This document shows, piece by piece, positions 1 through 64,000 of a stretch of 64,000 nucleotides of DNA. Both the position numbers and the translations under genes were made by a program. The notes below the pieces were generated by a model that worked only from the letters and a program-made list of their open reading frames with translations, did no database searches and was not told where the DNA came from. This stretch comes from a virus (Duplodnaviria; Heunggongvirae; Uroviricota; Caudoviricetes): the IMG/VR virus record IMGVR_UViG_2855308460_000004; one strand, 5' to 3'. How positions within the stretch are numbered: position 1 is the first letter of the stretch; every line of letters begins with the position of its first letter.

Positions 1-20
1 GTTTCCTCAGCTTTTTTGTA

Positions 21-123
21 TAAAAATAAATATTTATATTTTTTCAAAAAAAGGTTAACAAAATGAAAAAATCCATCATAATATATATGTAATAAAAAAA
101 TCACCAAAGCTGTCCATACATGT
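21..123 (+). repeat. Copy A of a ~100-bp conserved module (weaker similarity continues to ~300); second copy at 15996–16092. Contains a sigma-70-like promoter: TTAACA (55–60), 17-bp spacer, ATAATA (78–83)
   Basis: Near-identical direct repeat read in the sequence (…aaaaaaggttaacaaaatgaaaaaatccatcataatatatatgtaataaaaaa…aaagctgtccata…). Both copies lie ~400 bp upstream of a tRNA array. Confidence 0.6.
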
Positions 124-477
124 ATTGTCTCTCCCATGTCATTCTTGACTCGTGATTGTAGCCTAGCAATCATTAAAGGGCAAGATAAAGCTTCCTTCTT
201 CTATATTAAGAAATTAATTTGGTATGGCCTCGGCCATATATGATGGTAGGTATTAGCTCATGTGCTTACAGCTAACTAAAAAAACAGAAAGGATAAACGA
301 CCATGTTAAAGAAAATAACTGTTATGAATCATATTAATGTACCGGCAGTAGCTATGCATAATGATATTATGGATAGATTTTTTGGCATGGATAATTTAAG
401 GATTCGTTTAGTCCGAAGAAAGACCAGTTATATGTGAATTAGTGACTTGATTAGATAGTTATTAATTAACACATATT

Positions 478-506
478 GGAGTCGCTTCGGCGGCTCCATT
501 TTTATT
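478..506 (+). terminator. Intrinsic terminator/attenuator hairpin (ggagtcgc-ttcg-gcggctcc + T-run) just upstream of tRNA array 1
   Basis: GC stem, tetraloop and T tract. Confidence 0.5.
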
Positions 507-538
507 TTACACAAAATAGTTCAATAAGAAAGTTGTAT

Positions 539-610
539 TCCTTGGTAGCTCAATGGTAGAGCGTCCGGCTGTTAACCGGGATGTTGCAGGTTCGAGTCCT
601 GTCCTTGGAG
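539..610 (+). tRNA. tRNA-Asn (GTT); acceptor stem has two U·U mismatches (pairs 4–69 and 5–68)
   Basis: Cloverleaf read manually: D-stem gctc/gagc, anticodon loop ctGTTaa, T-arm gcagg-ttcgagt-cctgt. Confidence 0.55.
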
Positions 611-615
611 CTTAT

Positions 616-689
616 GGCTTAGTAGCTTAGAGGCTTAAAGCGCTGCCCTGTCACGGCAGAGATCGTGGGTTCGAATCCCATCTAAGTCG
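616..689 (+). tRNA. tRNA-Asp (GTC)
   Basis: Acceptor ggcttag/ctaagtc, anticodon loop ctGTCac, T-loop ttcgaat. Confidence 0.75.
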
Positions 690-710
690 TTTGTTTCAAA
701 TAATTGTTAC

Positions 711-784
711 TGGTTGATAGCTCAGTTGGTTAGAGCAACCGCCTGTTAAGCGGTGGGTCGTGGGTTCAAGTCCCACTCTTCCAG
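711..784 (+). tRNA. tRNA-Asn (GTT), second copy; same U·U mismatches at acceptor positions 4 and 5
   Basis: Anticodon arm accgc-ctGTTaa-gcggt, T-arm gtggg-ttcaagt-cccac. Confidence 0.55.
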
Positions 785-788
785 CTAT

Positions 789-860
789 ATCTCCATAGTT
801 CAATGGAAGAGCATTACGTTGACATCGTAAAGGTTGTTGGTTCGACTCCAACTGGAGATA
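789..860 (+). tRNA. tRNA-Val (GAC)
   Basis: Perfect acceptor atctcca/tggagat, anticodon loop ttGACat. Confidence 0.8.
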
Positions 861-864
861 TTTT

Positions 865-941
865 GGGATGATAGCTTACTTGCGGTCCGCAGCACTGGTC
901 TGAAAAACCAGAGGGTGATGGTTCGACTCCATCTCATCTCA
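865..941 (+). tRNA. tRNA-Phe (GAA) with an enlarged 12-nt D-loop (77 nt)
   Basis: Anticodon arm ctggt-ctGAAaa-accag, T-arm gatgg-ttcgact-ccatc. Confidence 0.55.
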
Positions 942-945
942 TTTT

Positions 946-1018
946 GGCTTATTAGATTAATTGGTTAAATCACATGCCTGTCACGCATGAGACATGGGTT
1001 CGAATCCCATATAGGTCG
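946..1018 (+). tRNA. tRNA-Asp (GTC), second copy
   Basis: Anticodon arm catgc-ctGTCac-gcatg, T-loop ttcgaat. Confidence 0.75.
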
Positions 1019-1024
1019 TTTTAT

Positions 1025-1097
<73 letters not shown>

Positions 1098-1101
1098 CTT
1101 T

Positions 1102-1173
1102 GCTGGATTAGTTCAGTGGTAGAGCACTGGTCTGATATACCAGGAGTCGTTGGTTCAAATCCAACATCCAGCA
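1102..1173 (+). tRNA. tRNA-Ile (GAT)
   Basis: Perfect acceptor gctggat/atccagc, anticodon loop ctGATat. Confidence 0.8.
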
Positions 1174-1177
1174 TTAC

Positions 1178-1249
1178 ATCCGCATAGCTCAATGGATAGA
1201 GCATCGTTCTTCTAAATCGACGACAAGAGTTCGATTCTCTTTGCGGATA
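1178..1249 (+). tRNA. tRNA-Arg (TCT)
   Basis: Perfect acceptor atccgca/tgcggat, anticodon loop ctTCTaa. Confidence 0.75.
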
Positions 1250-1254
1250 TTTTT

Positions 1255-1328
1255 CGGAGTGTGCAGCTAAATGGTAGGCAGCTTCCCTTGGAAGGAAGAA
1301 CGTGTGAGTTCGAATCTCACTGCTCCGA
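1255..1328 (+). tRNA. tRNA-Pro (TGG); D-arm pairing poor
   Basis: Anticodon arm cttcc-ctTGGaa-ggaag, T-arm gtgag-ttcgaat-ctcac. Confidence 0.6.
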
Positions 1329-1330
1329 CT

Positions 1331-1417
1331 AATCCAGTAGTATAATGGAAGTCGATTTAATATATAAGTACGCTGGCTTGTCCGTCAGTAGTGCCGGTTC
1401 GATTCCGGCCTGGATTG
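1331..1417 (+). tRNA. tRNA-like 87-nt element; no canonical anticodon arm could be folded (atypical tRNA or pseudo-tRNA)
   Basis: Perfect acceptor aatccag/ctggatt and canonical T-arm gccgg-ttcgatt-ccggc; the interior is AT-rich with no 5-bp/7-nt anticodon hairpin. Confidence 0.35.
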
Positions 1418-1421
1418 TTTT

Positions 1422-1495
1422 GGGATCATAGCTCTAAATGGGAGAGCATTTGCCTTGCAAGCAAAGGGTTGAGGGTTCAAATCCCTCTGGTTCCA
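1422..1495 (+). tRNA. tRNA-Ala (TGC)
   Basis: Anticodon arm tttgc-ctTGCaa-gcaaa, T-arm gaggg-ttcaaat-ccctc. Confidence 0.8.
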
Positions 1496-1542
1496 TTTGA
1501 TGAAGTGGGAAAAGTATTATAATTCCGATTTCTATCAATTTA

Positions 1543-1615
1543 CGGGATGTAGCCTAGTTGGTAAGGCGCGTGATTTGGGATCACGAAATCGCAGGTTCAA
1601 GTCCTGTCATTCCGA
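1543..1615 (+). tRNA. tRNA-Pro (TGG), second copy
   Basis: D-stem gcct/aggc, anticodon arm cgtga-ttTGGga-tcacg. Confidence 0.75.
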
Positions 1616-1666
1616 TTTAATTCCATATCATTACCATAGTCTCAGTGATATGGATTATATTAATAT

Positions 1667-1738
1667 GCCCGCTTAACTCAATGGGAGAGTGCTTCCCTTA
1701 CAAGGAAGATGTTACAGGTTCAAGTCCTGCAGCGGGTA
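1667..1738 (+). tRNA. tRNA-Val (TAC)
   Basis: Perfect acceptor gcccgct/agcgggt, anticodon loop ctTACaa. Confidence 0.8.
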
Positions 1739-1740
1739 TT

Positions 1741-1841
1741 ACGCTAATGCCTATGGCAGCTAATGAGCTGGGAGTAAACGAACCTCTGTGCAAGTACTGG
1801 CAGTCAGAAGGCTAGGAAAAGATAAGTGAAACCATTAGCGT
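1741..1841 (+). ncRNA. Structured non-tRNA insert in the array, closed by a 9-bp stem (acgctaatg…cattagcgt); unclassified
   Basis: Long-range inverted repeat plus internal hairpins (cagc-taatga-gctg). No T-loop consensus and no ORF. Confidence 0.3.
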
Positions 1842-1972
1842 ACATAAGCTCCGTGTAAAACACACCAAATAAACATAAGTCTATATAGCGCTGTCGACTA
1901 CGAAGTAGGTGTGTACACGTTAAGATGGTAATATGTAGCAATCCGGGTTCTTTTCGGAGCTTTCCCGGTTAT

Positions 1973-2046
1973 AGTGGATTAGCTCAGTTGGTTAGAGCGT
2001 TGGTCTGATAAGCCAAAGGCCACCGGTTCAAGTCTGGTATCCACTA
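1973..2046 (+). tRNA. tRNA-Ile (GAT), second copy
   Basis: Perfect acceptor agtggat/atccact, anticodon arm ttggt-ctGATaa-gccaa. Confidence 0.8.
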
Positions 2047-2048
2047 TT

Positions 2049-2215
2049 CTGGATTATTAATTTAAATTGCCCAAAACAAATTTAACGGCAGTGGTGGGCG
2101 AAGAGAAGTCGGTATCCCTCACTGCCATGAGGCCAACCACGTGTCTACATAGGATGCAGTCGCACTTCTGTAATATACCGAGCGTGGATTGAAACAAGTT
2201 GGTTTATTAATCCAG
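2049..2215 (+). ncRNA. ~167-nt structured element inside the tRNA array; closing stem ctggatta…taatccag, internal hairpin ggcagtg…cactgcc (2087–2126); unclassified
   Basis: Nested inverted repeats read in the sequence; no tRNA cloverleaf and no plausible ORF. Confidence 0.3.
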
Positions 2216-2345
2216 AAAATTAATATGTTCCTATGCGAAATAATAATATGGAGTCATGACCATAGGATTATATTCATCACTTTTTCATGTGCAAAAAGTA
2301 GAGAGCGATTTGCGAGAACTGGTGCAAGGCCAGACACGAACCCAT

Positions 2346-2416
2346 GCAGATGTAGTTTAACGGAAAAACGCTGTTTTGCCATAGCAGAGTTGAGGGTTCG
2401 ATTCCCTTCATTTGCT
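2346..2416 (+). tRNA. tRNA-Gly (GCC)
   Basis: D-stem gttt/aaac, anticodon arm ctgtt-ttGCCat-agcag, T-arm gaggg-ttcgatt-ccctt. Confidence 0.75.
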
Positions 2417-2421
2417 TCAAA

Positions 2422-2442
2422 CATCCGGCTCATAACCGGATC
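2422..2442 (+). pseudogene. Isolated anticodon-arm-like hairpin (tccgg-ctCATaa-ccgga); possible tRNA-Met remnant
   Basis: 5-bp stem with a 7-nt loop carrying CAT; no D- or T-arm nearby. Confidence 0.3.
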
Positions 2443-2459
2443 TAAAATGTTTTTCTTAT

Positions 2460-2533
2460 ATCAGTATAGCTCAGCAGGCAAGAGCACCAGACTCATACCC
2501 TGGAGGCCGCTGGTTCGATTCCAGCTACTGATA
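2460..2533 (+). tRNA. tRNA-Met/Ile2 (CAT)
   Basis: Perfect acceptor atcagta/tactgat, anticodon loop ctCATac. Confidence 0.7.
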
Positions 2534-2534
2534 T

Positions 2535-2606
2535 TACGGTGTAGTTCAACGGATAGAACATAGGTTTCCTAGACCTACAATATGGGTTCGATTCCCATCA
2601 TCGTAA
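2535..2606 (+). tRNA. tRNA-Arg (CCT)
   Basis: Anticodon arm taggt-ttCCTag-accta. Confidence 0.75.
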
Positions 2607-2608
2607 CT

Positions 2609-2682
2609 GTGGCCGTGGCTCAATTGGTACAGCAGCGGATTGTGGCTCCGCCATTTTGCGGGTTCAACTCCCGTCGGTCACC
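2609..2682 (+). tRNA. tRNA-His (GTG)
   Basis: Anticodon arm gcgga-ttGTGgc-tccgc, acceptor gtggccg/cggtcac. Confidence 0.7.
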
Positions 2683-2692
2683 TTTATTGAAG

Positions 2693-2718
2693 ACCAGTCT
2701 GTAATGGACTGGTTTTTG
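2693..2718 (+). terminator. Intrinsic terminator closing tRNA array 1
   Basis: accagtc-tgtaatg-gactggt + TTTTT. Confidence 0.65.
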
Positions 2719-2734
2719 CATATCTATAAGTTGG

Positions 2735-3016
2735 ATGGAGTATTATAAAGGAATTACGGAGAAGGATAAACCAATTAATGGAGGATCTTTTGTTACTAAA
2801 ACAGGAATGGCAAATGAAGACCTTAATTTCTGTCCGATTGAAATGGAGGATGGGAATGAATATTGTTTTGGCTTTGTTGAAACCAAAAGTACAAATAGAA
2901 AAGATAAAAATCAATTACATATAGAGAATATAGATGGATGCAGACATTTAGTAGATGCGGATTCTGTAGATGATGTGTTGGTTATAGTCTGTGCATTAGC
3001 ATCTTTTAGACAATAG
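2735..3016 (+). CDS. Hypothetical protein (93 aa)
   Basis: ORF only. Confidence 0.3.
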   Translation: MEYYKGITEKDKPINGGSFVTKTGMANEDLNFCPIEMEDGNEYCFGFVETKSTNRKDKNQLHIENIDGCRHLVDADSVDDVLVIVCALASFRQ

Positions 3017-3125
3017 ACGAAGAATCCTCGTGACTTAAGTCATGAGATGAATTCGTTATGTATTAATTATAGATATTTGGTTGACAACATCATCTTTTTC
3101 ATCATCATATATATGGAGGTGAAAT

Positions 3126-4370
3126 ATGCTATTATCAAAAAGAACAACGATCCACGTATCTGAACACCAAGCAAATATTTTGAACCATATGAATTATGCA
3201 GCCAGTAAGTTATGGAATGTATGCAATTATGAGAAACGAAATTATAAGACTTTGGGCATTCCATATCCAAATTGGTACAATCAGAAATCAAGGCTAAAGG
3301 ATAATATCTGGTTTAAGTCGCTTCCATCCCAAACAGCTCAGGAAATCTGCAACCAGATTGATCAGGCTTTTAAAAGCTACTATAAGCTATTAAAAACAGG
3401 TGGAATCAAGTCTCCAAAACCACCTAAATTCAAGCAGGAAGGGATTCCAATTACTTATATGCAGAATGGGATTGTACATAATAAGAAATCTGCACAGATC
3501 CGGCTAAGTATTCCAAAGAATTTAAAGGTACATATGGCAGAACGGTTTGATGTCCATGATAACTATCTATTCCTGGAAAATAAAGTTTTCCAGGACATGG
3601 AAAACATCAAACAGATCAAGCTATATCCACCTGTAAATGGAGAACTACTGATGATTGTTATCTATGAGATTCCAGAGGTTGGCTGGCTTCCAGATAATAG
3701 CCATTATCTGTCCATTGACTTAGGAATCGAGAACCTGATGACCTGCTATGATAGTTTGGGTAACAGTTTTATTGTTGGAAATAGCTACTTGGAAGTTTCG
3801 CATTACTTTAACAAAAAAATTGCACACTATCAGTCCATATCAGACAGTCAGCAAGTGTCAAAAGGAACTAAGTATCCAAAATCTTCCAAACGCGTTCTGA
3901 AGCTCTATAAAAAGAAGCACAACAGTATTAAAGATGTCCTCCACAAATCAACAAAATATATTGTTGATTATTGTTTGGAACATCATATCTATACAGTAAT
4001 TATCGGTGATATAAAACATATCAGGGACAACAATAGTTTGGGTTCTAAAACAAATCAGGTGTTTCATGCCTGGCCATTTCGTGAAATATATTTGATGTTG
4101 GAATATAAATTAAAGCAGCATGGAATTCGCTTAACAAGGATAAAAGAATCCTATTCCAGTCAATGTAGTCCATTATCAAAAGAAGTTAGTAAACGATATG
4201 CAAATAAGTCGAATCGAATAAAAAGAGGCTTATATAAAGAAGCCGGACATATATGGAATACCGATGCGGTAGGCGCTTATAATATCATGAGACTATACTT
4301 TAAACAGATAGGTCGAGGCAAACAGATTTCTCATCAAAACCTAGGAAGTCCGATAAAAGTAACTGTGTAA
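3126..4370 (+). CDS. tnpB: IS605/IS1341-family TnpB-like (OrfB) protein, 414 aa; RuvC-II Glu and zinc finger look degenerate
   Basis: TnpB hallmarks are visible: RuvC-I SIDLGIENL and RuvC-III NTDAVGAYNI. Where the RuvC-II motif (IxEDL) is expected the sequence reads VIIGDIKH. The C-terminal CxxC…CxxC is reduced to a single Cys. Confidence 0.7.
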   Translation: MLLSKRTTIHVSEHQANILNHMNYAASKLWNVCNYEKRNYKTLGIPYPNWYNQKSRLKDNIWFKSLPSQTAQEICNQIDQAFKSYYKLLKTGGIKSPKPPKFKQEGIPITYMQNGIVHNKKSAQIRLSIPKNLKVHMAERFDVHDNYLFLENKVFQDMENIKQIKLYPPVNGELLMIVIYEIPEVGWLPDNSHYLSIDLGIENLMTCYDSLGNSFIVGNSYLEVSHYFNKKIAHYQSISDSQQVSKGTKYPKSSKRVLKLYKKKHNSIKDVLHKSTKYIVDYCLEHHIYTVIIGDIKHIRDNNSLGSKTNQVFHAWPFREIYLMLEYKLKQHGIRLTRIKESYSSQCSPLSKEVSKRYANKSNRIKRGLYKEAGHIWNTDAVGAYNIMRLYFKQIGRGKQISHQNLGSPIKVTV

Positions 4371-4810
4371 CGAAAGTAGCAGTATTGCTGGCATGAACCC
4401 AGTCTAAGGTAACTGTACCTGCAGTGGCTTAGAAGCTTATGACTTTAGTCACGAGTAGTTCACACGATAATGATTCTAGAGTCTACAATATTTTGGCACG
4501 GTGTAATGATGTGGTATTACTTCCTCATTCTACACGTGTGTCGAATAGGCCATTATGGATGGCACCTAGAAATAAAGGCCAACATTTTGGTTTTGGACAA
4601 TCTGAGGTATGGTACGCAACGGATGATAAAGCGTGCAAGTACGCATATCTTAATAGGATTGTTAATCAAATCCAGAATTATAATGGAGATAATTGGTTAT
4701 ATAAATAAGATATCACAATAATATAAAAAATAATCCTTATATTTTTCAATCTTATTATAATCTCTCATATTAATTGTAATTGGAAATTCGGATAATGAAG
4801 GAGCCAAAAC

Positions 4811-5521
4811 ATGAGATATAGAGGAAGTAAAATAATGAGATTTCGTGAAGGGATTTGTATTAATTGCAAACATGAATTGCAAATAGATACAAATAAAATA
4901 ACATCAACATGTCCTTTTTGTGGTATGTCCTATGATGTAATAAAAACAATCGACGGAAAGAATCAATTATTAGAAGAAAAAAAATATGATGAGTTAAATG
5001 AACTATGTACAGTCATTTTAAAAGGGATTTTTGCTACAATCATAGCCATAATAATCGGAAGCTACATGGTTATGGCCTTATCTCCTAAACAGGATGATAA
5101 TAGTACAGAAAAGCCAACAAATATTGTTGAGTCAACCATATCTGAAAACATAGCAGGAAAAGTAGATATTGGTGATAAAGAGAAGAAGGAAATGGATGTA
5201 GTTGAACCAATAGATGGTAAGCACATAGAAAAATCCAAGAAGCTAGATACTACGGAATCACAACAGTCTGCTGATGTTTTTGAATCAGGAGAAAAAACTA
5301 CAATCTCAAATATAGCTGATAATGAAATGATGTTATTATTAGGCAGAATTCTCTCAATGTTAAAATTTATTGCATTCTTTAATTTAGGATTTGGATTGAT
5401 TCGGCTTATAATTGGAATCGTAAATGAAGATATAGAAGGTGTATCAGGAGCAAGTCTCTTTTTGATACTAAATGCATTTATGTTGCTATGCGTATCAGTT
5501 ATAACACCATTTATAACATAA
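4811..5521 (+). CDS. Hypothetical membrane protein with an N-terminal zinc-ribbon (CINC…CPFC) and a C-terminal TM region
   Basis: Good RBS, Cys pairs, hydrophobic C-terminus. Confidence 0.5.
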   Translation: MRYRGSKIMRFREGICINCKHELQIDTNKITSTCPFCGMSYDVIKTIDGKNQLLEEKKYDELNELCTVILKGIFATIIAIIIGSYMVMALSPKQDDNSTEKPTNIVESTISENIAGKVDIGDKEKKEMDVVEPIDGKHIEKSKKLDTTESQQSADVFESGEKTTISNIADNEMMLLLGRILSMLKFIAFFNLGFGLIRLIIGIVNEDIEGVSGASLFLILNAFMLLCVSVITPFIT

Positions 5522-5602
5522 AAGAGGCAAATGCCTCTTTTTATTATATATGAAATTGAGTTCAACTATCAGAATTTTCCATACTATGAATAATATCTTA
5601 TA

Positions 5603-5782
5603 TTATGTACATTGACCATATAATCCAATGCGGTGACCTATTTTATCACACCAACAAGTTTCAGCTATCATTTCGATCACATCTTCTTCAAAGCCTGGAT
5701 GATCCTCCATTTCAGCGTACCCAAACCGATTCATATAAAGTTCCAATTCGTCTTTGATATAAGGACAATTGATACATTCCAT
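5603..5782 (-). CDS. Small Cys-rich protein (59 aa; CINC…CWC…C)
   Basis: Minus-strand ORF with RBS aaagggag; more coherent than the overlapping + ORF 5633..5827. Confidence 0.4.
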   Translation of the reverse strand: MECINCPYIKDELELYMNRFGYAEMEDHPGFEEDVIEMIAETCWCDKIGHRIGLYGQCT

Positions 5783-5918
5783 AATTCATCTCCCTTTCAA
5801 AATTCTTATATTATTAATATGCATTAAAAATATCAAAAAAAACAATAATACTCTTATTTCAAACATAAAAATCCAATCATACTATATGTGATAAAAGAAA
5901 AGAAGGAGAGAAATATAT

Positions 5919-6440
5919 ATGAAATACTATAGTATAAGCGAAATAAAAAATGAGCTATGTAATCATTCAATTACAAGTGATAAGACGGTTTTTAAAAATA
6001 GTATAAAATCCATTAAGGAACAAAGAAAAAGATTTTACTCAATACTTGTACAGTTAGAAGAAGCGTTAGAAAATCGCTTTAAACAAAAAAGTTTCACATA
6101 TAATAGGTTTGATGGGATGATAGCAGAAGTTTCGGAGAACCTAATCAACAATTATGCTTATATTAAAAAAATTATGGATACTTTTGACGATAATGAATAT
6201 AAAAGATTACAAGCATTTCATTTATCTATTCCAAAGGAACTCCAGTATCAAAAATTGGAAATGTATGAGGACATAATTGATAAAATCAGAGATTGCATAA
6301 CCAAAAATGAGAAATTGATTATTCAAATTGAAGGCATCATTCCTGAAATAATCGAACTGAACGATAGAACTGAAGAAATGTCAGAGTCAAGCAAAAAAAT
6401 AGAAGAACTAGTGGAACAACTAAAATTTTATAAACAATAA
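5919..6440 (+). CDS. Hypothetical protein (173 aa, helical/coiled-coil)
   Basis: ORF with RBS aaggagag. Confidence 0.5.
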   Translation: MKYYSISEIKNELCNHSITSDKTVFKNSIKSIKEQRKRFYSILVQLEEALENRFKQKSFTYNRFDGMIAEVSENLINNYAYIKKIMDTFDDNEYKRLQAFHLSIPKELQYQKLEMYEDIIDKIRDCITKNEKLIIQIEGIIPEIIELNDRTEEMSESSKKIEELVEQLKFYKQ

Positions 6441-6524
6441 AATATTTTTACATACTAGTAACAACAACTGAAGTCAGGATATAATATTGTGATTTTAGTT
6501 AATAAAGGAAAGGGAGAACATGAA

Positions 6525-7706
6525 ATGGAAAACTTTAGCCTGGATTTACCAAAGGTAGAGGATATAAAAGAAAATTTGGAAAAAGAATTAAAACTATCAG
6601 ACGAGAGAGAAATTGTGATTTCTGATGCGGCAAGAGAAAAAGCAGACCAGATTCTTCAGGTTGATGCATATGATTTTTCTAATCGTCAGCAGTTAATTAA
6701 AGCAATTGAGACATTTGGCTCAGACTTAATGGAACAGTCAGAAGAAAAAAACGCAATTTTGGGAAAGCGAATCAGTGAATTAAATCGGATGGGTGGAGAG
6801 AGTCAGGCTGTAGCGAATGGCCTTGATAAACTATCAACAGAAGTGGCTGAATTAAATCCGTCTGGGATTGATTTCACAAAAAATGGATTTTTAGGAATCT
6901 TTTTCAATCCTGTAAAGAAATACTTTAAAAAATATGAAACAGCAGATGTTGTAATCGGGAACATAATCGATGCATTGGAAGAAGGCTCCACCATACTTAA
7001 GGATGATAACACAACACTTGAAATTGAAACAACATCAATGAGAAACATATCAAAACAGTTAATTGAAAAAAGAAAACTAGGTCAGGAATTGGATGACTAT
7101 TTAACCATGCAGATAAACAATATGCGTGCAGAGAATGGCGATAATGAAAAGATTAAATTCATCGAAGAAGAAATTCTATTTCCACTAAGACAACGGATGA
7201 TTGATTTTGGCCAGAAACTGGCCGTGAATCAACAGGGTATCATTGCAATGGAAACAACAAAAAGAAATAATTATGAGTTGATTCGATCGGTTGAAAGAGC
7301 CAAATTTGTAACGGTATCTGCATTACGAACAGCAGTAATTGTTGCAGGATCATTATATAACCAGAATCTTGTTATGTCCAAAATAAAGTTAGTTAATGAT
7401 ACAACGAATGATATGATTGCTACGACATCAAAAATGCTGAAAACCCAAGGTGTAGAAATCCAAAAACAAGCCATTGAAACAAATATAGATATGGACACAC
7501 TTAAGCTGGCAATTACCGATGCATTAGAAGCGTTTGAATCTATTAATAGCTACAAGCAGAAAGCATTACCGCAAATGAAACAAACATTAGCGGAATTTGA
7601 CACCCTTGTAACACAAGGGCAAAAAATTGTAGATGGCATTGAATCATCTGAAAACTTAAGATTAGAAATGATGGGAGATACAAAAGGGAAATTGACGGAT
7701 AAATAA
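6525..7706 (+). CDS. TelA-like (toxic anion resistance family) protein
   Basis: ~390-aa all-helical protein whose size and motif pattern are recalled from the TelA/YaaN family. Start chosen at the ATG with RBS gggag. Confidence 0.45.
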   Translation: MENFSLDLPKVEDIKENLEKELKLSDEREIVISDAAREKADQILQVDAYDFSNRQQLIKAIETFGSDLMEQSEEKNAILGKRISELNRMGGESQAVANGLDKLSTEVAELNPSGIDFTKNGFLGIFFNPVKKYFKKYETADVVIGNIIDALEEGSTILKDDNTTLEIETTSMRNISKQLIEKRKLGQELDDYLTMQINNMRAENGDNEKIKFIEEEILFPLRQRMIDFGQKLAVNQQGIIAMETTKRNNYELIRSVERAKFVTVSALRTAVIVAGSLYNQNLVMSKIKLVNDTTNDMIATTSKMLKTQGVEIQKQAIETNIDMDTLKLAITDALEAFESINSYKQKALPQMKQTLAEFDTLVTQGQKIVDGIESSENLRLEMMGDTKGKLTDK

Positions 7707-7726
7707 TACGATAATTCATAATTTAA

Positions 7727-7748
7727 AAAGGCATTCATGCCTTTTTAT
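7727..7748 (+). terminator. Intrinsic terminator
   Basis: aggcat-tc-atgcct + T-run. Confidence 0.6.
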
Positions 7749-7813
7749 TTTTATAAATAAAATCACAACATACTATAAATGAACTATTACATAAAAGGTA
7801 TAAGGAGATCGTA

Positions 7814-9121
7814 ATGAATAAAAGAATTGTAGAAATAAGTGCAGCTGTAATGTTAGCATTGACAACAGTCTTAGCACTTATTGCTTTTATAGGATATAAA
7901 AAGGTAGATCAGACACTGGGATTAATGCAAAGAACAGATAAAGAAGAAATAAAGGAAATGACAAATCCAAATATATCGAATGATGTTGTGTCAACCTTAA
8001 AAGAGAATTGGACAGTCGCATTATTTGGGCTCGATACAAGGGATACAGATGGTCTGTCGGGTGCAAATTCTGATGTAATCATTCTTGCATCTATTAATAA
8101 TAAAACTGGTGATATTAATTTAATTTCTGTATATCGGGATACATGTTTAAAAACTGGTGATAATCGATACCGAAAAGTAAATGAAGCATATGCAATTGGC
8201 GGACCTAAGAAGGCTGTAGAGGTACTAAATGAAAACCTTGATTTGGAAATTGATGACTATGTAGCGGTAAATTGGAAAGCTGTTGCAACAGCAATTAATA
8301 TTTTAGGCGGAGTCGATATTGAAATCACAAAAGATGAATTGAAATATATCAATGGATATATAACAGAAACAGTGAATAGTACAGGAATAGGGTCATATCA
8401 GATACATGAAGCAGGGATGCAGCATTTGGATGGAATTCAAGCAGTTGCATATTCAAGAATCCGATATACAGCAGGAAATGATTATAAGCGGACAGAACGC
8501 CAAAGAACAGTCCTTGCTGCTGTTTTAGAGAAAGCAAAACATTCAGATTGGTCTACGCTTAATAATGTCATAGTGACTGTTTTCCCAATGACATCTTCAT
8601 CCATCGATACAAATGATGTGATTACAGTTGCTATGAATGTCGCTAATTATAAATTAATAAAAACAGGAGGGTTCCCATTTGATGTAATTGAAAAAAGCGT
8701 GGATAAGCAGGATTATGTTTTTCCTGATACGCTCGAAACTAACGTCTCTAAATTACATGAATTTTTATATGGAACAGACGCCTATACTCCTTCAGATAAA
8801 ATATCTTCCATTAGTAATAAAATTGATAATAAGCGCTTAGGAAGTAAAAGGAACATAAGCAGCACAATCCAACAGGAAACAATGCCAACTGAAGTAAATA
8901 ATGAACCAGAAACAGAAGAGGCAATGTCACAGACAGTAGCCATAGTAAGTGATGAAACAGAAGAAAATATGGATAATATGACAGAACCAGAAACCAATAT
9001 AGAACCGGAAGTAGGCCCGGGAATACAAATTTCAACGCCAGAAGAAAAAACAAAAGAAAACTATGGACCAGGATTTGAAATAGAAATAGAGGAAACTGAA
9101 GAAGCCCAAAGCCCTTCATAA
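7814..9121 (+). CDS. LCP (LytR-CpsA-Psr) family protein with an N-terminal TM and acidic C-terminal tail
   Basis: LCP motifs: LFGLDTRDTDG…SDVIILASIN, YRDT, AVNWKAVATAINILGGVDIEI. Confidence 0.75.
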   Translation: MNKRIVEISAAVMLALTTVLALIAFIGYKKVDQTLGLMQRTDKEEIKEMTNPNISNDVVSTLKENWTVALFGLDTRDTDGLSGANSDVIILASINNKTGDINLISVYRDTCLKTGDNRYRKVNEAYAIGGPKKAVEVLNENLDLEIDDYVAVNWKAVATAINILGGVDIEITKDELKYINGYITETVNSTGIGSYQIHEAGMQHLDGIQAVAYSRIRYTAGNDYKRTERQRTVLAAVLEKAKHSDWSTLNNVIVTVFPMTSSSIDTNDVITVAMNVANYKLIKTGGFPFDVIEKSVDKQDYVFPDTLETNVSKLHEFLYGTDAYTPSDKISSISNKIDNKRLGSKRNISSTIQQETMPTEVNNEPETEEAMSQTVAIVSDETEENMDNMTEPETNIEPEVGPGIQISTPEEKTKENYGPGFEIEIEETEEAQSPS

Positions 9122-9230
9122 AATAGCTAGAAAAATCAAAGATAAACCTTAGTGGTTTATCTTTTTTGTAATTTTTGTTTTTCGAAACCAACTTACATAC
9201 TTTAATTATATTAATGTGTGGAGGTGAAGT

Positions 9231-9872
9231 ATGGCTGAACAAGTGAGAATGGTATTTCAACCTATTTTTGATAAAACAATGCAGGTGTTTGCATACGAGG
9301 GATTAATGAGATTTACAGATACAACGATTGTAAAAGTAATAAGTGAGTGCAGGTCATATTCCGACTTTTACGAAATAGAAAAACTGACATTTTTTAAAGC
9401 TTTACAGGAATATCAAAAACGTAACTATAAAGAAAAACTTTTTATTAACTCGTTCCCTCATGTCCATCTAAGCAAAGCTGATCTGTCTGAAATAATTTCT
9501 CATCACAAGGATACATTAAAAAAAGTAGTAATAGAAATACTTGAATATCCAGATTTAGACCAAGCATCAGTCAAGCAAAAAAAAGATGATGTTAGAAATT
9601 ACGAAGTATTATTTGCAATTGATGATTATGGAGTAAATACATTTGAAAATCTGAAATCAATTGCTCCGGCTTATCTAAAGATTGACAGAAGTATTATTTC
9701 TGGGATACATGAGGACAAAGAAAAACAAAATCAGTTGGATAGTATTCTAGAAATTGCAGATAAATATTCATGTCTTACAATTGCCGAAGGAATAGAAACA
9801 GATAATGAGTTATCTTATTTAAAAAATAAGGTTAATTATTTTCAGGGTTTTCTTTTAGGAAAACCAAATTAA
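9231..9872 (+). CDS. Stand-alone EAL-domain protein (c-di-GMP phosphodiesterase-like), 213 aa
   Basis: YEGLMR (EAL motif), DDYGVN (DDFGTG), LKIDRS, AEGIET, FQGFLLGKP. Confidence 0.7.
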   Translation: MAEQVRMVFQPIFDKTMQVFAYEGLMRFTDTTIVKVISECRSYSDFYEIEKLTFFKALQEYQKRNYKEKLFINSFPHVHLSKADLSEIISHHKDTLKKVVIEILEYPDLDQASVKQKKDDVRNYEVLFAIDDYGVNTFENLKSIAPAYLKIDRSIISGIHEDKEKQNQLDSILEIADKYSCLTIAEGIETDNELSYLKNKVNYFQGFLLGKPN

Positions 9873-9951
9873 AAAGGCCATCAGGCCTTTTATTTATTAA
9901 TAATTATAGACATTATATTACAGAATAAATAAAGATAAAGGAGAAAATATT

Positions 9952-10707
9952 ATGTCAGTTGTACTCAATACAAAAAAAGAATTGTTTTTAGGGAAAAGAC
10001 CTTTTAAGTCAAGAAAGATGGATAAAGATGAATTTGCTAGTCTGGCAAAAGAACTGTATGACAAAATAAAAAATCAGTATAAAGATGAATATGAAGACTA
10101 TTTTGAAGAGGATAACAATACTACAGATTCTCAATTATGGGCTATCGATATATTTGTCAACGAATATGATGGAGATGAATTACCAGAGGAACTGAAATTA
10201 TACTATGAGGACTTAAGCGAAGTTATTGGTGCTGGAATGACCATAATGAACTGGGAAGATGAGCCAGGCCAGTTTAGTATTCAGACATTGGATAATGGAT
10301 TCACTTATATGAAAGTATATTCTTCTGTTGGAGATGATGCGTTTAGACCAATGTGTAACATTATCTACTTTAATCAGGATAACAAATTGCGATTGTATGT
10401 CCCATATTGTGGAAACTTAGTATTTGTTGGAGCGGATACACAAATGTGTGTATATGGCGGATATGGAGAAGAAGAACGTGAAATCAAGAAATTATTTGAC
10501 GAAGCAAAAAGTTCTAATGGACCAGCTGAATTAAATATCATGGGAAAAGTTTTTATGTGCTATTATAAGGATGAAACCTTCTATAAGTTATATGGACAGA
10601 AATATGGTATGAATTGTTCAGATGAAGATTTTAATTCTGACGAAGATTTTATTTTTGATGAAGAACTTATGCTTGAAGACATTAAATCAAATGTCATTTT
10701 AGAATAA
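9952..10707 (+). CDS. Hypothetical acidic protein (251 aa)
   Basis: ORF with RBS; D/E-rich. Confidence 0.5.
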   Translation: MSVVLNTKKELFLGKRPFKSRKMDKDEFASLAKELYDKIKNQYKDEYEDYFEEDNNTTDSQLWAIDIFVNEYDGDELPEELKLYYEDLSEVIGAGMTIMNWEDEPGQFSIQTLDNGFTYMKVYSSVGDDAFRPMCNIIYFNQDNKLRLYVPYCGNLVFVGADTQMCVYGGYGEEEREIKKLFDEAKSSNGPAELNIMGKVFMCYYKDETFYKLYGQKYGMNCSDEDFNSDEDFIFDEELMLEDIKSNVILE

Positions 10708-10791
10708 AAGGCTGAAAAGCCTTTTTTTAACTTAGCATTTTTACTCAATCATGTCATACTAACTATAAGAAAAGAGAAAGGTGATTAAAAT

Positions 10792-12114
10792 ATGTTTGTA
10801 TTAATGAAAAATAAAGGGACAAGAAATAAAATATTATTGATTTTAGGATTCATAATATTTGTTCGTATTGGAAGTATTATTCCAATACCTGGGATTAATA
10901 GTGAATATATGAAATCAATCATATCAGGATCCGGATTTCAGTTCTTTAATATGATTACAGGTAACTCTTTTTCCAAGATGTCTCTATTTGCACTAAGTAT
11001 AAGTCCATATATCACAGCGTCAATCATCATCCAATTAATGACTGTAATAATTCCTAAATTAGAAGATTTAAGTAAGGATGGAAAAACAGGACTAGAAAAG
11101 ATTCAAAAAATAACAAATGTTACTGGAATTATAATAGGTTTCATCCAATCTTTTTTCATGGCAGTCAGTTTGGGATCAAAAGGTCTTCTTAATCCATATA
11201 CATGGTGGATGGTTTTGATTGCAACCTGCATCTGGACATTAGGAGCTACTATTTTAATCATAATGGGTGAGAAGATAACGAAACTGGACCTTGGAAATGG
11301 AATATCCTTTATATTATTATTCAATATCCTATCTACATTCCCTGGTGATCTAATGGTTGTCTATGAACGGTTTTCATATGATAGTAAACCAGTTGCAATT
11401 GCTTTAAAACTTTTTTTGGCAATAGCCGTATTCATGGTTTTCCTGGCTGGATGTATCTATTTGAATTTATCTGAAAAAAGAATACAGATAAGATTTTCTA
11501 GAAAGAGCATAAATAATGAGCAAGGAAAAGATTTGCCAATATCATTGAATATCTGTAATGTGATGCCAGTCATTTTTACTGGAAGTATTATAAGCATGGT
11601 TAACATTGCAGCAACTTTCAGCTCCAATCAAATACTATTAACAATTTCAAAATACTTATCACCCAATAATTGGTTTATAATAGGTAGTCTAAAATATACA
11701 TTAGGTTGCATTGTATATATACTGCTTGCCTATTTCTTTGCAAATTTTTATTTAGACATAGCATTTAATGCCACTGAAATTGCACAAAGATTGAAAGCTC
11801 AAGGTGCTACCATTCCAGGAATTAGGCCAGGAAAACCAACATCAGAATTTTTACATACAAATGCGTTTGAAATGATGGTACTAGGGACTGGTTTGATGTT
11901 GTGCATTGTTCTGGGAGCATCTTTGGTGTGTAATATCTTTGGAATAGGTGTTTTGAGTATTGGCGGTACATCTATCCTAATCTGCGTTAATGTAATCATA
12001 GAAACATACAAAAAAATTAAAACAGCTGCCCAAAGTGTAAGGGTTCAGAGTTACTATAAGAAAAAGAATAGCAGAAAGTCATTATTCCAGATGAAAGGAG
12101 TCTATAATGTTTAA
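10792..12114 (+). CDS. secY: SecY preprotein translocase subunit homolog (440 aa), outside any ribosomal-protein operon
   Basis: FVRIGSIIPIPGIN; FALSISPYITASIIIQLMTVI; GKTGLEKIQKITN; GNGISFIL; GIRPGKPTSEFL; GGTSILI — these match SecY signatures across all regions. Confidence 0.85.
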   Translation: MFVLMKNKGTRNKILLILGFIIFVRIGSIIPIPGINSEYMKSIISGSGFQFFNMITGNSFSKMSLFALSISPYITASIIIQLMTVIIPKLEDLSKDGKTGLEKIQKITNVTGIIIGFIQSFFMAVSLGSKGLLNPYTWWMVLIATCIWTLGATILIIMGEKITKLDLGNGISFILLFNILSTFPGDLMVVYERFSYDSKPVAIALKLFLAIAVFMVFLAGCIYLNLSEKRIQIRFSRKSINNEQGKDLPISLNICNVMPVIFTGSIISMVNIAATFSSNQILLTISKYLSPNNWFIIGSLKYTLGCIVYILLAYFFANFYLDIAFNATEIAQRLKAQGATIPGIRPGKPTSEFLHTNAFEMMVLGTGLMLCIVLGASLVCNIFGIGVLSIGGTSILICVNVIIETYKKIKTAAQSVRVQSYYKKKNSRKSLFQMKGVYNV

Positions 12115-12256
12115 TCGCATTCACCAAATGTATATACCAGATAAGATTAAAGTAATTAAAACAATGGTAATGGTAAGCTTGTCTATTTTAATATTGTCAA
12201 GCTTTGTATTTAGTATTGACACACTTATTGCAGGAATATATCAGATGATAATATAA
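12107..12256 (+). CDS. Possible small membrane protein (49 aa) overlapping the secY stop
   Basis: ATG overlaps the secY stop; hydrophobic. Confidence 0.25.
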   Translation: MFNRIHQMYIPDKIKVIKTMVMVSLSILILSSFVFSIDTLIAGIYQMII

Positions 12257-12262
12257 AATAAA

Positions 12263-12283
12263 AAGAAGGCGCAAGCCTTCTTT
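12263..12283. terminator. Bidirectional terminator between secY (+) and clpP (−)
   Basis: gaaggc-gcaa-gccttc flanked by A and T runs. Confidence 0.6.
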
Positions 12284-12878
12284 ATTTTGTTGATACGATT
12301 GTATCTACAATACCATATGCCAATGCTTCATCAGCAGTCAGATAGTTGTCTCTTTCTGTATCTTCACATACCGTGACATAGGGCTTCCCGGTATTCTCAG
12401 ATAAAATTCTGTTTAAACGTTCTTTGGTTTTTTTAATATGGTCAGCGACAATCAGGATTTCGGTTGCCTGGCCTTTTGCACCTCCACTTGGCTGATGAAT
12501 CATTACCTCCGCATTCGGCATAATCATACGTTTGCCTTTTGTACCACCAGCAAGCAGGAATGCTCCCATGCTAGCAGCCATTCCCATACAGATTGTGGAA
12601 ACATCACTTTTGATATATTTCATTGTGTCATAAATAGCCATCCCTGCAGTTACAGACCCACCCGGACTGTTAATGTATAAATAAATATCTTTACCAGGAT
12701 CAACAGAATCCAAAAATAGAAGCTGAGAAGTGATAGAGGCGGCCATTTCATCACAAACTTCTCCAGTTAACATGATGATTCTGTCATTAAGTAATCTTGA
12801 AAAAATATCATATGATCTTTCTCCAGTAGCTGTTCTTTCTATTACATATGGCATTGTAGTCATATTCGTATATCCCAT
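12282..12878 (-). CDS. clpP: ATP-dependent Clp protease proteolytic subunit ClpP
   Basis: Ser-His-Asp motifs [31 protein letters not shown]; bacterial-type length. Confidence 0.9.
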
Positions 12879-13101
12879 AATTATATCTCCTTTTATTCTA
12901 TAAATTTTACATGTTTATAATGTTAAAAAAAAGGACCATATAACTACTAAATTGTATTCTGTGCGTATTACGGTTTGTGACCATCGATAATTTCGAATTA
13001 TATCGGAAGTTAAAATGACATTATATATGCATCAACAGAAATAGATGGAGCATATTTAATGTTTTTATATTTCTGTATTAAAACAAAAGGAGAATTTCAA
13101 T

Positions 13102-13620
13102 ATGAAACTTACTATTATTGGAAAAACTGTTACAATTACGGATGGTATGAGGGAGGCTATTACCGAAAAGCTTTCTAAATGTGATAAATATTTAAAGGAA
13201 AACACGCCGGTAAGAGTAGTTGTCCGAACTGTAAGAGATGACCAAATCATTGAGGTAGCCATTCCAACTGGAAAGAATAAGGAAATCCGAGCAGAACGCA
13301 GAAGTAAGGATCTTTATGAAGCAATTGATTTGGTAGAAGAAGTTCTCAACAGACAGCTTAGGAAACAGAAAGAAAAGAAATTAGATAAGAAACGTATACC
13401 GGTTATGTTTTTAGAAACAGAGCCAGAAGCAGAAATCAAACCGCTTATTATGAAAGAAAAACAGTTTGATTTACAGATGATGACTCCTGAAGAGGCGGTT
13501 GAGGAACTGGAGGCTTTAGACCATGACTTTCATTTATTTATGAATGTGATGGATGGTAGGGTAGGTGTCGTATATAGAAGGAAAGAGGCTGGATACGGGC
13601 TGCTTGCAGCAAATATGTAA
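13102..13620 (+). CDS. hpf: Ribosome hibernation promoting factor (long HPF/RaiA family)
   Basis: MKLTIIGK…ITDGMREAI; N-terminal RaiA fold plus a C-terminal dimerisation domain; 172 aa. Confidence 0.75.
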   Translation: MKLTIIGKTVTITDGMREAITEKLSKCDKYLKENTPVRVVVRTVRDDQIIEVAIPTGKNKEIRAERRSKDLYEAIDLVEEVLNRQLRKQKEKKLDKKRIPVMFLETEPEAEIKPLIMKEKQFDLQMMTPEEAVEELEALDHDFHLFMNVMDGRVGVVYRRKEAGYGLLAANM

Positions 13621-13645
13621 GAGAGGGAAACCTCTCTTTTTGTTT
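13621..13645 (+). terminator. Intrinsic terminator
   Basis: gagagg-gaaa-cctctc + T-run. Confidence 0.6.
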
Positions 13646-13697
13646 TGAGGAATTATCATACATATTATCTCAAAGATGAAAAAATGGAGATAAAATT

Positions 13698-14111
13698 ATG
13701 ATGATAGAGAAATATTTTGAGATGACAAAGAGAGTGGCCATGAACTCTGAATTCAACAGAGTCCATGTTGGATGTATTGCCATTTATAAAGGCAGAATGA
13801 TAGGTTCAGGTTTCAATTCAGAGAAGACACATCCAATGCAGTATCACTATAACCGATATCGGCAGAATGATAATGTGATATCAGCTAATCTGTTGCCAAA
13901 GATTCATGCTGAAATCATGTGCATCAGTAGCATAAAAAACCAGGATATTGATTTTAAAAAGGTTAAGCTATTTATCTATAGAATTAGAAATGACCAGCCT
14001 TTTGGTATTGCAAGGCCATGCGCGGCATGCATGAATGCAATAAAAGATTTAGGAATCAAAAATATATACTATACAACTGATGTGGGTTATGCACATGAAT
14101 ACTTGGCCTGA
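13698..14111 (+). CDS. dCMP/cytidine deaminase-family zinc enzyme (137 aa)
   Basis: HAE…PCAAC zinc-binding signature. Confidence 0.65.
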   Translation: MMIEKYFEMTKRVAMNSEFNRVHVGCIAIYKGRMIGSGFNSEKTHPMQYHYNRYRQNDNVISANLLPKIHAEIMCISSIKNQDIDFKKVKLFIYRIRNDQPFGIARPCAACMNAIKDLGIKNIYYTTDVGYAHEYLA

Positions 14112-14147
14112 ATTATCTTAATAACAAAAAAGAGGCATCTGCCTCTT

Positions 14148-14789
14148 TTATTTTGACTCAAAATACGATTTCAATTTCTCGTTATGATGAAGTAAAGTAA
14201 TCAGTGTTTTATCATTGCCTTTTAACACGGTTTCAACCATATCATACGGAAGAAACTGTAACGCGCACATGGTTTTTTTAATATGATAATCCATATCAAA
14301 ATATGTGCGGATATAATATTCCTGCAGATTTGGAATCTCTCCTATAAACGGCTGACAATCAGGATCTGACATGATTTCTTTTCGTATATCCATTGGACAT
14401 AAAGGATGTATCATGATTTGAGTCCGAACAGCATAATCATCGGGTAATAAAGAATTATTATATACAAGCCTCAGAAAATCACAGGTACAGTCTTTCTTAT
14501 TCTCCACTATTTTATACTTTAAATAAGTCGTTGCTGTTTTTAGGACTTGCTTAATGAGTTCTGGTGGACAGTTTGGAGCGGTTGCAATCGCTAATTGTAT
14601 TTTTTCATTATTGCTATCGACATATGACCACAACTCATGAATGGAAATCTTCCCTAAGGTACAATCTTCATAGAAGGTATCAGAAACAGTTTCTATTTCT
14701 TTAATAAAGCCATATTTCCTTAATCTGTTTTTTATTTTATTAAGGAAAAAATATATATGCAACCTGTATTTTAATCTGCTTAACTTCAT
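14148..14789 (-). CDS. Hypothetical protein (213 aa)
   Basis: ORF flanked by terminators. Confidence 0.5.
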   Translation of the reverse strand: MKLSRLKYRLHIYFFLNKIKNRLRKYGFIKEIETVSDTFYEDCTLGKISIHELWSYVDSNNEKIQLAIATAPNCPPELIKQVLKTATTYLKYKIVENKKDCTCDFLRLVYNNSLLPDDYAVRTQIMIHPLCPMDIRKEIMSDPDCQPFIGEIPNLQEYYIRTYFDMDYHIKKTMCALQFLPYDMVETVLKGNDKTLITLLHHNEKLKSYFESK

Positions 14790-14901
14790 GTTTTCCTCCT
14801 GTTATCTTTGATACTAATAGTATGAAATGAAATGATGTAATATAATTATCAACTTAGATTTATTGACATTATACTACTATAAACAGATGAAAGGAGTAAA
14901 T

Positions 14902-15504
14902 ATGCATAAAGTTATAAATTTAGATGAAACCTTTTATCGGATTTCTAGGAACCAGATAAAGAACCTGCATGGAAAAAGAGAATTTTTACATAGCATCTTG
15001 GTCGATTATACAAGATGGTTTGGAAATATAACAGACGCAACGAGAACTTACCCAGAATGGCAGATTACAGGTAATGATATGGTCAGGAAATATACAAATG
15101 GATACAAGGCTATATACACATTAAAGGATGTTGAATATTTTGATGGGTATGGAAGACGGATTAATCCCAGAGATTATTTACCAGAGGCAATGAGAACCGT
15201 GAAGCTGCAGAATATATATAATCCGACATATTATATCCGAGGAAGAAGGATATCACATCACTATAGATACCGGATGGATCCCGTCCCTTACACCGGGAAG
15301 ATAAAGGGCGGATGTTCAGGAACAAAGAAATTTAGAGGGCTTAAGCGTATTTATCAACAAGCTTCAGACCCTGAATATGGAAAATATATAAGAAAGAAAG
15401 CTTTGCCAGTGGGACCACACTTAACATGGGACTGTGAAGCTTATGAAGAAACAAGGTTACATGAATCTTGGAAAAAACAAAAGAAGCGCAAACAATGGAT
15501 GTAA
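14902..15504 (+). CDS. Hypothetical protein (~200 aa; start at the ATG after RBS aaaggag)
   Basis: ORF with RBS. Confidence 0.5.
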   Translation: MHKVINLDETFYRISRNQIKNLHGKREFLHSILVDYTRWFGNITDATRTYPEWQITGNDMVRKYTNGYKAIYTLKDVEYFDGYGRRINPRDYLPEAMRTVKLQNIYNPTYYIRGRRISHHYRYRMDPVPYTGKIKGGCSGTKKFRGLKRIYQQASDPEYGKYIRKKALPVGPHLTWDCEAYEETRLHESWKKQKKRKQWM

Positions 15505-15526
15505 TTGAGATGAGGAAAGGATTAGT

Positions 15527-15949
15527 ATGGATAGAGAAAAATTAATAGAATATAACGAAATATTAAAGAGACGGGCATTAACGAATACCGAGTGGGATGA
15601 AATAAAAGAGATTATTGAAAGAAACCGGAATAACCAAAGCTTTATATTAGAGGAACTTTGCCCTCTTGTTGCAGTAAGATTCAATGGAGGTCAAAGTTCC
15701 TATGAACTTTTCCTTAAAATAATGTGTAAAGTATTAAATGATGACCCAAAACATATCTTGATTGGGAATGGAATAATTGCAAGAGTTGAAAAGAATGAAC
15801 TTGGAGATGGCGGTGGAGCATATATTGCTTTTGTAATGGGAGACGTTATAATCGGAGCAATGAGTGCCATAGAGGAGTATACAGAATTTATCAATGATAG
15901 ATTGGTATTTAATGAAATTAGAGATCAGATTCTTAGACATTTTTTATAA
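15527..15949 (+). CDS. Hypothetical protein (140 aa)
   Basis: ORF with RBS aggaaagga. Confidence 0.5.
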   Translation: MDREKLIEYNEILKRRALTNTEWDEIKEIIERNRNNQSFILEELCPLVAVRFNGGQSSYELFLKIMCKVLNDDPKHILIGNGIIARVEKNELGDGGGAYIAFVMGDVIIGAMSAIEEYTEFINDRLVFNEIRDQILRHFL

Positions 15950-15970
15950 AAGGCATTCATTGCCTTTTTA
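15949..15970 (+). terminator. Intrinsic terminator
   Basis: aggca-ttcat-tgcct + T-run. Confidence 0.55.
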
Positions 15971-15995
15971 ATTTACCAGGCTGATGGCTTTCTAA

Positions 15996-16092
15996 TAATA
16001 AAAATAAATTTTTTTTTAAAAAAGGTTAACAAAATAGAAAAATCAATCATAATATATATGTAATAAAAAATTACTAAAGCTGTCCATATGTG
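15996..16092 (+). repeat. Copy B of the conserved upstream module with the same promoter (TTAACA 16026–16031, 17-bp spacer, ATAATA 16049–16054)
   Basis: About 90% identical to 21–123. Confidence 0.6.
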
Positions 16093-16458
16093 AGTATCTA
16101 AATAATGGTCATTGAGCATAGATATATCTTATAGAAGAAGTGATTCTTCCATAAGAAAATCGATTGCTGACTACACACCAATAGCCACCATTAAAAAGAT
16201 GCGTTACTTCCTTCATAATAATAAAAAATAACATTATCCAAAGGTGAAATAATAGTACACATGCTTACAGTTAAAAAGAAGAAAGGAGATTAATGAAATG
16301 AGATATCGTTGTCAGTTATTGCAGGTTTGTTTAGAACAATGTACTACTCTTAAAAAACAGGAGTGGTTAGTTTTGAATGCAAAAATTGAATGATGATATC
16401 GAAGTATTATTAATCCATAAAACTATTTATGTATAGATTTCGTGCTATACACAATTAT

Positions 16459-16486
16459 GGGATTACTTCGGTAGTCCCATTTTTAT
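16459..16486 (+). terminator. Terminator/attenuator hairpin immediately upstream of tRNA array 2
   Basis: gggattac-ttcg-gtagtccc + TTTTT. Confidence 0.55.
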
Positions 16487-16488
16487 TT

Positions 16489-16570
16489 GCTCGCATGGCG
16501 GAACAGGAAGACGCATGGGACTTAAAATCCCAGGAAGAAATTCGTGAGGGTTCGATTCCCTCTGTGAGTA
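16489..16570 (+). tRNA. tRNA-Leu (TAA), class II
   Basis: Anticodon arm tggga-ctTAAaa-tccca, long variable arm, T-arm gaggg-ttcgatt-ccctc. Confidence 0.7.
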
Positions 16571-16575
16571 CTGAT

Positions 16576-16647
16576 AGATCGATGGTGTAAATGGCAACAT
16601 GATGGTCTCCAAAACCATTGCTCAGGGTTCGAGTCCCTGTCGGTCTG
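16576..16647 (+). tRNA. tRNA-Trp (CCA)
   Basis: Anticodon arm atggt-ctCCAaa-accat. Confidence 0.8.
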
Positions 16648-16651
16648 TTAT

Positions 16652-16736
16652 ACGGCTATTGCCAAGCGGTAAGGCGGGAGGCTTTGACCCTCTTAAATAT
16701 CAATAGATTTCGCTGGTTCGAATCCAGCTAGCCGTG
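16652..16736 (+). tRNA. Class II-shaped tRNA (Ser-like D-arm, 18-nt variable region) with ambiguous anticodon (loop ctttgac: TTG or shifted TGA)
   Basis: Perfect acceptor acggcta/tagccgt; D-arm gcc-aagcggtaa-ggc; T-arm gctgg-ttcgaat-ccagc. Confidence 0.45.
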
Positions 16737-16763
16737 TTATATAACTACCAAAGTTATAATCCT

Positions 16764-16836
16764 GGCCGCATAGTCGAGTGGTTATGACGGGAGCCTTTCA
16801 AGCTTCAGGTGTCGGGTTCAATTCCCACTGCGGTCA
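16764..16836 (+). tRNA. tRNA-Glu (TTC); T-stem has mismatches
   Basis: Anticodon arm ggagc-ctTTCaa-gcttc; acceptor ggccgca/tgcggtc. Confidence 0.5.
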
Positions 16837-16862
16837 TTATATCAAAATAAGGAGATAAAAAA

Positions 16863-16898
16863 ATGAAACGAAAAACAGAACGTACGAAAACAGAATGA
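16863..16898 (+). CDS. 11-codon mini-ORF (MKRKTERTKTE) with a strong RBS inside the tRNA array
   Basis: aaggagat, 8-nt spacer, then ATG; ends 9 nt before tRNA-Lys. Confidence 0.25.
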   Translation: MKRKTERTKTE

Positions 16899-16906
16899 AA
16901 TTATAC

Positions 16907-16980
16907 GCGCCTGTAGCTCAGTTGGCTAAAGCAACCGGCTTTTAACCGGTAGACCGTGGGTTCGAGTCCCACTAGGCGCA
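16907..16980 (+). tRNA. tRNA-Lys (TTT)
   Basis: Anticodon arm accgg-ctTTTaa-ccggt. Confidence 0.8.
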
Positions 16981-16984
16981 TTTA

Positions 16985-17066
16985 GCACGTATCGCCTAGT
17001 GGTAGGGCACTCGACTTTTAATCGAGAGGCACATGGCCATCCTGGGTTCGAATCCCAGTACGTGCA
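16985..17066 (+). tRNA. tRNA-Lys(TTT)-like with an anomalous 15-nt variable region (82 nt)
   Basis: Perfect acceptor gcacgta/tacgtgc; anticodon arm ctcga-ctTTTaa-tcgag; T-arm ctggg-ttcgaat-cccag. Confidence 0.45.
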
Positions 17067-17071
17067 TTCAT

Positions 17072-17143
17072 GCATCGTAGCCCATGCGGAGTGGGAACAG
17101 TCTGCAAAACTGTCTTTGGTCGGTTCGACTCCGACACGATGCT
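17072..17143 (+). tRNA. tRNA-Cys (GCA)
   Basis: Perfect acceptor; anticodon arm acagt-ctGCAaa-actgt. Confidence 0.8.
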
Positions 17144-17412
17144 TGTGCATATTATCGCTGTGGCAAAAAAAGTACTAAAGATATCGGAAACAGCATAAAA
17201 CGACTCTTTGGTAAATAGCACAGACGCATGGAACTAACAATTGTGAAATGCGGAGCAGACAGGATAGGAAAATTGATATGCTGGTCAAAATTACTACTGT
17301 AAAAAAACATGGTATATGAAACTATATCTGCGTAAAGTGGTGAGGTTCTTTTGGATGCCCGATGAAATAAAAATAATGCTTTCGGCCAACTCCACGTAAT
17401 ATGCCCAATTAA

Positions 17413-17832
17413 TTGGAGGTTGTAATGTATCATTTGATAAAGAAACATCAATACCTTGTAATTAGTATCTTATTTATGGTTGTCTTGAGAGGAATAGAGT
17501 TTGCGTTAGTAAATACAGGACATGAATTTGAAATGGTACTCCTTGATCCTATAGCATTCGCACTGCTGTATGTTTTGCTGGCAATAAAATGTAATATTAC
17601 GGATATAAGCAAGATAACATTTACTTTAATATGTCTCATTATGATGTATATAGTAAGCGAATCAATTTTTTTAGTTCCACATTCTTGGATTACTTATAAG
17701 GATAAGGGTTTTTTTGGAGGCCTTTACACATTAATGTATTCATTAACAATCCTGTATGATTGGATATATGTAATCGTGTGTTATTTAATAACAATTATAG
17801 TTAAATTAGTCATTAATAGACTGCGTCTGTAG
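17413..17832 (+). CDS. Small polytopic membrane protein (139 aa) between the two halves of array 2; its stop lies inside the next tRNA
   Basis: RBS ggaggt; four hydrophobic segments; TAG stop at 17830–17832, inside tRNA-Lys (17823–17895). Confidence 0.5.
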   Translation: MEVVMYHLIKKHQYLVISILFMVVLRGIEFALVNTGHEFEMVLLDPIAFALLYVLLAIKCNITDISKITFTLICLIMMYIVSESIFLVPHSWITYKDKGFFGGLYTLMYSLTILYDWIYVIVCYLITIIVKLVINRLRL

Positions 17833-17895
17833 CTCAGCTGGAAGAGCAGGTGGCTCTTAACCATCAGGTCCAGGGTTCGATGCCCTGCAGGCGCA
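17823..17895 (+). tRNA. tRNA-Lys (CTT)
   Basis: Anticodon arm ggtgg-ctCTTaa-ccatc. Confidence 0.8.
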
Positions 17896-17936
17896 TTTCT
17901 ATCCAATAGGAAAGATTCATGTGAATTATAAATTTA

Positions 17937-18010
17937 GGCGCTATAGTGGAATTGGTTATCACGCCAGACTCTCAATCTGGAGACTGCGAGTTCAAGCCTC
18001 GCTAGCGTCA
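17937..18010 (+). tRNA. tRNA-Glu (CTC)
   Basis: Anticodon arm ccaga-ctCTCaa-tctgg. Confidence 0.8.
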
Positions 18011-18013
18011 TAT

Positions 18014-18093
18014 GTCCATATGGTGGAACGGAATACACGCTCGGCTAAGAACCGGGTCCCAAGAGGATGTGGGTTCAAATCCCACTATGGACA
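18014..18093 (+). tRNA. Class II tRNA with anticodon loop ctAAGaa (Leu AAG; A34 is unusual)
   Basis: Perfect acceptor gtccata/tatggac; 12-nt variable arm; T-arm gtggg-ttcaaat-cccac. Confidence 0.5.
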
Positions 18094-18097
18094 TTAT

Positions 18098-18170
18098 AGC
18101 CCAATAGTTCAACTGGAAGAACATCAGTTTCTGAATCTGAATGTTGCAGGTTCGAATCCTGCTTGGGTTG
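18098..18170 (+). tRNA. tRNA-Gln (CTG)
   Basis: Anticodon loop ttCTGaa. Confidence 0.7.
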
Positions 18171-18193
18171 TCAAACAGAGTTTTTGATAATTT

Positions 18194-18275
18194 GCCCATA
18201 TGGCGTAATGGCAGACGCTGTGGACTTAAAATCCACTGGATTCATTCCGTGCCGGTTCGAGTCCGGCTATGGGTA
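18194..18275 (+). tRNA. tRNA-Leu (TAA), second copy
   Basis: Perfect acceptor gcccata/tatgggt; anticodon arm gtgga-ctTAAaa-tccac. Confidence 0.8.
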
Positions 18276-18283
18276 TTTATTTT

Positions 18284-18355
18284 GGCATCTTCGACAAGTT
18301 GGTAAGTCGCAGGTATTTCAAACCTGAGTCACTGGTTCGAATCCAGTAGATGTCA
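18284..18355 (+). tRNA. tRNA-Glu (TTC)-like (loop atTTCaa, A32)
   Basis: Acceptor ggcatct/agatgtc; T-arm actgg-ttcgaat-ccagt. Confidence 0.5.
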
Positions 18356-18358
18356 TCA

Positions 18359-18429
18359 GCTTTCATAGTTTAAAGGTAGAACAGCTGCCTCGTAAGCAGT
18401 CAATGACAGTTCGATTCTGTCTGGAAGCT
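18359..18429 (+). tRNA. tRNA-Thr (CGT)
   Basis: Anticodon arm gctgc-ctCGTaa-gcagt; T-arm gacag-ttcgatt-ctgtc. Confidence 0.7.
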
Positions 18430-18430
18430 T

Positions 18431-18591
18431 TCCTATAGTCGCTGTGGTACGGACACAGACGCCATCGCAGGTCATAGTGGCGGAGCAAGGACGAGTCGAA
18501 ACGATGACGGTATTAGACAGTCTAAATAGAGCAAAGGCAGATTGCTTGCGTAAAGAGGTGAGTCTTAGCGGACAATTCCTCGCTATAGGAA
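18431..18591 (+). ncRNA. ~160-nt structured element between tRNAs, closed by a 9-bp stem (tcctatagt…gctatagga); unclassified
   Basis: Long-range inverted repeat plus internal hairpins (gcaaaggcagattgcttgc, cgaaacg loop); no ORF. Confidence 0.3.
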
Positions 18592-18676
18592 TACTATATA
18601 TTTTTGACCGTTTGTGGAGCTGACTTTTTGGTATGTGAGGTTAGTGGTGACAATGAGGAGGAGGGCATTGTCATTA

Positions 18677-18757
18677 GCTCGTATGATGGAAAGGAAGACA
18701 TGGCTGACTCAAAATCAGCTGCCGATAGGCGTAAGGGTTCAAATCCCTTTATGAGCA
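18677..18757 (+). tRNA. tRNA-Leu (CAA)
   Basis: Anticodon arm gctga-ctCAAaa-tcagc; class II. Confidence 0.75.
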
Positions 18758-18763
18758 TGCAAT

Positions 18764-18843
18764 GTTCATGTGGCGGAATGGAATACGCGTGCGGCTCAGA
18801 ACCGCATGGTTATACCTTGTGGGTTCGAATCCCACCATGAACA
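18764..18843 (+). tRNA. tRNA-Leu (CAG)
   Basis: Perfect acceptor; anticodon arm tgcgg-ctCAGaa-ccgca. Confidence 0.8.
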
Positions 18844-18846
18844 TCT

Positions 18847-18918
18847 GCCTTTATAGGCTAATGGACAAACTGCCTGACTTCGAATCAGGTGTTATGAGTT
18901 CGAATCTCATTAAAGGCA
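18847..18918 (+). tRNA. tRNA-Arg (TCG)
   Basis: Anticodon arm cctga-ctTCGaa-tcagg. Confidence 0.75.
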
Positions 18919-18922
18919 CTAA

Positions 18923-18994
18923 GTTCCTGTAGGCTAATGGATAAACCATCCGGCTACGAACCGGCAATTGGGAGTTCGAATCTCTTCAGGAACA
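18923..18994 (+). tRNA. tRNA-Arg (ACG)
   Basis: Perfect acceptor gttcctg/caggaac; anticodon loop ctACGaa. Confidence 0.75.
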
Positions 18995-18998
18995 TGAA

Positions 18999-19077
18999 GC
19001 CCGCATGGTGGAATGGAAGACATGCCTGACTTAGGATCAGGTGCGAAAGCGTGAGGGTTCAAATCCCTCTGTGGGTA
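18999..19077 (+). tRNA. tRNA-Leu (TAG)
   Basis: Anticodon arm cctga-ctTAGga-tcagg; variable arm tgcgaaagcgt. Confidence 0.8.
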
Positions 19078-19085
19078 TAAATAAA

Positions 19086-19108
19086 GGAGACAATTGTCTC
19101 CTTTTTTA
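19086..19108 (+). terminator. Intrinsic terminator closing tRNA array 2
   Basis: ggagacaattgtctcc + TTTTTT. Confidence 0.7.
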
Positions 19109-19196
19109 TTGAGAATCTTCATAAACAATTTTTGATTATTCATATATAAGAAAAAATAACATAATTAATTATATTAAAGACTAAAAGGAGAAAATA

Positions 19197-20147
19197 ATGA
19201 TGAGCGAAAATAAATATATCAATAAACTATTTTTAATGGACAATTTGGAATTGTTAAGGTCACTTCCATCCAATTCAATTGACTTGATTTTTTGCGATAT
19301 CCTTTATAACACTGGAAAGACATTTGATGATTATGAAGATAAACTTGGAAATGCAAAGGAGGCTATGGAATGGTATGAACCAAGATTAAAAGAGATGTGG
19401 AGGGTGATTAAGGACACAGGCGCTGTATACCTTCATTGCAATTACCGCTTGGTACACTATTTGCGTGTAAAATTGGATGAGATATTTGGCATAGATTCAT
19501 ATCGAAATGAAATTATTTGGCATCAGGGCAGTTGGAAGAATTATAGTAATAAGAAACTAGAATCCGCACATGAAAGTATGCTTTTTTACGCAAAACCAAA
19601 TCATACAATTAATGAACAGTTGGCAAGAGGATATACCGATGTTTGGACCATAGACGCCCTGAACCAAAATGATAGAATTAATGAAAAGGTTGGATATGAA
19701 GGGCAAAAACCAATTGAATATATTGAGCGGGTCATAAAAATTAGTAGCAAACCAGGTGATTTGGTTGCTGATTTCTTTTTGGGAAGTGGAACTACATGTG
19801 TTGCAGCAAAAAAGTTGGGAAGAAATTATTTAGGCTGTGATATTAATCCAAGAGCAATTGAATTAACAATGGAACGTTTGGATGATTTAGATCACAAAGA
19901 AAACATAGTAAAACATACTATGACCAACCTAAAAGACTGTCCAATTGGTTTGTTTTACTTGATTTTAGGAGATGGAACTGATCAACTTTGCGTGAAAACC
20001 GAGTATATTACCAGCAGCGGTGGTATCGAAGCATATATCGTTGAGTCAGGTGAATATCTTTCTTGTAATGGGCTGACTAGTTCATTAGAAGGATGCGAAA
20101 AAATTAAGGTAATACCAGTTAATATAACAACCTCAGAAAGGGTATAA
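19197..20147 (+). CDS. Beta-class N6A/N4C DNA methyltransferase-like protein with DILY in place of the DPPY motif
   Basis: IDLIFCDILYNTG where motif IV is expected; FxGxG SAM motif DFFLGSGTTCVAA downstream; ~100-aa C-terminal extension. Confidence 0.6.
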   Translation: MMSENKYINKLFLMDNLELLRSLPSNSIDLIFCDILYNTGKTFDDYEDKLGNAKEAMEWYEPRLKEMWRVIKDTGAVYLHCNYRLVHYLRVKLDEIFGIDSYRNEIIWHQGSWKNYSNKKLESAHESMLFYAKPNHTINEQLARGYTDVWTIDALNQNDRINEKVGYEGQKPIEYIERVIKISSKPGDLVADFFLGSGTTCVAAKKLGRNYLGCDINPRAIELTMERLDDLDHKENIVKHTMTNLKDCPIGLFYLILGDGTDQLCVKTEYITSSGGIEAYIVESGEYLSCNGLTSSLEGCEKIKVIPVNITTSERV

Positions 20148-20159
20148 GGAGAAAATAAA

Positions 20160-20378
20160 ATGAAAGCTTTATTAATTTCAACGGATGGTTATTCAATTCA
20201 AACAAAAAAGTGTGATTCTATTCAGGAAGCACAAAAAATAATGAGTGACGAATATAAAGACGCATACCCAGAAGTAAATGATGAAAGTTCAGAAGAAATG
20301 AGTTCTATTTCAGAACGTGATGCAATTTTGTATGCAAATGGAGAAAATGTATTTGTTTGGTCTATTGTAGAAATTTAA
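20160..20378 (+). CDS. Small acidic hypothetical protein (72 aa)
   Basis: ORF with RBS. Confidence 0.4.
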   Translation: MKALLISTDGYSIQTKKCDSIQEAQKIMSDEYKDAYPEVNDESSEEMSSISERDAILYANGENVFVWSIVEI

Positions 20379-20475
20379 GAGAAGGATAAAACCTTCTCTT
20401 TTTAATTCTTCAGTAAAAATAGCATTATATATAGGAACAAGAAAACAAGGAGTTGAATATAGAAAAGGAGAGAAA

Positions 20476-21183
20476 ATGGAAAAAGATATAGTTTGTGTTT
20501 GTGAAATCGCACAAGATATTGATGATTTAATAGCTCTTGATTTTTTAAATAGAAGTAATCGGTTAAAAGGAGTAGTGCTTGATCCGCCTCCCAAAACTAG
20601 AGAAGACTGGACAAGAGTTGAAAGAATCAAATCATTAGGAATTGAAATTTATAAGTCCATTCCTTATTGTAAGGCTATTTTTGTTGGAGGTGCGTTTACA
20701 AGTGTAGCGAGATATTTATTAATGAACAAAGTAGAATACATAATTGCAAATGGAGGATTTGTAGGTGCAAACATAGTACCGGAAGATAAACAGTTAAAAA
20801 AGTTTAAAGGAAAAACTCATGTCAGAACTTTTAATTTCTGCTTAGATGTGGATAGTGCTTTAAAAGTCTTAGGTAGTAAAAATGTGGAACATATTTTATT
20901 GGTTGGAAAAAATGTATGCCATGATGAAAAAAATACTTTATCAGGAATATGGAAAGATGAAAATTGGATTCGAGAATATAAAATATCTGAGACAAAACGT
21001 CTTCATGATGTCTTGGCTTATGCGGAAGGGCTTGACTACATAGATGGCATAAAAAGTAAAAGGCTAAATTACCAGCCTGTGGAACCAGAGGCTGTAGACA
21101 TAGCTGGAAATAAAACAAAATTTGGTAGTATACCGTTGGATTCCAGTCACATTCTGGCAGCAACAACATGGAAAATAGCATAA
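20476..21183 (+). CDS. Hypothetical protein (235 aa)
   Basis: ORF with RBS aaaaggagag. Confidence 0.5.
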   Translation: MEKDIVCVCEIAQDIDDLIALDFLNRSNRLKGVVLDPPPKTREDWTRVERIKSLGIEIYKSIPYCKAIFVGGAFTSVARYLLMNKVEYIIANGGFVGANIVPEDKQLKKFKGKTHVRTFNFCLDVDSALKVLGSKNVEHILLVGKNVCHDEKNTLSGIWKDENWIREYKISETKRLHDVLAYAEGLDYIDGIKSKRLNYQPVEPEAVDIAGNKTKFGSIPLDSSHILAATTWKIA

Positions 21184-21207
21184 ACTAATTATGAAAGGAA
21201 GATATGT

Positions 21208-21867
21208 ATGGATATTTATTTAATTCGTCATGGTGAATCAATCATGAACACAGGAGAAAATACAAAAATTGGAGCAATTGATAATAAAGTCTGGCTCACT
21301 GAAAAAGGGAAAGAGCAAGCAAAAAGATCAGCAGAATTTTTAAAAGAATACTTAGAATATGATTGCAATGGTACGGCTAAAACTGGAATATGGGTTAGTC
21401 CATATAGTAGAACGCGTGAAACTTTTAATATATTCAAGTCAATTATCGACTTCCAGGATATGGGTGCTGTATGTAAAGAAGATATTCTTTTAGCAGAACA
21501 GGAATTTGGATTATTTGACTCTGTACCAGAAGAAAATTGGAGTGATGAGTTTCCAAAAGAATATACGTATTACAAGAAACTGAAAGAAAACCAAGGCAAA
21601 TTTTACGCAAGGTGCCCTATGGGTGAAAGTCCAAAAGATGTTGCAATTAGGTGCCGTATATTTTTTGATACAATCTGGAGAGATTATGATAAGCATCATA
21701 TTGACAAGCTCTTTATATTTACACATGGGACAGTGCTTCGTTCTTTTGTAATGGCTTGGCAGCACTATACACCAGAATGGTATGAAGCAGAAAAAAATCC
21801 AGGCAATTGCTGGATTAGAAGGATTAGTAACAACAAGGACATGGGTTATATATACAAAGGAGAATAA
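21208..21867 (+). CDS. Histidine phosphatase superfamily protein (PGAM-like)
   Basis: N-terminal LIRHGES catalytic motif. Confidence 0.65.
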   Translation: MDIYLIRHGESIMNTGENTKIGAIDNKVWLTEKGKEQAKRSAEFLKEYLEYDCNGTAKTGIWVSPYSRTRETFNIFKSIIDFQDMGAVCKEDILLAEQEFGLFDSVPEENWSDEFPKEYTYYKKLKENQGKFYARCPMGESPKDVAIRCRIFFDTIWRDYDKHHIDKLFIFTHGTVLRSFVMAWQHYTPEWYEAEKNPGNCWIRRISNNKDMGYIYKGE

Positions 21868-21868
21868 T

Positions 21869-22681
21869 ATGTTTTTTTTACTTCAAAAGGAAGAGAAATA
21901 TAACAATCTGGATTTAGAAACATTTATCGTCAAAGATATCCTTGAGCACAATAAATTTATGGATGAATATATTTTCTATTCAAAAGATGATTTTGTTTTA
22001 GATGGACTTTGTGAATATCCAAGATATATAAAACAAGCGATTCCTGTGGGAACAATAGATTTTGTTGAAGCCTGGCTGTATCGATTCCACAAAATCGACT
22101 GTATTAACCCAATTGAGATTCCACCTTGCTTAAGAAAGGAAGAATTCCTAAAGAGAGAATATAGAATTGTAAGGAAAGAGAATCTTCCAACTGCAGGGCA
22201 AATTTTTTTTAAGGATGCATCAAGATTGAAAGTTTTTTCGGGAGAAATTAATTGCGAGACATTTTTTACAGATGATTTGTGGAAACCGAAACAGAATGAT
22301 GTTGATACAACACTTCACTTGGATCCAGAGCATTTATTTCAGGTATCAGAGATTGTGAATATAAGAAGTGAATATAGAATATATATACAGGATAATATCA
22401 TCCAGGCCATCGCAAATTATAATGGAGCTCCTTGTTTGTTGCCAGATGTTGAGTTACTGCAAAAGATGATAAATATCTATTCCATGCAGTACGATTGCCC
22501 AAAAGCTTATACAATGGATGTCGCAGTTAATGAAAAGGGAACATTCCTTTTAGAAATACATCCATGGATAGCAGTAGGATTATATAATAGTCTGTGGAGC
22601 AGAAATTTGTTATATGCATATAGAGATGGCATACAATATGTTTTGGATTTTAATACAGAGATAGAAGAGTGGAACAATTAG
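21869..22681 (+). CDS. ATP-grasp-like hypothetical protein (270 aa)
   Basis: YRIYIQDNII and MDVAVNEKGTFLLEIHPW resemble ATP-grasp C-terminal motifs; start placed at the ATG after RBS aaaggagaa. Confidence 0.35.
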   Translation: MFFLLQKEEKYNNLDLETFIVKDILEHNKFMDEYIFYSKDDFVLDGLCEYPRYIKQAIPVGTIDFVEAWLYRFHKIDCINPIEIPPCLRKEEFLKREYRIVRKENLPTAGQIFFKDASRLKVFSGEINCETFFTDDLWKPKQNDVDTTLHLDPEHLFQVSEIVNIRSEYRIYIQDNIIQAIANYNGAPCLLPDVELLQKMINIYSMQYDCPKAYTMDVAVNEKGTFLLEIHPWIAVGLYNSLWSRNLLYAYRDGIQYVLDFNTEIEEWNN

Positions 22682-22709
22682 GCGAAATATTTAATAGAGG
22701 AGAAAAACT

Positions 22710-23915
22710 GTGTTCGAGTTAAAAGGAAAATATAATAAGTGCAAAATCTTTACGGACGATGTAGATGAGGATTGTATAAGGCAATTAATTTCGCTGCTGA
22801 ATCAAGAGAGTTTACAAGACTCAATAATAAGGATTATGCCGGATGCGCATGCTGGAGCGGGATGTGTGATAGGTACAACAATGACCATTACAGATAAAGT
22901 TATTCCCAATTTAGTTGGCGTTGATATAGGTTGTGGTATGCGTACAGTGAGACTCAAAGAAAAACGGATTGAATTACCAAAATTAGATAGCATAATTCGT
23001 AAGAACATTCCTTCAGGTGGAAGTATACATGACAAATTCAATCAACTTCAATATGCAAGACGATTTGATATTGAACGCCTTCGCTGCATAGGAAAAAATA
23101 ATTGCAAAGTAAGTGAAGACATTGCTGCTTGCAGTATTGGAACACTTGGCGGCGGAAATCATTTCATTGAAGTCGACAAAGATGAAGATGGTAACTTATA
23201 TCTGGTTGTTCATACTGGAAGCCGTAGGCTTGGTAAAGATGTTGCTGAATACTATCAAAATAGGGCCTATGAGGAACTAAATTGTGTTGCCACCTATTAC
23301 AAAGAAATTAAAAAGAAGGATAGGCGGGAAAAGTGGGAAAGACCTGATCCAAGTAAATTGCCATCTGTTCCATATGAATTAGCATACTGTGAAAATGAAT
23401 TGTTGGCTGATTATATCCATGATATGGAGGTTGTGCAGGAATATGCATTTTGGAATCGGAAAGCTATTGCGAATACGATTTTAAAGGAAATGAAACTTCA
23501 TTCAGTAGAAGAATTTGAGACAGTCCACAACTATATTGATACTGAATATATGATTCTTAGAAAAGGTGCCGTCTCAGCAAGGAAAGTTGAAAAAATTTTA
23601 ATCCCGATAAATATGCGTGATGGTTCTTTACTTTGTATGGGAAAAGGAAATGAGGATTGGAATTATTCCGCACCACATGGAGCTGGCCGCTTGATGTCAA
23701 GAAGTCAGGCAAAAGAAAATATTACATTATCAGCATTCAAGAAAACAATGAAGGAGGCAGGTGTTTATAGTACATCGGTGACACGAGATACCATTGATGA
23801 GTCACCATTTGTATACAAACCCATGGAGGAGATTGTAGAAAACATAAAGGATACAGTAGAAATCATAAATGTAATTAGACCAATCTATAATTTTAAAGCT
23901 AGTGTGAAAGAATAG
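22710..23915 (+). CDS. rtcB: RtcB-family RNA ligase (GTG start)
   Basis: MPDAHAGAGCVIG and GGGNHFIEV metal-binding motifs. Confidence 0.8.
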   Translation: MFELKGKYNKCKIFTDDVDEDCIRQLISLLNQESLQDSIIRIMPDAHAGAGCVIGTTMTITDKVIPNLVGVDIGCGMRTVRLKEKRIELPKLDSIIRKNIPSGGSIHDKFNQLQYARRFDIERLRCIGKNNCKVSEDIAACSIGTLGGGNHFIEVDKDEDGNLYLVVHTGSRRLGKDVAEYYQNRAYEELNCVATYYKEIKKKDRREKWERPDPSKLPSVPYELAYCENELLADYIHDMEVVQEYAFWNRKAIANTILKEMKLHSVEEFETVHNYIDTEYMILRKGAVSARKVEKILIPINMRDGSLLCMGKGNEDWNYSAPHGAGRLMSRSQAKENITLSAFKKTMKEAGVYSTSVTRDTIDESPFVYKPMEEIVENIKDTVEIINVIRPIYNFKASVKE

Positions 23916-23997
23916 TATAAAGAGTATCTTCGGATACTTTTTATCATTTAAGGGAAATACACATTATATAGTTATAAAATTGAAAGGATGAGAATGT

Positions 23998-24162
23998 ATG
24001 AAGAATGTTTGTGAAAGATGTTCTCTTTATAAGACATGTAATGGAATTAAACATGATCCAAATGAATGTGAATGCATTGAAAATTTTTATGATCAATTTT
24101 TAGATTCTGATGATGACTTAATATGGGAGGAGAAATCGATGAATACTGTTGAAGCTGCATAA
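23998..24162 (+). CDS. Small Cys-rich protein (54 aa)
   Basis: C-x2-C…C…C-x-C pattern; below the ORF-track length cutoff. Confidence 0.3.
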   Translation: MKNVCERCSLYKTCNGIKHDPNECECIENFYDQFLDSDDDLIWEEKSMNTVEAA

Positions 24163-24381
24163 AGAGGTAGGTACAAAACTAAAAAAGCCATTATTATACT
24201 ATATGAATTCATAAGTTATACAGTTTAATTGCAGATTCCGAATATGGATTCTACATACGAAGAAAAGAAAACAATGGATGTAAATATTATATATTAAACA
24301 GGGTTATCCCTGTTTTTCTATTTTCTATCATACATAAAGAAATACATACTATCTTTAATAAGAGAAAAAGGAGAAAAATAA

Positions 24382-24687
24382 ATGAAAACTTTGATTGATA
24401 TCATTATCGGAATTTTAATATGGCAGCTTTTATCAACAATATTATTATATTGGAATGATGATTCAAACACATTCAAGATTATCTTATGCGGAATTCCATT
24501 ATTGTTTCTTTGGGTGATAGGGTATCCGTTTAGAAAGACAGATTTCTTTAACCGTATAAGATATTTTCGGTGTAGTAAGAAAATAACTGAAAACGGAAAG
24601 ACGGAAGCAAGGGAATACTACTGCACCGTACATGATGAACGCCATGTATGTGTTTATAGTCCAGGAGATAAAAAAAGTATCGGATGA
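24382..24687 (+). CDS. Small membrane protein (101 aa)
   Basis: Two TM segments; RBS aaaaggagaaaaa. Confidence 0.45.
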   Translation: MKTLIDIIIGILIWQLLSTILLYWNDDSNTFKIILCGIPLLFLWVIGYPFRKTDFFNRIRYFRCSKKITENGKTEAREYYCTVHDERHVCVYSPGDKKSIG

Positions 24688-24961
24688 GCAAGGAGTGGTT
24701 TATTCAAAATACAAGATATGTAACACGAAAAGAAATTAGAAGAGAAGACCTTAAATACTGGAAGGACTATAGACCATTAGAGGAGGAAGACAAATGTATG
24801 AAGTAAGAAAGACTGATAAAAACAGACTGTGATTAAGCGAACTAGGGAAACGAACCTGTCAAACAGATTCGTTTTTTTATGGGATTGTTAGATGACAAAA
24901 AAATAAAACACATCATAATATAAATATCTATTATAAAAAATTGCCAAAGGAGGCCAATAGC

Positions 24962-25453
24962 ATGATTAGCCCTACATATGGAAATGTGTCAATTAAACAA
25001 ATGGCTGATATTTTAAATTCCTATTATCAAAATAACAAACATTTTGAGTCTGAATTTAGCTTAACAATCGGAACAGACAGTCAAAATTTTTCATATACGA
25101 AAGTGGTTATTGTCGTAGCAATGCGTTGCATTGGTCATGGAGGAATTTACTTTTATGAAATTAGCCATGTTGATAAGATTCAAAATGTAAAGCAGAAACT
25201 TAATTTTGAGACCAGCCTAAGTTTGGACATGGCGAATTCTATCATGGACATATTTGAAGACAATCAAGATTATGAAGATCTGTACTTAAATTCAAATTTT
25301 GCAATCCATGTAGATGCTGGCCATAGTCCAGAAGGAAAAACAAAAGAAGTAATTCCTGAAATAGTGGGATGGATTAAAGCTTGTGGATATGAATGTGTCG
25401 TTAAGCCAGATTCATATACAGCAAGTTCAATTGCAGATAGAATCAGCAAATAA
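24962..25453 (+). CDS. YkuK/DUF458-like RNase H-fold protein
   Basis: IGTDSQ motif; ~165 aa; RBS aaggagg. Confidence 0.4.
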   Translation: MISPTYGNVSIKQMADILNSYYQNNKHFESEFSLTIGTDSQNFSYTKVVIVVAMRCIGHGGIYFYEISHVDKIQNVKQKLNFETSLSLDMANSIMDIFEDNQDYEDLYLNSNFAIHVDAGHSPEGKTKEVIPEIVGWIKACGYECVVKPDSYTASSIADRISK

Positions 25454-25478
25454 AAACGGATAAATCCGTTTTTATTTT
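25453..25478 (+). terminator. Intrinsic terminator
   Basis: aaacgga-taaa-tccgttt + T-run. Confidence 0.6.
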
Positions 25479-25529
25479 ACTCTCTTATTAAGTTATGATA
25501 TAATGGATAAAAGAAAATGGGAGGATAAT

Positions 25530-26279
25530 ATGCTTCTAAAAATAACAACAAAATGCAATATGAACTGCAGCCATTGCTTTAATTCTTGCTCAGCCAATGG
25601 TATTAATATGAGTTGGCCTGATATTACATCATCAATTGATTTTATTAACAGGGTGAGAGCTAAATGCTTAATATTGACAGGCGGTGAACCTACTGAACAC
25701 CCGGATTTTATAGATGTGACAAAATACATATGTAAAAATACAAAGGCTGTTATTAAAATTATTATTGCCTCAAACGGAATTTATTTTGAGAAAAATCCAT
25801 TAGTTGTGAAAGAATTATTGGCATATGATTCTCGAATTAGTATTCAAGTAACAAATGTTCCTGAATATTATCCTATTAGTATAGATGAAAATAATGAAAT
25901 ATACAAATTAGATAGAGCTTTATTATGCAGGAAAATTGAAAGCATGTATCCTCAAGGAAACGCTTTAAAGAATAATTATAAGTGGAGTGCAAAGTGTTCC
26001 AAATGTTTTAATTTTATTTCGATTATGAATCAACTTAAGAAGAAGAGCATTGAAGAAACCATATATACATTAGAATCTAATTTTAAATTCTGTACACCTC
26101 AGATTGATGCAGATGGAACTCTGAAGCCAGGAGAGAGCAGCTTGTGTAAGGGCGTTGGAACAATACATGATGACGAGGCTATATTGGTCCATAATATTTT
26201 AAATTTCAGATGTGAACAGTGTGATTTTATCAATAAAAACTTGCCTAAATCATATCAGCAACTAATAAATATAAAATAA
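25530..26279 (+). CDS. Radical SAM domain protein
   Basis: CNMNCSHC (Cx3Cx2C) and LTGGEPTEHPDF. Confidence 0.65.
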   Translation: MLLKITTKCNMNCSHCFNSCSANGINMSWPDITSSIDFINRVRAKCLILTGGEPTEHPDFIDVTKYICKNTKAVIKIIIASNGIYFEKNPLVVKELLAYDSRISIQVTNVPEYYPISIDENNEIYKLDRALLCRKIESMYPQGNALKNNYKWSAKCSKCFNFISIMNQLKKKSIEETIYTLESNFKFCTPQIDADGTLKPGESSLCKGVGTIHDDEAILVHNILNFRCEQCDFINKNLPKSYQQLINIK

Positions 26280-26325
26280 TTCGAATGACTGTTTCCTGAA
26301 TCTACTTCTATCATATTATCTAAGG

Positions 26326-26853
26326 GTGATAATAATGAAAGAAGCATGGAAACCATTGATTTATAAGGGCGTGGATTATTCAGACCGGTTTTACATTTCA
26401 AATCATGGGAATATTTACAGCACATATCGTAAACATGTTCTAAAGGGATTTACTAATAAAAAGGGATATATTCAAATTTCAGCTAGTTACCATGGAAGAA
26501 GATTACTCATTAAGATTCATCAAGCAGTAGCTGAAAATTTTGTGGACGGGTATAAGAAGGGTTTGATCGTAAATCATAAAGATGGAAATAAAACAAATAA
26601 CAAATATACTAATTTAGAATGGGTTACATCAGGAGATAATACTAGACATGCTCATGAAAACGGATTATGTTTATTCGCTAAACCAATAATATGTTTAAAT
26701 ACGGGAGATACTTTTCCATCTTTAGCAGCTGCAGCACGATGGTGTGGACTGAACGAAAAGAGTAGTTCTTTTAGGAGGTATTTCAGAGGTGAGTATAAGT
26801 TTGCTGGAAGAAATCCAGTCACAAAGGAACCTCTCCGATGGAGACTTTTATAA
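26326..26853 (+). CDS. HNH homing endonuclease (NUMOD4 + HNH_3)
   Basis: WKPLIYKGVDYSDRFYISNHGNIYS; NHKDGNKTNNKYTNLEWVT…DN. Confidence 0.75.
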   Translation: MIIMKEAWKPLIYKGVDYSDRFYISNHGNIYSTYRKHVLKGFTNKKGYIQISASYHGRRLLIKIHQAVAENFVDGYKKGLIVNHKDGNKTNNKYTNLEWVTSGDNTRHAHENGLCLFAKPIICLNTGDTFPSLAAAARWCGLNEKSSSFRRYFRGEYKFAGRNPVTKEPLRWRLL

Positions 26854-27077
26854 TGAAAAGAGCCTGCCAGGGCTCTTTTTAATGTGTATGTGTCTGTTTA
26901 CACTGTAGACATAGATAGGCTCCACAGGCTGTACATTTTTCATAGTTGTCCTTATATAATTTTGTCTGACAATCATGGCAGACTACAGGGACACCAGAAA
27001 AACATAATTTCTTTCTGCTTGCCGTGATTTTATTTTCTTGCATTAATTATCCTCCTTGGTTCTTTAGTATAAATATA

Positions 27078-28130
27078 TTATGTATCAATGACTCCTAAAA
27101 CATATTTTTTTGCAAAATCTCTTGTTAGATAGTAGTCAAGCTGACTAGGTCTTTTGATTACATCTCCTATAGATTCCATATAGTCCCATATATCTGGTGC
27201 CACCTTACAAAAAAAATCCTGGTATTCAACTGTACCTAGTTTAGCACTAAAATACTCTGCTATATTAATGATGAACGAGTCCAAAATAGAATCTTCAAGC
27301 CAATATTGGAACTGTATTTCTGGATATTTAAGTTCATTTTTAGCAAATTTTTTCATGTATTCAGCTCCGGATACATTATCTTCCCAAATATCAAAAAATA
27401 CTGTATCGTAGTGTGAAAGATTATTATTTTTAATATATTGCTCAGCCTCACATAAAATAATCTGGGTCTTATGATTTTTAAACTGAGGCAAAATAATATC
27501 CTTGATGATATGAAAAATTCGTTCATCCGATTCAATGATTGTGATTTCAGACACATCTTCTTTTAAGGATATCATGTATGGGTAATAAGCCAAACCACCT
27601 CCAAAGACTAGAACTTTTCCTTTAGCTGATTTTATATGTTTGTACATTGTGTTAATTTCCATAGGACAAATGCTCATCCATACAAAATATTTGTTTTTTA
27701 ATACATAAGTAAAAGCGGTATCGTCAAAAATTCCAATCGGAAATTTCCTTAAAAGGTCATCTGTTTGTAAAGGCTCATTTATAATGGCCAGTTCGTTTTT
27801 GGCATAAAATGCTGTCTCTAATTTTAAGTCACCAATCGATAGTGGCTTTAAGACAATGTTTTTTAAGTAAGGATTCTGTAATAAATCAATAGCATGAATA
27901 GTATCAATATTAGGAATACATTGATCAAAAACATATGGATTAATGGGATGGTTATTCACCGAATATGTTTTAAAAAGTTCCCTGGCCTCTTCGTTTGTAA
28001 CGATATTTTCACTTTGAATCTTACTACCATCAATGTATGGTTCCAATATAGACATACTCATAAAATCTGCTATATTTTGTTTTAGACCTGCCATTTTTTT
28101 AATTATTCTATTTGTTAACTCTATATTCAT
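27078..28130 (-). CDS. Spermidine synthase-like / class I SAM-dependent methyltransferase-fold protein (350 aa)
   Basis: VLVFGGGLAYYPYMI…ITIIESDERI…DTVFFDIW resembles the SpeE glycine-rich and acidic motifs. Confidence 0.4.
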   Translation of the reverse strand: MNIELTNRIIKKMAGLKQNIADFMSMSILEPYIDGSKIQSENIVTNEEARELFKTYSVNNHPINPYVFDQCIPNIDTIHAIDLLQNPYLKNIVLKPLSIGDLKLETAFYAKNELAIINEPLQTDDLLRKFPIGIFDDTAFTYVLKNKYFVWMSICPMEINTMYKHIKSAKGKVLVFGGGLAYYPYMISLKEDVSEITIIESDERIFHIIKDIILPQFKNHKTQIILCEAEQYIKNNNLSHYDTVFFDIWEDNVSGAEYMKKFAKNELKYPEIQFQYWLEDSILDSFIINIAEYFSAKLGTVEYQDFFCKVAPDIWDYMESIGDVIKRPSQLDYYLTRDFAKKYVLGVIDT

Positions 28131-28212
28131 TCCATTACCTTCTTTCTTGTTTTACATAGTATGAAAGAATTTATTTATATGAATTAGATTGTTTTTTATA
28201 TACAGGGAAAAC

Positions 28213-28236
28213 AAAAAAGGCCAGCAGGCCTTTTAA
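28213..28236. terminator. Bidirectional terminator
   Basis: aaggcc-agca-ggcctt. Confidence 0.55.
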
Positions 28237-28733
28237 ATAAAACAAATTCTCATTTCTTTTACAAGGGATATCTGATCCTCCATAATAGTGGGTGAAAATA
28301 ATTTATCCTGATAGAAATCAACCACGATACCATCCTCATCATATTGACCATTTTGCAATTTTCTACAATAAACATGATAATTATCTTTGACTTCTGTGAC
28401 CACATAGTCACCGATTAAGTGCCTTGAATCATATTCATAATCATTTTTATATTTTGCTATGGTCGCGCTAACCAACTGTTTAACCATTTCTTTGTCAACA
28501 GACATTCCGTAGGAATTGAATATGTTATTAATACGCTCTAAAAATTCTTTCTTTAATGAATCCTTTTTATCAGATACATCAACCAGATAGAGGCGTCCAA
28601 TATCAACTTTTTGGCAAACTATTTCATCTGAAAACGGAACATTCTCATATATAAATTTAGCTTCTACATTTGTCCTTACTTGAAATCCTTCTGATAAGTA
28701 AACAACATCGCCAATCTTTAATTTTCTTTCCAT
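28233..28733 (-). CDS. Hypothetical protein (166 aa)
   Basis: ORF with RBS. Confidence 0.5.
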   Translation of the reverse strand: MERKLKIGDVVYLSEGFQVRTNVEAKFIYENVPFSDEIVCQKVDIGRLYLVDVSDKKDSLKKEFLERINNIFNSYGMSVDKEMVKQLVSATIAKYKNDYEYDSRHLIGDYVVTEVKDNYHVYCRKLQNGQYDEDGIVVDFYQDKLFSPTIMEDQISLVKEMRICFI

Positions 28734-28821
28734 AATAATTCTCCTTTTTACTTTTCTTAATAATTTCTTTAGATATATAATATGTTCTTACTTTATAAAG
28801 ATAAAAAAGACCCGAAGGTCT

Positions 28822-29598
28822 TTACAAATATTTTTTTAAAATAGACGCAACCTGATAGATAGATTCAATATTGATATATACCTTGGATTCAAATGCAAGA
28901 TACTTTAAACGTCTATCCTCGGCAATATAGTCATTGAGTACTGAACTTAATTCAGAAAGACTTTCAATAAAAAGACCTTCAACAATTAAAAATTTTGAAA
29001 CTATATGACACATATATCTATATGAATCGGCAGGAATTTTATAATAATATGTATTTCCTTTATAACTGTTGTGGCTCCTTTTATATAATTCCAAAGAATA
29101 CATAAATCTAAATAATTCATCAACCAGAGAAGTTCTTTTTGTTTCTTTCTCAAACGCATTGTAATCAAATAAACTGTGATGATTTACCGTTGTACCGGGA
29201 AAACATGAATTGCTAGGATGATAAACTCCATTAATTTCTTTCTTGAGTTTGTTCTTTAATACTGGCAAACCAGGAACATAGATTGAATCTTCCTCATCAT
29301 AGTAATCATTTAATTTTGATTCCATAGAAGCTAACTTACGTCGATCCTGCATTGTGGTCCCATGAAATGAACACAAGCCACAGGAACAGTGGATTTTCCC
29401 TTTAGAGAGCACTCCTTTGTGTTTTACATACCAATAGGAAGAAATATCACCATAAGAATTTCTCAATTCATTATCAGACTCATTCTCGTTATAGAATGCA
29501 GGTGGATTATCCTGTCTATATGAATTAATGATTTTCAGTTTTCTATTGATTGCTTTTTTTCTCATTTTTCTATAATAATCTCTCGTACGATTCGCCAT
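28822..29598 (-). CDS. Hypothetical protein with a Cys cluster (HCSCGLCSFHG)
   Basis: ORF. Confidence 0.5.
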   Translation of the reverse strand: MANRTRDYYRKMRKKAINRKLKIINSYRQDNPPAFYNENESDNELRNSYGDISSYWYVKHKGVLSKGKIHCSCGLCSFHGTTMQDRRKLASMESKLNDYYDEEDSIYVPGLPVLKNKLKKEINGVYHPSNSCFPGTTVNHHSLFDYNAFEKETKRTSLVDELFRFMYSLELYKRSHNSYKGNTYYYKIPADSYRYMCHIVSKFLIVEGLFIESLSELSSVLNDYIAEDRRLKYLAFESKVYINIESIYQVASILKKYL

Positions 29599-29741
29599 AA
29601 TAATACACTCCTTTTGTTATTCATATAGAATTAGTATGTGGCACTGATTTGCTAAATAAAACATATTCAAACAAAAGATAATAAGAATATGAATCTTACA
29701 TAATAAAAAAGACAATAAAAAGGATAGGAGGCTATTATCAA

Positions 29742-30194
29742 ATGGCAAAAATTTTTAAAACAAACTCACAGGAGCAGGCTTTAAAAGAGATCGTCGATTC
29801 ATTAAAAATTGTATCAGCATTGAATGAAATTTTAGATGATGAAGATGTATCCGAATGCAAGATAAGAGTAAATGGAACCACAAAGAGTGGTCAGATTAAT
29901 GAACAAATTCCAATTCCATTCACAATGATTGCTTCGCAATTAAAGGATTATCGGAAGCGATTGGTGAAAGAAATACAGGACAAATCCAAAAATTTCAGCA
30001 TCAAGCTTGATGAAAATGAAAATGAAATAATCTCTATGAAGAAGAAAAAAGATACGGAAACTGTTAGGCCTAAGCAGGTGGAAGATGAGATAAAAGAGGA
30101 AGATTTGAAGGAAGAAGATGTTGAATCTGAACAGGAATCCTCCTACATACCCAACAATGATTTTGCAGGAAATTCACATAAGGAATGGATGTAA
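29742..30194 (+). CDS. Hypothetical acidic protein (150 aa)
   Basis: ORF with RBS aggagg. Confidence 0.5.
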   Translation: MAKIFKTNSQEQALKEIVDSLKIVSALNEILDDEDVSECKIRVNGTTKSGQINEQIPIPFTMIASQLKDYRKRLVKEIQDKSKNFSIKLDENENEIISMKKKKDTETVRPKQVEDEIKEEDLKEEDVESEQESSYIPNNDFAGNSHKEWM

Positions 30195-30215
30195 TAGGAA
30201 TAAAATACTGACATA

Positions 30216-30238
30216 GAGGAGCGTAAGCTCCTTTTTTA
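30216..30238 (+). terminator. Intrinsic terminator
   Basis: ggagc-gtaa-gctcc + TTTTTT. Confidence 0.6.
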
Positions 30239-31237
30239 ATATGAATATTATTAAAATTGCGTAATAAGTAATAACGAAAAGAAAAAACTGAAAAATATTC
30301 AAAACCTTTATTAAGCCATAAAAGATATAGATTTCAATTCTTTTTCTCTTTACACTCTTTTAAATTGCCTGGCAATTTCATTTTCCCTTTTCTGTTTTTT
30401 GGCTACAGAAAATATATAGGAAAATAAAAAAGAATACCTTTTAAATCTTTTAAAAAACCAGAGGATAAATTCTGATGCATGCTTAAAATGTTTCAACTTA
30501 CAAAATAGTGGATACCTATTATCTCTGTAACCCTCTAACTTTTACAAGTTTATGATCCGTATTAAGTGTTTGATTTTGATATATAAAAAATCGGGTTACC
30601 ATGTAAGTACAATCAAGGTCCTATAAATGCTGTAAAACACTCCATATAGCAGCAATCAAACTATTACCAATATATATGATATTTTATTTTCGATTTTTGG
30701 CTCCATATAAAGAAATTCAGACATATTATTTGTAGAATACGAAAGGAGGTATCCATGGGAGGATAGTAAGATAATATATATGATTAAAAAAAGAATAATA
30801 TATGGTTGATTGTTATATATCTTTTTATTTCAACTTTATATCTTACATTTGTGATTGCTCGTCTACTGCATTTGTTGATTTGTGACATACCACTATTAGT
30901 GATATTCTATACAATTATCAATGATTTAAATACAAATGATAAATATCGATATATCGATATATAGATATACGAATACAGGAGATGATAGTTGGTTTTCTTT
31001 TTGGGTGTTCTTTAATTAATGATTAAAACACTTTCAACCTATTCACTTTCAATTGAAATAAAGAATAGAGTGAAGTGTTATTTAATACAGATGTTCATGG
31101 CAATACCTATATTTGTGGTATTTAAAGTCGTAAATACAAAAACAAAAACAGAATAATTTGATTGGATACTAGTTATTTGCAAATTTTTATCACCATATTA
31201 AAACTGTAAAAAATAAAGAAAATAAAGGAGATTTAAT

Positions 31238-32779
31238 ATGTTAGATTTAATTTTACCGATGTTGCCAATTGTTTTAGTTGTAATCATTCTACTTGGTATT
31301 TTAGCCAGTGGTTATGTAAAAGCGCCACCGGACAGGGCATATATTATTTCTGGCCTTAAGAAGGAACCTAAAATTTTAACTGGTCGTGCTGGTATTAAAA
31401 TTCCGTTTCTTGAGAGACTTGATAAATTGTATCTAGGTCAGATGACGGTTGATATTAAAACAGAGCAGTCCGTTCCAACCAACGACTTTATTAATGTTAA
31501 TGTTGACGCTGTTGCAAAAGTAAGGATTGAACCCTCTGAAGAAGGAATCAAGCTAGCTGCAAAGAACTTCCTTAATAAGAATCAAGATCAGATTACCCTT
31601 GATCTACAGGATTCATTACAAGGAAATATGCGTGAGATTATCGGCACTCTGACATTAAAGGCTATTAACACAGATCGTGATTCATTCTCAGATCAGGTAA
31701 TGGAAAAAGCCTCAAAGGATATGAAGAAACTTGGTATCGAAATCGTATCATGCAATATCCAGAACGTGACAGACGAAAATGGGCTGATTAAGGATCTTGG
31801 TGCTGACAATACTGCCAGAATCAAAAAGGATGCATCTATTGCAAAAGCACAGGCTGAAAGAGATATTGCAATTGCCCAGGCTGAAGCTGATAAGACAGCA
31901 AATGATGCACGAGTAATTTCTGAAACTGAGATTGCACAGAGAAACAATGAACTGTCAATTAAGAAATCCGAGCTGCAGAAAGTTTCCGACACGAAGAAAG
32001 CAGAAGCAGATGCAGCATATGAGATTCAGAGACAGGAGCAGGAAAAAACAATTCAGACCGCAACTGTCAATGCGCAGATTGCAAAAGCTGAAAAGGAAGC
32101 TGAGCTGAAAACAAAAGAAGTTGCTGTTATGCAACAGAAATTAGAAGCTGAAATTAATAAAAAAGCGGATGCAGAACGTTATCGTGTTGAACAAATTGCA
32201 GCTGCGGACCTTGCCCGTAGACAACGAGAAGCAGAAGCTAAGAAATATGAGCAAGAGAAAGAGGCAGAGGCTAAAAAGGCAATTGCAGAAGCACAAAAAT
32301 ATGCAATGTTACAGGAAGCTGAAGGTGTGAAAGCAAAAGGTGAGGCTGAAGCTACTGCAATTCAGGCAAAAGGCCTTGCAGAAGCAGAAGCTATGGAAAA
32401 GAAAGCAGAGGCAATGAAGAAGTATGGCCAGGCTGCTATGATGGAAATGATTGTACAGGCATTACCAGAAATGGCAAAAGCAATTGCGGAACCATTGTCT
32501 ACTATTGATAAGGTAACAATCATTGACAGTGGTAATGGTGAAGCGGGTGTATCTTCCATGGGTTCCTATGTCCCTGGTGTGTTAGCCAAGACGATTGAAT
32601 CTGTAAAGGAGACAACCGGATTGGATATAACGGAAATTATGAAAGCCAATACGTATGATGCTAAGGTAACCAGGAACGTAAATATTTCTGGTCTTCCTGA
32701 GAATGTTGAATCTGATGAAGTTTCAAATGCAATGGTAGCGAAAGAAGTAGTTGAAGCTACTAACAGTAAGGAAGACTAA
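31238..32779 (+). CDS. floT: Flotillin-like SPFH/band-7 protein (FloT/YuaG family)
   Basis: N-terminal TM; SPFH domain; long Ala/Glu/Lys-rich coiled coil; C-terminal MEMIVQALPEMAKAIAEPLSTIDKVTIID. Confidence 0.8.
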   Translation: MLDLILPMLPIVLVVIILLGILASGYVKAPPDRAYIISGLKKEPKILTGRAGIKIPFLERLDKLYLGQMTVDIKTEQSVPTNDFINVNVDAVAKVRIEPSEEGIKLAAKNFLNKNQDQITLDLQDSLQGNMREIIGTLTLKAINTDRDSFSDQVMEKASKDMKKLGIEIVSCNIQNVTDENGLIKDLGADNTARIKKDASIAKAQAERDIAIAQAEADKTANDARVISETEIAQRNNELSIKKSELQKVSDTKKAEADAAYEIQRQEQEKTIQTATVNAQIAKAEKEAELKTKEVAVMQQKLEAEINKKADAERYRVEQIAAADLARRQREAEAKKYEQEKEAEAKKAIAEAQKYAMLQEAEGVKAKGEAEATAIQAKGLAEAEAMEKKAEAMKKYGQAAMMEMIVQALPEMAKAIAEPLSTIDKVTIIDSGNGEAGVSSMGSYVPGVLAKTIESVKETTGLDITEIMKANTYDAKVTRNVNISGLPENVESDEVSNAMVAKEVVEATNSKED

Positions 32780-32801
32780 TTCAACCGTAATAGTAAATAA
32801 A

Positions 32802-32827
32802 AGAGAGCTCAGGCTCTCTTTTTTTGT
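32802..32827 (+). terminator. Intrinsic terminator
   Basis: gagagc-tcag-gctctc + T7. Confidence 0.65.
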
Positions 32828-32949
32828 ACAAAAAACAGTCAATAATTTAGCAGTTGTGCTGATATCAACTTTAGGTGATACCTGCAAATATGATACATTC
32901 ATACATACTTAATATAAAAGTTTATATGACTAAAATAAAGGAGATTAAA

Positions 32950-33204
32950 ATGAAGGGAAGATTAAAAGAAGCAAGAAAAGAAGCAAGAGAATACATGAAC
33001 GAACGTGGACGGTATCATTCATGCATAAGTTTTACAAGACAAAAAGGATACTACTTTACGCCACATGGTGATGGATTTACCGTTTTTTATTGTAATAAAA
33101 ATGGCAGCCTAACAGAATCTAAAACAGATTATGCAAGAAGATTTCATCAATGTAAAAAGCAAAGGGAAAAAAGGCGAAACCTAAATGGTAAGAAAAAACA
33201 CTGA
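32950..33204 (+). CDS. Small basic protein (84 aa from the RBS-supported ATG)
   Basis: K/R-rich; RBS aaaggagat. Confidence 0.4.
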   Translation: MKGRLKEARKEAREYMNERGRYHSCISFTRQKGYYFTPHGDGFTVFYCNKNGSLTESKTDYARRFHQCKKQREKRRNLNGKKKH

Positions 33205-33279
33205 AATGCTTTTGGAATCTTATTTATATTATTGTCTTATATCACACATAATATTCAAAAATAAAAAAGGAGAATATAA

Positions 33280-34386
33280 ATGAGAAAAATTATGAACCGA
33301 TTTGGGACAGGAATACTATATGATGAAACAGATTTAGGAAAAGGTATATACTGCGTATGTACTGCATGTATGAGTGTCTGGTCTGATTTCTTAAGTTTTG
33401 CTAATTTAGAATTAGAAAAAGGAGGCTTTAAAGGTTTCGTCAAACATAAAAATCAGAGTAAAGAAGTATCACCATACTACATAGAAAATGACTGTTACCT
33501 TAATGATACGGATACAATCGTAGTGTTAGGATGTCAAGTGACTGATCTTGCAATTTATAATGATTTAAAAACAGCAGAAAAATTGCATGAAAGATACCCA
33601 GATATTCCTATTTATATGGGAGGATGTTTGGCTCAAAGATTTGATATTGAGCTGCCTGAATATCTAAAGCGACTTGATGTTATTAGAGAAGAATATCAAA
33701 ACCTGCAGTTTGTAAATGGATTTATTGATTATAAAAAACCGTTTTGGAATAAGGAACTGAAAGATGACGAAAAGGATGAACTTGCTGCAGGCAACTTATT
33801 TCGGCATATGTATCCATTAAAGATTGGAGCAGGATGTCATGGAAAATGCAAATACTGTACCATAAGAGACACAAGAGGTGAAACTTATGAAACAGATGCT
33901 TATCTGCAGATAAATGAATTTTTGATGCATGACAACATTGTCTTAATCAGTGATAGTCCAACTGTAAAACAAATACATGATTGGTGTCACCTTGCGGATA
34001 GATATGATAGGACAATATCTCTTAGGAATGTAGAACCTCAGATTGCAAATGCATGCCGAAATGATTTAATGTATATTGCTAAAAAGGGCCTTCTTAAAAT
34101 CTTACATTGTCCAATCCAGAGTAATAACACAAATGTGTTGTCTGCAATGAATCGAGATATCAAAGGAACACTTGAGTATATAGACTTTGCTCAAGAACTA
34201 AGATCAATGGGAGTGATTGTTGCCACAAACATTATTATAGATTACACCGTGGACGGAGATGTAATACATAATATGGATGAAGATTGGCTTGATTCACATT
34301 TCGATTACTGGTCATGGAATCCATACTTTGATGGTAACTGGGATTATGAGAAAGCAAAAGAACGGTTTGAAAAGTATATTGGGTGA
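33280..34386 (+). CDS. Radical SAM methylthiotransferase-like protein (MiaB/RimO family, no TRAM domain)
   Basis: N-terminal MTTase-like Cys (YCVCTAC, LGCQVT, GGCLAQR) plus radical SAM CHGKCKYC. Confidence 0.5.
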   Translation: MRKIMNRFGTGILYDETDLGKGIYCVCTACMSVWSDFLSFANLELEKGGFKGFVKHKNQSKEVSPYYIENDCYLNDTDTIVVLGCQVTDLAIYNDLKTAEKLHERYPDIPIYMGGCLAQRFDIELPEYLKRLDVIREEYQNLQFVNGFIDYKKPFWNKELKDDEKDELAAGNLFRHMYPLKIGAGCHGKCKYCTIRDTRGETYETDAYLQINEFLMHDNIVLISDSPTVKQIHDWCHLADRYDRTISLRNVEPQIANACRNDLMYIAKKGLLKILHCPIQSNNTNVLSAMNRDIKGTLEYIDFAQELRSMGVIVATNIIIDYTVDGDVIHNMDEDWLDSHFDYWSWNPYFDGNWDYEKAKERFEKYIG

Positions 34387-34470
34387 GTGACTATTACATT
34401 TATAAAGAGCTGACCAATAATCAGTTCTTTTTTTATGAAATATCATACTAAAAATAAAAAGGAGTATTTT

Positions 34471-35694
34471 ATGTTCTTAGATATATTTAAAATAAAAAAA
34501 TATTCCAACAAGCAATTTGATAGTTGGCAATTAGATGAAATCCAAAAAGGTAAGGAAGCTGGAGTTGATACTTCAATTTATGCTTATCCGCAAATTAAGC
34601 CATATGAAATGGAAGCTGCTAGAAAGGCTTTGATAATGGGAGTATCTCCAGATTGTTTAAGTTATCTTATTAAAGAATATACTGATAGGAATATAGAAAC
34701 ATATAATTTAGAAGACTTAATAAAAAACTCAATTTATGTTCTTGATATTGATTTTTTAACCACAAAATATTTACCCAAAGAGGCTCCTTCTGAAACGCAT
34801 AAGCTTTTTAAATCTGAAATTCTATATGGTGCGGTATTTGGAGATATTGCTGGAAGTTTCTATGATTTTACACTAAAATCAGATGAGCGTAAGGGTCTTA
34901 ATATAAATAATTGTATAGTTAATGGAAGTAGCTTTACTGATGACACAATTCTTACTTGTGCTACAGCTATTACCATAGGTAATAACACAATAAAAAAAGA
35001 ACAAAGAAGACCCGCTATAAGCGACTTCAATAAAAACTCTTGCTATCCATTTCTAAATAACCCTTTTAAAAGTGAATATCGAGAAAAAACACTTAAATTT
35101 CCTGGAAGTGGATATGGTGCTAATTTCTATGAATGGGCTATTTACAATAGTGATTATCCATATGGCAGTTTTGGAAATGGATCAGCAATGAGAGTTTCTC
35201 CTATTGGCGTTAAGTTTGAAAAAGTAAAAGATGTGATTCTATATGCAATAGCAAGTGCCTCTGTAACACACAATCATCCAGAAGGGATAAAAGGCGCTGC
35301 AGTCACGGCTGTTATTATTTGGATGGCAAGGAATGGGTATAGCAAAGAACAAATCTTTGCATATATGAAAAACTATTATATCAATACATATGGATTTGTT
35401 CACTTTAGTTTAGATGAATTAAAATACCCAATGCATCAATTAAAATCTGATTCAACTTGTATGTTTGCTGTACCTGCAGCTGTTATATGTTTTTATAATG
35501 CAAATTCATATGAAGAAACCATTGATAATATTTTATCATTTAATGGAAATTCTGATACTATAGGCACTATTGCAGGATCAATTGCAGCAGCCTATTATGG
35601 AGTTCCCAAAATGGTAATAGAGAAAGTAAATGAATATAAACCAGAGGGAATATTTGATGAAGCACTATCTGCTTTGAAAAAAGAAGAACCTTAA
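34471..35694 (+). CDS. ADP-ribosylglycohydrolase family protein
   Basis: GAVFGDIAGSFYDF, GSSFTDDTILT, GNGSAMRVSPIG, GNSDTIGTIAGSIAAAYYG. Confidence 0.65.
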   Translation: MFLDIFKIKKYSNKQFDSWQLDEIQKGKEAGVDTSIYAYPQIKPYEMEAARKALIMGVSPDCLSYLIKEYTDRNIETYNLEDLIKNSIYVLDIDFLTTKYLPKEAPSETHKLFKSEILYGAVFGDIAGSFYDFTLKSDERKGLNINNCIVNGSSFTDDTILTCATAITIGNNTIKKEQRRPAISDFNKNSCYPFLNNPFKSEYREKTLKFPGSGYGANFYEWAIYNSDYPYGSFGNGSAMRVSPIGVKFEKVKDVILYAIASASVTHNHPEGIKGAAVTAVIIWMARNGYSKEQIFAYMKNYYINTYGFVHFSLDELKYPMHQLKSDSTCMFAVPAAVICFYNANSYEETIDNILSFNGNSDTIGTIAGSIAAAYYGVPKMVIEKVNEYKPEGIFDEALSALKKEEP

Positions 35695-35786
35695 ATAATT
35701 TTTCGTTATATGACAGAAAGCATGATTGTGAAAATAAATATACTTACATATTAATAATACAATCAAATAGAAATGGAGAGTAAAAA

Positions 35787-35936
35787 ATGACAATTAAAGA
35801 ATTAGCAGAAAAGTGTAAAGAACGCAAAATTGAATGTGAAGGATGTCCATACAAAAAGAAATGCGATGAATTTTCAAACTTCATAGAAGAAATTTCTCCA
35901 GCTGGACTTTTAGATATACTTGAGGAAACTATATAA
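35787..35936 (+). CDS. Small Cys-rich protein (49 aa)
   Basis: CKERKIECEGCPYKKKC. Confidence 0.3.
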   Translation: MTIKELAEKCKERKIECEGCPYKKKCDEFSNFIEEISPAGLLDILEETI

Positions 35937-35975
35937 TTAAAAATCTGAAATTACAAAAATAAATCGGAGGAAAAA

Positions 35976-36263
35976 ATGTGGAATGTTATATTAAGCAGAA
36001 TAGAGAATAATGTTATAAAACCATCCCAAAATAATCCAGGCATAAGTGGAAGGTACCTGTGTACTTGTGTACAATTTTATCGAGGAAAGGAATACAATCG
36101 ATATCTACAAATGATGGAATATAATGCAGAGAAACAATACTGGCATGATCCTGGAAAGGAAAATGCAGTTAGCCATGTAATTTTGGCATGGACTGAAGAT
36201 ATTTGCCCATGTGATTATAATGACTTTAGATACAATACTGGAGGGTATTTAACGGCAGAGTAA
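35976..36263 (+). CDS. Hypothetical protein (95 aa)
   Basis: ORF with RBS. Confidence 0.4.
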   Translation: MWNVILSRIENNVIKPSQNNPGISGRYLCTCVQFYRGKEYNRYLQMMEYNAEKQYWHDPGKENAVSHVILAWTEDICPCDYNDFRYNTGGYLTAE

Positions 36264-36338
36264 TTAAGCGGTATAGATTATGTTAGAAAGTGATTGGAAT
36301 GGGTGTCCATATAGACGGAATCTAATTATAAGGAGATA

Positions 36339-36629
36339 ATGATGGAAGAATCCAAATTAATGACTTATGAAGAAATGAAGCAAATTTTACTCACGGAAAT
36401 ACCATTTGATACATTAGAAAAGAATAGTGGAATCTATGAATTTCATGAAGTTGGATTTCTTAGTATTGGCATTTCCTACGAAGATGTATACGACCCTAAT
36501 GAAATTTATTACTATAATCTGTTTTGGGCTGATCAATATATTGATATTGGTGCAATAGGAACAAAGTCAGAGCCAGTTAATGATAACGTGATTTGGAAAC
36601 TAGTAAATAAATGGAACGAGTTGTTTTAA
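36339..36629 (+). CDS. Hypothetical protein (96 aa)
   Basis: ORF with RBS aaggagat. Confidence 0.4.
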   Translation: MMEESKLMTYEEMKQILLTEIPFDTLEKNSGIYEFHEVGFLSIGISYEDVYDPNEIYYYNLFWADQYIDIGAIGTKSEPVNDNVIWKLVNKWNELF

Positions 36630-36683
36630 AAATCTTCAATACATAATAATAAATGATTATAAACATAAAAGGAGAAAATTAAA

Positions 36684-37058
36684 ATGGGAATTGGACTTGA
36701 AACAATTTTTGATTTAGGAATTGAGAAAAGTATGAAAGAAGAAGTAAAAACTTTGCGTTTTTACGTATCAAGTGATGGAAGAAAAACAACTGCAATTGAA
36801 GAAGGACATGAGCTAGATGGAATCAATCTTATTTTGAAACGATATCCTTTTGTAGATCCGGAATGGCTCCTTTCAAAAAAGCGCTATCTTGTTCATGATA
36901 AGCTGGTTGCAACAGCTATCTGCCACGAAGAGGATACTCCTGATAAAAAAGAAGGAAAGAAAGTTGCAATCAAAAAATTGAATGTTTTAATTAAAGGACA
37001 GGCGATATCAGCTTTGAAACTTTTTGAACTTGATATGAAAAAACAGTTTGCAAAATAG
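36684..37058 (+). CDS. Hypothetical protein (124 aa)
   Basis: ORF with RBS aaaggagaaaa. Confidence 0.45.
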   Translation: MGIGLETIFDLGIEKSMKEEVKTLRFYVSSDGRKTTAIEEGHELDGINLILKRYPFVDPEWLLSKKRYLVHDKLVATAICHEEDTPDKKEGKKVAIKKLNVLIKGQAISALKLFELDMKKQFAK

Positions 37059-37118
37059 TGAATAGAAACGCGGCTTAATCTTTAAGGTTATAGCAGCGTT
37101 TTTTCAAAAGGAGGACTT

Positions 37119-37913
37119 ATGTTAGAACTAGAAGAATTATTAGAAAAATTAGAGCTTACAACAGATCCAGAGAGATTGGATGAGTATGCTGATTTTTCAA
37201 ATAAAGAGGTAAGACTTACAGTTGCTTTAAATTTAGCAGCATCAAAAGAAACAATGTTCCGAAGGCTGGCCTTAGAAAAAGATGAAGATATTCTGTCTAT
37301 ATGGGAACAACAGTTGAAACATTGGTATAGACATAAAAAGCACCATATCGATGCTAAATTAGGAGATGACACAGTTAGGTTTTATCCCAGGCAGTCATCT
37401 GTTCATGGATTTGATTATAGATGTCCTAAAAGCTGGGATAATTATTACAAAGAATATTTATCATTTGCTATTTTATATCAAAACGAGTTCATGAGAGAAG
37501 AAAATAGAGCTCCTGAAATGGTATTCGAATGCCGTTGTGATGAATGTAGTAGTCTATTAAACCTGAATTGTTATCTGTATTTATGGCTACAGGAAACCCG
37601 TTATAAAGACGAAGCAAGACTGACCTGTGTAACGCTGAGGGATTGTAAGACTGTAAAAGATGACACAACACTAATAACGTTAGGCGATGGAGCCGAATGG
37701 AAAATAAAAAGAGAACGCAAATCATATTTCAGAGATCCAGAAGGAGAAGAAGATGGGAAGGTAGACAGATGGTTCTATACGATTATTCCATACCTTAATT
37801 ATGGAGCTCAGAAAGCTTACATCCTGGAAATGGGAGAAAAAGATTTATTGACACTAAATAATGCTATTGCTGAATATCTGGATGAATGTATTAAAAATTC
37901 GGAATCCATTTAA
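37119..37913 (+). CDS. Hypothetical protein (264 aa)
   Basis: ORF with RBS aaaggagga. Confidence 0.5.
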   Translation: MLELEELLEKLELTTDPERLDEYADFSNKEVRLTVALNLAASKETMFRRLALEKDEDILSIWEQQLKHWYRHKKHHIDAKLGDDTVRFYPRQSSVHGFDYRCPKSWDNYYKEYLSFAILYQNEFMREENRAPEMVFECRCDECSSLLNLNCYLYLWLQETRYKDEARLTCVTLRDCKTVKDDTTLITLGDGAEWKIKRERKSYFRDPEGEEDGKVDRWFYTIIPYLNYGAQKAYILEMGEKDLLTLNNAIAEYLDECIKNSESI

Positions 37914-37927
37914 AGGAAAGGAATGAT

Positions 37928-38371
37928 ATGGAAACACAATATATATTATACCCTATTGCAATTATATGTTTACTTGTTGGATTCATTTTTTTGGGAATAT
38001 CGATTGGTTTATCAAAAGTTATGAAACACAAGAAAAGAGTCTGTAACCAAAAGGTAAATGCCAAAGTGATTAACATGACAAGGAATAGAACAAACACGTT
38101 GGTTAATTACAATCAGAATTCGTCTTGGTATCCTATATATGAATATTGGGTAGACAATCAAAGAATACAAAGGTGCTCACATGTTGGAGGAACTAGGAAG
38201 TCATTTCAGATAGGACAAGAGGTGGAACTTTTTATTAATCCTAATAACCCGAAAGAATTTTATAATCCTATGGACCAGATGCTTATATTAAAGATGACTT
38301 TTATGATTATTGGACTGATTTTATTTAGTTTTAGCATCGGACTAGTAGTTATAGGCGTATTTGTTCTGTAA
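37928..38371 (+). CDS. Membrane protein (147 aa, TM at both ends)
   Basis: ORF with RBS. Confidence 0.45.
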   Translation: METQYILYPIAIICLLVGFIFLGISIGLSKVMKHKKRVCNQKVNAKVINMTRNRTNTLVNYNQNSSWYPIYEYWVDNQRIQRCSHVGGTRKSFQIGQEVELFINPNNPKEFYNPMDQMLILKMTFMIIGLILFSFSIGLVVIGVFVL

Positions 38372-38395
38372 AATCAAGAAAGGACGAGAGAAAAA

Positions 38396-38599
38396 ATGAA
38401 TGAAATAAAAATGGCATACGGAAGAGCCTATGAAAATATTTTAAGTACATGTGCAGGATTGAGAATTGAAGCACCAAAAAATGAGACTGAAATTTCTTAT
38501 AACAATGCATTAGGAGATATTTTTGACTCTATCATCGAAAACGAGGCAGAGTATCTTATGCCAGGAACAGTGTCACAGGGAAAGTGGAGGAGAGATTAA
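38396..38599 (+). CDS. Hypothetical protein (67 aa)
   Basis: ORF. Confidence 0.3.
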   Translation: MNEIKMAYGRAYENILSTCAGLRIEAPKNETEISYNNALGDIFDSIIENEAEYLMPGTVSQGKWRRD

Positions 38600-38600
38600 T

Positions 38601-39122
38601 ATGCCGATAGAAAATAATACTTATTGGGATGGTGCTGGCAAATATCAAAGTTGGGCAGATAAGGTTAGTGAAACAATGCCCACCTATAACAAAACTGACA
38701 ATGAATATATGAATGTATTCATCTCCATATCTAAAATATATTATGAAATATACAATAATGGTGGCGGGAACCTTTATGATGGTGTTTATGACGATGATAT
38801 TGAAAGTATTAATGAATTTTTAAGTAAACAGGACCAAAAAAGACACGAAAGTTTTTCATGGAAACAGGCAATTGACGAACCCGAATATTTAGAATCCAAG
38901 ATGAATGAAATCATCGAACTGCTTATGGATAAGGACTTACATTTTGTGGATCATGGTTTCTGGGTGAATTATGATAAAAGAGAGCTATCATTAGTAGATA
39001 TAAAAGGAGAAAATTGGGTTTATATAACTTATGGTACAGAAGCAAATGCAAATGATGAAATGAGACGAATGAAATCACGTGGATTCATAGACGTTACAAC
39101 TTTACTTAAACAGATAATTTAA
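38601..39122 (+). CDS. Hypothetical protein (173 aa; start at ATG after RBS gtggagga)
   Basis: ORF. Confidence 0.45.
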   Translation: MPIENNTYWDGAGKYQSWADKVSETMPTYNKTDNEYMNVFISISKIYYEIYNNGGGNLYDGVYDDDIESINEFLSKQDQKRHESFSWKQAIDEPEYLESKMNEIIELLMDKDLHFVDHGFWVNYDKRELSLVDIKGENWVYITYGTEANANDEMRRMKSRGFIDVTTLLKQII

Positions 39123-39301
39123 AAGGCCTTATGGCCTTTTTCTTTACCATTCTTAATTGCTGGTCTTGCATCTGTTAATGAAGGAGAAAGCAATGAATTA
39201 GAAATTTCAAAAAAATCCATTATTTCATTCCAAAACACACATAATAACTATGAATAATTGATGAATGGAGACACGAATCTCCACAGAAGGAGGATTTTAT
39301 T

Positions 39302-39484
39302 ATGTGTAACGAATGCTTAGAATTAAGAATTGACGACATGGGTTTTGAAGAACTTGCTGTAGAGCAGGAAATCAACTCTGACTATCTGAATGGCATGAGA
39401 TATCAGCATGGTCCCAATGATGGTGACCCGGATTGGCGATATGAGGAAATACGTTCAGGTATCGGCCATCATTATTTTTGCTAA
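39302..39484 (+). CDS. Small Cys/His protein (60 aa)
   Basis: RBS aaggagga; CNEC…HHYFC. Confidence 0.35.
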   Translation: MCNECLELRIDDMGFEELAVEQEINSDYLNGMRYQHGPNDGDPDWRYEEIRSGIGHHYFC

Positions 39485-39561
39485 GTTACATAAGAAGAAA
39501 CATGATTACAATGGTTTCTTTTTTTTCATACTATTCTTAGAAAGGAAAAGGAGAGAGATAT

Positions 39562-39987
39562 ATGAATGATAAAAAAGAAGATAAGAAAACAATGGAAGTC
39601 CTTATTTATACAAGTTTTGGACTTAATACGGTACCATCTTGTATTAGATCTGCAATAAATGAAAATCCGGCCGGGCCATTACAAGAAAGAACTGAAAGAG
39701 TGATTGATAAAATACGTGAGATGGCATATAAAATAGAGAACTTGGACGGAATGGATGAAACTTCCATGGCTGAAATGATAAAGGAACACAATATCGTTCA
39801 TTGTGAAAAGTTAGATCGCTATTTTTATATACCGTCTGAATTTAATCCATATCATCACATTAAAACGATGTCAATCGTAACAGTGGATATTAGCAAACCA
39901 TGGATTATTTCAGAGTACGATGGAGCAGAGTCAATCCAATATTTTGATATATTAGATGATACCATTAATTTTTACAGAATGAAATAA
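39562..39987 (+). CDS. Hypothetical protein (141 aa); its C-terminal half is paralogous to the C-terminus of the 40073–41134 product
   Basis: Shared motifs KIREMAYKIENL / RIREIAYQVEDI and IVTVDISKPWII / IVMVDASKDWTII. Confidence 0.5.
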   Translation: MNDKKEDKKTMEVLIYTSFGLNTVPSCIRSAINENPAGPLQERTERVIDKIREMAYKIENLDGMDETSMAEMIKEHNIVHCEKLDRYFYIPSEFNPYHHIKTMSIVTVDISKPWIISEYDGAESIQYFDILDDTINFYRMK

Positions 39988-40072
39988 CAATATAATCAGG
40001 ATAAGAAACCAGTTTCCTATTGGTTTCTTTTTTATTACATACTATTTTTATCAAATATTGAAGGAGTAAACC

Positions 40073-41134
40073 ATGGAGAAAATTAAAGCAATCAAATCAA
40101 CCGAAAAATTATGTTGGAAATGTTTACAGGAGAAAGATAATATTCATAAAATAGAATTTGGACCGTTGGGTTATGGTTCTGCATTTGACTGTTGTTCAAC
40201 TAAAATACAGTTGTGTGATGAATGCTATAAAGCCAGCTGCCCAGAGATATGGTCAGATGAATTGGTATATGATGATGAAGAATGTAAGGAATATGACTGG
40301 AGCCACTATAAATATGAAGATGAGATGTTTGAATATTTTGAATCGCTACCGATTGAAGGGAAACAGCTTGTCATGAATGAATACTGGATGGGAGACCATT
40401 TCATGGAACCACAGGATTGGATTGATTATGAATTGGGTATTTTACCACATGAGAAAGCCAAAGAATATGGCCTATATTCCATACAGGAAATAGCAGCGTA
40501 TGAAGAACGGTTTCCTAAATGCAAATGGCCAGCAAATAGAATTTATAGCGATGGAAGCAAAGGCTGCTGGTGTCCCTTTGGTGCATCAGGAAATTATAAT
40601 CAAGAGATTGGTAGTAATATAGCTGAAGAATGTTATGGATGCCCATATTACGAAGAAAGGAATGTTGAAAATATAATTCGTGATATTCCGGATAAGGATT
40701 TTAATGATTATGAAATATTATCAAAGGCATCTATAATGAAAAGTGTTAGGAAAAACATAGAGGTTTTATTGTTTCATGATTTTAATTTGGAGAGTTTACC
40801 TCACGAATTATTAGAGGTTGCTGAACATTCCAACGATCTGCTGAAGATAAGAGGGAAGGATGTTATCAATAGAATTAGAGAAATAGCTTATCAGGTGGAA
40901 GATATTCCTTCAAATAGAAAGAAGATGGAGCTATGTAAACATCACATGATTGTTTATGACAAAAAAAATGACATATATCTATATTCTGCCAAGGAAGAAA
41001 AGAATATAAGAGAGATTAAGATTGTAATGGTTGATGCATCAAAAGATTGGACAATTATAAATGTCGAACAGAAAGAACGGATTCTATACATTAAGCCGAT
41101 TCATCCATCAATTGGTTTCTGTAAATTAATTTAA
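40073..41134 (+). CDS. Hypothetical protein with a Cys-rich N-terminus and a paralog-domain C-terminus (353 aa)
   Basis: ORF with RBS aaggagtaaacc. Confidence 0.5.
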   Translation: MEKIKAIKSTEKLCWKCLQEKDNIHKIEFGPLGYGSAFDCCSTKIQLCDECYKASCPEIWSDELVYDDEECKEYDWSHYKYEDEMFEYFESLPIEGKQLVMNEYWMGDHFMEPQDWIDYELGILPHEKAKEYGLYSIQEIAAYEERFPKCKWPANRIYSDGSKGCWCPFGASGNYNQEIGSNIAEECYGCPYYEERNVENIIRDIPDKDFNDYEILSKASIMKSVRKNIEVLLFHDFNLESLPHELLEVAEHSNDLLKIRGKDVINRIREIAYQVEDIPSNRKKMELCKHHMIVYDKKNDIYLYSAKEEKNIREIKIVMVDASKDWTIINVEQKERILYIKPIHPSIGFCKLI

Positions 41135-41224
41135 AGCCTAGTAATAGGCTTTTTATTTATTAAAAGCCTTATATAAGAAAATCTTACATACTGAATGGTA
41201 GAAAACAGTAGGAGGATATAAATA

Positions 41225-42355
41225 ATGATTCATTTTAAAAACGTCTCCAAATATTTTCATGATAAAGCAGTGATTGATAAAATAAGCATGGAAATTAAAG
41301 ACGGAGAGTTTATTGTTTTACTTGGTGAAAGTGGATGCGGAAAAACGACAACATTAAAAATGATTAATAAACTAATAAGTCCATCAGATGGTGTAATAGA
41401 GATAAATGGAGAAGATATTTCTAAATTGGACACAATAGAATTAAGACGAAAAATGGGATATGTAATTCAGCAAACCGGATTGTTTCCACATATGACAATA
41501 GAGGAAAACATATCGTTGATTGCAAAATTAAATTCAAACAATCATAAAGAAATCTCTAATCATGGAAGACGACTGATGAAAATGGTTAACTTGGACCCGG
41601 AAATATATTTGTCTACCTTTCCATCTGAACTTTCAGGTGGACAGCAGCAGCGAGCAGGTGTAGTCCGTGCATTCATGACAAATCCAGAAATTGTATTAAT
41701 GGATGAACCATTTTCCGCATTGGACCCAATCACAAGGGCCCAGATACAGAATTCACTTTTAGAGATGCAGGAAGAACTGAAACGAACGATTGTTTTTGTG
41801 ACACATGATATGGATGAAGCAATAAAACTTGCGGACCGGATTTGTATCATGGAGGATGGTAGGATTACACAGTTTGATACACCAGAAAACATTTTAAAGT
41901 ATCCAGCAAACGATTTTGTAAAGAATTTTGTCGGTCCGAACCGGATATGGACTTCGCCAAAGTTTATTAGGACTAAGGATATCATGATTTCAGAACCGGT
42001 ATGCTGTCATCCAAGAATGCCAATCTTTAAGTGTGTTGAGACGATGAGTCGTAGGCATGTAGATACGTTGATGGTAACAGATAAGAACAAGCGGTTATAT
42101 GGTGTTTTATATGCAGATTCATTAATCGGATACAATGGAGAAAATAAGAAGGCAGAGGATTTAATGGATACAAATATAACATCCGTATCGCCGGACAGCT
42201 GTATTGTTGATTTACTTACAAAATTTGATGAAAAACATATATCGACACTTCCAGTTGTAAATGTAAATGGCATGCTAGAAGGTTTAATAACAAGGAGTAC
42301 ATTAGTAAACACCCTAAGCCGGCAATTTATCACAGAGAACAAGGAGGAAAATTGA
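41225..42355 (+). CDS. opuCA: Glycine betaine/carnitine/choline ABC transporter ATP-binding protein (OpuCA/ProV-like) with tandem CBS domains
   Basis: Walker A GESGCGKTT; ABC signature LSGGQQQR; Walker B VLMDEP; C-terminal CBS pair. Confidence 0.85.
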   Translation: MIHFKNVSKYFHDKAVIDKISMEIKDGEFIVLLGESGCGKTTTLKMINKLISPSDGVIEINGEDISKLDTIELRRKMGYVIQQTGLFPHMTIEENISLIAKLNSNNHKEISNHGRRLMKMVNLDPEIYLSTFPSELSGGQQQRAGVVRAFMTNPEIVLMDEPFSALDPITRAQIQNSLLEMQEELKRTIVFVTHDMDEAIKLADRICIMEDGRITQFDTPENILKYPANDFVKNFVGPNRIWTSPKFIRTKDIMISEPVCCHPRMPIFKCVETMSRRHVDTLMVTDKNKRLYGVLYADSLIGYNGENKKAEDLMDTNITSVSPDSCIVDLLTKFDEKHISTLPVVNVNGMLEGLITRSTLVNTLSRQFITENKEEN

Positions 42356-42356
42356 C

Positions 42357-43916
42357 ATGAAAGACTTCCTTCAATATGTTTCCACAGCAAGAGAGGAAAT
42401 ATTATATCTATTCTTTGAACATATACAACTAACTGTAATTGCATTATTTGCAGCCATCCTGATTGGAGTACCACTTGGAATTCTTATTTCTTATGTAAGG
42501 AAAACGAGTAAACCAGTCCTGGCATTTGCAAACTTGGTTCAGGCAATACCAAGCATGGCACTGCTCGGTTTAACGATTCCGGTCTTAGGGATTGGAGTAA
42601 AACCTGCCATATGCCTGGTTGTAATTTATTCACTGCTGCCAATCATAAAGAACACATATGCCGGACTCATGAATATCAATGAACAGACCCTGGAAGCAGC
42701 AGAAGGAATTGGACTTACAAAATGGCAGATTTTGTTTAAGATTCGTTTGCCAATGGCGCTTCCGGTCATTATGACAGGCGTCAGGATATCTGCAGTATCG
42801 GCGGTAGGACTTATGACACTGGCTGCTTTTGTTGGAGGCGGAGGTCTTGGATTTTTAGTGTTTTCTGGAATCAGGACAGTAGATAATTCAAAGATACTGG
42901 CTGGTGCGATTCCAGCATGTATTTTAGCTCTACTTGTAGACCGTGTGTTTGCTGCAATTGAAACTATTGTGACACCTATTAGTCTAATGGAAGGAAAGGA
43001 TAAAAGTAAGAAAATCAAACAGAAAAAACTAGATAGACTAATTGTGATTGCTGCCATGGCAACAATGATAGGATTGATAATGGCTTCATGCTTAAAACCA
43101 AAAGAGGAGAATCAAATTACGATAGCTAGCCAGGACTTTACAGAGAATGAAATTTTAGCTTATATGATGGAAGAAATGATAGAGAATGAAACAGGCTACA
43201 ACGTAGAAGTCATCCCGGACTTGGGAGGAGAATCCGTCTGTTTATCTTCAATCCGGGCAGGAGAAATAGATGGTTATGTTGACTATACAGGGACCCTATA
43301 TGTAAATGTCCTAAAAAAGGAAGCAATATCAGATGTTAACCAAGTTTACGAAGAAACCAGGAGTAGTATGCTGGATCAATACAATCTTGTGGTTCTACCA
43401 TCACTGAATGTTAATAATACATACACAATTTCAACCACAAAAGAAATAGCAGAGGAATATGGATTGGATACAATAAGTGACTTAAAAAAACAAAGCGGAA
43501 AATTAAGGATGGTTTCCACGTTATCATTTTTAAATAGGGAAGATGGTCTAAAAAAGGTTAAGAGTGTCTATGGATTGACTTTTTCTGATGAAATTGGAGT
43601 TGATGGTGCTTCCAGATACACAGCCTTAATGAACGGAGAAGGTGATTTAATTGATGCTTACTCAACTGACGGATTACTGGAAAAATTTGAACTGAAGATC
43701 CTTGAAGATGATAAGGGTGCATTTCCACCTTATTATGCCGTTCCTGTTTTCCGTTCAGAAATCATAGAGAAATATCCAGTGATTTCAAGTGTCACAGAGA
43801 AAATGACAGAACTTCTGTCTACGGAAGAGATGGCAAAATTAAATTACTTGGTAGACGAAGAAGGAATGTCACCCAAAGATGTTGCTCGTGATTTCCTGGA
43901 TGAAAAATCAAAATAA
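42357..43916 (+). CDS. Fused permease plus substrate-binding protein of an OpuC/BusA-type osmoprotectant ABC transporter
   Basis: N-terminal ABC TM permease (EAA-like region) joined to a C-terminal glycine-betaine-binding SBP domain. Confidence 0.75.
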   Translation: MKDFLQYVSTAREEILYLFFEHIQLTVIALFAAILIGVPLGILISYVRKTSKPVLAFANLVQAIPSMALLGLTIPVLGIGVKPAICLVVIYSLLPIIKNTYAGLMNINEQTLEAAEGIGLTKWQILFKIRLPMALPVIMTGVRISAVSAVGLMTLAAFVGGGGLGFLVFSGIRTVDNSKILAGAIPACILALLVDRVFAAIETIVTPISLMEGKDKSKKIKQKKLDRLIVIAAMATMIGLIMASCLKPKEENQITIASQDFTENEILAYMMEEMIENETGYNVEVIPDLGGESVCLSSIRAGEIDGYVDYTGTLYVNVLKKEAISDVNQVYEETRSSMLDQYNLVVLPSLNVNNTYTISTTKEIAEEYGLDTISDLKKQSGKLRMVSTLSFLNREDGLKKVKSVYGLTFSDEIGVDGASRYTALMNGEGDLIDAYSTDGLLEKFELKILEDDKGAFPPYYAVPVFRSEIIEKYPVISSVTEKMTELLSTEEMAKLNYLVDEEGMSPKDVARDFLDEKSK

Positions 43917-43968
43917 AAGCACAGATGTGCTTTTATTTTTTTCATAATAAAAACATACTTTTTAGGTA

Positions 43969-44433
43969 ATGGATATATGGAGATTAATTGATGTGGAGGA
44001 ACAAAATATGATGAATATGACCGATTTTGCAAAAGAAGTGGATGGAAACATGAAGTTTGTTGCATTTCTGATTCAACTTGCTAATGTGCCCAACATAAGT
44101 GGGAAAATCCGGGTTTTTGATGAATCCGGAACGGACCTTGAAATTAAGGTGGTGGATGCAGCTTTCAGTCGAAAAAAAAGAAAAGGGCTGGATATAGATA
44201 AAGCTTATTTCTTATTGCAAGGTTGTAGTAGTGATGATATGTCATTTAAATTTGGCAGTCGAGCGATTACCATAAAAGGACTTCTTGATATATATTTTGA
44301 AGGAATAGATGAAAACAATGTCTTCCAGTCTCCGGTCTTAGTAAATAAAAGTACAGGAGCCTATTATAAAGTAATTGGCATGGGACAGGATGTATATCAT
44401 AATGTCGTTTTCTGGGTTAAAGCAGTAAAATAA
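43969..44433 (+). CDS. Hypothetical protein (154 aa)
   Basis: ORF. Confidence 0.45.
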   Translation: MDIWRLIDVEEQNMMNMTDFAKEVDGNMKFVAFLIQLANVPNISGKIRVFDESGTDLEIKVVDAAFSRKKRKGLDIDKAYFLLQGCSSDDMSFKFGSRAITIKGLLDIYFEGIDENNVFQSPVLVNKSTGAYYKVIGMGQDVYHNVVFWVKAVK

Positions 44434-44498
44434 GAAATTTAAGGGTCTGGAGAGAGGCCCAATCAAAATAGCTACATAGAATTAAGGAGGATAATAAA

Positions 44499-44897
44499 AT
44501 GAGAAAGACAGTAGAAGAGATGTGCCGAAAATATAATGAAGAATATGAAAGACGAACCAAACCAAGAAAAATGGTTCCAATCTTTTCAAGAAGCTGCCAT
44601 TGTTGTGGCGATGAAATAAAATTTGAGTCTATGTGGGAAATTGCAGTCCCATTGACTGTGCCATTTAGTGATAGATCGTCATATTACTATGGTTGTACTA
44701 AATGTTTTCCAGAGTCAGAAGATTTTTATAATCAATTAGTGAATGAGGGATATATCAATCAGTCAGCCTGGGTTTTTAGAGAAAAACCTGAGAATGTTAG
44801 TTTAGAAGACTGGGCTGTAATGAGTGGATATTATAAGGAAGAGGAACTTGAAAATATAGCATATAAGAATCTTTTAAGGACGTGGGTTTCTATATAA
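44499..44897 (+). CDS. Hypothetical protein with Cys pairs (132 aa)
   Basis: RBS aaggaggat. Confidence 0.45.
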   Translation: MRKTVEEMCRKYNEEYERRTKPRKMVPIFSRSCHCCGDEIKFESMWEIAVPLTVPFSDRSSYYYGCTKCFPESEDFYNQLVNEGYINQSAWVFREKPENVSLEDWAVMSGYYKEEELENIAYKNLLRTWVSI

Positions 44898-44993
44898 AGG
44901 GACGAAAGAAAAGAAGGCAGTTGCCTTCTTTTTTAAATAAACAATCCAGTCCATTACAAAATAAGACATACTATTGGTACAGGGAATGGAAAG

Positions 44994-46007
44994 ATGAAAG
45001 AGAGGACTTTTAAAATGATAAAAATTGATGGAAATAAGGTTAAAATTGGAGACAACATTTACCTGCCTGAAGCCTGGCATGAAAATATATTGGCCAAAAC
45101 AGAAAAAAAAGATATTCCATATCAGTACACCATTAAGGAAGAAAAGAAGCTAGACCAAAAAGTTTTTATATGTGAAGGGATAAAAAACAAAAAATCATAT
45201 AATATCGCATTAACCGAAAATGTCATCAAATATTTACTTGGTTCAGAAGTACCGGACTCAAACATTGGGTTTTCTTTTAAAGAATATCTTCCGGTTGAAG
45301 GGACCGATATCTTGATTACCAGTAATAAAAATCCTAGTGATGTTGTCCCGGCAAAAATAAATTTATACTGTGAATATGTTGAAATTGAGGATAAGAAATA
45401 TGTATTATTTGATTTCCGTGCGGACTACTTGAATGGAAAAGGCTTTACATCGATTAATTATTATACTGGTTACTCAAGAGGTATTTGGAAATTCCTATTC
45501 CATACAGATATTTCTTACATGACAGATTATGAAAAGATGTTCCAGGATACCTACGTCCATAAAGAATACATTAAAAAGGCGTGCAGAAAGCTTGCTGATT
45601 ATATGTTTTCAAAAGGAATGGATATACATGCCAAGAAACTGTTAGAGAGAGCCGAAACACATGACAATTCTAAGGTAATGTGTGAAGATGAGTTGTATGC
45701 TCTTTCCACCATTATTAATGACAAATCATGTTTAAAGGATGCGAATAAAGCACTATCGCAGTTAAAACAGGATGCCATAAAGCTTCATTGGAAGCACAAC
45801 AGTCATCATCCAGAGCATTTTAAAAATTATGCAGATATGGAAAGACTTGATGTTATGGAAATGGTATGCGACTGGTATGCAAGAGCTCTACAGTATGGGA
45901 CTGACTTAATGGAATTTGCAAAAATAAGACAAGAAGATAGGTTCCATTTTCCACAATACATGTTTGATGAGATTATGTTTTACTGTGAGATATTAGTGAG
46001 GGATTAA
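44994..46007 (+). CDS. Hypothetical protein (337 aa)
   Basis: ORF. Confidence 0.5.
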   Translation: MKERTFKMIKIDGNKVKIGDNIYLPEAWHENILAKTEKKDIPYQYTIKEEKKLDQKVFICEGIKNKKSYNIALTENVIKYLLGSEVPDSNIGFSFKEYLPVEGTDILITSNKNPSDVVPAKINLYCEYVEIEDKKYVLFDFRADYLNGKGFTSINYYTGYSRGIWKFLFHTDISYMTDYEKMFQDTYVHKEYIKKACRKLADYMFSKGMDIHAKKLLERAETHDNSKVMCEDELYALSTIINDKSCLKDANKALSQLKQDAIKLHWKHNSHHPEHFKNYADMERLDVMEMVCDWYARALQYGTDLMEFAKIRQEDRFHFPQYMFDEIMFYCEILVRD

Positions 46008-46009
46008 TT

Positions 46010-46231
46010 ATGATGGATTTATTATTGCTGATAGCAATTGTATCAAGTATATTTCTTTGTTTTAAAAGTAAAATGACAGTAGATACAAGATGCTTTGTGA
46101 AAAGAACAGCATATATAAGCTGGCTGTTGTATCTTCTTCCAATCATTTTACATATATCATACAAATTGTTGATAATTTGTATTTTAATCATATTCATATA
46201 CTTAATTGCAAGGTTATTAAATCATAAATAA
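46010..46231 (+). CDS. Small membrane protein (73 aa)
   Basis: ATG overlaps the upstream stop; two TM segments. Confidence 0.4.
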   Translation: MMDLLLLIAIVSSIFLCFKSKMTVDTRCFVKRTAYISWLLYLLPIILHISYKLLIICILIIFIYLIARLLNHK

Positions 46232-46253
46232 AAAAGAGGCATAAGCCTCTTTT

Positions 46254-46721
46254 TTATTCAAATGCAATGCCATCATAATAAATTGTTGCAGGAGCACCAC
46301 CCATCTCATAGAGCGGCTCGCAATAATAAGTAGTATAACCGCTTGTAAAGATATGCATATTGTATATGCGGCATTCTTTAGAATCACCCGAGATTCCAGA
46401 AACACCACGGCTGTCAACTACACGCCCTACCCATTCCGTATTGCTAATCCATTCACCACTCCCAAAGTGTGAATACCCATTAGGTAATTCTACGTCTTCA
46501 ACGACAGTCGCTTCACAAGCAACTACACTTGTTTGTCCTGTGGCAGCAATAATGCAGAAGATAATGAATAATCCAAACGAAATGGAAGCCATTGTTATGT
46601 AAAAGCTTTTGATTTCTTTTGCAACAGCCTTTACTGCTAATCCGATTTTCTTTAATAAATTACCTATGTTTACCTTCATCATAAAATCCTCCATCCATCT
46701 TAATATACTTATATTATGCAT
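46254..46721 (-). CDS. Hypothetical membrane-anchored protein (155 aa)
   Basis: ORF with one TM segment. Confidence 0.45.
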   Translation of the reverse strand: MHNISILRWMEDFMMKVNIGNLLKKIGLAVKAVAKEIKSFYITMASISFGLFIIFCIIAATGQTSVVACEATVVEDVELPNGYSHFGSGEWISNTEWVGRVVDSRGVSGISGDSKECRIYNMHIFTSGYTTYYCEPLYEMGGAPATIYYDGIAFE

Positions 46722-47086
46722 TTCGGTTTACAAACATAGTTTTTATTTTATAATAGATATATCGAATGGAGGAGGATGGTTATGATTAAAAAAATAGCAA
46801 CTGGATGTTTTTGCGACAAGGAATGTACATGCGAGTGTGGTAATAAACACGAATTATATGGAGGCATGGGTTACGATACGATTGCCTGTGATTCGTACAC
46901 TCCAGGTATAGGTGATGGTGGTACCGGATTTTATTTTCATTCGGTGAAATGTCGTAAATGTGGTTTCATATCTAATTTAAAAGTAATTGGGTAACAACTT
47001 TCAAATAAGAGAGGATTTATAACATCTTCCGTATCTGCCTGTAACGCAGCAATCGTCCTTAAATGACAACAATATATATAGATACT

Positions 47087-47587
47087 TTACTGATTCAATA
47101 ATCGGACAGAACAATAAGTATTATATCTGGATTGATTGCAGTTAGCATGACCATTCACAAATACATCAATGCGATTACCCTTGATGCGGCCGCCAACATC
47201 TTCAGCCCGGAACTGATGCCAACCTTCACCGGGTATATCAATTTCTACGATACTCCCTAAAGGAATGATTCTTCGATCTACTGCTATTGTACGTCCTTCA
47301 ACATAATCAGTACCTAAAGCTGTAGGTTGTCCGGTATAAGGACGATTACAGGTATTGCATTCACAATAAGCAGTTAATTTAAACATGCCAAGGTCTACAT
47401 ACGTGTTAGGATTGGCTTGAGTTATTTCATCATTTACACTGGGAATGGATTCTATATATTGAATTTCTTCTTCCGTCAATTGGTTAACTTCAATGATTTC
47501 TGTTCCATCTTCAATAGGAGAAGCTGCATAAGAAGGAATAGAAGAAAGACATAACATCGTTAAGAGTGGTAAAAATAATTTTTTCAT
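47087..47587 (-). CDS. Secreted 3D-domain protein (MltA-like / YuiC / YocH family; possible cell-wall hydrolase)
   Basis: Signal peptide; RTIAVDRRIIPLGS…AEDVGGRIKGNRIDVF 3D motif. Confidence 0.65.
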   Translation of the reverse strand: MKKLFLPLLTMLCLSSIPSYAASPIEDGTEIIEVNQLTEEEIQYIESIPSVNDEITQANPNTYVDLGMFKLTAYCECNTCNRPYTGQPTALGTDYVEGRTIAVDRRIIPLGSIVEIDIPGEGWHQFRAEDVGGRIKGNRIDVFVNGHANCNQSRYNTYCSVRLLNQ

Positions 47588-47694
47588 AAATAATCTCCTT
47601 TTTGTTTTTCCTGTTTTAGTATGATAGAAATAAAAAAGGATAATAAATCTCGCATTATATCTATATCAAAATACGAAAGGATATAGATATAAGC

Positions 47695-48861
47695 ATGATC
47701 CCTATTAAAATATACGATAGAGGAATTACACATAATGGAACTTTTCATGCAGATGATGTTTTGTCTACATGTCTACTAATGTTGTTAAATCCTAAGTTTA
47801 CATACAAACGCGTAAATATTGTCCCAGAAGAATATATAGGAATTGTATACGATATTGGAGGCGGAACATATGACCATCATGGAGAAATAAAGAAAAGAAG
47901 TAACGGGAAAACTTATGCAGCGTTTGGGCTATTGTGGAATGATTATGGCACTGTTTTTATGAATAAAAGCAATGCCGATTTGTTTGACGATGTATTCGTT
48001 TCTGAGATAGATAAATGTGATACATCATCAAATACAAATATGCTAACCTCATCAATTGAATATTTTAATCCAAATTGGAATTCTGAAGTTTCATCCGATG
48101 AGGCTTTTTCAAAAGCAGTTAGTACATTTTATCCTGTTTTAAAAGCATTAATTGAACATTTTAGTAATTCAACATTTGTTCCAAGATTCTGCAAAACAAT
48201 GAATGTAGATATATTAATCGCATTAGAAAATATAAACAGAAGACATTACCATAACGAAAACAGGATACATTATGATAGTGTCAATAATGCATGGAATTTA
48301 TACTACAAGGAAATACTTATGGATGAAGATAATGATATGTTTGTAAATACCTTTACTTCACAGGTAAATAAAACATATGGAAAATACAAAACTTCACCAT
48401 TTATATTGGGACTTTCAGTATTACAAAGAAGAAAAAGAATTGAAATTCTGGAGCATATTATTATAGAACGCATTAACAGTATCAACTCACTTGTCCCAGC
48501 AAGAGTGGAATGTGAACGTATTTATCAGGAATCCTTACGGAAAGACCTGTTAGTATTTGACCGATATATACCTAATGCCTCATTATCATCAAATCATGAG
48601 GATGTCAAAGGGATTATATTTCCATCAGAAAGAGGCGTTAATGTATTATTATTAGAGATGAGCGAGAGAGAGAAGATTAAAAACGGAATTGATCCTAAAA
48701 AAGGATGCAGAAGGTTATACTTCCCGGAGAAATTAAGAGGTAAGGATCGGGAGGAATTGGAAACTTTTAGTAAAGGGTTGTTCTTTGTTCACTCATCCGG
48801 ACATATTGCCGGTTGTGAAAATCTAGATGATGCCATTCATTTTTTTAATAAAATTTCATAA
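47695..48861 (+). CDS. MYG1/UPF0160-family metal-dependent hydrolase (3'-5' exonuclease family)
   Basis: THNGTFHADD, DIGGGTYDHHG, FFVHSSGHIAGC. Confidence 0.75.
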   Translation: MIPIKIYDRGITHNGTFHADDVLSTCLLMLLNPKFTYKRVNIVPEEYIGIVYDIGGGTYDHHGEIKKRSNGKTYAAFGLLWNDYGTVFMNKSNADLFDDVFVSEIDKCDTSSNTNMLTSSIEYFNPNWNSEVSSDEAFSKAVSTFYPVLKALIEHFSNSTFVPRFCKTMNVDILIALENINRRHYHNENRIHYDSVNNAWNLYYKEILMDEDNDMFVNTFTSQVNKTYGKYKTSPFILGLSVLQRRKRIEILEHIIIERINSINSLVPARVECERIYQESLRKDLLVFDRYIPNASLSSNHEDVKGIIFPSERGVNVLLLEMSEREKIKNGIDPKKGCRRLYFPEKLRGKDREELETFSKGLFFVHSSGHIAGCENLDDAIHFFNKIS

Positions 48862-49421
48862 AGTCTTACATACTATTATAAAGTGAACTGCCTGATCAAA
48901 AGTTGTTACTTCGATTAGGTGCAGTCTCACGTTTATATAGATCTGCGTTAGCAGCGTGAATTTATGGATATTCAGTTATCGTGAATTCATGGTTATCCAA
49001 GGGCCTTAGTGCCCTTGATTTTTTTGTTTAAAATAGTCTGTTCTGATTTTCAATAAAAAAGACCTATACTCATAAATGTATAGGTCTTCATTTATTTTTA
49101 AACCATAAGCTTATGAATTTTTCCACATGGAACAAGCTGTAAATCTTTCGGATTTTTCTGGTTATATTCCTTAATATGCGGAATCTGCTGGTCCATCTTC
49201 CGGATCATATTATCTGCAGTATGTAGCCTCCGTACCATGTCCTGTTTTACCATTTGCTTCATAACACGTGATTTTTGCTTCATAGCTTCTTTTTTTAAAT
49301 TCATAATAAACCTCCTGTTTTAATTTGTCATTAATAGTATGTTTGAAACAAAAGAATAGCTAACTTTTTTTTGTTAAAAAAAATTAGCATACTATTAAAA
49401 ATATGAAAAAAGGAGAATGAT

Positions 49422-49838
49422 ATGAAACATAAACTTACGAGAAAACAAATGATTGAACTAAAACAATTTTGTCCAAATTTAAAAATCGGAGGAAGTTGTT
49501 GGGCCAGATGTCCATATCGTGAAAATGGAAGGTGTGAACTTAACTCTGATGATGTTCTTGCATTAGCGATTAAATATCTGGCAGAGGAAGGAAAAGAAGA
49601 TGAGAGTGAGCTGGCTCCAATTGATGTGAATGTTAATTATTCCATTAATGGAAAAACCATAACACAAGATACAGACGTGGAGGTAAATGGATATTGCAGA
49701 AATATCTCATCAACCGTAAAAGTGAGAGGAAATATTGAGTTTATGTCATCAGAAAAATTTACAATCTGTGAAAATGGGCCAGGAAATAAGTCATATGATT
49801 TTTATTTAGAAGACGTTCCAATGGTAAGAGTGATTTGA
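49422..49838 (+). CDS. Hypothetical protein with Cys residues (138 aa)
   Basis: RBS aaaggaga. Confidence 0.45.
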   Translation: MKHKLTRKQMIELKQFCPNLKIGGSCWARCPYRENGRCELNSDDVLALAIKYLAEEGKEDESELAPIDVNVNYSINGKTITQDTDVEVNGYCRNISSTVKVRGNIEFMSSEKFTICENGPGNKSYDFYLEDVPMVRVI

Positions 49839-49988
49839 AATGTATTATTTACGAAATACTTTTGTAACAATTTGTAACATTTTAGAAGTGTTCTTTCATA
49901 CTAACTAAGTGTGAAAAACACTAAAAATGAAAAAGGAGAGATTGATATAGTATTATTAAGAAATAGTACTCATATCATAAAAACGTAC

Positions 49989-50657
49989 ATGAATAAACAT
50001 CTAAAACAATTTAATAAAAACTTTTTAAGGTGTGGTTTAACCATAGGATTGATTACATCGATGAATGTAACTCCTGTATTCGCAGATACAACAGCACAGG
50101 TATCGAATACAGAAGATTATATTGTGGTTAATGAGCTATCAGAAGAAGAAATAAACATAGTTGAAGATGCAATCGCTATAAATGACCCGGATTATCAAAA
50201 AGATGGTGTAGTATTGAATGGGATTACATATTACACCATAAACGACAACGGCTATCAGGCTTACCTATCAGAAGATTTGCAGGATTGGGTATATCAGATG
50301 TGCGCAGAATACGGGATACCTGGATATGAAAAACTAATAATTTCAAAATTATACTGTGAATCAGGTTTTAATCCAAATGTAAAACATAGGAATAAAAATG
50401 GAACGGTGGATTATGGAATCGCCCAGATTAATTCCAGTAATCACGGCTGGTTAAGAAAAACCCTTGGAATCACGGATTTTATGGATCCATATCAATCAAT
50501 CAGATGTGGAGTCTATATGATGTCAGAAAATCTCAAGAAAAACGGTTTTAATGAGAGTATGGCACTTGTTGCTTATAATACAGGCAAAAATGGAATTTCC
50601 TCGACCTCATATTCAAGGAAGGTATTAAGAATCAAGGATGCCGCTTTGGCATGTTAA
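49989..50657 (+). CDS. Secreted lytic transglycosylase (SLT domain)
   Basis: Signal peptide; ESGFNPN…DYGIAQINSSN. Confidence 0.65.
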   Translation: MNKHLKQFNKNFLRCGLTIGLITSMNVTPVFADTTAQVSNTEDYIVVNELSEEEINIVEDAIAINDPDYQKDGVVLNGITYYTINDNGYQAYLSEDLQDWVYQMCAEYGIPGYEKLIISKLYCESGFNPNVKHRNKNGTVDYGIAQINSSNHGWLRKTLGITDFMDPYQSIRCGVYMMSENLKKNGFNESMALVAYNTGKNGISSTSYSRKVLRIKDAALAC

Positions 50658-51135
50658 AATATATTTATAGGCCTAACTTTTATTACATATTACCCTTATA
50701 AACGAATATGTGGAGGGAAAATATGAGCGCTATCTTATTTATTGTGGTTGTGGTATTATGGAGCATGGAGGCATGGAACTTAAGGAACAAGAAGTTTACA
50801 ATTTATCTTCCGGTCTTTAAAATTAAGAAAACAAGAAATAAGAAAAAAGTATTCAAAACCTATCGATATGTCGAAACCAAGAACGGTTCCAGATGTATTG
50901 AGGAACAGAGATACCGGGTTATATAAAGATGTCATCTGACATCTTTTTTTGTTGGACATATAGTTAAATCCAATGAGTTATATATGGCATACTATTGGAA
51001 CTAACATTTTAATAAATTCTAAGATTAATTAAGTTGAATTATTTTTTAAAAAGAAAAATCAACTCTTTTGAGAAAATGTTTGCATAATAATATTGGAATA
51101 GTTATAAGAAAAAAAATAATGAAAGGATCTTATAT

Positions 51136-52626
51136 ATGAATGAGGATAGAGTATATAAAGTACTTATGGCTACTGGAATCAAAGACCTAGATTCCAGTGT
51201 GGCAGAACTAACTAACTGTGAGGTTGTAGGCATTTCAAAGACAAAAGAAGATTTATATGTAGACATTCATAACCATAAACCACAGGTTGTTATTGTTTCT
51301 GATTTATTGGATGGAGAAGGTGTGCTATCAGGAATGTTACCACCATTAAAGAGGGAGTTCCATTATACCCGGTTTATTTATCTGGCAGGCCAGCTTAATC
51401 CAAGGGACCAGGAAAGAATTGATGAACTGGGCAAATTGGTATTGAATGGGATTTATGATATATGTATTGCTAAAGTCCTAAATCTGGAGCTTTTAGATAA
51501 TTTGATCAAAAATCCAAAGACAGAAGAGGCGGTATCCTATTTGGCAAAAAATATTCTTAACAATACAGAGACAATGGAGCAGTTTGATGTACCGATTTCT
51601 GGCTTAGTCCAGGCAAAGAATATTGGAAAGGGAAGTATTGACAATGTTTATGTGTTTACTTCTGTTAAGCCAGGTACTGGAAAATCTTTCTTATCAGTTA
51701 ATACAGCATGTGCAATAGCAAAATATGGAGTATGTAAGGAGCACGGAGATAAACCAAGGATTGCATTGGTGGAAGCAGATTTGCAGACATTATCAATTGG
51801 AACAATATTAAACATTAAAGAAGACAAGAAAAAAAACATGAAAACGGCAATGGAAGCAATCAGCACAATCTTCGATAAAGGAAATCTTGTAGGTGATGAT
51901 TCTTCCATTATGCTTGTCAATAAACTAATTCGGGATTGCATGGTACCATATGACGGATTGGATAATCTGCATGTGCTTGCTGGATCCACATTAACACCAG
52001 AAGAAATTGATTCACTAAAGATTTCATCCGAATATTATATTTATCTACTTGAGGTGTTAAAGAAGGAATACGACATTGTGATAATTGATACAAATTCATC
52101 CATGATGCACATAACCACCTATCCGTTACTGCAGAAGGCAGAACGATGCTTTTATATTATGAACTTGGATATTAATAATGTCCGAAATAATTTAAGATAT
52201 TTAGGCGTATTGAAGAAACTAAACCTGACGGACAAAATTAATTGGATCTTGAATGAAAATATAGAGAATAATAAGAAATTTAAGGAACAGGGAATAGACG
52301 TTGAAAAGCTCCATTTTACTGCGGAAGACCTTGAAACAAAATATAGGATGAACTTTGTTGCTAAGATTCCTGCTATCTCAAAAACAATTTTTCTAAACCG
52401 TGTATATGATGGCACGCCTTTGGTACTAGATGAAGATAATGTTACATATACATTGGATGCTAAAAGGGAATTACTGAATTTGGCGGATATTATATGGAAA
52501 ATAGAAAAAGAGGTACCTTCGGCTCCCGAAAAAAAGAGTGGAGGTTTCTTTGGGCTTTTTTCAAAAAAGGATAAGAAGGAACCAAAACCACCTAAGACGA
52601 AAAAAAATAAGAAGGAGGAAAATTAA
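51136..52626 (+). CDS. ParA/MinD/CpaE-family P-loop ATPase with an N-terminal receiver-like domain and a basic C-terminal tail
   Basis: Deviant Walker A SVKPGTGKSF; VIIDTNSS; 496 aa. Confidence 0.5.
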   Translation: MNEDRVYKVLMATGIKDLDSSVAELTNCEVVGISKTKEDLYVDIHNHKPQVVIVSDLLDGEGVLSGMLPPLKREFHYTRFIYLAGQLNPRDQERIDELGKLVLNGIYDICIAKVLNLELLDNLIKNPKTEEAVSYLAKNILNNTETMEQFDVPISGLVQAKNIGKGSIDNVYVFTSVKPGTGKSFLSVNTACAIAKYGVCKEHGDKPRIALVEADLQTLSIGTILNIKEDKKKNMKTAMEAISTIFDKGNLVGDDSSIMLVNKLIRDCMVPYDGLDNLHVLAGSTLTPEEIDSLKISSEYYIYLLEVLKKEYDIVIIDTNSSMMHITTYPLLQKAERCFYIMNLDINNVRNNLRYLGVLKKLNLTDKINWILNENIENNKKFKEQGIDVEKLHFTAEDLETKYRMNFVAKIPAISKTIFLNRVYDGTPLVLDEDNVTYTLDAKRELLNLADIIWKIEKEVPSAPEKKSGGFFGLFSKKDKKEPKPPKTKKNKKEEN

Positions 52627-52628
52627 CA

Positions 52629-54971
52629 ATGATTTCAAAAAAAGACAAAATCCAAAAACTTGCACTGACACTTAAGGAGTCTGATATTCTGATGAAAGAA
52701 CTGGAGGCGGAAAGGGATGAATCCTTACAAAACATCCGGTTCGATGGAGAAGAAGAGCTCCTTGAACAGTATTATAAGAAAAGCCTGACATCAGTCTACC
52801 GTATCAGGAATAACGCTGCTGCATTGCTATTAAGGAGTAACTGCTCCTGCTTGGTGTCGGAAGATAACACAAAAATATACTTATATGTAGATGATAGAGT
52901 ATGTGAGTTTTCCATACCGACCATTAAAAATATACTTCAAGGTGATTTTGATAAGATACTAGAAAAAAACCGTACAGAGAATCCTGTCATAATATATTTA
53001 GAGATGCCGAATCAGACAAATATGGGAAAGACAATGGAGGCCAGTCCTATAGTAGATGCATCTGTAAAACCAGAAAAACCAAATAAAATGATGCAGAAAG
53101 AAAATAAACCATCTGATAACAAGTCGGTCATAACGGTTAAACCAAAGGTGGATATTAAACCAGAGAGAATGGCTAATGACAACAAACAGGACACAGCTAT
53201 ATTAAAACCTAAGGAAATAAAGAAAGTAAAAGAAGACATAAGTGATGGTATGGATGATTTCTTGTGGGAAGATGAACCCAGAAAAGATATTAGTGCAGTG
53301 ATTGCAAAACCAGCCGGTCCTGAGGTTATGAAAGAAACAGACCAGCCCGCTAAGCAAAAGGCTGAAAAAATCCCTACATGTTTGCAAGAAACCAACATGG
53401 ATGAAAAGAAGCCAGAATTAGAACAAACTAAAAATATACCTTACATGGATACCGATTTTAATAAAAAGGAACAGCCTTTACAGAAAAAAGATAATGATAC
53501 TGTCACGGATAAATCAATTGATGATGAACCTCTTTGGGATATTGACGATGATTTATTTAGTCCTGGAACTGTTGATAAAATAAACGAAAGTGAAAAACCA
53601 GTATTAACCATTAAGGAAAATATAAAAGAAAAACGCAAGATTCATATCGCTCCGGTAAAGAATAAAGAAGTACATGCTAACGAGGATTTACATGCAAAAT
53701 ATCCTTTACAGAATAAAGAAGATGATTTCATATTTGGCCATGAGGAATCGCTAGTATGGAATGATGATGAAGATATGGGATTGGAAGAACAGGATGATAA
53801 AACATCAAAGACACAAGCGAAACCATTTCAATCTCATGATAATTCAGACACATCAAGTACTTCAAAGCCACTACAATCAAAACCTAATGATGTAATTAAA
53901 AAAAATACAGATGAGATAGAAAAGGAAAATACAGAACGGTTCCGGTTTGATAAGTTAGTAAATGATACTGAAGACGTAAATGAAGAGGAGATAACTACCC
54001 AACCGATTTTTAGTTCAGAAACAATTGACATGGATCCAGAGGAAATTCTTAAAAAATTGAAGAATACCAAATCAATCCGTGAACAGGCTGAAATTGAACA
54101 ACGGATTTTAAGTGAAGCTAATACGGAAGTTTCAAGTGGAGCCATCTTTGATATGTCAACTGGCAAGAAACAGACAGGAAACATTGATGTAGAGCGTGAA
54201 GCAAACAAAATTGGTGAGGTAGCAGAAGGCGTCATTAGTACATCCAAAAAAGATACGTTAGTGGATAAAAAACTGGAACTTGATTTAACATCAGCTGGAA
54301 CATCAAACCGATATGCAATACAACCAGAATCTGATTATAAAAGAAAACATTCTGCTTTCTTGTATGATAAATGTAAACTTAGGATTAGCATGTATGACGA
54401 ATCAGATGAACTTATCAAGACAGAAGAGGCAGAATTAATTATATTCCCGTTAAAAATTCCCGAGTCTGGTAATTCATTAGTTACAGATATCTGTGCATAT
54501 CTAGAAGCAGATGGTGAATCACATATAGCAGCTGTCTCGCCTGGTGGAAAGACAACCGTGACAATTAAATCAGATGAATATGCAATATTTATAAGAGGGT
54601 CTTGGGAAAATGGAAACTTTATAACAGCCATTTCGGTCATTGGTGTAGGTACGAATGTTAAAGCAGATATTCAGAAAGATGAAATACGCCCAGAAAATCT
54701 TATGGAAGCGGGTATAGGACATAACGTTCTTTACATAGATCATATAACAACCGTCCATATCATGCCGCGAGAAGAAAAGAATAACCTATATGAAGGTGAT
54801 TATGTTGATTTCATTGCAGTAATCGTAAGAGACTATGGAATTGATCAGGACTGTGAAACGGCATACACAAATCATGATGTTGAAATGAAAATTAAAGGTG
54901 AACGATATAAATACAATTTAATTGGTAAGTGGGATAATGAGGAATTCAGATTGAAATTAATGGCAAAATAA
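52629..54971 (+). CDS. Large hypothetical protein (780 aa) with a long acidic/Lys-rich low-complexity centre carrying repeated [DE]-rich-Trp motifs and a globular C-terminal domain
   Basis: Immediately follows the ParA-like gene; motifs DDFLWEDEP, DEPLWDIDDDLF, ESLVWNDDEDMG. Confidence 0.5.
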   Translation: MISKKDKIQKLALTLKESDILMKELEAERDESLQNIRFDGEEELLEQYYKKSLTSVYRIRNNAAALLLRSNCSCLVSEDNTKIYLYVDDRVCEFSIPTIKNILQGDFDKILEKNRTENPVIIYLEMPNQTNMGKTMEASPIVDASVKPEKPNKMMQKENKPSDNKSVITVKPKVDIKPERMANDNKQDTAILKPKEIKKVKEDISDGMDDFLWEDEPRKDISAVIAKPAGPEVMKETDQPAKQKAEKIPTCLQETNMDEKKPELEQTKNIPYMDTDFNKKEQPLQKKDNDTVTDKSIDDEPLWDIDDDLFSPGTVDKINESEKPVLTIKENIKEKRKIHIAPVKNKEVHANEDLHAKYPLQNKEDDFIFGHEESLVWNDDEDMGLEEQDDKTSKTQAKPFQSHDNSDTSSTSKPLQSKPNDVIKKNTDEIEKENTERFRFDKLVNDTEDVNEEEITTQPIFSSETIDMDPEEILKKLKNTKSIREQAEIEQRILSEANTEVSSGAIFDMSTGKKQTGNIDVEREANKIGEVAEGVISTSKKDTLVDKKLELDLTSAGTSNRYAIQPESDYKRKHSAFLYDKCKLRISMYDESDELIKTEEAELIIFPLKIPESGNSLVTDICAYLEADGESHIAAVSPGGKTTVTIKSDEYAIFIRGSWENGNFITAISVIGVGTNVKADIQKDEIRPENLMEAGIGHNVLYIDHITTVHIMPREEKNNLYEGDYVDFIAVIVRDYGIDQDCETAYTNHDVEMKIKGERYKYNLIGKWDNEEFRLKLMAK

Positions 54972-54997
54972 AAAGCGGTAATTAAACCGCTTTTTCT
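54972..54997. terminator. Bidirectional terminator
   Basis: gcggt-aattaa-accgc flanked by A and T runs. Confidence 0.6.
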
Positions 54998-55326
54998 TTT
55001 GACTGGATGAATACATAGAAGGATACGCAAACAGCAAATTTTTGTGTAAGATATCTTGCCTGGAAATCGTATCCTAACATGTTTGTAATCGTCAGATACA
55101 TTGTTTTGATGGAATCAGCTAATTGTGCATGATATTCCGTAAGTCTACTGGAATACCATGACCCAGCCTTCCATACAAGCTCGGTCATTTCGTTGAACAT
55201 AGACTTAATCGCTGATAAATCACTGGAGCTCAAATTATTAAATTTTTCGTTGAACAATCTTAAGTACATATCATTGATTGTCCTATTTTTCATTACCTCT
55301 TCAATTTTTTCGATGTCGATTAACAT
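54982..55326 (-). CDS. Hypothetical protein (114 aa)
   Basis: ORF. Confidence 0.45.
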   Translation of the reverse strand: MLIDIEKIEEVMKNRTINDMYLRLFNEKFNNLSSSDLSAIKSMFNEMTELVWKAGSWYSSRLTEYHAQLADSIKTMYLTITNMLGYDFQARYLTQKFAVCVSFYVFIQSKEKAV

Positions 55327-55524
55327 TACTCAGTCTATGACTCCTTTCAAGTTATTTCTCCACATATCGTTATCAATTATAATAATGTAAATAAAAAAAG
55401 TAGAATAACTGAATAAATGAGATTTATCGAATCACAAATAAATATAAAAGAGTGTGGCAAATAAGGTTTCAAATACATAGGTTTAAAAATATTCTGTCAT
55501 ACTAAGTCTAGAGGAGGGTGTAAG

Positions 55525-56454
55525 ATGGGTTTTTTAGATAAACTATTATTAAAGAAAAAAGACAAAGAAGGTATCTCTGAAAAAGATTTATTAACGAGAT
55601 TGGATGAAAAAGGAATCATATACGCATTATCAGAGACGGATAATGGTTATCAAATGACGTACCTTGATACGTTTGACAAAGAGAAATTTGTTATAGTCAA
55701 AGATGGCGATAAATACAGGATTAATGGAAAAAGTGTATCCGAGGAGGAGATAGAAGAAATACTCGATAAACAACATAAGTTAGATAATGAAATGGAAGTT
55801 TTGCTATATGATCCAGATTATGAGAAATTAATGCTAATATACGATTTTTTAATAAAGGCCATCCCTAAAAATATAATAACCATAGATTTTGCATTATCAC
55901 CAAAAGGAGATCTTACGTTATTATTTTCAGAACCAGAGTCACGCCCTTTTACATCAATCCATATGGACAGTAAAACAAAGAAACTTGTGTATGATAAAAC
56001 AAGAGAGGTATTGAATAAAAATAATATACTGATACGGATTATAAAAGATATAAAAAAACAATTGCCTCTATTTTTCGATGCAGGAGAATTTAAAATTCCG
56101 GAACAGACTCCTTTTACAGATGTTGTAAAGACTTTTTTTGTGAATGAAGCCTTGATAGAAAGATTAAATAAGACAAAAAACATCGAAGCGAAGTTAATAG
56201 AATTTTCAGGAAACACTACAATCTTTATTATATTTAAGAATGGATCGGCCATGGAATACATTTCACCAACAAAACAGAATCCAGCAGGGAAACTTTTATT
56301 GATGGATGTCGATGAAGATACAACATTAGAAGATAATGAAGAATATTGGTTAGTCCAGAAAATATTAAAATTACCATCTTGTCTAGATGGTAAGCCAGAT
56401 GAAGAGAACATGCCTATCCGTAATTTTAAGAACAGAAAAAGCCTGAAAGTATAA
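55525..56454 (+). CDS. Hypothetical protein (309 aa)
   Basis: RBS gaggagggtg. Confidence 0.5.
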   Translation: MGFLDKLLLKKKDKEGISEKDLLTRLDEKGIIYALSETDNGYQMTYLDTFDKEKFVIVKDGDKYRINGKSVSEEEIEEILDKQHKLDNEMEVLLYDPDYEKLMLIYDFLIKAIPKNIITIDFALSPKGDLTLLFSEPESRPFTSIHMDSKTKKLVYDKTREVLNKNNILIRIIKDIKKQLPLFFDAGEFKIPEQTPFTDVVKTFFVNEALIERLNKTKNIEAKLIEFSGNTTIFIIFKNGSAMEYISPTKQNPAGKLLLMDVDEDTTLEDNEEYWLVQKILKLPSCLDGKPDEENMPIRNFKNRKSLKV

Positions 56455-56466
56455 TCAGGCTTTTAT

Positions 56467-57306
56467 TTATATGTCATATAACCAGTTATCATTAATCTGT
56501 GATATTTCATCTTTCGAAGCGACTTTACAATAAATATTTTCTACTGATATATATCGTAGTCTGAATTCATTTTTTAGTTCTTCAGCCAAACTTTCTCTTT
56601 GGTCCGGATTAACGCAAGACATGAGCGGATGTTCAAATAATTTACAGTCTGCGACAAGTCTTTTATAAAATTCCATTTTCTCCTTAGCCTTACTTTTAAC
56701 AATATCAAAATAAATATTGCGTGGTAATGAACTAAAGAGCTTTCCTTGTGTCTGTATTTCCAGATACGAAACTTTATTTAATTGATTCTCCGTATATACA
56801 TCAAAATTAGTATCCCGTTTTAGTCCATATGTATCAGAAAGCTGCGATTCATCATAACTTGCAAGATAAATATTCAAAAAAAGATTTGGCTCTAATCCAA
56901 GTTCCTTTAACTCATCTACAAATATCCCAAATTCTTCTTGTGTTCCCTTTTTTCTTTTACGTTTTGAATATTCCGAATCAGAAATAACGAAGAGCTCCTC
57001 ACCGCCGCATGATTCTGCTGCAATTTTTAGGATTTGAATGAAATCTTTTTTAATGTCCAGATTTAGAAACCCTGATATTAAGTCGAATCCATTGCCAAAA
57101 CCATGGCAGCTATGGCAGTAGAAAGCTTTTTTAAAGGTCTCGCCTAACACACAGTTATTTATATGGCGATCCTTGGAACCAGTTTCTCGTTCATGGACAG
57201 GACATTCTATGAATATGGTTTTCCCTGATTCTTTTGTGGGAATACCAAGATACTTTACAATTCCCATAGGAGAGGCTTCCTCAACAATCAAGTCAATATC
57301 ATACAT
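56467..57306 (-). CDS. CHC2 zinc-finger (DnaG primase N-terminal-like) domain protein
   Basis: CPVHERETGS…YCHSCHGFGNGFDLI. Confidence 0.45.
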   Translation of the reverse strand: MYDIDLIVEEASPMGIVKYLGIPTKESGKTIFIECPVHERETGSKDRHINNCVLGETFKKAFYCHSCHGFGNGFDLISGFLNLDIKKDFIQILKIAAESCGGEELFVISDSEYSKRKRKKGTQEEFGIFVDELKELGLEPNLFLNIYLASYDESQLSDTYGLKRDTNFDVYTENQLNKVSYLEIQTQGKLFSSLPRNIYFDIVKSKAKEKMEFYKRLVADCKLFEHPLMSCVNPDQRESLAEELKNEFRLRYISVENIYCKVASKDEISQINDNWLYDI

Positions 57307-57381
57307 ACATTTCCTCCTTCTAAGTCAAGATATTAGTATAATGCGATATAAAAGATTATAATAAAAACGGCATTGCTGCCG

Positions 57382-58185
57382 TTAAACCTCTCCATTAAAA
57401 AAGTTATTCAGTTCTTTGCTTCTCTTAAGCTTATTCATCGCATTGGATTTTATTTTATAAACATATTGTCTTGATACACCAAGTTCAAGTGCGAGATCTG
57501 TTAATTTTCGTACATGACCATTAATCCCAAAAGTATTGATGATTACATACTGTTCCAAAGGTTTTAATCGACTTTGGATTTCATGCTTTATCATCTTTTT
57601 TAACTCTTCATTAATGATGAGAGTCTCAATCGGCTCATTGAATATTAAATCACTATTCTCATCCATGGAAGCGAAGGTTCCGTTTTCCGTAAGGGAATCT
57701 AATGAATAGCATGCCTCTCTTTTGTATTTTTGTACTGTCTCTACATCTTTTACTGTTAGGTTAAACTGTTCTAACTCCTCTTCAGTGAAACAGGACTTTT
57801 TTGTAGAACTAACCAGTTTATCATATTTCCTGAGTTTATCATAAAAAGTAGAATTATAGTGAAAATCTGAATTATTCTTAGATGTTTTATCTCTCATTTC
57901 TGCACGTATCCAGCTAAAGGCATGCGTCGTAAATGAGGCCTTTGTTTCATCGTATGTAGCTAGTGCATTTATCATGCCAACAATTCCATCCTGAAACAAA
58001 TCATCTTCAGAATAATTGGATGTTTTATATTGATGAGCTAATTTGCTAATAAGTCGATAATTGTGAGCCAGTAGTTTTTCTTTTGCTTCAACATCTCCTT
58101 GTTTAGCTAGGATAGCTAAACGGTTATTCTCATCATGTCCTAAAATACATTTTTTTACCATATCTTCTTTTATGTCTTGATTCAT
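57382..58185 (-). CDS. Sigma-70 family RNA polymerase sigma factor
   Basis: Region 2-like HAFSWIRAEM and a C-terminal region 4 HTH LTDLALELGVSRQYVYKIK. Confidence 0.6.
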   Translation of the reverse strand: MNQDIKEDMVKKCILGHDENNRLAILAKQGDVEAKEKLLAHNYRLISKLAHQYKTSNYSEDDLFQDGIVGMINALATYDETKASFTTHAFSWIRAEMRDKTSKNNSDFHYNSTFYDKLRKYDKLVSSTKKSCFTEEELEQFNLTVKDVETVQKYKREACYSLDSLTENGTFASMDENSDLIFNEPIETLIINEELKKMIKHEIQSRLKPLEQYVIINTFGINGHVRKLTDLALELGVSRQYVYKIKSNAMNKLKRSKELNNFFNGEV

Positions 58186-58376
58186 AGTTTATTTATTAAA
58201 GCCATCTTCTTTGGATTTATAATTGAACTTGCATATTTTTTTAGGAATTTCATCTGACTTTAATTTTCCTCCTTTTTTCATATTTGCTTTTAATATGTCG
58301 ATTATTTAAACAAAACAATTTTGTTTTTTATTCCAAATCATCCAAAAAGCAGATACTATACTTGGAGGTGAATATT

Positions 58377-60596
58377 ATGGTGAATCATTTTCAGGGTGTA
58401 TTCAAACGTGTTTACAAGAGAAACAGTTATACGGGAGACACCATATTTGGAGTGGAAACAGATGAGATTGATGTAAGAAGAAATAAAAATGGTGAAGTAG
58501 AATGTGAGGGAATCATTCCTGAATGGCCAGAAGAATTACGGGTCATCCTTAATGGTGAATGGACAGAAGACGGTACAAGGTTTCTAATTGAAACAGTAAA
58601 ACCATGCACAGCAACGGAAGATTTAAGTAAAAAATTAATTAAGCGTGTCATTAAGGATTTAAAAGATGAGAATAATGATTTTAAAGTTGGCCCAAGGATT
58701 ATAAATAAAATACTGGAGACTTCTGGCCCAGACATACTGACTTACATAAAAAACCCAGACAGTATTGAAACTCTCAAGAAGAATATTAAGGTTGAAGAAT
58801 GGAAAATAGAAAAAATTTACGAATCACTGCTTTGTATCAATGAAAGCTATTCAATTATCGATTATGTCTCGCATTTCGGCTGCAGTATGACGGCATGTGA
58901 TAGGCTCGTAAAGAAATATGGGACAACAGCTCTGCGCAGGTTAAAGGCACATCCATATAAAATTGGATATTCAATTGGGATGGATTTCTATTCAATGGAT
59001 AAGATGGGAAAACATCGTAAATTTGATCCACTAAACAAAGAACGAGTAACTGCGGTTATTTATGAAGCACTAAATACATTATTGGAACAATATGGTTCAA
59101 CATATGTCATACAGTCTATGTTAAAAAGGCAGATAGATAAAGTAGTAAAGAAATCATCTTATCCGAATACTTTAATTCCATTTGCTTATGTTGGTACCAT
59201 ACTTGGAAAAATAAGTGGAATAAAGACAGAAATTGTAACAAACGGAGTAAGGATTTACAGAAAGGATTATTACGATTGGGAATATTCCATTGCATATGAC
59301 CTAAAACGGCTAAATAAGGATAAAAAGCAATGTATAACTAAAGGACAGATTAATGCTATGATTAAAAAGCGCGAATTGGAATATAAGATGGAATATTCAG
59401 ATGAACAAAGAAATTCATTCCAATCGATATGTACACCAGGGATAAAGATCATAACCGGTGGCCCAGGTGTTGGAAAAACAACAACAATTAATGGATTAAT
59501 CAATTCCTACATGGAACTATTTCCAGATAAGAAAATTGCTTTAGCCGCTCCAACAGGCAGGGCTGCCCAAAGAATGTGGGATATCACTATGATTGAAGCA
59601 AGAACCATCCATAAACTTCTTGACTTTAAACCATACTCTGCAGCTGGAGATGAATCTGGAGCAACAAAAGATAAGGATAACCCAATTGATGCAGATATGA
59701 TTGTGGTTGATGAAATGTCTATGGTAGATACCGAATTATTCTATTTACTGTTACAGGCAATTAGAACAGGTACAATCGTTCTATTGATTGGTGATAAAGA
59801 TCAGCTACAAAGCGTATCTCCAGGAAACATCCTTCATGATCTTCTTAAGTGCAAGATGTTCGAGGTATATCAGCTTACAAAAGTATATCGACAAAAGGGT
59901 GATAATACAATCATAGATAACGCCTATAAGATATTAAATGGCAGGATGGATTTTATTAAAAATAATAAATTTGAAATCAAACAGGCAGAATCAGATGCGG
60001 ACGCAGTGAACTGCATAATTGATAAATTCAATGAATGGTATGAAAAAGAAGATTTGAAAAAAATACAGATATTGACTCCAATCAAAGGCGGTGAATGTGG
60101 AACCGTTCAAATCAATTCTGCTGTAGCAAAAATAGTACGACATGAAATTCCAGAAGGCGTTTCTATATACCATTTTGGAAAAAACTCTTACACAGTGGGA
60201 GATAAAGTTATTTTCCATAAGAACAATTATGACAAAGACTATTATAATGGTGATATTGGATATGTTACAAATATCATAAAAAATGGAATTGAAGTCGAAG
60301 TTGGAGAGGAACTTAAGAAAGTGACAGGTGACGCATTAAAAGATGTGACACTTGCATATTCCATTACGATGCATAAGAGCCAGGGTAGTGAGTTCGAGGA
60401 TATTATCATCATGTTACCGGATACCTATAAAAATATGCTTAATAGAAATCTGTTATTTACAGCTGTCACAAGAGCGAAAAGAAAGGTTTTTATAGTCTAT
60501 ATTAATTCCGCATTAAGTGATTCCGTGCATACTATAGTTGTAGATAAACGATATACAGGTTTAGTAGATAAAATAAGGAAGGTAATGGCAGCATAA
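58377..60596 (+). CDS. RecD-like (SF1) DNA helicase
   Basis: Walker A GGPGVGKTT; AAPTGRAAQR; VVDEMSMVD; C-terminal SH3-like and motif VI regions. Confidence 0.8.
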   Translation: MVNHFQGVFKRVYKRNSYTGDTIFGVETDEIDVRRNKNGEVECEGIIPEWPEELRVILNGEWTEDGTRFLIETVKPCTATEDLSKKLIKRVIKDLKDENNDFKVGPRIINKILETSGPDILTYIKNPDSIETLKKNIKVEEWKIEKIYESLLCINESYSIIDYVSHFGCSMTACDRLVKKYGTTALRRLKAHPYKIGYSIGMDFYSMDKMGKHRKFDPLNKERVTAVIYEALNTLLEQYGSTYVIQSMLKRQIDKVVKKSSYPNTLIPFAYVGTILGKISGIKTEIVTNGVRIYRKDYYDWEYSIAYDLKRLNKDKKQCITKGQINAMIKKRELEYKMEYSDEQRNSFQSICTPGIKIITGGPGVGKTTTINGLINSYMELFPDKKIALAAPTGRAAQRMWDITMIEARTIHKLLDFKPYSAAGDESGATKDKDNPIDADMIVVDEMSMVDTELFYLLLQAIRTGTIVLLIGDKDQLQSVSPGNILHDLLKCKMFEVYQLTKVYRQKGDNTIIDNAYKILNGRMDFIKNNKFEIKQAESDADAVNCIIDKFNEWYEKEDLKKIQILTPIKGGECGTVQINSAVAKIVRHEIPEGVSIYHFGKNSYTVGDKVIFHKNNYDKDYYNGDIGYVTNIIKNGIEVEVGEELKKVTGDALKDVTLAYSITMHKSQGSEFEDIIIMLPDTYKNMLNRNLLFTAVTRAKRKVFIVYINSALSDSVHTIVVDKRYTGLVDKIRKVMAA

Positions 60597-61162
60597 TGAG
60601 ACATTTGTTTAAAGATTTTTTAGAATTTATAAAAACAGTCATACCAGCTATTATATTAGCATGGGTCATAACACATTTTTTGATTGCGAATGCAATCGTA
60701 CCAACAGGGTCAATGGAGTCAACCATCGTAACAGGAAGCCGGTTAATAGGAAATCGTTTGGCATATAAGTTTGGAACATTGCCAGAACGTGGAGATATTA
60801 TTATATTTAAATATCCTGATGACGAATCCATTTACTATGTAAAACGTATTATAGGAACACCTGGAGACACAATAGAAATCATCCCAGATGTAGATATAAC
60901 GTCAGAAACATCAAATCTTAAAACAGCAACCGGTCATGTATACGTAAATGGACATCCAATCTATGAAGATTATTTAAATGAACCGATGATGGTGAATGAA
61001 TATATGAAATTTGAAGTCCCTGAAGACGCTTATTTTTGTATGGGAGATAATCGGAACAATTCTCATGATTCGAGATATTGGGATAACCACTTTGTATATG
61101 AAGAAAAAATCATAGCAAAAGTAATGTTCCAATATTGGAAGGGTATAAAAATTTTTCATTGA
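60596..61162 (+). CDS. lepB: Signal peptidase I (S26 family)
   Basis: GSMESTI (catalytic Ser), YVKRIIGTPGD (catalytic Lys), GDNRNNSHDSRYW. Confidence 0.85.
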   Translation: MRHLFKDFLEFIKTVIPAIILAWVITHFLIANAIVPTGSMESTIVTGSRLIGNRLAYKFGTLPERGDIIIFKYPDDESIYYVKRIIGTPGDTIEIIPDVDITSETSNLKTATGHVYVNGHPIYEDYLNEPMMVNEYMKFEVPEDAYFCMGDNRNNSHDSRYWDNHFVYEEKIIAKVMFQYWKGIKIFH

Positions 61163-61249
61163 AAAACAAGCCCAGGATATTGTTATTAAATGGAAATGTA
61201 GATTGATACAAACATACTTGTTATAGACTATTTACTAGGAGGGTATATA

Positions 61250-62908
61250 ATGAAATTTTATAAAATCATTCCCATAGTGCTGGCCTCGACCATGCTGCTT
61301 TCGGGATGCAATTTACCGTTTGGAAACAAAAAAACAGAAACAAAGGAAACTACATATGAGTTGACCGCTACTCCAAAAGAGGAGCTAAAGAATGGGATGT
61401 TCTATGTCAAGACAGATGATGTGTTTTATCCGGTTGCCATAGGCCAATCGAATTTAAATGAAAAAAACAGGATTGCAAAAGAATCCGAACCATCCCGCAT
61501 TATAAGTTTCACAAAAAATGATGTAATGATTCCAACATTGTATAAGGATGATAAGCTGGTATATTCAACAACAAGCGGTATTTCTGGAATTACATTGGAA
61601 CGGTTTAAAGATTTAGGATGGTCTGTCGGTTTTTATAACTTACAGGAAGATGAATCCAACAAAGTAAAATATGTAATTGGGAAGTCATCATATGATCATT
61701 CTTCTTCCCTAAATGAAAGCCTGCCAACCTTATCAATCAGTGATGAATCAGCACTGATAATTGTAGATCGGATTGCTGGAAAACAGATTACAATAGATGA
61801 TCTTTCAGAATGTGGGACTATAAATGGCTTGAAAACAGGCAGCCTTGCGAACATAGATCTGTATATTGGTACAAAGCATTATGAACTGCCAGCGACAGTA
61901 GATACACATGTCCTGTCATCTATGGAATTATATGAACTGAACGAGTATGCATTAAACCCGGAAGGATATGCTGAGATTACAATCCCTGACTATCTTTTAA
62001 GCGGATATTATTACATAAATGGTATTGGAGTATTCAGATATGTTGCAAATGAAAAAGCTGATGGTGTAGCAGGCGTGGATTTTTCTGTACCATATTTTTA
62101 TGAGGACCAAAATGGAAAGAAAATTACAAAAGAAGAGTATGATAAATTAAAAGGGAAGATTACGGATAATGAAAAAGAAAAACCATCCAATACATTTGAA
62201 ATATCAATCGATGCAACTCAAAAATCCTATTCATTGGATATTTCATATGAATTAACCGGAAAGGAAAATAAAGACAGCCTAAGTTATAGAGAACCCTATG
62301 CAGAAATTGTTTCACCGGATGGACAGTCAACAAAATTCGATGCTTCCACGAGAGATAAAAAGGAACATCTTTCTATTTCGATAAATGGTATGAAATCCGG
62401 AACATGGACAGTCAATTTATATAATCTGGAAAATTATGCTTTAAGTTATGTCCAGTCAATCGAAAGCGGTAACGCTGATAGTTTTGTTCACAGTGGAAAA
62501 GGAGAAGGAAAGATTACGATTCATACAGATGGAATAAGCGGATCTGCCAATGCGATTATCAATTGGGAAAAATCTGAACATGCAGTAGAAGAATCTAAAA
62601 TAACATCTCCATCAGGGACAGAATATAAGTATGTTAGAAGTAGTGATGATGGAACATTCGCATCTACTTATGGAAATCTAACACTTCCATTATCCTCAGT
62701 AGAACCAGGAGAATGGACCATGACCATAAGAGGTGAGGAACTTGGGCGTGTATGGTTTAAATTCGAAAGCGTGACAGATACACAGCCAATTGAATCAACA
62801 GCTGGAGAACAAGCGTCTATGGAGAATACGGATGAAGATCCGATGGATGTCCAAGAAAACCAAACCATACCACAGGATGATACAGATGAAGTTCCAATAA
62901 ACGAATAA
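61250..62908 (+). CDS. Lipoprotein, hypothetical (552 aa)
   Basis: Signal peptide with lipobox LLSGC. Confidence 0.5.
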   Translation: MKFYKIIPIVLASTMLLSGCNLPFGNKKTETKETTYELTATPKEELKNGMFYVKTDDVFYPVAIGQSNLNEKNRIAKESEPSRIISFTKNDVMIPTLYKDDKLVYSTTSGISGITLERFKDLGWSVGFYNLQEDESNKVKYVIGKSSYDHSSSLNESLPTLSISDESALIIVDRIAGKQITIDDLSECGTINGLKTGSLANIDLYIGTKHYELPATVDTHVLSSMELYELNEYALNPEGYAEITIPDYLLSGYYYINGIGVFRYVANEKADGVAGVDFSVPYFYEDQNGKKITKEEYDKLKGKITDNEKEKPSNTFEISIDATQKSYSLDISYELTGKENKDSLSYREPYAEIVSPDGQSTKFDASTRDKKEHLSISINGMKSGTWTVNLYNLENYALSYVQSIESGNADSFVHSGKGEGKITIHTDGISGSANAIINWEKSEHAVEESKITSPSGTEYKYVRSSDDGTFASTYGNLTLPLSSVEPGEWTMTIRGEELGRVWFKFESVTDTQPIESTAGEQASMENTDEDPMDVQENQTIPQDDTDEVPINE

Positions 62909-63124
62909 GTTATTAAGAGGTGTAATTACAAAGTTACATCTCTTTTTATTTATGTGATTAAAATTCCATATTAAAGCATATAAGGGAAAAATGGAGGGTA
63001 CAAGAATGAATATAAACAGAAATATTACCTTATGGCCAAAAAGGCCACAATACACAGACAGTAAACTGAATACAGGAGAGGCCTGTTTCAAATATATGAA
63101 ATATACAGGAGTGGAGGTAAACAT

Positions 63125-64000
63125 ATGCGTAAAGTATTAGTTTTAAGAGGTGCTCCTGGCGCAGGAAAGACAACATGGATTAAAGACAAGAAACTGGTTC
63201 CATATACCTTATCATTTGACAATATCAGGATGCTATATCAAAGCCCGATACAGACAATCTATGGACGAGAGTCTACTGGTCAAAAGGCAAATGCACAGGC
63301 TTATGATACTCTATTCAGTATATTGGAAGAGCGTATGAAGAACGGAGAATTCACCGTGATTGATTGTGTGAACAGCAAGAAATCACAAATTCAGAAATAT
63401 CAGGAATTAGCCTTAAAATACCGATACGAGTTGTATGTTGTTGATTTTACCACAGTCCCAATTGGCGTTGCAAAATCCAGGAACATTCATCGTTCCGCAA
63501 GAAAAAGGGTTCCAGACAGCGTTGTTGAAAATGCTTATAATGAATTCAAAGAGGAAGCACTGTCAGATAAAATAAAAGTAATTAAACCGGATGAGTTAAA
63601 TACAATATATGAAAAACCTGTAGATTTATCAGTATACAGGAAAATTCATCATATCGGAGATATCCATGGTTGCGATGAAGTATTAAAAAGGGCACTGAAT
63701 GATAATGGGAACCTACGCGAAGATGAATTCTATATCTTTCTTGGTGACTACACAGATAAAGGACCTCGTAGCGATAGAATTCTTGAATTCTTACTATCAA
63801 TCAGGAACAAGCCAAATGTAATCCTTTGTGAAGGAAACCATGAACATTGGATATGGAATTGGAGTAATGGAATAGAAGATTACTCAGAAGATTTCATGAC
63901 GAATACATTTCCTCAGCTTAATGGCATAAATAAAAAGGATATCAGAAAGCTGTATAGACAACTGAAAGAGTGTTTCATCTATACTTATAAAGGAAAGAAT
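63125..64000 (+). CDS. Pnkp-like polynucleotide kinase-phosphatase (P-loop kinase plus calcineurin-type metallophosphatase); 3' end lies beyond the window
   Basis: LRGAPGAGKTT; GDIHG, GDYTDKG, EGNHE metallophosphoesterase motifs. Absent from the ORF track only because no stop falls within the window. Confidence 0.75.
   Translation, partial: MRKVLVLRGAPGAGKTTWIKDKKLVPYTLSFDNIRMLYQSPIQTIYGRESTGQKANAQAYDTLFSILEERMKNGEFTVIDCVNSKKSQIQKYQELALKYRYELYVVDFTTVPIGVAKSRNIHRSARKRVPDSVVENAYNEFKEEALSDKIKVIKPDELNTIYEKPVDLSVYRKIHHIGDIHGCDEVLKRALNDNGNLREDEFYIFLGDYTDKGPRSDRILEFLLSIRNKPNVILCEGNHEHWIWNWSNGIEDYSEDFMTNTFPQLNGINKKDIRKLYRQLKECFIYTYKGKN

What the first reader, a model, noticed from the sequence alone, without database searches (positions are those of the whole stretch)
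9231..9872. Stand-alone EAL-domain protein
The 213-aa protein contains only an EAL domain, with the catalytic motifs EGL(MR), DDYG, KID, EGIE and QGF. It has no GGDEF or sensor domain. It could lower host c-di-GMP to alter motility or biofilm state, or to interfere with cyclic-nucleotide signalling.
Basis: partly seen in the sequence, partly recalled or inferred. Interest (0 to 1): 0.55.

Follow-up and report, generated by a model that had tools for sequence, protein, structure and literature searches.

The report
Minimal EAL phosphodiesterase on giant element
A small gene on a half-megabase mobile DNA element of human-gut Clostridia most likely encodes an always-on enzyme that destroys the bacterial signal c-di-GMP; this enzyme type is well known and common on mobile DNA, so the find is solid but fairly ordinary, apart from a shortened catalytic loop.

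Summary
Window 9231-9872 (+) is an intact 213-aa ORF with its own RBS, bracketed by two intrinsic terminators. It is one EAL domain and nothing else (Pfam 99 bits against a cut-off of 31; AF2 pLDDT 93.5; TM 0.85 to VcEAL and YahA). All 13 signature residues of active EAL phosphodiesterases are present. They are invariant in homologs down to 30% identity, and dN/dS is 0.06-0.10.

Two features are derived. The N-terminal helix is missing. A clade-specific two-residue deletion turns the catalytic DDFGTG loop ("loop 6") into DDYG-VN, so activity is likely but not certain.

The window is 100% identical to a 472-kb, 34%-GC contig of an Enterocloster aldenensis isolate. Relatives reach 562 kb, and IMG/VR calls one viral. 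About 115 kb examined contains no virion gene and several plasmid-type genes, so "phage" is unproven.

The nearest same-sized EALs sit in Gram-positive conjugative elements. c-di-GMP turnover genes on mobile elements are well documented.

Most likely this is a sensor-less c-di-GMP phosphodiesterase that pushes the carrier cell to a low-c-di-GMP state. It is a new member of a known kind, of modest interest.

The parts
9138..9172 (+). Intrinsic terminator (11-bp stem, T-run) ending the upstream LCP/LytR gene; it isolates the EAL gene from upstream transcription
   Evidence: 7 terminator-like sites found against 0.4 expected in shuffles; sequence
9220..9226 (+). Ribosome-binding site GGAGGTG, 4 nt before the ATG
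   Evidence: sequence read directly
9231..9872 (+). CDS, 213 aa, single EAL domain (NCBI RHB42127.1, Enterocloster aldenensis)
9258..9260 (+). Q10 of FQPI (substrate-binding Gln; RocR Q161 equivalent)
   Evidence: invariant in A1, A2 and A3
9297..9311 (+). E23-G-L-M-R27 = ExLxR motif (metal-binding Glu, phosphate-binding Arg)
9447..9449 (+). N73 (metal ligand) in INSFP
   Evidence: invariant
9534..9545 (+). E102-I-L-E105 (metal-binding Glu and loop-6-stabilising Glu)
   Evidence: invariant
9621..9653 (+). D131-D132-Y-G-V-N-T-F-E-N-L: catalytic beta5-alpha5 loop ('loop 6'), both Asp kept, but 2 residues shorter than the canonical DDFG(T/A)GYSS
   Evidence: lowest internal pLDDT block, 81
9678..9686 (+). 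K150-I-D152 (catalytic Lys, substrate-binding Asp)
   Evidence: invariant
9786..9797 (+). E186-G-I-E189 (general base Glu of the EGVE motif)
   Evidence: invariant
9843..9851 (+). Q205-G-F (metal-site Gln)
   Evidence: invariant
9872..9901 (+). Intrinsic terminator (AAAAGGCC-loop-GGCCTTTT plus T-rich tail) directly after the stop codon; the gene is a monocistronic unit

Best explanation
The gene encodes a cytoplasmic, sensor-less EAL-type phosphodiesterase. It uses a two-metal (Mg2+/Mn2+) centre formed by E23, N73, E102, D131, D132 and K150, with E186 as general base, to open c-di-GMP to linear pGpG. It has no input domain and forms its own transcription unit, so its activity in the cell should be set only by its expression from the element. 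The carrier is a 0.47-0.56 Mb, 34%-GC extrachromosomal element found with Enterocloster and Hungatella (Lachnospiraceae). Expression would drain the carrier cell's c-di-GMP pool and push it to the low-c-di-GMP programme. In Clostridia that programme means flagella on, and type IV pili, sortase-anchored adhesins and biofilm off.

Shown here: the ORF, domain, fold, full catalytic residue set, purifying selection, conservation as a backbone gene of the element, and composition matching the element.

Inferred: catalytic activity, the substrate, the physiological consequence, and any benefit to the element (dispersal, surface remodelling or exclusion of competitors).
For: - Domain and fold: Pfam EAL scores 99 bits against a cut-off of 31. 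AF2 gives pLDDT 93.5 and pTM 0.91. Foldseek top hits are all EAL domains: VcEAL 6ifq/6ij2 TMq 0.84-0.85 and YahA 4lyk 0.85.
- Catalytic residues: all 13 signature residues listed for active EALs (PMC11537037) align with E. coli PdeH, PdeL and a PdeN-type protein. They are Q10, E23, R27, N73, E102, E105, D131, D132, K150, D152, E186, E189 and Q205. They are invariant in 17 homologs down to 30% identity.
- Selection: dN/dS is 0.056-0.097 between three element variants with dS 0.7-1.5, like the ClpP and SecY neighbours.
- Backbone gene: the LCP-EAL pair is kept in all five related loci, while TelA, orf251 and SecY come and go.
- Composition: GC3 of 0.21 matches the element.
- Expression: the gene has its own RBS and flanking terminators.
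- Precedent for activity: sensor-less EAL-only proteins can be strong PDEs. PdeH is the established example, and VcEAL is described as a c-di-GMP/cGAMP-degrading PDE (reference).
- Mobile-element pattern: the closest same-sized EALs (P0099, P0100, P0101; 40-42% identity) all lie in Gram-positive conjugative elements. c-di-GMP turnover genes are enriched on mobile elements (PMC10333796).
- Host biology: c-di-GMP outputs in Clostridia are documented in PMC6200980 and PMC3649979.
Against: - The catalytic loop DDFG(T/A)GYSS mediates dimerisation-coupled positioning of the two Asp residues and is reported as needed for activity (PMC12943098; PMC5301497). Here it is 2 residues shorter. That is unique to this clade among 149 nearest cluster representatives and about 85 cellular relatives.
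- The N-terminal helix present in the 234-aa Lachnospiraceae stand-alone EALs is missing.
- No NCBIfam equivalog cut-off is reached, so the protein is not an ortholog of any characterised PDE.
- No assay, no dimer model and no active-site geometry could be obtained.
- c-di-GMP signalling in Enterocloster itself was not checked.
- No sigma-70-type promoter was detected between 9165 and 9230.
Confidence: 0.6

Rival explanations
1. The protein binds c-di-GMP but is catalytically weak, or silent on its own (an EAL domain with conserved catalytic residues but a degenerate loop 6). It would act as a c-di-GMP receptor or sponge, or need a partner protein to become active, rather than being a constitutive enzyme.
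For: There is a two-residue deletion in the DDFGTG loop, and the N-terminal helix is missing. The literature states that loop 6 and dimerisation are required for full activity. That loop region has the lowest confidence inside the AF2 model (pLDDT 81). From my own knowledge, B. subtilis YkuI keeps the catalytic residues, binds c-di-GMP and shows no activity in vitro; YkuI is among the structural matches.
Against: Dedicated receptors such as LapD, FimX, YdiV and BvgR have lost catalytic residues. Here all 13 are invariant across very divergent homologs, which is hard to explain without catalysis. The two metal-binding Asp residues flanking the deletion are kept. The deletion has persisted under strong purifying selection.
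Confidence: 0.2
2. It is a counter-defence enzyme. It would hydrolyse immune cyclic dinucleotides such as 3'3'-cGAMP or CBASS/STING-type c-di-GMP, protecting the element from abortive-infection systems, rather than reprogramming lifestyle signalling.
For: The best sequence and structure match in the PDB is VcEAL, reported to degrade both c-di-GMP and cGAMP. The jumbo-phage review notes that phosphodiesterases may disrupt nucleotide immune signalling (PMC13282480). The element also carries NAD+ salvage genes (NAPRTase and NAD synthase) just upstream.
Against: Identity to VcEAL is only 23-24%, so it says nothing about specificity. There are no PADLOC hits for the gene or its neighbours. No anti-defence genes are recognised next to it. 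Known anti-CBASS and anti-Pycsar nucleases have other folds (my knowledge). Clostridia use c-di-GMP as a housekeeping signal, which makes c-di-GMP-triggered immunity unlikely in these hosts (inference).
Confidence: 0.1
3. It is an ordinary chromosomal housekeeping PDE of a low-GC bacterium, and the mobile-element framing is an artefact.
For: The neighbours have cellular-type functions: SecY, ClpP, HPF, LCP and signal peptidase. No virion genes were found.
Against: The isolate is Enterocloster aldenensis, whose chromosome is near 49% GC (my memory), against 34% here. There are 37 tRNA genes in arrays without rRNA. SecY is not in a ribosomal-protein operon but next to a SecE-like ORF. The region carries TnpB, HNH, RtcB and many ORFs without family matches. 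A 97%-identical gene sits on an IMG/VR viral contig. The close EAL clade is absent from 185,579 species-representative genomes.
Confidence: 0.03

Closest known systems
E. coli PdeH (YhjH) and V. cholerae VcEAL (PDB 6ifq/6ij2): stand-alone, sensor-less EAL phosphodiesterases
   Same: Single EAL domain with no input domain. Same fold (TMq 0.84-0.85). Same catalytic residues in alignment.
   Different: Only 19-24% identity. 213 aa against 255-257 aa, with the N-terminal helix missing. The DDFGTG loop is 2 residues shorter. Far below the NCBIfam PdeH-type cut-off (31.8 against 190 bits). Carried by a giant mobile element rather than the chromosome.
Minimal (211-217 aa) EAL proteins of Gram-positive conjugative elements (P0099, P0100, P0101; uncharacterised)
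   Same: Same size and same lack of the N-terminal helix. 40-42% identity over the full length, with all catalytic residues. Located on mobile elements.
   Different: They keep a full-length DDxGTGxN loop. They sit in a conserved micro-synteny next to ArdC-N/LPD1 and T4SS genes, which is not the neighbourhood seen here. None has been tested experimentally.
EAL domains of ~1000-aa sensor-GGDEF-EAL proteins of Clostridia (e.g. the C. difficile 1009-aa protein, L008)
   Same: Highest-scoring cellular relatives (39-41% identity). They group with the element clade in an NJ tree (no support values).
   Different: Those are C-terminal domains of membrane sensor proteins with a canonical loop 6. Here the domain stands alone. 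This is consistent with capture of a bare domain but is not proven.
234-235-aa stand-alone EAL family of Lachnospiraceae chromosomes
   Same: EAL-only proteins of the same bacterial family, 33-38% identity.
   Different: About 21 residues longer at the N-terminus (extra helix), with a canonical DDFG(S/T/A)GxN loop, and chromosomal.
Known c-di-GMP turnover genes on mobile elements (Tn21 EAL protein, PvrR on PAPI-1, SXT DGCs, C. perfringens plasmid DGC/PDE pair; Citrobacter phage Chris1 519-aa EAL protein)
   Same: A mobile element carries a c-di-GMP enzyme that can rewire the carrier cell (PMC10333796; Chris1 locus).
   Different: Those proteins mostly have sensor or receiver domains. None is on a half-megabase element. 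The review notes that few such genes are known on phages (a GGDEF on YuA, a riboswitch on PhiCD119).

Membership tests
EAL domain superfamily (Pfam PF00563) | Match to the EAL profile above the curated gathering score | tested here: met
   99.1 bits against 31.3, E 3.3e-28, profile positions 11-236 of 236
EAL domain superfamily (Pfam PF00563) | Modified TIM-barrel alpha-beta(beta-alpha)7 fold | tested here: met
   AF2 model pLDDT 93.5 and pTM 0.91. The top 50 Foldseek PDB hits are all EAL domains, TMq up to 0.85. This is a prediction, not a solved structure.
Catalytically active EAL c-di-GMP phosphodiesterases (class I) | All 13 signature residues (Q, E, R, N, E, E, D, D, K, D, E, E, Q; RocR numbering Q161...Q372) | tested here: met
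   Q10, E23, R27, N73, E102, E105, D131, D132, K150, D152, E186, E189 and Q205 align with PdeH, PdeL and a PdeN-type protein. They are invariant in 17 homologs. The residue list is from PMC11537037.
Catalytically active EAL c-di-GMP phosphodiesterases (class I) | Canonical loop 6 / beta5-alpha5 loop DDFG(T/A)GYSS | tested here: not met
   The sequence is DDYG--VNTFENL, with the two residues equivalent to (T/A)G deleted. DD-to-KxD spacing is 19 here, against 21-22 in 137 of 149 nearest representatives.
Catalytically active EAL c-di-GMP phosphodiesterases (class I) | Mg2+/Mn2+-dependent hydrolysis of c-di-GMP to pGpG; homodimerisation | not testable with these tools
   Needs purified protein. 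No multimer modelling or model coordinates were available.
Degenerate EAL receptors (class III: LapD, FimX, YdiV, BvgR) | Loss of catalytic or metal-binding residues | tested here: not met
   No catalytic residue is lost, so it is not filed here.
Named PDE orthogroups (NCBIfam equivalogs: PRK10551/PdeN-type, RimA, PvrR, PdeH-type PRK11596, and others) | Score above the curated equivalog cut-off | tested here: not met
   Best scores are 69.6 against 461 bits, 64.1 against 430 and 31.8 against 190.
Phage-encoded gene (tailed phage genome) | Carrier encodes capsid, portal, terminase and tail genes | tested here: inconclusive
   No virion or packaging gene was found in the window plus about 50 kb downstream and about 10 kb upstream, but only about a quarter of the element was seen. 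A 233-kb relative is in IMG/VR. ParA-like, PcfJ and topoisomerase genes point toward a plasmid.
Known anti-phage defence or counter-defence proteins | Match to PADLOC models, or an anti-CBASS nuclease fold | tested here: not met
   There is no PADLOC hit for the EAL protein or its neighbours, and the fold is EAL.

The most novel reading that the evidence does not exclude
The half-megabase element is a true megaphage or phage-plasmid, and this minimal EAL is a takeover tool. Its shortened catalytic loop would free it from the dimerisation-coupled control that governs cellular EALs. On expression it would collapse c-di-GMP, and possibly cGAMP. That would remodel the host envelope together with the element's own SecY/SecE, signal peptidase, LCP, flotillin and PspA genes, remove c-di-GMP-dependent surface receptors used by competing phages, or blunt cyclic-dinucleotide immunity. 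It would be the first characterised phage EAL phosphodiesterase and a naturally deregulated EAL variant.
Probability: 0.12. Interest if true: 0.6.

Novelty: new member of a known kind. Interest (0 to 1): 0.3.

Why it matters
c-di-GMP sets the motile-versus-attached state, surface proteins and colonisation behaviour in Clostridia. A widespread element, seen on hundreds of human-gut contigs, carries a sensor-less c-di-GMP-degrading enzyme as a conserved backbone gene. If it is active, carriage of the element would change how Enterocloster and Hungatella strains move, adhere and colonise.

The clade-specific deletion in the catalytic loop is a natural experiment on the loop that couples dimerisation to catalysis in EAL enzymes. 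If the carrier proves to be a phage, this would add a phosphodiesterase to the very short list of c-di-GMP components known on phages. None of this overturns current understanding.

Tried and rejected
- **Known phage or plasmid.** Megablast of 25 kb against INPHARED found only tRNA and RtcB fragments. PLSDB gave no match.
- **Phage EAL and SecY hits.** Hits in the 'phages' collection are mostly mislabelled bacterial contigs or unverified faecal scaffolds at <=35% identity.
- **Viral structure library (BFVD).** No EAL fold was found.
- **Defence association.** PADLOC gave nothing for the EAL protein, orf251, TelA, LCP, flotillin and others.
- **Riboswitch or other RNA near the gene.** Nothing at the gathering threshold in the window except tRNAs. 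Nothing at E<=0.5 in 3000-16400.
- **Virion genes.** I walked along IMGVR_UViG_3300039379_000022 and beyond the window end. No virion gene turned up. A try with TnpB as a multicopy anchor failed.
- **First reading of the genome hits.** I initially took all genome hits to be stand-alone proteins. This was corrected: 22 of 71 are ~1000-aa multidomain proteins, including the top C. difficile hit.
- **Organism names for the nearest relatives.** None were available.
- **Primary papers on EAL classes and loop 6.** Römling 2009 and Rao 2009 are not held, so I relied on later open papers that summarise them.
- **The 251-aa neighbour as a functional partner.** Rejected, because it is absent from three of five related loci and has no family match.
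- **Sigma-70 promoter.** None reached the scan threshold upstream of the gene.

Full report
**1. The observation.** Window 9231-9872 (+) is a 213-aa ORF starting at ATG. An in-frame TGA two codons upstream fixes the N-terminus. GGAGGTG lies 4 nt before the start. Intrinsic terminators sit at 9138-9164 (end of the upstream LCP gene) and at 9872-9891, right after the stop codon. The region has seven terminator-like sites against 0.4 expected in shuffles. The gene is therefore its own transcription unit. No consensus sigma-70 promoter was detected, but the element encodes at least one sigma-like protein of its own.

**2. Domain and fold.** Pfam finds only EAL: 99.1 bits against a gathering score of 31.3, with residues 3-212 covering profile positions 11-236 of 236. 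There is no hydrophobic segment. NCBIfam gives 14 partial hits to characterised phosphodiesterases, all far below their equivalog cut-offs, so the protein is not an ortholog of any named enzyme. The best PDB sequence match is the stand-alone V. cholerae VcEAL (6ifq, E 4e-12). An AlphaFold2 model built on 17 homologs is confident (pLDDT 93.5, pTM 0.91). Its 50 best Foldseek matches in the PDB are all EAL domains: VcEAL TMq 0.84-0.85, YahA 0.85, LapD, BifA, PA3825.

**3. Catalytic competence.** Open literature lists 13 residues needed for EAL phosphodiesterase activity. Four contact c-di-GMP, seven build the metal site, one stabilises loop 6 and one is the general base (PMC11537037; PMC12943098). 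I fetched E. coli PdeH, PdeL and a PdeN-type CSS-EAL protein and aligned them with the window protein and its relatives. All 13 positions are occupied by the expected residue: Q10, E23, R27, N73, E102, E105, D131, D132, K150, D152, E186, E189 and Q205. They are invariant in 17 homologs spanning 30-94% identity and in the other minimal EALs.

**4. Two derived features.**
- The protein lacks the roughly 21-residue N-terminal helix found in the 234-235-aa stand-alone EALs of Lachnospiraceae and in the E. coli enzymes.
- The catalytic beta5-alpha5 loop ("loop 6") reads DDYG-VN-TFENL. In every reference and about 85 cellular relatives it reads DDFG(T/S/A)GxN. Two residues are deleted. Among the 149 nearest 50%-identity cluster representatives from an exhaustive search of 1.84 billion proteins, the spacing from DD to KxD is 21-22 in 137. 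It is 19 only in this clade's own representative. Within the clade, 8 of 10 members carry the deletion, and the two most divergent (P0009, P0010) do not.

This loop couples dimerisation to placement of the two metal-binding Asp residues and is reported as necessary for full activity (PMC5301497; PMC12943098). In the model it is the least confident internal segment (pLDDT 81). The deletion could deregulate the enzyme or weaken it. Sequence alone cannot decide, and this is the main reason my confidence in activity is 0.6 rather than higher.

**5. Selection and residence.** Orthologs from three diverged element variants (85-88% amino-acid identity, dS 0.7-1.5) give dN/dS of 0.056-0.097, the same range as the neighbouring ClpP, SecY and TelA genes. 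The LCP-EAL gene pair is present in all five related loci. TelA, the 251-aa ORF and SecY/SecE are variably present. The EAL gene has a GC3 of 0.21, at the low end of the element's genes. It is therefore an old, selected backbone gene and not a recent capture.

**6. The carrier.** The window is 100% identical to positions 276,603-340,602 of QSGP01000005.1. This is a 472,371-bp contig of an isolate assembly labelled Enterocloster aldenensis. GC is 34%, and from memory the Enterocloster chromosome is near 49%. An 88% ortholog lies on a 396-kb contig labelled Hungatella hathewayi, and an 85% ortholog on a 282-kb metagenome scaffold. Members of the 90% cluster are seen on hundreds of contigs up to 561,867 bp.

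The window carries the following:
- 37-38 tRNA genes in two arrays, with no rRNA
- TnpB and an HNH endonuclease
- RtcB, and a polynucleotide kinase/phosphatase gene just past the window end
- dCMP deaminase and radical-SAM proteins
- ClpP and HPF
- SecY with a SecE-like ORF, signal peptidase and flotillin
- an OpuA-type transporter, a sigma-like protein and a RecD2/Dda-like helicase

NAD+ salvage genes (NAPRTase and NAD synthase) lie just upstream of the window in the related locus L001.

IMG/VR holds a 233-kb contig with a 97%-identical copy of the window's 780-aa protein. By coordinates, that contig ends before the EAL region, which explains why the IMG/VR scan with the EAL found only <=33% relatives.

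I found no capsid, portal, terminase or tail gene in the window, about 10 kb upstream or about 50 kb downstream. What turned up instead was a ParA-like ATPase, PcfJ, a topoisomerase, PspA, a P-type ATPase and choline-binding proteins. There is no match in PLSDB or among cultured phages. I therefore call it a giant mobile element of unresolved type. "Phage" is possible but not shown.

**7. Relatives and origin.** The exhaustive search finds 26,340 EAL relatives, but only the element clade exceeds 50% identity. Next come three clades of same-sized minimal EALs (P0099, P0100, P0101; 211-217 aa, 40-42% identity, full-length loop 6). All three lie inside Gram-positive conjugative elements, with PrgI, a VirB4/TraG-type ATPase, a T4SS coupling protein, ArdC-N/LPD1 polyvalent proteins and a giant NlpC/P60 protein. 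They share a micro-synteny.

After them come EAL domains of ~1000-aa sensor-GGDEF-EAL proteins of Clostridia and the 234-aa chromosomal stand-alone family. Of 71 complete ORFs among the top genome hits, 49 are 233-271 aa and 22 are 787-1046 aa. An NJ tree places the element clade with the multidomain group. It has no support values, so I treat capture of a bare domain as a lead only.

**8. What is already known.** c-di-GMP turnover genes on mobile DNA are well documented: the Tn21 EAL protein, PvrR on PAPI-1, the SXT diguanylate cyclases and a DGC/PDE pair on a C. perfringens plasmid. Between 6 and 10% of plasmids carry such genes. On phages few are known: a GGDEF protein on YuA and a riboswitch on PhiCD119 (PMC10333796). 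The temperate Citrobacter phage Chris1 carries a 519-aa EAL protein next to its integrase. One PHROG family of unknown function matches the EAL domain. BFVD holds no EAL fold. The founding huge-phage survey, a jumbo-phage comparative analysis and a 2026 review do not mention EAL genes.

In C. difficile, c-di-GMP represses flagella and induces type IV pili, adhesins and biofilm through riboswitches. PhiCD119-like prophages carry c-di-GMP riboswitches in their lysis modules (PMC6200980 and PMC3649979).

**9. Mechanism and verdict.** The most likely reading (0.6) is a sensor-less c-di-GMP phosphodiesterase whose cellular activity is set by its expression from the element. It would move the carrier cell to the low-c-di-GMP state. 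What the element gains is inferred only: dispersal, surface remodelling alongside its own secretion and envelope genes, or loss of c-di-GMP-dependent receptors used by competitors. The last idea has a parallel in phage N4, which needs a c-di-GMP-dependent glycan receptor in E. coli (PMC8669472, listed).

The rivals are a weakly active or partner-dependent c-di-GMP binder (0.2), a cyclic-dinucleotide counter-defence enzyme (0.1) and an ordinary chromosomal gene (0.03).

The protein is already annotated as "EAL domain-containing protein". Its kind and its presence on mobile DNA are known. What is new is a specific clade with a remodelled catalytic loop on a very large gut element. I rate it a new member of a known kind, with interest 0.3.

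Noticed in passing
window 539-2682 and 16489-19077: There are two dense arrays totalling 37 tRNA genes by ARAGORN. Rfam adds one at 865-941. Together they cover most amino acids, with duplicates and two long calls (Ile-tat 89 nt, Gln 87 nt). No rRNA is nearby. This is typical of huge phages but sits on an element where no virion gene was found.
   Followed up: partly
window 10792-12114 (SecY), 12107-12256 (SecE-like), 60596-61162 (signal peptidase S26): The element encodes its own Sec translocon parts. SecY passes the TIGR00967 cut-off only narrowly (276 against 253.6 bits) and is about 30% identical to cellular SecY. A 49-aa SecE-like ORF overlaps its end, and a type I signal peptidase lies 48 kb away. 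SecY is present in four of five related loci and absent in L001. None of the huge-phage papers I read mentions SecY. This may be more unusual than the EAL gene.
   Followed up: partly
window 6489-9121, 31238-32779, 41225-43916, 47087-47587, 49911-50657; L115 4756-9315: There is a concentration of envelope and membrane-homeostasis genes on the element: TelA, LCP/LytR glycopolymer transferase, flotillin, an OpuA-type ABC transporter, 3D-domain and SLT lytic transglycosylases. Further downstream lie PspA/IM30, a P-type cation ATPase and choline-binding proteins. This suggests the element remodels the carrier's cell surface.
   Followed up: no
window 3126-4370: A TnpB/Cas12f-like gene (PADLOC Cas12f E 2e-20; Pfam OrfB_IS605) is present here and in the identical isolate contig. 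It is absent at this position in the related elements L001 and L002, so it is a recent IS insertion. No close copy was found in IMG/VR.
   Followed up: partly
window 9952-10707: A 251-aa acidic ORF lies between the EAL gene and SecY, with its own terminator at 10706-10725. It has no Pfam, NCBIfam, PHROG or PADLOC match. It is present in the window and L005 but absent in L001-L003, so it is an indel and not a conserved partner of the EAL gene.
   Followed up: partly
window 21208-23915 and just past the window end (L104 11876-13075): An RNA-repair gene set: a His_Phos phosphatase, an R2K ATP-grasp protein and RtcB ligase, plus an AAA_33/Metallophos polynucleotide kinase-phosphatase. This fits defence of the element's large tRNA set against anticodon nucleases.
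   Followed up: no
window 51136-54971; L104 16273-21321: Plasmid-type genes: a 496-aa ParA-like ATPase (weak PHROG and Pfam hits) followed by a 780-aa protein with no family match. Downstream lie a Toprim topoisomerase and a PcfJ-family protein. They argue that the element may replicate and segregate like a plasmid, or be a phage-plasmid.
   Followed up: partly
L111, L113, L114 (metagenome contigs): Minimal 211-217-aa EAL genes recur in Gram-positive conjugative elements in a fixed order: a ~205-aa unknown, the EAL, a ~222-237-aa unknown, then (in L111 and L114) an ArdC-N/LPD1 polyvalent protein. T4SS genes lie nearby in L113 and L114. This looks like an uncharacterised conserved module of such elements.
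   Followed up: partly
L097 (IMGVR_UViG_3300040801_001224, 328 kb): Another very large IMG/VR contig encodes a 658-aa membrane protein with GGDEF and EAL motifs (23% identity to the window protein). c-di-GMP enzymes may therefore occur on other huge putative phages.
   Followed up: no

Follow-up and report, generated by a model that had tools for sequence, protein, structure and literature searches.

A clpP–hpf gene pair in the backbone of a family of giant, probably conjugative elements of gut Lachnospiraceae

Genes for ClpP and for ribosome hibernation-promoting factors (HPFs) are already known from both phages and megaplasmids, so finding either of them on a mobile element is not in itself surprising. 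The pMEGA plasmids of Enterobacteriaceae, for instance, encode ClpP, ClpX, a highly expressed YhbH, more than 100 tRNAs, NAD genes and tRNA ligases (bioRxiv 10.1101/2025.09.30.679422), and long HPFs annotated as raiA occur in 18 PLSDB records, mostly from Firmicutes and many of them megaplasmid-sized (Bacillus, Paenibacillus, Priestia). Among phages, phage G encodes ClpP and ClpX besides its head protease (PMC12484599), and for the ClpP of jumbo phages an action against the host has been suggested (PMC7824862). The HPFs of rV5-like phages, of GAP32 and of viral metagenomes are short, single-domain proteins, and that of rV5 did not bind E. coli ribosomes in one reported test (PMC6375957). Another short HPF, of 122 aa, is encoded in the IMG/VR contig behind our locus L018.

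Here we analysed a stretch of 64,000 nucleotides (the window) from the IMG/VR record IMGVR_UViG_2855308460_000004, in which a cellular-type clpP and a long-form hpf lie side by side, together with the sequence around them, some 108 kb in all. The coordinates of the main features are collected in Table 1.

Table 1. Features of the clpP–hpf region, in positions of the window
Feature	Coordinates	Strand	Basis
Upstream tRNA array	539..2682	+	18 genes by ARAGORN and 1 Rfam-only at 865-941
LytR-CpsA-Psr gene, conserved upstream neighbour	7814-9121	+	Pfam
EAL-domain gene, conserved upstream neighbour	9231-9872	+	Pfam
secY, canonical type, not SecY2	10792..12114	+	Pfam SecY, 241 bits
49-aa single-pass membrane ORF, SecE-like, overlapping the end of secY	12107..12256	+	Orthologues
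Bidirectional intrinsic terminator, common to the convergent SecY/SecE-like unit and clpP	12262..12283	.	Terminator scan
clpP, cellular-type ClpP proteolytic subunit, 198 aa	12282..12878	-	Family and structure matches; triad alignment
Divergent intergenic region, 223 bp, with both ribosome-binding sites	12879..13101	.	Sequence; alignment with L007 and L009
hpf, long-form ribosome hibernation-promoting factor, 172 aa	13102..13620	+	Domain and structure matches
Intrinsic terminator directly after hpf	13619..13640	+	Terminator scan
dCMP/cytidine deaminase-family gene directly downstream of hpf	13698..14111	+	Pfam dCMP_cyt_deam_1
Downstream tRNA array, 19 genes	16489..19077	+	

Like the pMEGA plasmids, the DNA analysed here belongs to a giant, plasmid-like element that duplicates host housekeeping functions, with ClpP, a hibernation factor, large tRNA arrays, NAD synthesis, a tRNA ligase, SPFH-type and tellurium-resistance-type membrane proteins and conjugation genes. 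It differs from them in its hosts, which are Lachnospiraceae instead of Proteobacteria, in encoding a long two-domain HPF where pMEGA has the short gamma-proteobacterial YhbH, and in that pMEGA encodes ClpX whereas no unfoldase is seen here; the likeness is one of gene content, and a conserved divergent clpP–hpf pair is not described in pMEGA. The Hodor conjugative megaplasmids of gut Bacillota also resemble it, in exceeding 300 kb, in originating from the human gut and from huge-phage or viral collections yet, as in the ca. 108 kb read here, without a terminase, and in carrying VirD4 and VirB6-type conjugation genes, their own SecY/SecE and TnpB insertions (PMC12934698). However, their GC content is 44.6–47.1%, against ca. 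34% here, none of their hallmarks (multiple sortases, giant surface proteins of more than 7,300 aa, SecG/trigger factor and Rep_3) turned up in the ca. 108 kb read, and their description does not mention tRNA arrays, ClpP or HPF (PMC12934698). Because of this mismatch in GC above all, and of the hallmark genes missing from the inspected part, we set aside membership in the Hodor group. The phage-encoded ClpP/ClpX and short HPFs likewise represent both of these cellular families on mobile elements, but they belong to virion-forming phages, the HPFs are single-domain and the two genes have not been reported side by side. Similar gene sets have, then, already been reported on other giant plasmids, and the element bearing clpP and hpf has precedents; the element family itself is of more interest than the pair.

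The product of clpP, a member of MEROPS family S14, matches the Pfam family CLP_protease along residues 19–197 (270 bits, cutoff 20.2) and the model NF001368/PRK00277 of NCBIfam with 310.9 bits, against a cutoff of 249. It aligns across its full length with cellular ClpPs (65–78% identity) and with its best matches in the PDB (E about 1e-83). Alignment with S. aureus ClpP equates Ser103/His128/Asp177 with the catalytic triad S98/H123/D172, and the PDB alignments agree. The protein shares with the housekeeping ClpPs of Lachnospiraceae and Bacilli its identity level, length, triad and conserved N-terminal and pocket segments. It differs from them in residing on a mobile element, in having no clpX in the inspected region, in five extra N-terminal residues when read from the first ATG, and in scoring narrowly under the cutoff of the equivalog model TIGR00493 (296.7 versus 308.6). 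The first ATG is preceded, 8 nt upstream, by an AGGAG motif; NCBI calls a product of 193 aa from Met6. Cellular clpP genes are usually arranged as tig-clpP-clpX. In a neighbour-joining tree, built without support values, the ClpPs of the element family form one clade among those of Lachnospiraceae, with 70–78% identity. From this homology, the protein would be expected to form tetradecamers and to degrade substrates with a Clp/Hsp100 unfoldase. We saw no Clp unfoldase (ClpX, ClpC or ClpE domains) or adaptor in the ca. 108 kb inspected, nor an unfoldase gene in related loci, so that ClpP would have to use ATPases of the host.

The HPF has its S30AE domain at the N-terminus, joined by a short linker to an S30AE_C dimerisation domain, as indicated by matches to Ribosomal_S30AE (PF02482; 71.4 bits, residues 4–93), Ribosom_S30AE_C (PF16321; 72.2 bits, residues 113–167) and TIGR00741 (72.6 bits, cutoff 40.9). 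Over its whole length it can be aligned with the long HPFs of S. aureus and L. lactis resolved in structures of 100S ribosomes, and residues H141, F143, F146, Y158, Y165 and G166 of its C-terminal domain are invariant in the family alignment. This architecture is that of the long HPFs of Firmicutes (S. aureus SaHPF, B. subtilis YvyD and L. lactis YfiA); compared with these, and with the products of the raiA genes on Firmicute megaplasmids, identity is only 30–40% and the linker is shorter. The closest HPF from outside the element family shows at most 50% identity, and the closest named one is a Lachnospiraceae RaiA (46%). By homology, the protein is predicted to bind 70S ribosomes and to form 100S dimers. 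An earlier note on this DNA had called the two proteins a bacterial-type ClpP with a complete triad and a long-form HPF, encoded side by side and without a structural role; both genes were found at the positions it gave, the PRK00277 score and the S. aureus alignment bear out the first assignment, and the presence of both domains the second.

The two genes are transcribed divergently, and the ribosome-binding sites and promoter-like boxes of their spacer are conserved in alignment with the related loci L007 and L009. Reading by eye, a candidate sigma-A-like promoter of hpf may be formed by TCAACA (13032–13037) and TTTAAT (13055–13060), separated by 17 nt, and a conserved, putative TATAAT-like box lies next to the clpP leader (12914–12921); a promoter scan called nothing in the spacer, and we saw by eye no CtsR-type tandem heptad operator upstream of clpP. 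The terminator found immediately 3′ of hpf indicates that this gene is monocistronic.

The neighbours of the pair vary among relatives. SecY exceeds the cutoff of TIGR00967 (276 versus 253.6) and is far under those of the SecY2 models; its gene, found beside the pair in most relatives though not in all, adjoins clpP also in L009 and L011, and is absent from that place in L007 and L013. Orthologues of the 49-aa ORF match SecE (PF00584) weakly in L009 and are unmarked in L011. L009 retains the deaminase gene, which L007 and L011 lack, while orthologues of the LytR-CpsA-Psr and EAL-domain genes occur in L007, and of the former also in L009. In L007, L009 and L011, too, tRNA arrays flank the clpP–hpf cassette.

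Adjacency of clpP and hpf recurs in members of the family whose HPFs show 97%, 77%, 59% and 53% identity, with 184–1,099 bp between the genes in L007, L009, L011 and L021. By contrast, none of 78 HPF loci from outside the family had a clpP beside hpf within the flanking sequence examined, and together these results indicate that the adjacency is more than chance. Such a position, next to clpP and flanked by tRNA arrays, is also unlike the usual cellular context of hpf, as judged from the same 78 loci and from the order yvyD-secA-prfB of Bacillus. The cassette is not obligatory, because the lineage L013 keeps hpf with no clpP in its vicinity, and in L007 the pair has no adjacent secY. Besides, hpf lies within a syntenic core that is common to L011 and L013 and extends into L101 and L103, comprising a methyltransferase-like gene, genes for proteins of 150 and 780 aa, MYG1, SLT, a ParA-like ATPase, a DnaG-like gene, a sigma factor, RecD2 and a signal peptidase. 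In comparison with the 96%-identical copy of the relative L021, clpP shows a dN/dS of 0.042, and that of hpf is 0.087; the GC3 values of clpP and hpf (0.30 and 0.33) resemble that of the remainder of the element. Judged from their sequences, both genes are intact, expressed-looking and cell-derived, under strong purifying selection and with a composition fully adapted to the element. The pair forms part of a backbone that is conserved among related giant elements of gut Lachnospiraceae.

Exact matches to the HPF, to SecY and to the proteins of 496, 552 and 780 aa are all found on a contig of 472,371 bp from Enterocloster aldenensis (QSGP01000005.1, assembly GCA_003467385.1). Copies with more than 90% identity occur on a 396-kb contig of Hungatella hathewayi and on metagenome contigs of 314–562 kb, and Lacrimispora amygdalina contains a relative with 77–82% identity. 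The element, of ca. 34% GC and with family members of about 0.38–0.56 Mb, is thus found in cultured isolates from two or more genera. A 233-kb relative is listed as viral in IMG/VR. Our search of the literature found no description of this element or of giant elements of Enterocloster or Hungatella.

About 100 kb downstream of the pair, in a region with the GC content native to the element, lies a gene for a VirD4-like coupling protein of 727 aa (L110:2348-4531), 42–52% identical to proteins of the CD1115 family on 2,692 plasmids, 1,849 of them conjugative. Its cluster at 90% identity or more is named for E. aldenensis in UniRef, the protein is also encoded on the same large metagenome contigs, and its 265-aa neighbour is found on the 472-kb contig of E. 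aldenensis. Other conjugation-type or accessory markers are PcfJ, a TopoIII-like topoisomerase, a ParA-like ATPase and a VirB6-like membrane protein; in the ca. 108 kb read of an element of 380–560 kb, we saw no Rep, relaxase or VirB4. Searches with Pfam and PHROGs models revealed no capsid, portal or terminase gene in the ca. 108 contiguous kb around the pair, nor among 54 further ORFs of the family. The lack of virion genes in this part, the native-GC VirD4-like protein and the other conjugation-type genes indicate that the element is most likely a conjugative megaplasmid or a giant ICE. The inspected region also contains RtcB, a PNK-like gene, NAD synthesis, a NUMOD4/HNH homing endonuclease, a sigma factor, several ADP-ribosylglycohydrolases, methyltransferases and 37 or more tRNAs. 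Gene classes such as tRNA arrays, RtcB, NAD salvage, ADP-ribosylglycohydrolases, homing HNH endonucleases and sigma factors are typical of huge phages too.

With a probability that we put at roughly 55%, clpP and hpf are a conserved backbone pair of a probable conjugative megaplasmid or ICE, giving plasmid-borne help in stress and proteostasis through the ribosomes and Clp ATPases of the host. The HPF of the element would bind host 70S ribosomes via its N-terminal domain and its C-terminal domain would pair them into 100S particles, preserving ribosomes when growth of the host stops. ClpP would assemble into tetradecamers, either alone or mixed with host ClpP, and be driven by ClpX- or ClpC-type ATPases of the host, adding to regulated proteolysis or retuning it. 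The partners of the pair would be the flanking tRNA arrays, RtcB-type RNA repair, SecY/SecE and signal peptidase, NAD synthesis and membrane-stress genes, and the whole set might offset the burden and stress that a very large replicon of foreign composition imposes, and help both host and element to survive starvation, in a working mode like that of the ClpP/ClpX and YhbH genes of pMEGA. If this is right, a widespread gut element with its own hibernation and Clp-protease genes is open to study in culturable isolates, and it becomes directly testable whether giant plasmids tune the dormancy and proteostasis of their hosts and how their carriage is paid for. The element is also a caution for virus catalogues, given an IMG/VR-listed relative with conjugation genes and with no virion gene in the part read.

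Rather less probably, the pair could serve establishment or counter-defence, with the HPF shielding ribosomes or competing with host hibernation or with ribosome-targeting toxins, while ClpP alters how fast antitoxins, defence proteins or regulators turn over, in a joint contribution to survival on entry into new hosts with different defences. The neighbourhood is indeed rich in RtcB, PNK-like, NAD-synthesis, ADP-ribosylglycohydrolase and methyltransferase genes and in diverse tRNAs, Wadjet JetC/JetD adjoins hpf in L013, and the element has recently crossed between genera. For tRNAs, NAD genes and ligases, the authors of the pMEGA study make a similar case (bioRxiv 10.1101/2025.09.30.679422), and Mizuno et al. 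proposed that a viral HPF competes with that of the host (PMC6375957). However, the fully retained C-terminal dimerisation domain points to ordinary 100S formation instead of a dominant-negative competitor, no specific target or adaptor is identifiable, and the sequence data do not separate this role from plain stress-buffering.

A more far-reaching possibility, which we consider unlikely, is that the pair gives a first glimpse of a still undescribed family of giant conjugative elements of low GC in culturable gut Lachnospiraceae (Enterocloster, Hungatella and Lacrimispora), elements that use their own HPF and ClpP to set the entry of the host into dormancy and its exit. Such a family would, just as speculatively, carry a near-complete set of tRNAs along with its own translocon, proteostasis and hibernation genes. 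The pair would then amount to a plasmid-controlled growth-arrest switch securing maintenance and transfer, and thereby to something beyond spare copies of host genes.

The earlier note had seen in the pair a means of host takeover, by which the element could arrest or dimerise host ribosomes and redirect proteolysis; this reading implies a phage-like element. In its full form, a huge phage or phage-plasmid would silence ribosomes with its HPF, and ClpP would degrade host proteins with unfoldases of host or element, freeing resources; we hold this to be distinctly unlikely. Apart from the viral cataloguing of the 233-kb relative, the phage-typical genes of the region (tRNAs, RtcB, PNK-like, NAD synthesis, NUMOD4/HNH and sigma factor) would fit it, as would the ClpP proteins of phage G and jumbo phages and the short HPFs of phages cited above. 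Against it, no virion or packaging gene was found in the ca. 108 kb or among the 54 additional ORFs, the region encodes the native-GC coupling protein along with further conjugation-type functions, and cultured isolates from two or more genera carry the element stably. An HPF binds any 70S ribosome and would be unable to discriminate translation of the host from that of the element, which leaves ribosome arrest by a phage-like element unsupported; redirected proteolysis is equally so, with no Clp unfoldase or adaptor seen in the region. Moreover, tblastn of the HPF against a phage collection retrieved only unannotated records resembling bacterial fragments. A resident element supplying stress and proteostasis functions fits the data better than an acute takeover.

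It is improbable that the two genes are passengers with no function, redundant copies of housekeeping genes of the host that a large plasmid acquired and carries along. Duplicated cellular genes are frequent on large plasmids, as the long HPFs in PLSDB exemplify, and the closest named relatives of both genes come from Lachnospiraceae, the family of the hosts; however, the dN/dS values of 0.04–0.09, the fully ameliorated composition, the retention and linkage of the pair across lineages with HPF identity down to 53%, and the provision of each gene with its own ribosome-binding site and terminator all speak against it. Finally, although ClpP-fold proteases are common head-maturation enzymes and our ClpP gives partial matches to NF045542 and NF045540, we reject a role as prohead protease, which has next to no probability given a score under the cutoff of NF045542 (94.6 versus 120) against 311 bits with the cellular model, full-length identity to cellular ClpPs, and a context, from ca. 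19 kb upstream to ca. 88 kb downstream, with none of the portal or capsid genes whose presence beside clpP the earlier note had named as its refutation, nor any scaffold gene near clpP.

Among annotated phages, the only DNA relative found was a chance-level match of 315 bp with 73% identity, and no close DNA relatives were found among annotated plasmids. Within the window, repeated 12–16-mers yielded nothing usable; TnpB, taken as a multi-copy probe, had no match in the 233-kb IMG/VR relative, and a paralogue search found almost no paralogues. Likewise, the 780-aa core protein gave no tblastn match to phages or plasmids, and its AlphaFold model, with no match to PDB folds at E ≤ 0.001, has a mean pLDDT of 57 and is disordered along residues 127–459.

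Our analysis shows that the divergent clpP and hpf genes are two intact and selected genes of cellular type, probably transcribed separately and carried on a giant, apparently transmissible element. The side-by-side location of both genes, proposed in an earlier note, was confirmed by family, structure and triad matches. Against PRK00277, the NCBIfam model of the ClpP subfamily, ClpP scored 310.9 bits (cutoff 249), whereas with the TIGR00493 equivalog it fell just short of the cutoff (296.7 vs 308.6); it aligned end to end with ClpP structures from Enterococcus, Staphylococcus, Listeria and Bacillus (E ~1e-80). Alignment with the S. aureus ClpP (65% identity) placed the triad at Ser103, His128 and Asp177, which is therefore complete, as had been claimed. 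Likewise, the product of hpf passed the TIGR00741 threshold and could be aligned along its entire length with long HPFs of 100S ribosome structures; having both domains, it is indeed of the long form. Portal or capsid genes beside clpP would have indicated a prohead protease, but there are none in the region read and ClpP scored 94.6 with the model for ClpP-related head-maturation proteases, under its cutoff of 120, which excludes this reading.

Coordinates of features in the window and in related loci (L015 and L016, DNA just past and just before the window; L019, L020 and L110, stretches of IMGVR_UViG_3300039379_000022)
Feature	Position	Strand	Description
Upstream tRNA array	539-2682		18 genes, plus one by Rfam only at 865-941
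TnpB, IS605-type	3126-4370		also in L002/L005
Envelope/osmotic stress genes	6489-7706, 31238-32779, 41225-43916; L019:1140-1955; L020:4756-5424, 6661-9315
secY and SecE-like ORF	10792-12256		canonical SecY, not SecY2; overlapping 49-aa SecE-like ORF
Bidirectional terminator	12262-12283		end of clpP, common to the convergent secY/secE-like unit
clpP	12282-12878	minus	198 aa; Pfam CLP_protease over whole length, 270 bits
hpf	13102-13620	plus	172 aa, long HPF; S30AE ribosome-binding and S30AE_C dimerisation domains
Terminator	13619-13640		hpf's own
Downstream tRNA array	16489-19077		19 genes
RNA-repair/nucleic-acid-modification cluster	19197-26853		N6/N4 methyltransferase, His_Phos phosphatase, R2K ATP-grasp, RtcB ligase, RNase H-like protein, radical-SAM protein, NUMOD4/HNH homing endonuclease
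Conserved core pair	51136-54971		496-aa ParA/MinD-like ATPase, then 780-aa protein
Type I signal peptidase	60596-61162		48 kb from secY; member of conserved core block
PNK-like AAA_33+Metallophos protein	L015:11876-13075		just beyond window end
NAPRTase and glutamine-dependent NAD synthase	L016:1-2982		just upstream of first tRNA array
Conjugation-type block	L110:215-7791		~156.8-164.4 kb of IMGVR_UViG_3300039379_000022; 727-aa VirD4-like coupling protein (ATPase), paralogous proteins of 468 and 576 aa, two small membrane proteins, 265-aa multi-pass VirB6-like membrane protein

The two genes are separated by 223 bp, and each is preceded by an AGGAG-type ribosome-binding site; both sites are kept in all three relatives that were aligned. 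Upstream of hpf there is a TCAACA-N17-T(T/A)TAAT box, conserved in the Lacrimispora amygdalina locus (L007), and near the clpP leader a TATAAT-like box; in our reading by eye, these are putative promoters of hpf and clpP, respectively; the promoter scan called none of these boxes.

A gap of 184–230 bp between hpf and clpP was found in near-identical copies, in L021 (97% HPF identity), in the Lacrimispora locus (77%) and in L009/L010 (59%), while in L011/L012 (53%) the genes are separated by 1.1 kb that include two small ORFs. In L013/L014 (56%), hpf occurs with neither clpP nor secY nearby. As a control, we scanned metagenomes with the family alignment and retrieved 78 loci, ca. 40 of them of at least 10 kb, whose HPFs are at most 42% identical and probably cellular; clpP was present in the fetched flanks of none of the 78. 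The adjacency of clpP and hpf, being kept across lineages of the family yet absent from these loci, is thus a derived and conserved trait of the element family rather than a cellular operon that was inherited. Additionally, hpf lies within a syntenic core common to L011 and L013, and continuing in L101 and L103, with the order methyltransferase-like, 150-aa gene, MYG1, SLT, ParA-like ATPase, ~780-aa gene, 309-aa gene, DnaG-like gene, sigma factor, RecD2, signal peptidase and 552-aa gene. The tRNA arrays also flank the cassette in L007, L009 and L011. L013 (1-4298) has JetC/JetD genes of the Wadjet type a few kb from hpf, meaning that the element itself bears an anti-plasmid defence system.

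In a neighbour-joining tree without support values, element ClpPs from the window through L009 form a single clade nested among Lachnospiraceae-type ClpPs (70–78% identity). The ClpP of L011 was placed apart, and might therefore represent a second capture. An exhaustive profile-free search found no HPF over 50% identical outside the family, the nearest named one being a Lachnospiraceae RaiA (46%). The chromosomes of Enterocloster and Hungatella have ca. 48–50% GC, while clpP and hpf show the element's own composition (GC3 of 0.30 and 0.33), so the captures are old. Compared with a copy of unsaturated synonymous divergence, dN/dS was 0.042 for clpP (dS 0.38) and 0.087 for hpf (dS 0.14), and both genes are maintained by selection.

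Five window proteins (HPF, SecY and those of 496, 552 and 780 aa) have exact matches on QSGP01000005.1, a 472,371-bp contig of the Enterocloster aldenensis isolate assembly GCA_003467385.1, where the window corresponds to approximately 276.6–340.6 kb. The same element, with proteins ca. 71–95% identical, is present on a 396,256-bp contig of Hungatella hathewayi. Proteins that are over 90% identical are carried by this contig and by many metagenome contigs of 311–562 kb, with related contigs clustering near 376–378 kb. This presence in two genera and the spread of sizes suggest recent inter-genus transfer and a variable element size. A further relative (77–82%) occurs on a 151-kb contig of L. 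amygdalina.

The window has 34% GC, a monotonic GC skew and most genes on one strand; about half of its ORFs have no family. Its 37–38 tRNA genes cover 18 amino acids (none for Ser or Tyr within the window), with duplicated isoacceptors that differ in sequence and unusually long Ile-TAT (89 nt, 1330-1418), Gln (87 nt, 16651-16737) and Lys (82 nt, 16985-17066) tRNAs. The array of one relative (L009:12653-12732) includes a predicted suppressor tRNA with anticodon TTA, reading UAA; a suppressor tRNA is also reported in phage G (PMC12484599). L001/L003, although near-identical elsewhere, lack TnpB at this site, which marks it as a recent insertion polymorphism. With SecY, the SecE-like ORF and signal peptidase I, the element carries part of its own Sec pathway. 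Envelope and osmotic stress genes are unusually concentrated on the element (TelA, flotillin and OpuA betaine ABC transporter in the window; MscS, PspA/IM30 and P-type cation ATPase in L019/L020), and the window further encodes LytR, an EAL protein, a dCMP-deaminase-family product, radical-SAM proteins, ADP-ribosylglycohydrolase, MYG1, SLT and 3D-domain wall hydrolases, a DnaG-like zinc-ribbon protein, a sigma-70 factor and RecD2. The 780-aa core protein, with a folded N-terminal domain, a disordered linker of ~330 residues and a beta-rich C-terminal domain, matched no family or PDB fold.

No capsid, portal, terminase or tail genes were found in the window, and no virion genes in the 7 kb upstream (NAPRTase, NAD synthase, Uma2), in the 9 kb that follow the window on that contig (PNK-like, TopoIII-like, Uma2, PcfJ) or, using PHROGs, among 54 further unannotated family ORFs. 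We followed by four scans the 233-kb IMG/VR relative IMGVR_UViG_3300039379_000022, which has the 780-aa protein at 97% identity. It continues with genes for ADP-ribosylglycohydrolase, YqeY, a protein with two PDZ domains, MscS, a P-type cation ATPase, PspA and a YpsA/DUF488 protein, followed by choline-binding proteins and a second RecD2; from sequence motifs, we also read a putative pair of AAA ATPase and vWA proteins. Some 100 kb downstream of clpP/hpf there is a conjugation-type block, whose 727-aa protein matches the VirD4-type protein Cag5 (PDB) and shows 42–52% identity with plasmid proteins of Clostridium, Enterococcus, Brevibacillus and Paenibacillus named "VirD4-like conjugal transfer protein, CD1115 family", with matches on 2,692 plasmids, 1,849 of them predicted conjugative. 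The block is not a recently captured ICE, because its GC content (32–36%) equals that of the rest of the element. At 90% identity or more, UniRef assigns the coupling protein to E. aldenensis, and the metagenome contigs of 314–562 kb mentioned above carry it too; its 265-aa neighbour is found on the Hungatella contig and, as RHB42229.1, on the contig carrying the HPF (RHB42130.1). Rep, relaxase and VirB4 were not seen in the roughly 108 kb of the element read. The coupling-protein block, PcfJ, the TopoIII-like and ParA-like proteins and the fact that the element is stably carried by cultured isolates from at least two genera point to a putative conjugative megaplasmid or giant ICE, in which case the IMG/VR relative is probably misclassified as viral, as shown for Hodor megaplasmids. 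These share with the element its size class, gut habitat, SecY/SecE, VirD4 and past filing as huge phages, although they differ in GC and hallmark genes (PMC12934698).

The earlier note proposed a host-takeover role, which is only partly supported: the bacterial ClpP and the long HPF stand, but no Clp unfoldase was found in the region read and, judging from its family, HPF cannot tell host messages from element messages. By analogy with both families, HPF would occupy the decoding region of host 30S subunits, its C-terminal domain pairing 70S ribosomes into 100S and protecting them when growth stops, and ClpP would assemble as the usual double heptamer, perhaps with subunits of host ClpP mixed in; lacking an unfoldase in that region, it would be driven by host ClpX/ClpC-type ATPases. 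Alongside these two genes, the element encodes tRNAs, RNA repair, NAD synthesis, part of a Sec pathway and a large number of membrane-stress functions. Most simply, it would bring its own stress and proteostasis support, which could make so large and AT-rich a replicon less costly and keep host and element alive through starvation; a role in counter-defence or establishment is a reasonable second reading. Pairs such as NAPRTase/NAD synthase, which replenish NAD, have been discussed as a way to counter defences that deplete it.

Functionally, the closest precedent is found in the pMEGA megaplasmids of Enterobacteriaceae, which encode ClpP and ClpX along with NAD genes, tRNA ligases, over 100 tRNAs and the hibernation factor YhbH, which is highly expressed (bioRxiv 10.1101/2025.09.30.679422). 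Long HPFs are annotated as raiA in 18 PLSDB records, mostly from Firmicutes and many of them megaplasmids. Phage G encodes both ClpP and ClpX in addition to a head protease (PMC12484599), ClpP occurs in some jumbo phages (PMC7824862), and short HPFs are known from rV5-like phages and viral metagenomes (PMC6375957). With both families already known on phages and megaplasmids, the ClpP/HPF finding is by itself of moderate interest; the more noteworthy lead is the element family, giant, low-GC, tRNA-rich and apparently conjugative, present in gut Clostridia that can be cultured and entered as viral in IMG/VR, of which we found no description in the literature. An independent case of a virus-borne hibernation factor is a 122-aa short HPF (phrog_8990; L018:9986-10354) amid strongly phage-specific genes in IMGVR_UViG_3300013936_000019, an unrelated phage-like contig of 94 kb and 32% GC.

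Follow-up and report, generated by a model that had tools for sequence, protein, structure and literature searches.

Glutamine and lysine tRNA genes with long variable arms in a dense tRNA array

The window analyzed here, a 64,000-nt stretch of DNA, carries two tRNA arrays of 19 genes each (approximately 7–9 genes per kb) that are separated by 13.8 kb of protein-coding genes (Table 1). Published tRNA array units, or L-arrays, are defined by at least 20 tRNA genes at a density of at least two per kb, which are supernumerary and horizontally acquired (PMC4758250, PMC8421152). Neither array 1 nor array 2 contains a Ser or Tyr tRNA, nor did the 4 kb of sequence lying upstream of the window yield any tRNA. 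The Phe tRNA in the arrays has an oversized D-loop. An 89-nt “tRNA-Ile(UAU)” at 1330–1418 was considered as a third long-arm member of the kind described below; it was called by ARAGORN only, without Rfam support, and was left out.

Table 1. Coordinates of the arrays, the tRNA genes under study and other features of the window.
Feature	Coordinates	Strand	Evidence or remark
tRNA array 1	539..2682	+	18 ARAGORN calls and one Rfam-only tRNA-Phe at 865-941
tRNA array 2	16489..19077	+	19 tRNA genes, many spaced only 2-5 nt (ARAGORN, Rfam)
tRNA 1, tRNA-Gln(UUG), long variable arm	16652..16736	+	RF00005 55.1 bits; ARAGORN Gln(ttg)
tRNA 1 anticodon TTG	16684..16686	+	7-nt loop CTTTGAC, stem GGAGG/CCTCT
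tRNA 1 variable region, 18 nt, TAAATATCAATAGATTTC	16694..16711	+	A/U-rich hairpin (ARAGORN, RNAfold)
Ordinary class I tRNA-Lys(UUU)	16907..16980	+	Rfam 69.2 bits; 4 nt upstream of tRNA 2
tRNA 2, tRNA-Lys(UUU), long variable arm	16985..17066	+	RF00005 67.1 bits; ARAGORN
tRNA 2 variable region, 15 nt, A-GGC-ACATG-GCC-ATC	17027..17041	+	3-bp stem, 5-nt loop
tRNA 3, class II tRNA-Leu(AAG)	18014..18093	+	RF00005 54.1 bits; ARAGORN
tRNA 3 variable region, 12 nt	18057-18068		
Terminator-like hairpin	19083-19104		3' of array 2
RtcB-family RNA ligase	22710..23915	+	Pfam PF01139, 4.5e-65; 3.6 kb downstream of array 2
Pnkp-like polynucleotide kinase-phosphatase gene, 5' part	63125..64000	+	399 aa; continues beyond window end

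The gene order of array 2 also occurs in five metagenome contigs (L048, L053, L066, L075 and L080). In these syntenic copies, the tRNAs are approximately 98% identical, compared with 94–95% for the spacers, which also hold large indels; all of the differences in the tRNAs preserve their structures. As evidence this conservation is weak, because the copies are close relatives. When 25-kb chunks of the element were compared by megablast with plasmids and phages, no match was obtained, and we thus regard the element as uncharacterized. Two of its protein-coding genes are mentioned only as context for the tRNA question. Homologues of the RtcB-family ligase were found in 78 IMG/VR contigs, 21 of which have tRNA genes within 10 kb. 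The Pnkp-like protein (L176:11876-13075) matches the bacterial Pnkp model TIGR04075 (9.7e-20) across both its kinase and its phosphatase domains, and it also matches Pfam AAA_33 and Metallophos.

Three genes of array 2 (tRNA 1, tRNA 2 and tRNA 3) are the subject of this study. Detection relied on ARAGORN and on the Rfam tRNA model RF00005, whose gathering threshold is 29 bits; all three genes scored above it, with E-values of approximately 1e-10 to 1e-14. Their minimum-free-energy folds (RNAfold) are five-arm cloverleafs, with 7-bp acceptor stems, 5-bp T stems and ordinary D-arms. In tRNA 1 and tRNA 2, the anticodon loops are canonical (U33, purine at position 37) and the T-loops are intact. 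The first-pass annotation had placed the three genes by eye, and both programs agree with it on their positions and on the anticodons UUG, UUU and AAG, none of which departs from the manual reading. Its 18-nt and 15-nt variable regions for tRNA 1 and tRNA 2 likewise stood, as did the class II form of tRNA 3 (variable region, 12 nt). Isotypes were ranked with rough profile HMMs, the Gln profile having been built only from canonical-shaped tRNAs; the top-ranked isotypes were Gln for tRNA 1, Lys for tRNA 2 and Leu for tRNA 3. BLAST searches of GenBank phages with single tRNAs returned no match or uninformative matches.

The D-arm of tRNA 1, GCCAAGCGGTAAGGC, had been described as Ser-like. It is, in fact, a canonical tRNA-Gln D-arm: it is identical to that of E. 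coli glnU at 15 of 15 nt, and its D-loop has the 9 nt of tRNA-Gln. The T-arm is also identical to that of glnU. A reading of the anticodon as UGA, after a shift of one nucleotide, was rejected because the 5-bp stem GGAGG/CCTCT fixes the 7-nt loop and places UUG at positions 34–36. Alignment of tRNA 1 with glnU requires a single insertion, of 13 nt, and it falls in the variable loop (CAUUC in E. coli tRNA-Gln). The resulting arm (5–6 bp according to ARAGORN) has the same sequence in all five syntenic contigs. Position 43, by comparison, is U here and C in four of the syntenic copies, such that G27-U43 becomes G27-C43.

Other features of tRNA 1 also point to glutamine. The molecule has 7-bp acceptor and 5-bp T stems, an A1-U72 pair and the discriminator G73; CCA is not encoded. 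Several features expected of a tRNA-Gln are present: UUG (supplying U35 and G36), G10-C25, G73 and Gln-type D- and T-arms. In the acceptor stem, G3-C70 is as in E. coli tRNA-Gln, whereas A1-U72, although weak, is inverted: A1-U72 and C2-G71 replace the U1-A72 and G2-C71 of the E. coli molecule. The variable region has 18 nt rather than 5. The 1-72 pair is among the determinants of Gln identity (PMC9976931), and U1-A72 is present in most phage long-arm Gln tRNAs. The Gln profile gave 31.2 bits vs. 13.5 for the next isotype, with Ser outside the top six; once the variable insert had been cut out, the Gln lead was approximately 18 bits, compared with approximately 10 bits for the full-length gene. 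Judged by its sequence, tRNA 1 is a tRNA-Gln(UUG) body with a predicted hairpin inserted into the 5-nt variable loop.

The minimum-free-energy fold of tRNA 2 is exactly a five-arm cloverleaf (z = -2.6), with 7/5 stems, a class I D-stem of 4 bp, a 7-nt D-loop, the anticodon loop CTTTTAA and the discriminator A73. UUU and A73 constitute the lysine identity set (PMC9976931), and tRNA 2 has both. Its Lys profile scored 35.3 bits vs. 29.6 for Asn, a comparison in which the Lys lead is only approximately 3–6 bits. With tRNA-Leu it has A73 alone in common, its D-arm being of class I. In relatives of tRNA 2, the variable stem is GGG/CCC, GGAT/ATCC, GGAA/TTCC or GCG/CGC. We conclude that tRNA 2 is a tRNA-Lys(UUU) body with a predicted hairpin inserted in its variable loop, as in tRNA 1. 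It adjoins an ordinary tRNA-Lys(UUU); array 2 therefore carries both versions of one decoder.

tRNA 3 is a normal tRNA-Leu with the anticodon AAG. It has A34, A73, class II form, a Leu-type D-arm with a 3-bp stem and a long loop, and the anticodon loop CTAAGAA; its Leu profile scored 38.7 bits vs. 16.5 for the next isotype. The anticodon arm (CGG-CTAAGAA-CCG) is nearly identical to that of the array’s tRNA-Arg(ACG) (CGG-CTACGAA-CCG), and tRNA-Arg(ACG) is the classic substrate of TadA. CTT accounts for 18% of the Leu codons in the element. Host TadA would probably deaminate tRNA-Leu(AAG) to IAG, which would read CUU, CUC and possibly CUA. No TadA is encoded in the window: a deaminase at 13698–14111, considered as an array-adjacent TadA, gave weak matches, and to dCMP-deaminase models only. 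A34 is indeed unusual in bacteria, as had been remarked, but the type has been published for Lactobacillales, in which tRNA-Leu(AAG) is edited to IAG by TadA (PMC13249217, PMC11472039). The likeness extends to class II form, A34, a Firmicute setting and a large excess of CUU over CUC. In contrast, the Lactobacillales gene is a core chromosomal one, whereas tRNA 3 lies on a mobile tRNA array and its I34 is predicted only.

These assignments bear on the proposal of the first-pass annotation that the three tRNAs are identity-switched or nonstandard. By the rough profiles and the identity elements, they are Gln, Lys and Leu tRNAs, and so no identity appears to have been switched: tRNA 1 combines a Gln body with G73, tRNA 2 has a D-arm of class I together with UUU and A73, and tRNA 3 is an ordinary tRNA-Leu. 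“Nonstandard” remains a fair description of tRNA 1 and tRNA 2, whose long arms put them outside the class I/II division; it does not apply to tRNA 3.

Long-arm tRNAs of both kinds recur. Phage arrays contained two independent families of long-arm Lys(UUU), whose members often have a normal Lys(UUU) next to them. A metagenome pattern scan for long-arm Lys also contributed candidates; approximately half of its matches were archaeal tRNA-Lys genes with the canonical intron, and these were discarded. In the family that has the tRNA 2 body (n = 10), 98.3% of cells are paired and 13 pairs vary on both sides; two of the three pairs of the extra stem covary, with changes on both sides. Each helix that varies within the family, the extra one among them, shows covariation. 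None of 500 shuffles reached the observed fraction of paired cells, number of double-sided changes or covariation score, and 7 of 500 reached the observed count of further pair types. Slid controls were 30–51% paired, compared with the observed 98.3%. The alignment shows that, in arrays from divergent phages and metagenomes, compensatory changes have kept the predicted extra hairpin of this family.

Long-arm Gln(UUG) genes were found in 14 IMG/VR contigs vs. one of 185,579 species genomes; that single GTDB species representative with the tRNA 1 pattern is an unrelated Clostridiales MAG. The inserts have unrelated sequences and are mostly hairpins of 3–7 bp, ranging up to 25 nt from a shortest form of 11 nt (in L007) that has no hairpin. 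In one phage type of approximately 45 kb, the long-arm Gln gene is the sole tRNA in the surrounding 9–14 kb that was retrieved; the scaffold and major head genes come just downstream of it. An attP remnant was ruled out as the origin of these single-tRNA phage genes: the gene is full-length and inside the head-gene module. Many of the inserted hairpins end in a GNRA or UUCG tetraloop. Sporadic long variable arms also occur in phage Asn, Cys, Thr, Trp, Val and Pro tRNAs, and the trait is thus not specific to U-rich anticodons. The open-access literature yielded nothing specific on long-variable-arm Gln or Lys tRNAs in phages; the arm-bearing Gln/Lys design, which recurs in phage tRNA clusters, seems to be undescribed.

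Are these arms merely the mark of decay? The genes could be decaying or neutral supernumerary copies with functionless arms; with the host’s own tRNAs doing the work, an insertion in the variable loop would do no harm. L-arrays do add redundant isodecoders and often show poor expression (PMC8421152), the arrays have other odd members (the unsupported “Ile(UAU)” and the Phe tRNA), the arm of tRNA 1, made of A and U only, has little thermodynamic stability, and gains and losses of variable arms are scattered across many isotypes. We nevertheless consider neutrality improbable. The genes score well with Rfam and have no broken stem; the extra helix covaries; the tetraloop caps are frequent; hairpins have been gained repeatedly, and independently in Gln and Lys; small phages keep a long-arm Gln as the only tRNA in the fetched stretch, within a head-gene module; and the tRNAs are more conserved than their spacers. 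On the strength of covariation and recurrence, selection seems a better account of the extra arms than decay.

An arm might instead change what the tRNA carries: it could recruit SerRS to tRNA 1, or LeuRS or TyrRS to tRNA 2 (via A73 and U35), such that CAA and AAA would be read in part as Ser, Leu or Tyr, in the manner of nev-tRNAs and allo-tRNAs. A bolder variant would have the arm confer a partial serine identity on tRNA 1, with the element deliberately mistranslating CAA. SerRS reads mainly the long variable arm and G73, and E. coli LeuRS requires A73 and can do without both anticodon and arm (PMC9976931); nev-tRNAs whose anticodons are those of Gly or Ile accept leucine in vitro (PMC3333845, PMC4300185). 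tRNA 1 has several SerRS-type features (G73, a 3-bp D-stem with C11-G24 and an 18-nt arm of 5–6 bp), and the arrays have no Ser or Tyr tRNA of their own. We regard such misreading as unlikely, however, as the bodies are of Gln and Lys type, not Ser, Leu or Tyr. The 9-nt Gln D-loop, the A1-U72/C2-G71/G3-C70 acceptor pairs and the UUG anticodon of tRNA 1 are not those of a tRNA-Ser body; it presumably lacks both the acceptor-stem pairs of E. coli tRNA-Ser and the two extra D-loop nucleotides (20a/20b) of that molecule. The D-arm of tRNA 2 is unlike those of the Leu tRNAs of array 2. Arms in other Gln lineages, which run from 11 nt without structure up to 25 nt, misfit any single geometry that would suit SerRS, and cognate identity elements are kept throughout the families. 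Relatives of tRNA 2 in other arrays adjoin normal Ser and Tyr tRNAs, which, together with bodies that are not Ser- or Tyr-like, also led us to reject the long-arm tRNAs as substitutes for missing Ser or Tyr. Charging by GlnRS, for its part, is compatible with a class II scaffold: after two acceptor-stem base pairs had been swapped, an amber tRNA-Ser accepted Gln (PMC9976931).

Least probable, in our judgment, is a role outside translation, be it as a decoy or sponge that diverts toxins directed at tRNAs, as a handle for an enzyme of the element (RtcB, Pnkp-like or ATP-grasp) or as a regulator: the adjoining ordinary copy of the same decoder, the RNA-repair genes on the element and the existence of irregular bacterial tRNAs that are charged yet unused in translation (PMC5389517) would suit it, but a pure decoy would not need canonical anticodon loops, intact T-loops and synthetase identity elements, and no consistently co-occurring partner protein emerged in the loci examined.

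On balance, we lean toward the view that the three genes are functional as supernumerary tRNAs, part of a long tRNA array that was acquired horizontally, that the array is borne by an uncharacterized mobile element whose host would be a low-GC gut Firmicute (assembly GCA_003467385.1), and that the Gln and Lys tRNAs would be cognately charged while the arm alters recognition by tRNA-targeting enzymes. In both, the 7/5 architecture is kept, no stem is broken, and anticodon and discriminator remain those of Gln or Lys identity. tRNA 1 would be charged with Gln via GluRS/GatCAB or GlnRS and would read CAA; tRNA 2 would be charged by LysRS and would read AAA. LysRS is a class II synthetase that nears the tRNA from the variable-loop side, and the arm could therefore hinder it. 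The ribosome should tolerate the arm, as it does those of Leu, Ser and Tyr tRNAs.

The arm may also change how tRNA-binding enzymes other than synthetases see the molecule. Its most likely benefit would be to evade anticodon nucleases of the host, or other defenses directed at tRNAs, that hit tRNAs with U-rich anticodons; the element would thereby hold a resistant spare beside its ordinary tRNA-Lys(UUU). This anti-nuclease role is purely something that we infer. In three reports, tRNA arrays are discussed as anti-defense devices, and infection is saved by phage tRNAs from defenses that cleave tRNAs (PMC12803027, PMC11464382, PMC11555353). The repair and defense context of the element, with RtcB 3.6 kb away and a Pnkp-like kinase-phosphatase, was counted in favor. 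A wider proposition, which we offer as possible but doubtful, is that in phages and mobile tRNA arrays class I tRNAs, Gln(UUG) and Lys(UUU) foremost, have been given a class II-style hairpin time and again, and that these “armored” isoacceptors are charged and decode normally while going unseen by host defenses that cleave or modify tRNAs.

How do these tRNAs compare with known ones? tRNA 1 has the D-arm, T-arm, G73 and UUG loop context of canonical E. coli tRNA-Gln(UUG) (glnU/glnW), and tRNA 2 has the UUU anticodon, A73, CUUUUAA loop, class I D-arm and 7/5 stems of canonical tRNA-Lys(UUU) (lysT); the difference lies in the variable loop, of 5 nt there and replaced here by a hairpin-forming region of 18 or 15 nt, and, for tRNA 1, also in pairs 1-72 and 2-71. 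The nev-tRNAs of nematodes, which go together with the noncanonical V-arm tRNAs of eukaryotes, are class II molecules that are charged with leucine in vitro despite anticodons of other amino acids (PMC3333845, PMC4300185); here, in contrast, Gln- and Lys-type class I bodies have gained an arm, retain cognate identity elements and reside in arrays of a bacterial mobile element or phages, so that by body and setting they do not fit the nev-tRNAs. Nor is any of the three genes an allo-tRNA (Mukai et al., PMC5389517): those have 8/4 or 9/3 acceptor/T stems and a long, tRNA-Sec-like D-stem with a tetraloop, and many are serylated, whereas the stems here are 7/5 and the D-arms of Gln or Lys type. 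Also comparable are the long tRNA arrays and defense-evading phage tRNAs (PMC4758250, PMC8421152, PMC12803027, PMC11464382, PMC11555353), which share dense, supernumerary, horizontally acquired clusters with an HNH endonuclease gene nearby, and whose tRNAs differ from core copies in the anticodon domain and the variable arm. Published evasion of defense involves differences in the anticodon loop or sequence, compared with a whole added variable arm here. None of the open-access papers that were retrieved reports such an arm on Gln or Lys tRNAs.

To our knowledge, bacteria are taken to follow the class I/II split almost without exception, a long arm being confined to tRNAs for Leu, Ser, Sec and, in bacteria, Tyr. 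The Gln and Lys tRNAs described here break it while retaining their own identity elements. For annotation, they carry two warnings: a long arm and an odd anticodon do not by themselves signify recoding, and length-based filters for class II tRNAs would misfile long-arm Gln and Lys genes. tRNA 3 adds a mobile-element example to the recently described I34-Leu decoding in bacteria. The extra helix, kept by compensatory change and recurrent in unrelated phage arrays, offers a concrete and cheap experimental handle. If isoacceptors are indeed armored in this way, they would represent a structural anti-defense strategy unlike the known anticodon-loop mutations.

Are the three tRNA genes flagged in the second tRNA block of the window (array 2) identity-switched or otherwise nonstandard, as the first-pass annotation had proposed? 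Its readings of their anticodons and variable regions stand. All three genes matched the Rfam tRNA model strongly and folded by energy minimisation into five-arm cloverleaves with long variable regions, and the sequences of their anticodon loops give UUG, UUU and AAG for tRNAs 1, 2 and 3, respectively. For isotype, we used rough profile HMMs trained on canonical-shaped tRNAs of fetched viral and metagenome stretches (L plus number); the training set excluded every long-arm Gln or Lys tRNA and every close relative. The Gln, Lys and Leu profiles ranked first for tRNAs 1, 2 and 3, which speaks against switched identities. "Nonstandard" does describe tRNAs 1 and 2, class I Gln and Lys bodies with an added arm, but not tRNA 3, which is of a known type.

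Coordinates of the features discussed
Feature	Location	Details
tRNA array 1	window 539–2682
tRNA-Phe(GAA)	window 865–941	Rfam only, 56.9 bits; missed by ARAGORN; oversized D-loop
"tRNA-Ile(UAU)"	window 1330–1418	ARAGORN; 89 nt; long variable arm, poor D-arm, G·A mismatch
SecY, ClpP, ribosome hibernation factor	window 10792–13620	additional housekeeping-type copies, between arrays
Terminator-like hairpin	window 16457–16480	directly 5′ of first tRNA of array 2
tRNA array 2	window 16489–19077
tRNA 1	window 16652–16736 (+)	loop CTTTGAC; variable region 18 nt; Rfam 55.1 bits
Ordinary tRNA-Lys(UUU)	window 16907–16980	C33 in syntenic copies L053:12874–12947 and L066:2306–2379
tRNA 2	window 16985–17066 (+)	loop CTTTTAA; variable region 15 nt; Rfam 67.1 bits
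tRNA 3	window 18014–18093 (+)	loop CTAAGAA; variable region 12 nt; Rfam 54.1 bits
Anticodon arm, tRNA 3	window 18040–18056	CGG-CUAAGAA-CCG
Anticodon arm, tRNA-Arg(ACG)	window 18949–18965	CGG-CUACGAA-CCG
Terminator-like hairpin	window 19083–19104	directly 3′ of last tRNA of array 2
RtcB ligase	window 22710–23915
Pnkp-like kinase-phosphatase	window 63125–64000, into L176:11876–13075	399 aa; TIGR04075, 1e-19; without ligase domain
Long-arm tRNA-Gln(UUG), ~45-kb phages	L003:6373–6456	84 nt; also L004–L009, L012, L013, L015
Archaeal-type tRNA-Lys(UUU)	e.g. L028:900–963	~40 near-identical matches in L027–L093
Short-armed tRNA-Leu	e.g. L064:7137–7372	73–77 nt; L020, L037, L064, L065, L157
tRNA-Asn(GUU)	L133:14230–14315	86 nt; class II-type D-arm, GAAA-capped variable hairpin, G73
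tRNA-Gln(UUG)	L133:6562–6651	90 nt; A73; D-arm unlike tRNA-Gln
Four-base anticodons cgtt, ttct, aatg	L010:3584–3664, L025:4244–4323, L024:5978–6046	ARAGORN

In an alignment to glnU as annotated in E. coli, tRNA 1 proved identical in its D-arm (GCCAAGCGGTAAGGC) and T-arm (CTGGTTCGAATCCAG) and shared G73; the sole large difference was a single 13-nt insertion in the variable loop. The D-arm that had been called Ser-like is thus that of tRNA-Gln, which also has a 3-bp stem. The Gln profile scored 24.9 bits (31.2 without the insert), every other isotype scored below 15, and Ser was absent from the six best. We conclude that tRNA 1 is a tRNA-Gln rather than a tRNA-Ser.

tRNA 2 has a class I architecture (D-stem of 4 bp, D-loop of 7 nt), with the anticodon loop CUUUUAA and discriminator A73; lysine identity resides in the anticodon triplet and A73 (PMC9976931). 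Its Lys profile ranked first (29.6 bits; 35.3 without the insert), with Asn a close second. To judge from these features, tRNA 2 is a tRNA-Lys plus an added hairpin. A standard 74-nt tRNA-Lys(UUU) sits 4 nt upstream, and in two syntenic copies of this ordinary gene C33 replaces U33 (loop CCTTTAA). U33 is universal in tRNAs, and anticodon-loop variants of this kind are linked to nuclease evasion.

tRNA 3 is a regular tRNA-Leu in all but its A34, which had rightly been noted as unusual. It carries A73, its D-arm resembles those of the six further tRNA-Leu genes in array 2, and its Leu profile scored 38.7 bits vs. 16.5 for the next isotype. In Lactobacillales, tRNA-Leu(AAG) is known to be edited to IAG (PMC13249217, PMC11472039). 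The anticodon arms of tRNA 3 and tRNA-Arg(ACG) differ solely at position 35, a near-identity that suggests a common A34 deaminase substrate and fits editing of tRNA 3 by host TadA. No TadA gene was found near the arrays; CTT and CTC make up 18% and 3% of Leu codons in the element's genes.

Array 2 recurs with identical gene order in five metagenome contigs, in which the tRNAs are ~98% identical and the spacers 94–95%, with large indels. Among these copies, the only change in tRNA 1 is C43 in place of U43, so that a G-C pair replaces a G-U pair; changes in tRNA 2 are confined to the extra-arm loop, and those in tRNA 3 preserve structure. Long-arm Lys(UUU) genes were sought with a degenerate pattern, which matched 8 stretches of viral and 68 of metagenome origin. 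Of the metagenome matches, roughly half were dropped as archaeal intron-containing genes; the archaeal-type matches have a canonical anticodon-loop intron and are unrelated to the finding. The remainder include a family sharing the D-arm of tRNA 2. In a 10-sequence alignment of this family, 98.3% of cells were paired and 13 pairs showed changes on both sides; the paired fraction, double-sided changes and covariation score were reached by 0 of 500 shuffles, and slid controls were 30–51% paired. Its extra helix occurs as GGC/GCC, GGG/CCC, GGAT/ATCC, GGAA/TTCC and GCG/CGC. A second, unrelated long-arm Lys(UUU) family has a GNRA-capped hairpin. Long-arm Gln(UUG) occurs in 14 IMG/VR contigs, with inserts that differ in sequence by lineage and form 3–7 bp hairpins, except the shortest (11 nt, L007). 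In one phage type of ~45 kb it is the sole tRNA in the fetched 9–14 kb, and the genes for the head scaffold and major head protein follow immediately downstream of it.

A second viral sample, picked via RtcB homology and independent of the tRNA pattern, had long arms on one Gln(UUG), one Asn and one Cys among 121 unique tRNAs. The pattern-fished loci also hold long-arm Trp, Thr, Val, Pro, Cys, Asn and Ile(UAU) tRNAs, and several tRNA-Leu genes without a long arm. Gain and loss of the variable arm across isotypes is therefore an occasional, multi-isotype trait of phage tRNAs, and Gln(UUG) and Lys(UUU) are repeatedly seen among the long-arm forms. The short-armed phage tRNA-Leu genes (anticodons UAA, CAA, UAG, AAG and CAG) are the converse of the main finding. 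Stretch L133 carries a long-arm tRNA-Asn and a Gln(UUG) whose discriminator and D-arm make it the likelier case of a genuine identity switch. In phage or MAG arrays with long-arm tRNAs, ARAGORN also called tRNAs with four-base anticodons, which may be of the frameshift type or artefacts of the prediction.

The window (GC ~33%) is part of the 472-kb contig QSGP01000005.1 (assembly GCA_003467385.1). ARAGORN found 37 tRNA genes in its two dense blocks, none of them Ser or Tyr; the 4 kb preceding the window hold no tRNA gene. Rfam yielded no match to the "tRNA-Ile(UAU)" even at E ≤ 1; a genuine AUA decoder there would matter because, in ORFs of the window, ATA accounts for 34% of the Ile codons. 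Terminator-like hairpins flank array 2, for which we saw no convincing promoter. Genes lying between the arrays or beside them encode TnpB, a DNA methylase, RtcB, a radical-SAM protein, an HNH endonuclease, ParA, a primase-like protein, a sigma factor and a RecD2-like helicase; no phage structural genes were seen there. The SecY copy (276 bits) exceeds the equivalog cutoff. The Pnkp-like enzyme, a topoisomerase and PcfJ come immediately at and beyond the window end; jointly, RtcB and the Pnkp-like enzyme would give the element RNA end-healing and sealing capacity. No similar GenBank phage or PLSDB plasmid was found for the window, and among 185,579 species-representative genomes the tRNA 1-type pattern occurred in one unrelated MAG only. 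We take the region to be a mobile element, so far uncharacterised, that carries a long tRNA array acquired by horizontal transfer.

Beyond the observed gene structure, Gln, Lys and Leu bodies, insertion site, covariation, recurrence and genomic context, we infer that tRNAs 1–3 would be charged cognately and then decode normally; ribosomes accept class II tRNAs. A class II scaffold is chargeable by GlnRS, and SerRS reads G73 plus a long arm (PMC9976931). Because tRNA 1 has both of the latter, and an A-U rather than U-A 1–72 pair, it may on sequence alone be mischarged, and tRNAs 1 and 2 may be partially mischarged with Ser, Leu or Tyr. They may also have a decoy or non-translational role. Neutral decay may be invoked too, but the extra arms of the Gln and Lys tRNAs look maintained by selection, not decaying.

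More speculatively, the added arm might change recognition by tRNA-targeting enzymes such as those anticodon nucleases whose targets are tRNA-Lys(UUU) and its kin. The idea draws on the side-by-side standard and arm-bearing Lys(UUU) genes, on the RtcB and Pnkp-like enzymes of the element, on the published view of tRNA arrays as anti-defence devices (PMC12803027), and on the known rescue of infection by phage tRNAs in the face of tRNA-cleaving systems (PMC11464382, PMC11555353).

We found no published account of long-arm Gln/Lys tRNAs or of a multi-isotype phage trait in the open-access literature. Nematode nev-tRNAs (PMC3333845, PMC4300185) differ in being class II, leucine-charged in vitro and eukaryotic, and allo-tRNAs (PMC5389517) in their 8/4 or 9/3 stems. 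tRNAs 1 and 2 represent a recurrent, apparently undescribed variant from the tRNA arrays of phages and mobile elements, in which a class I Gln or Lys tRNA bears an extra arm kept by selection.
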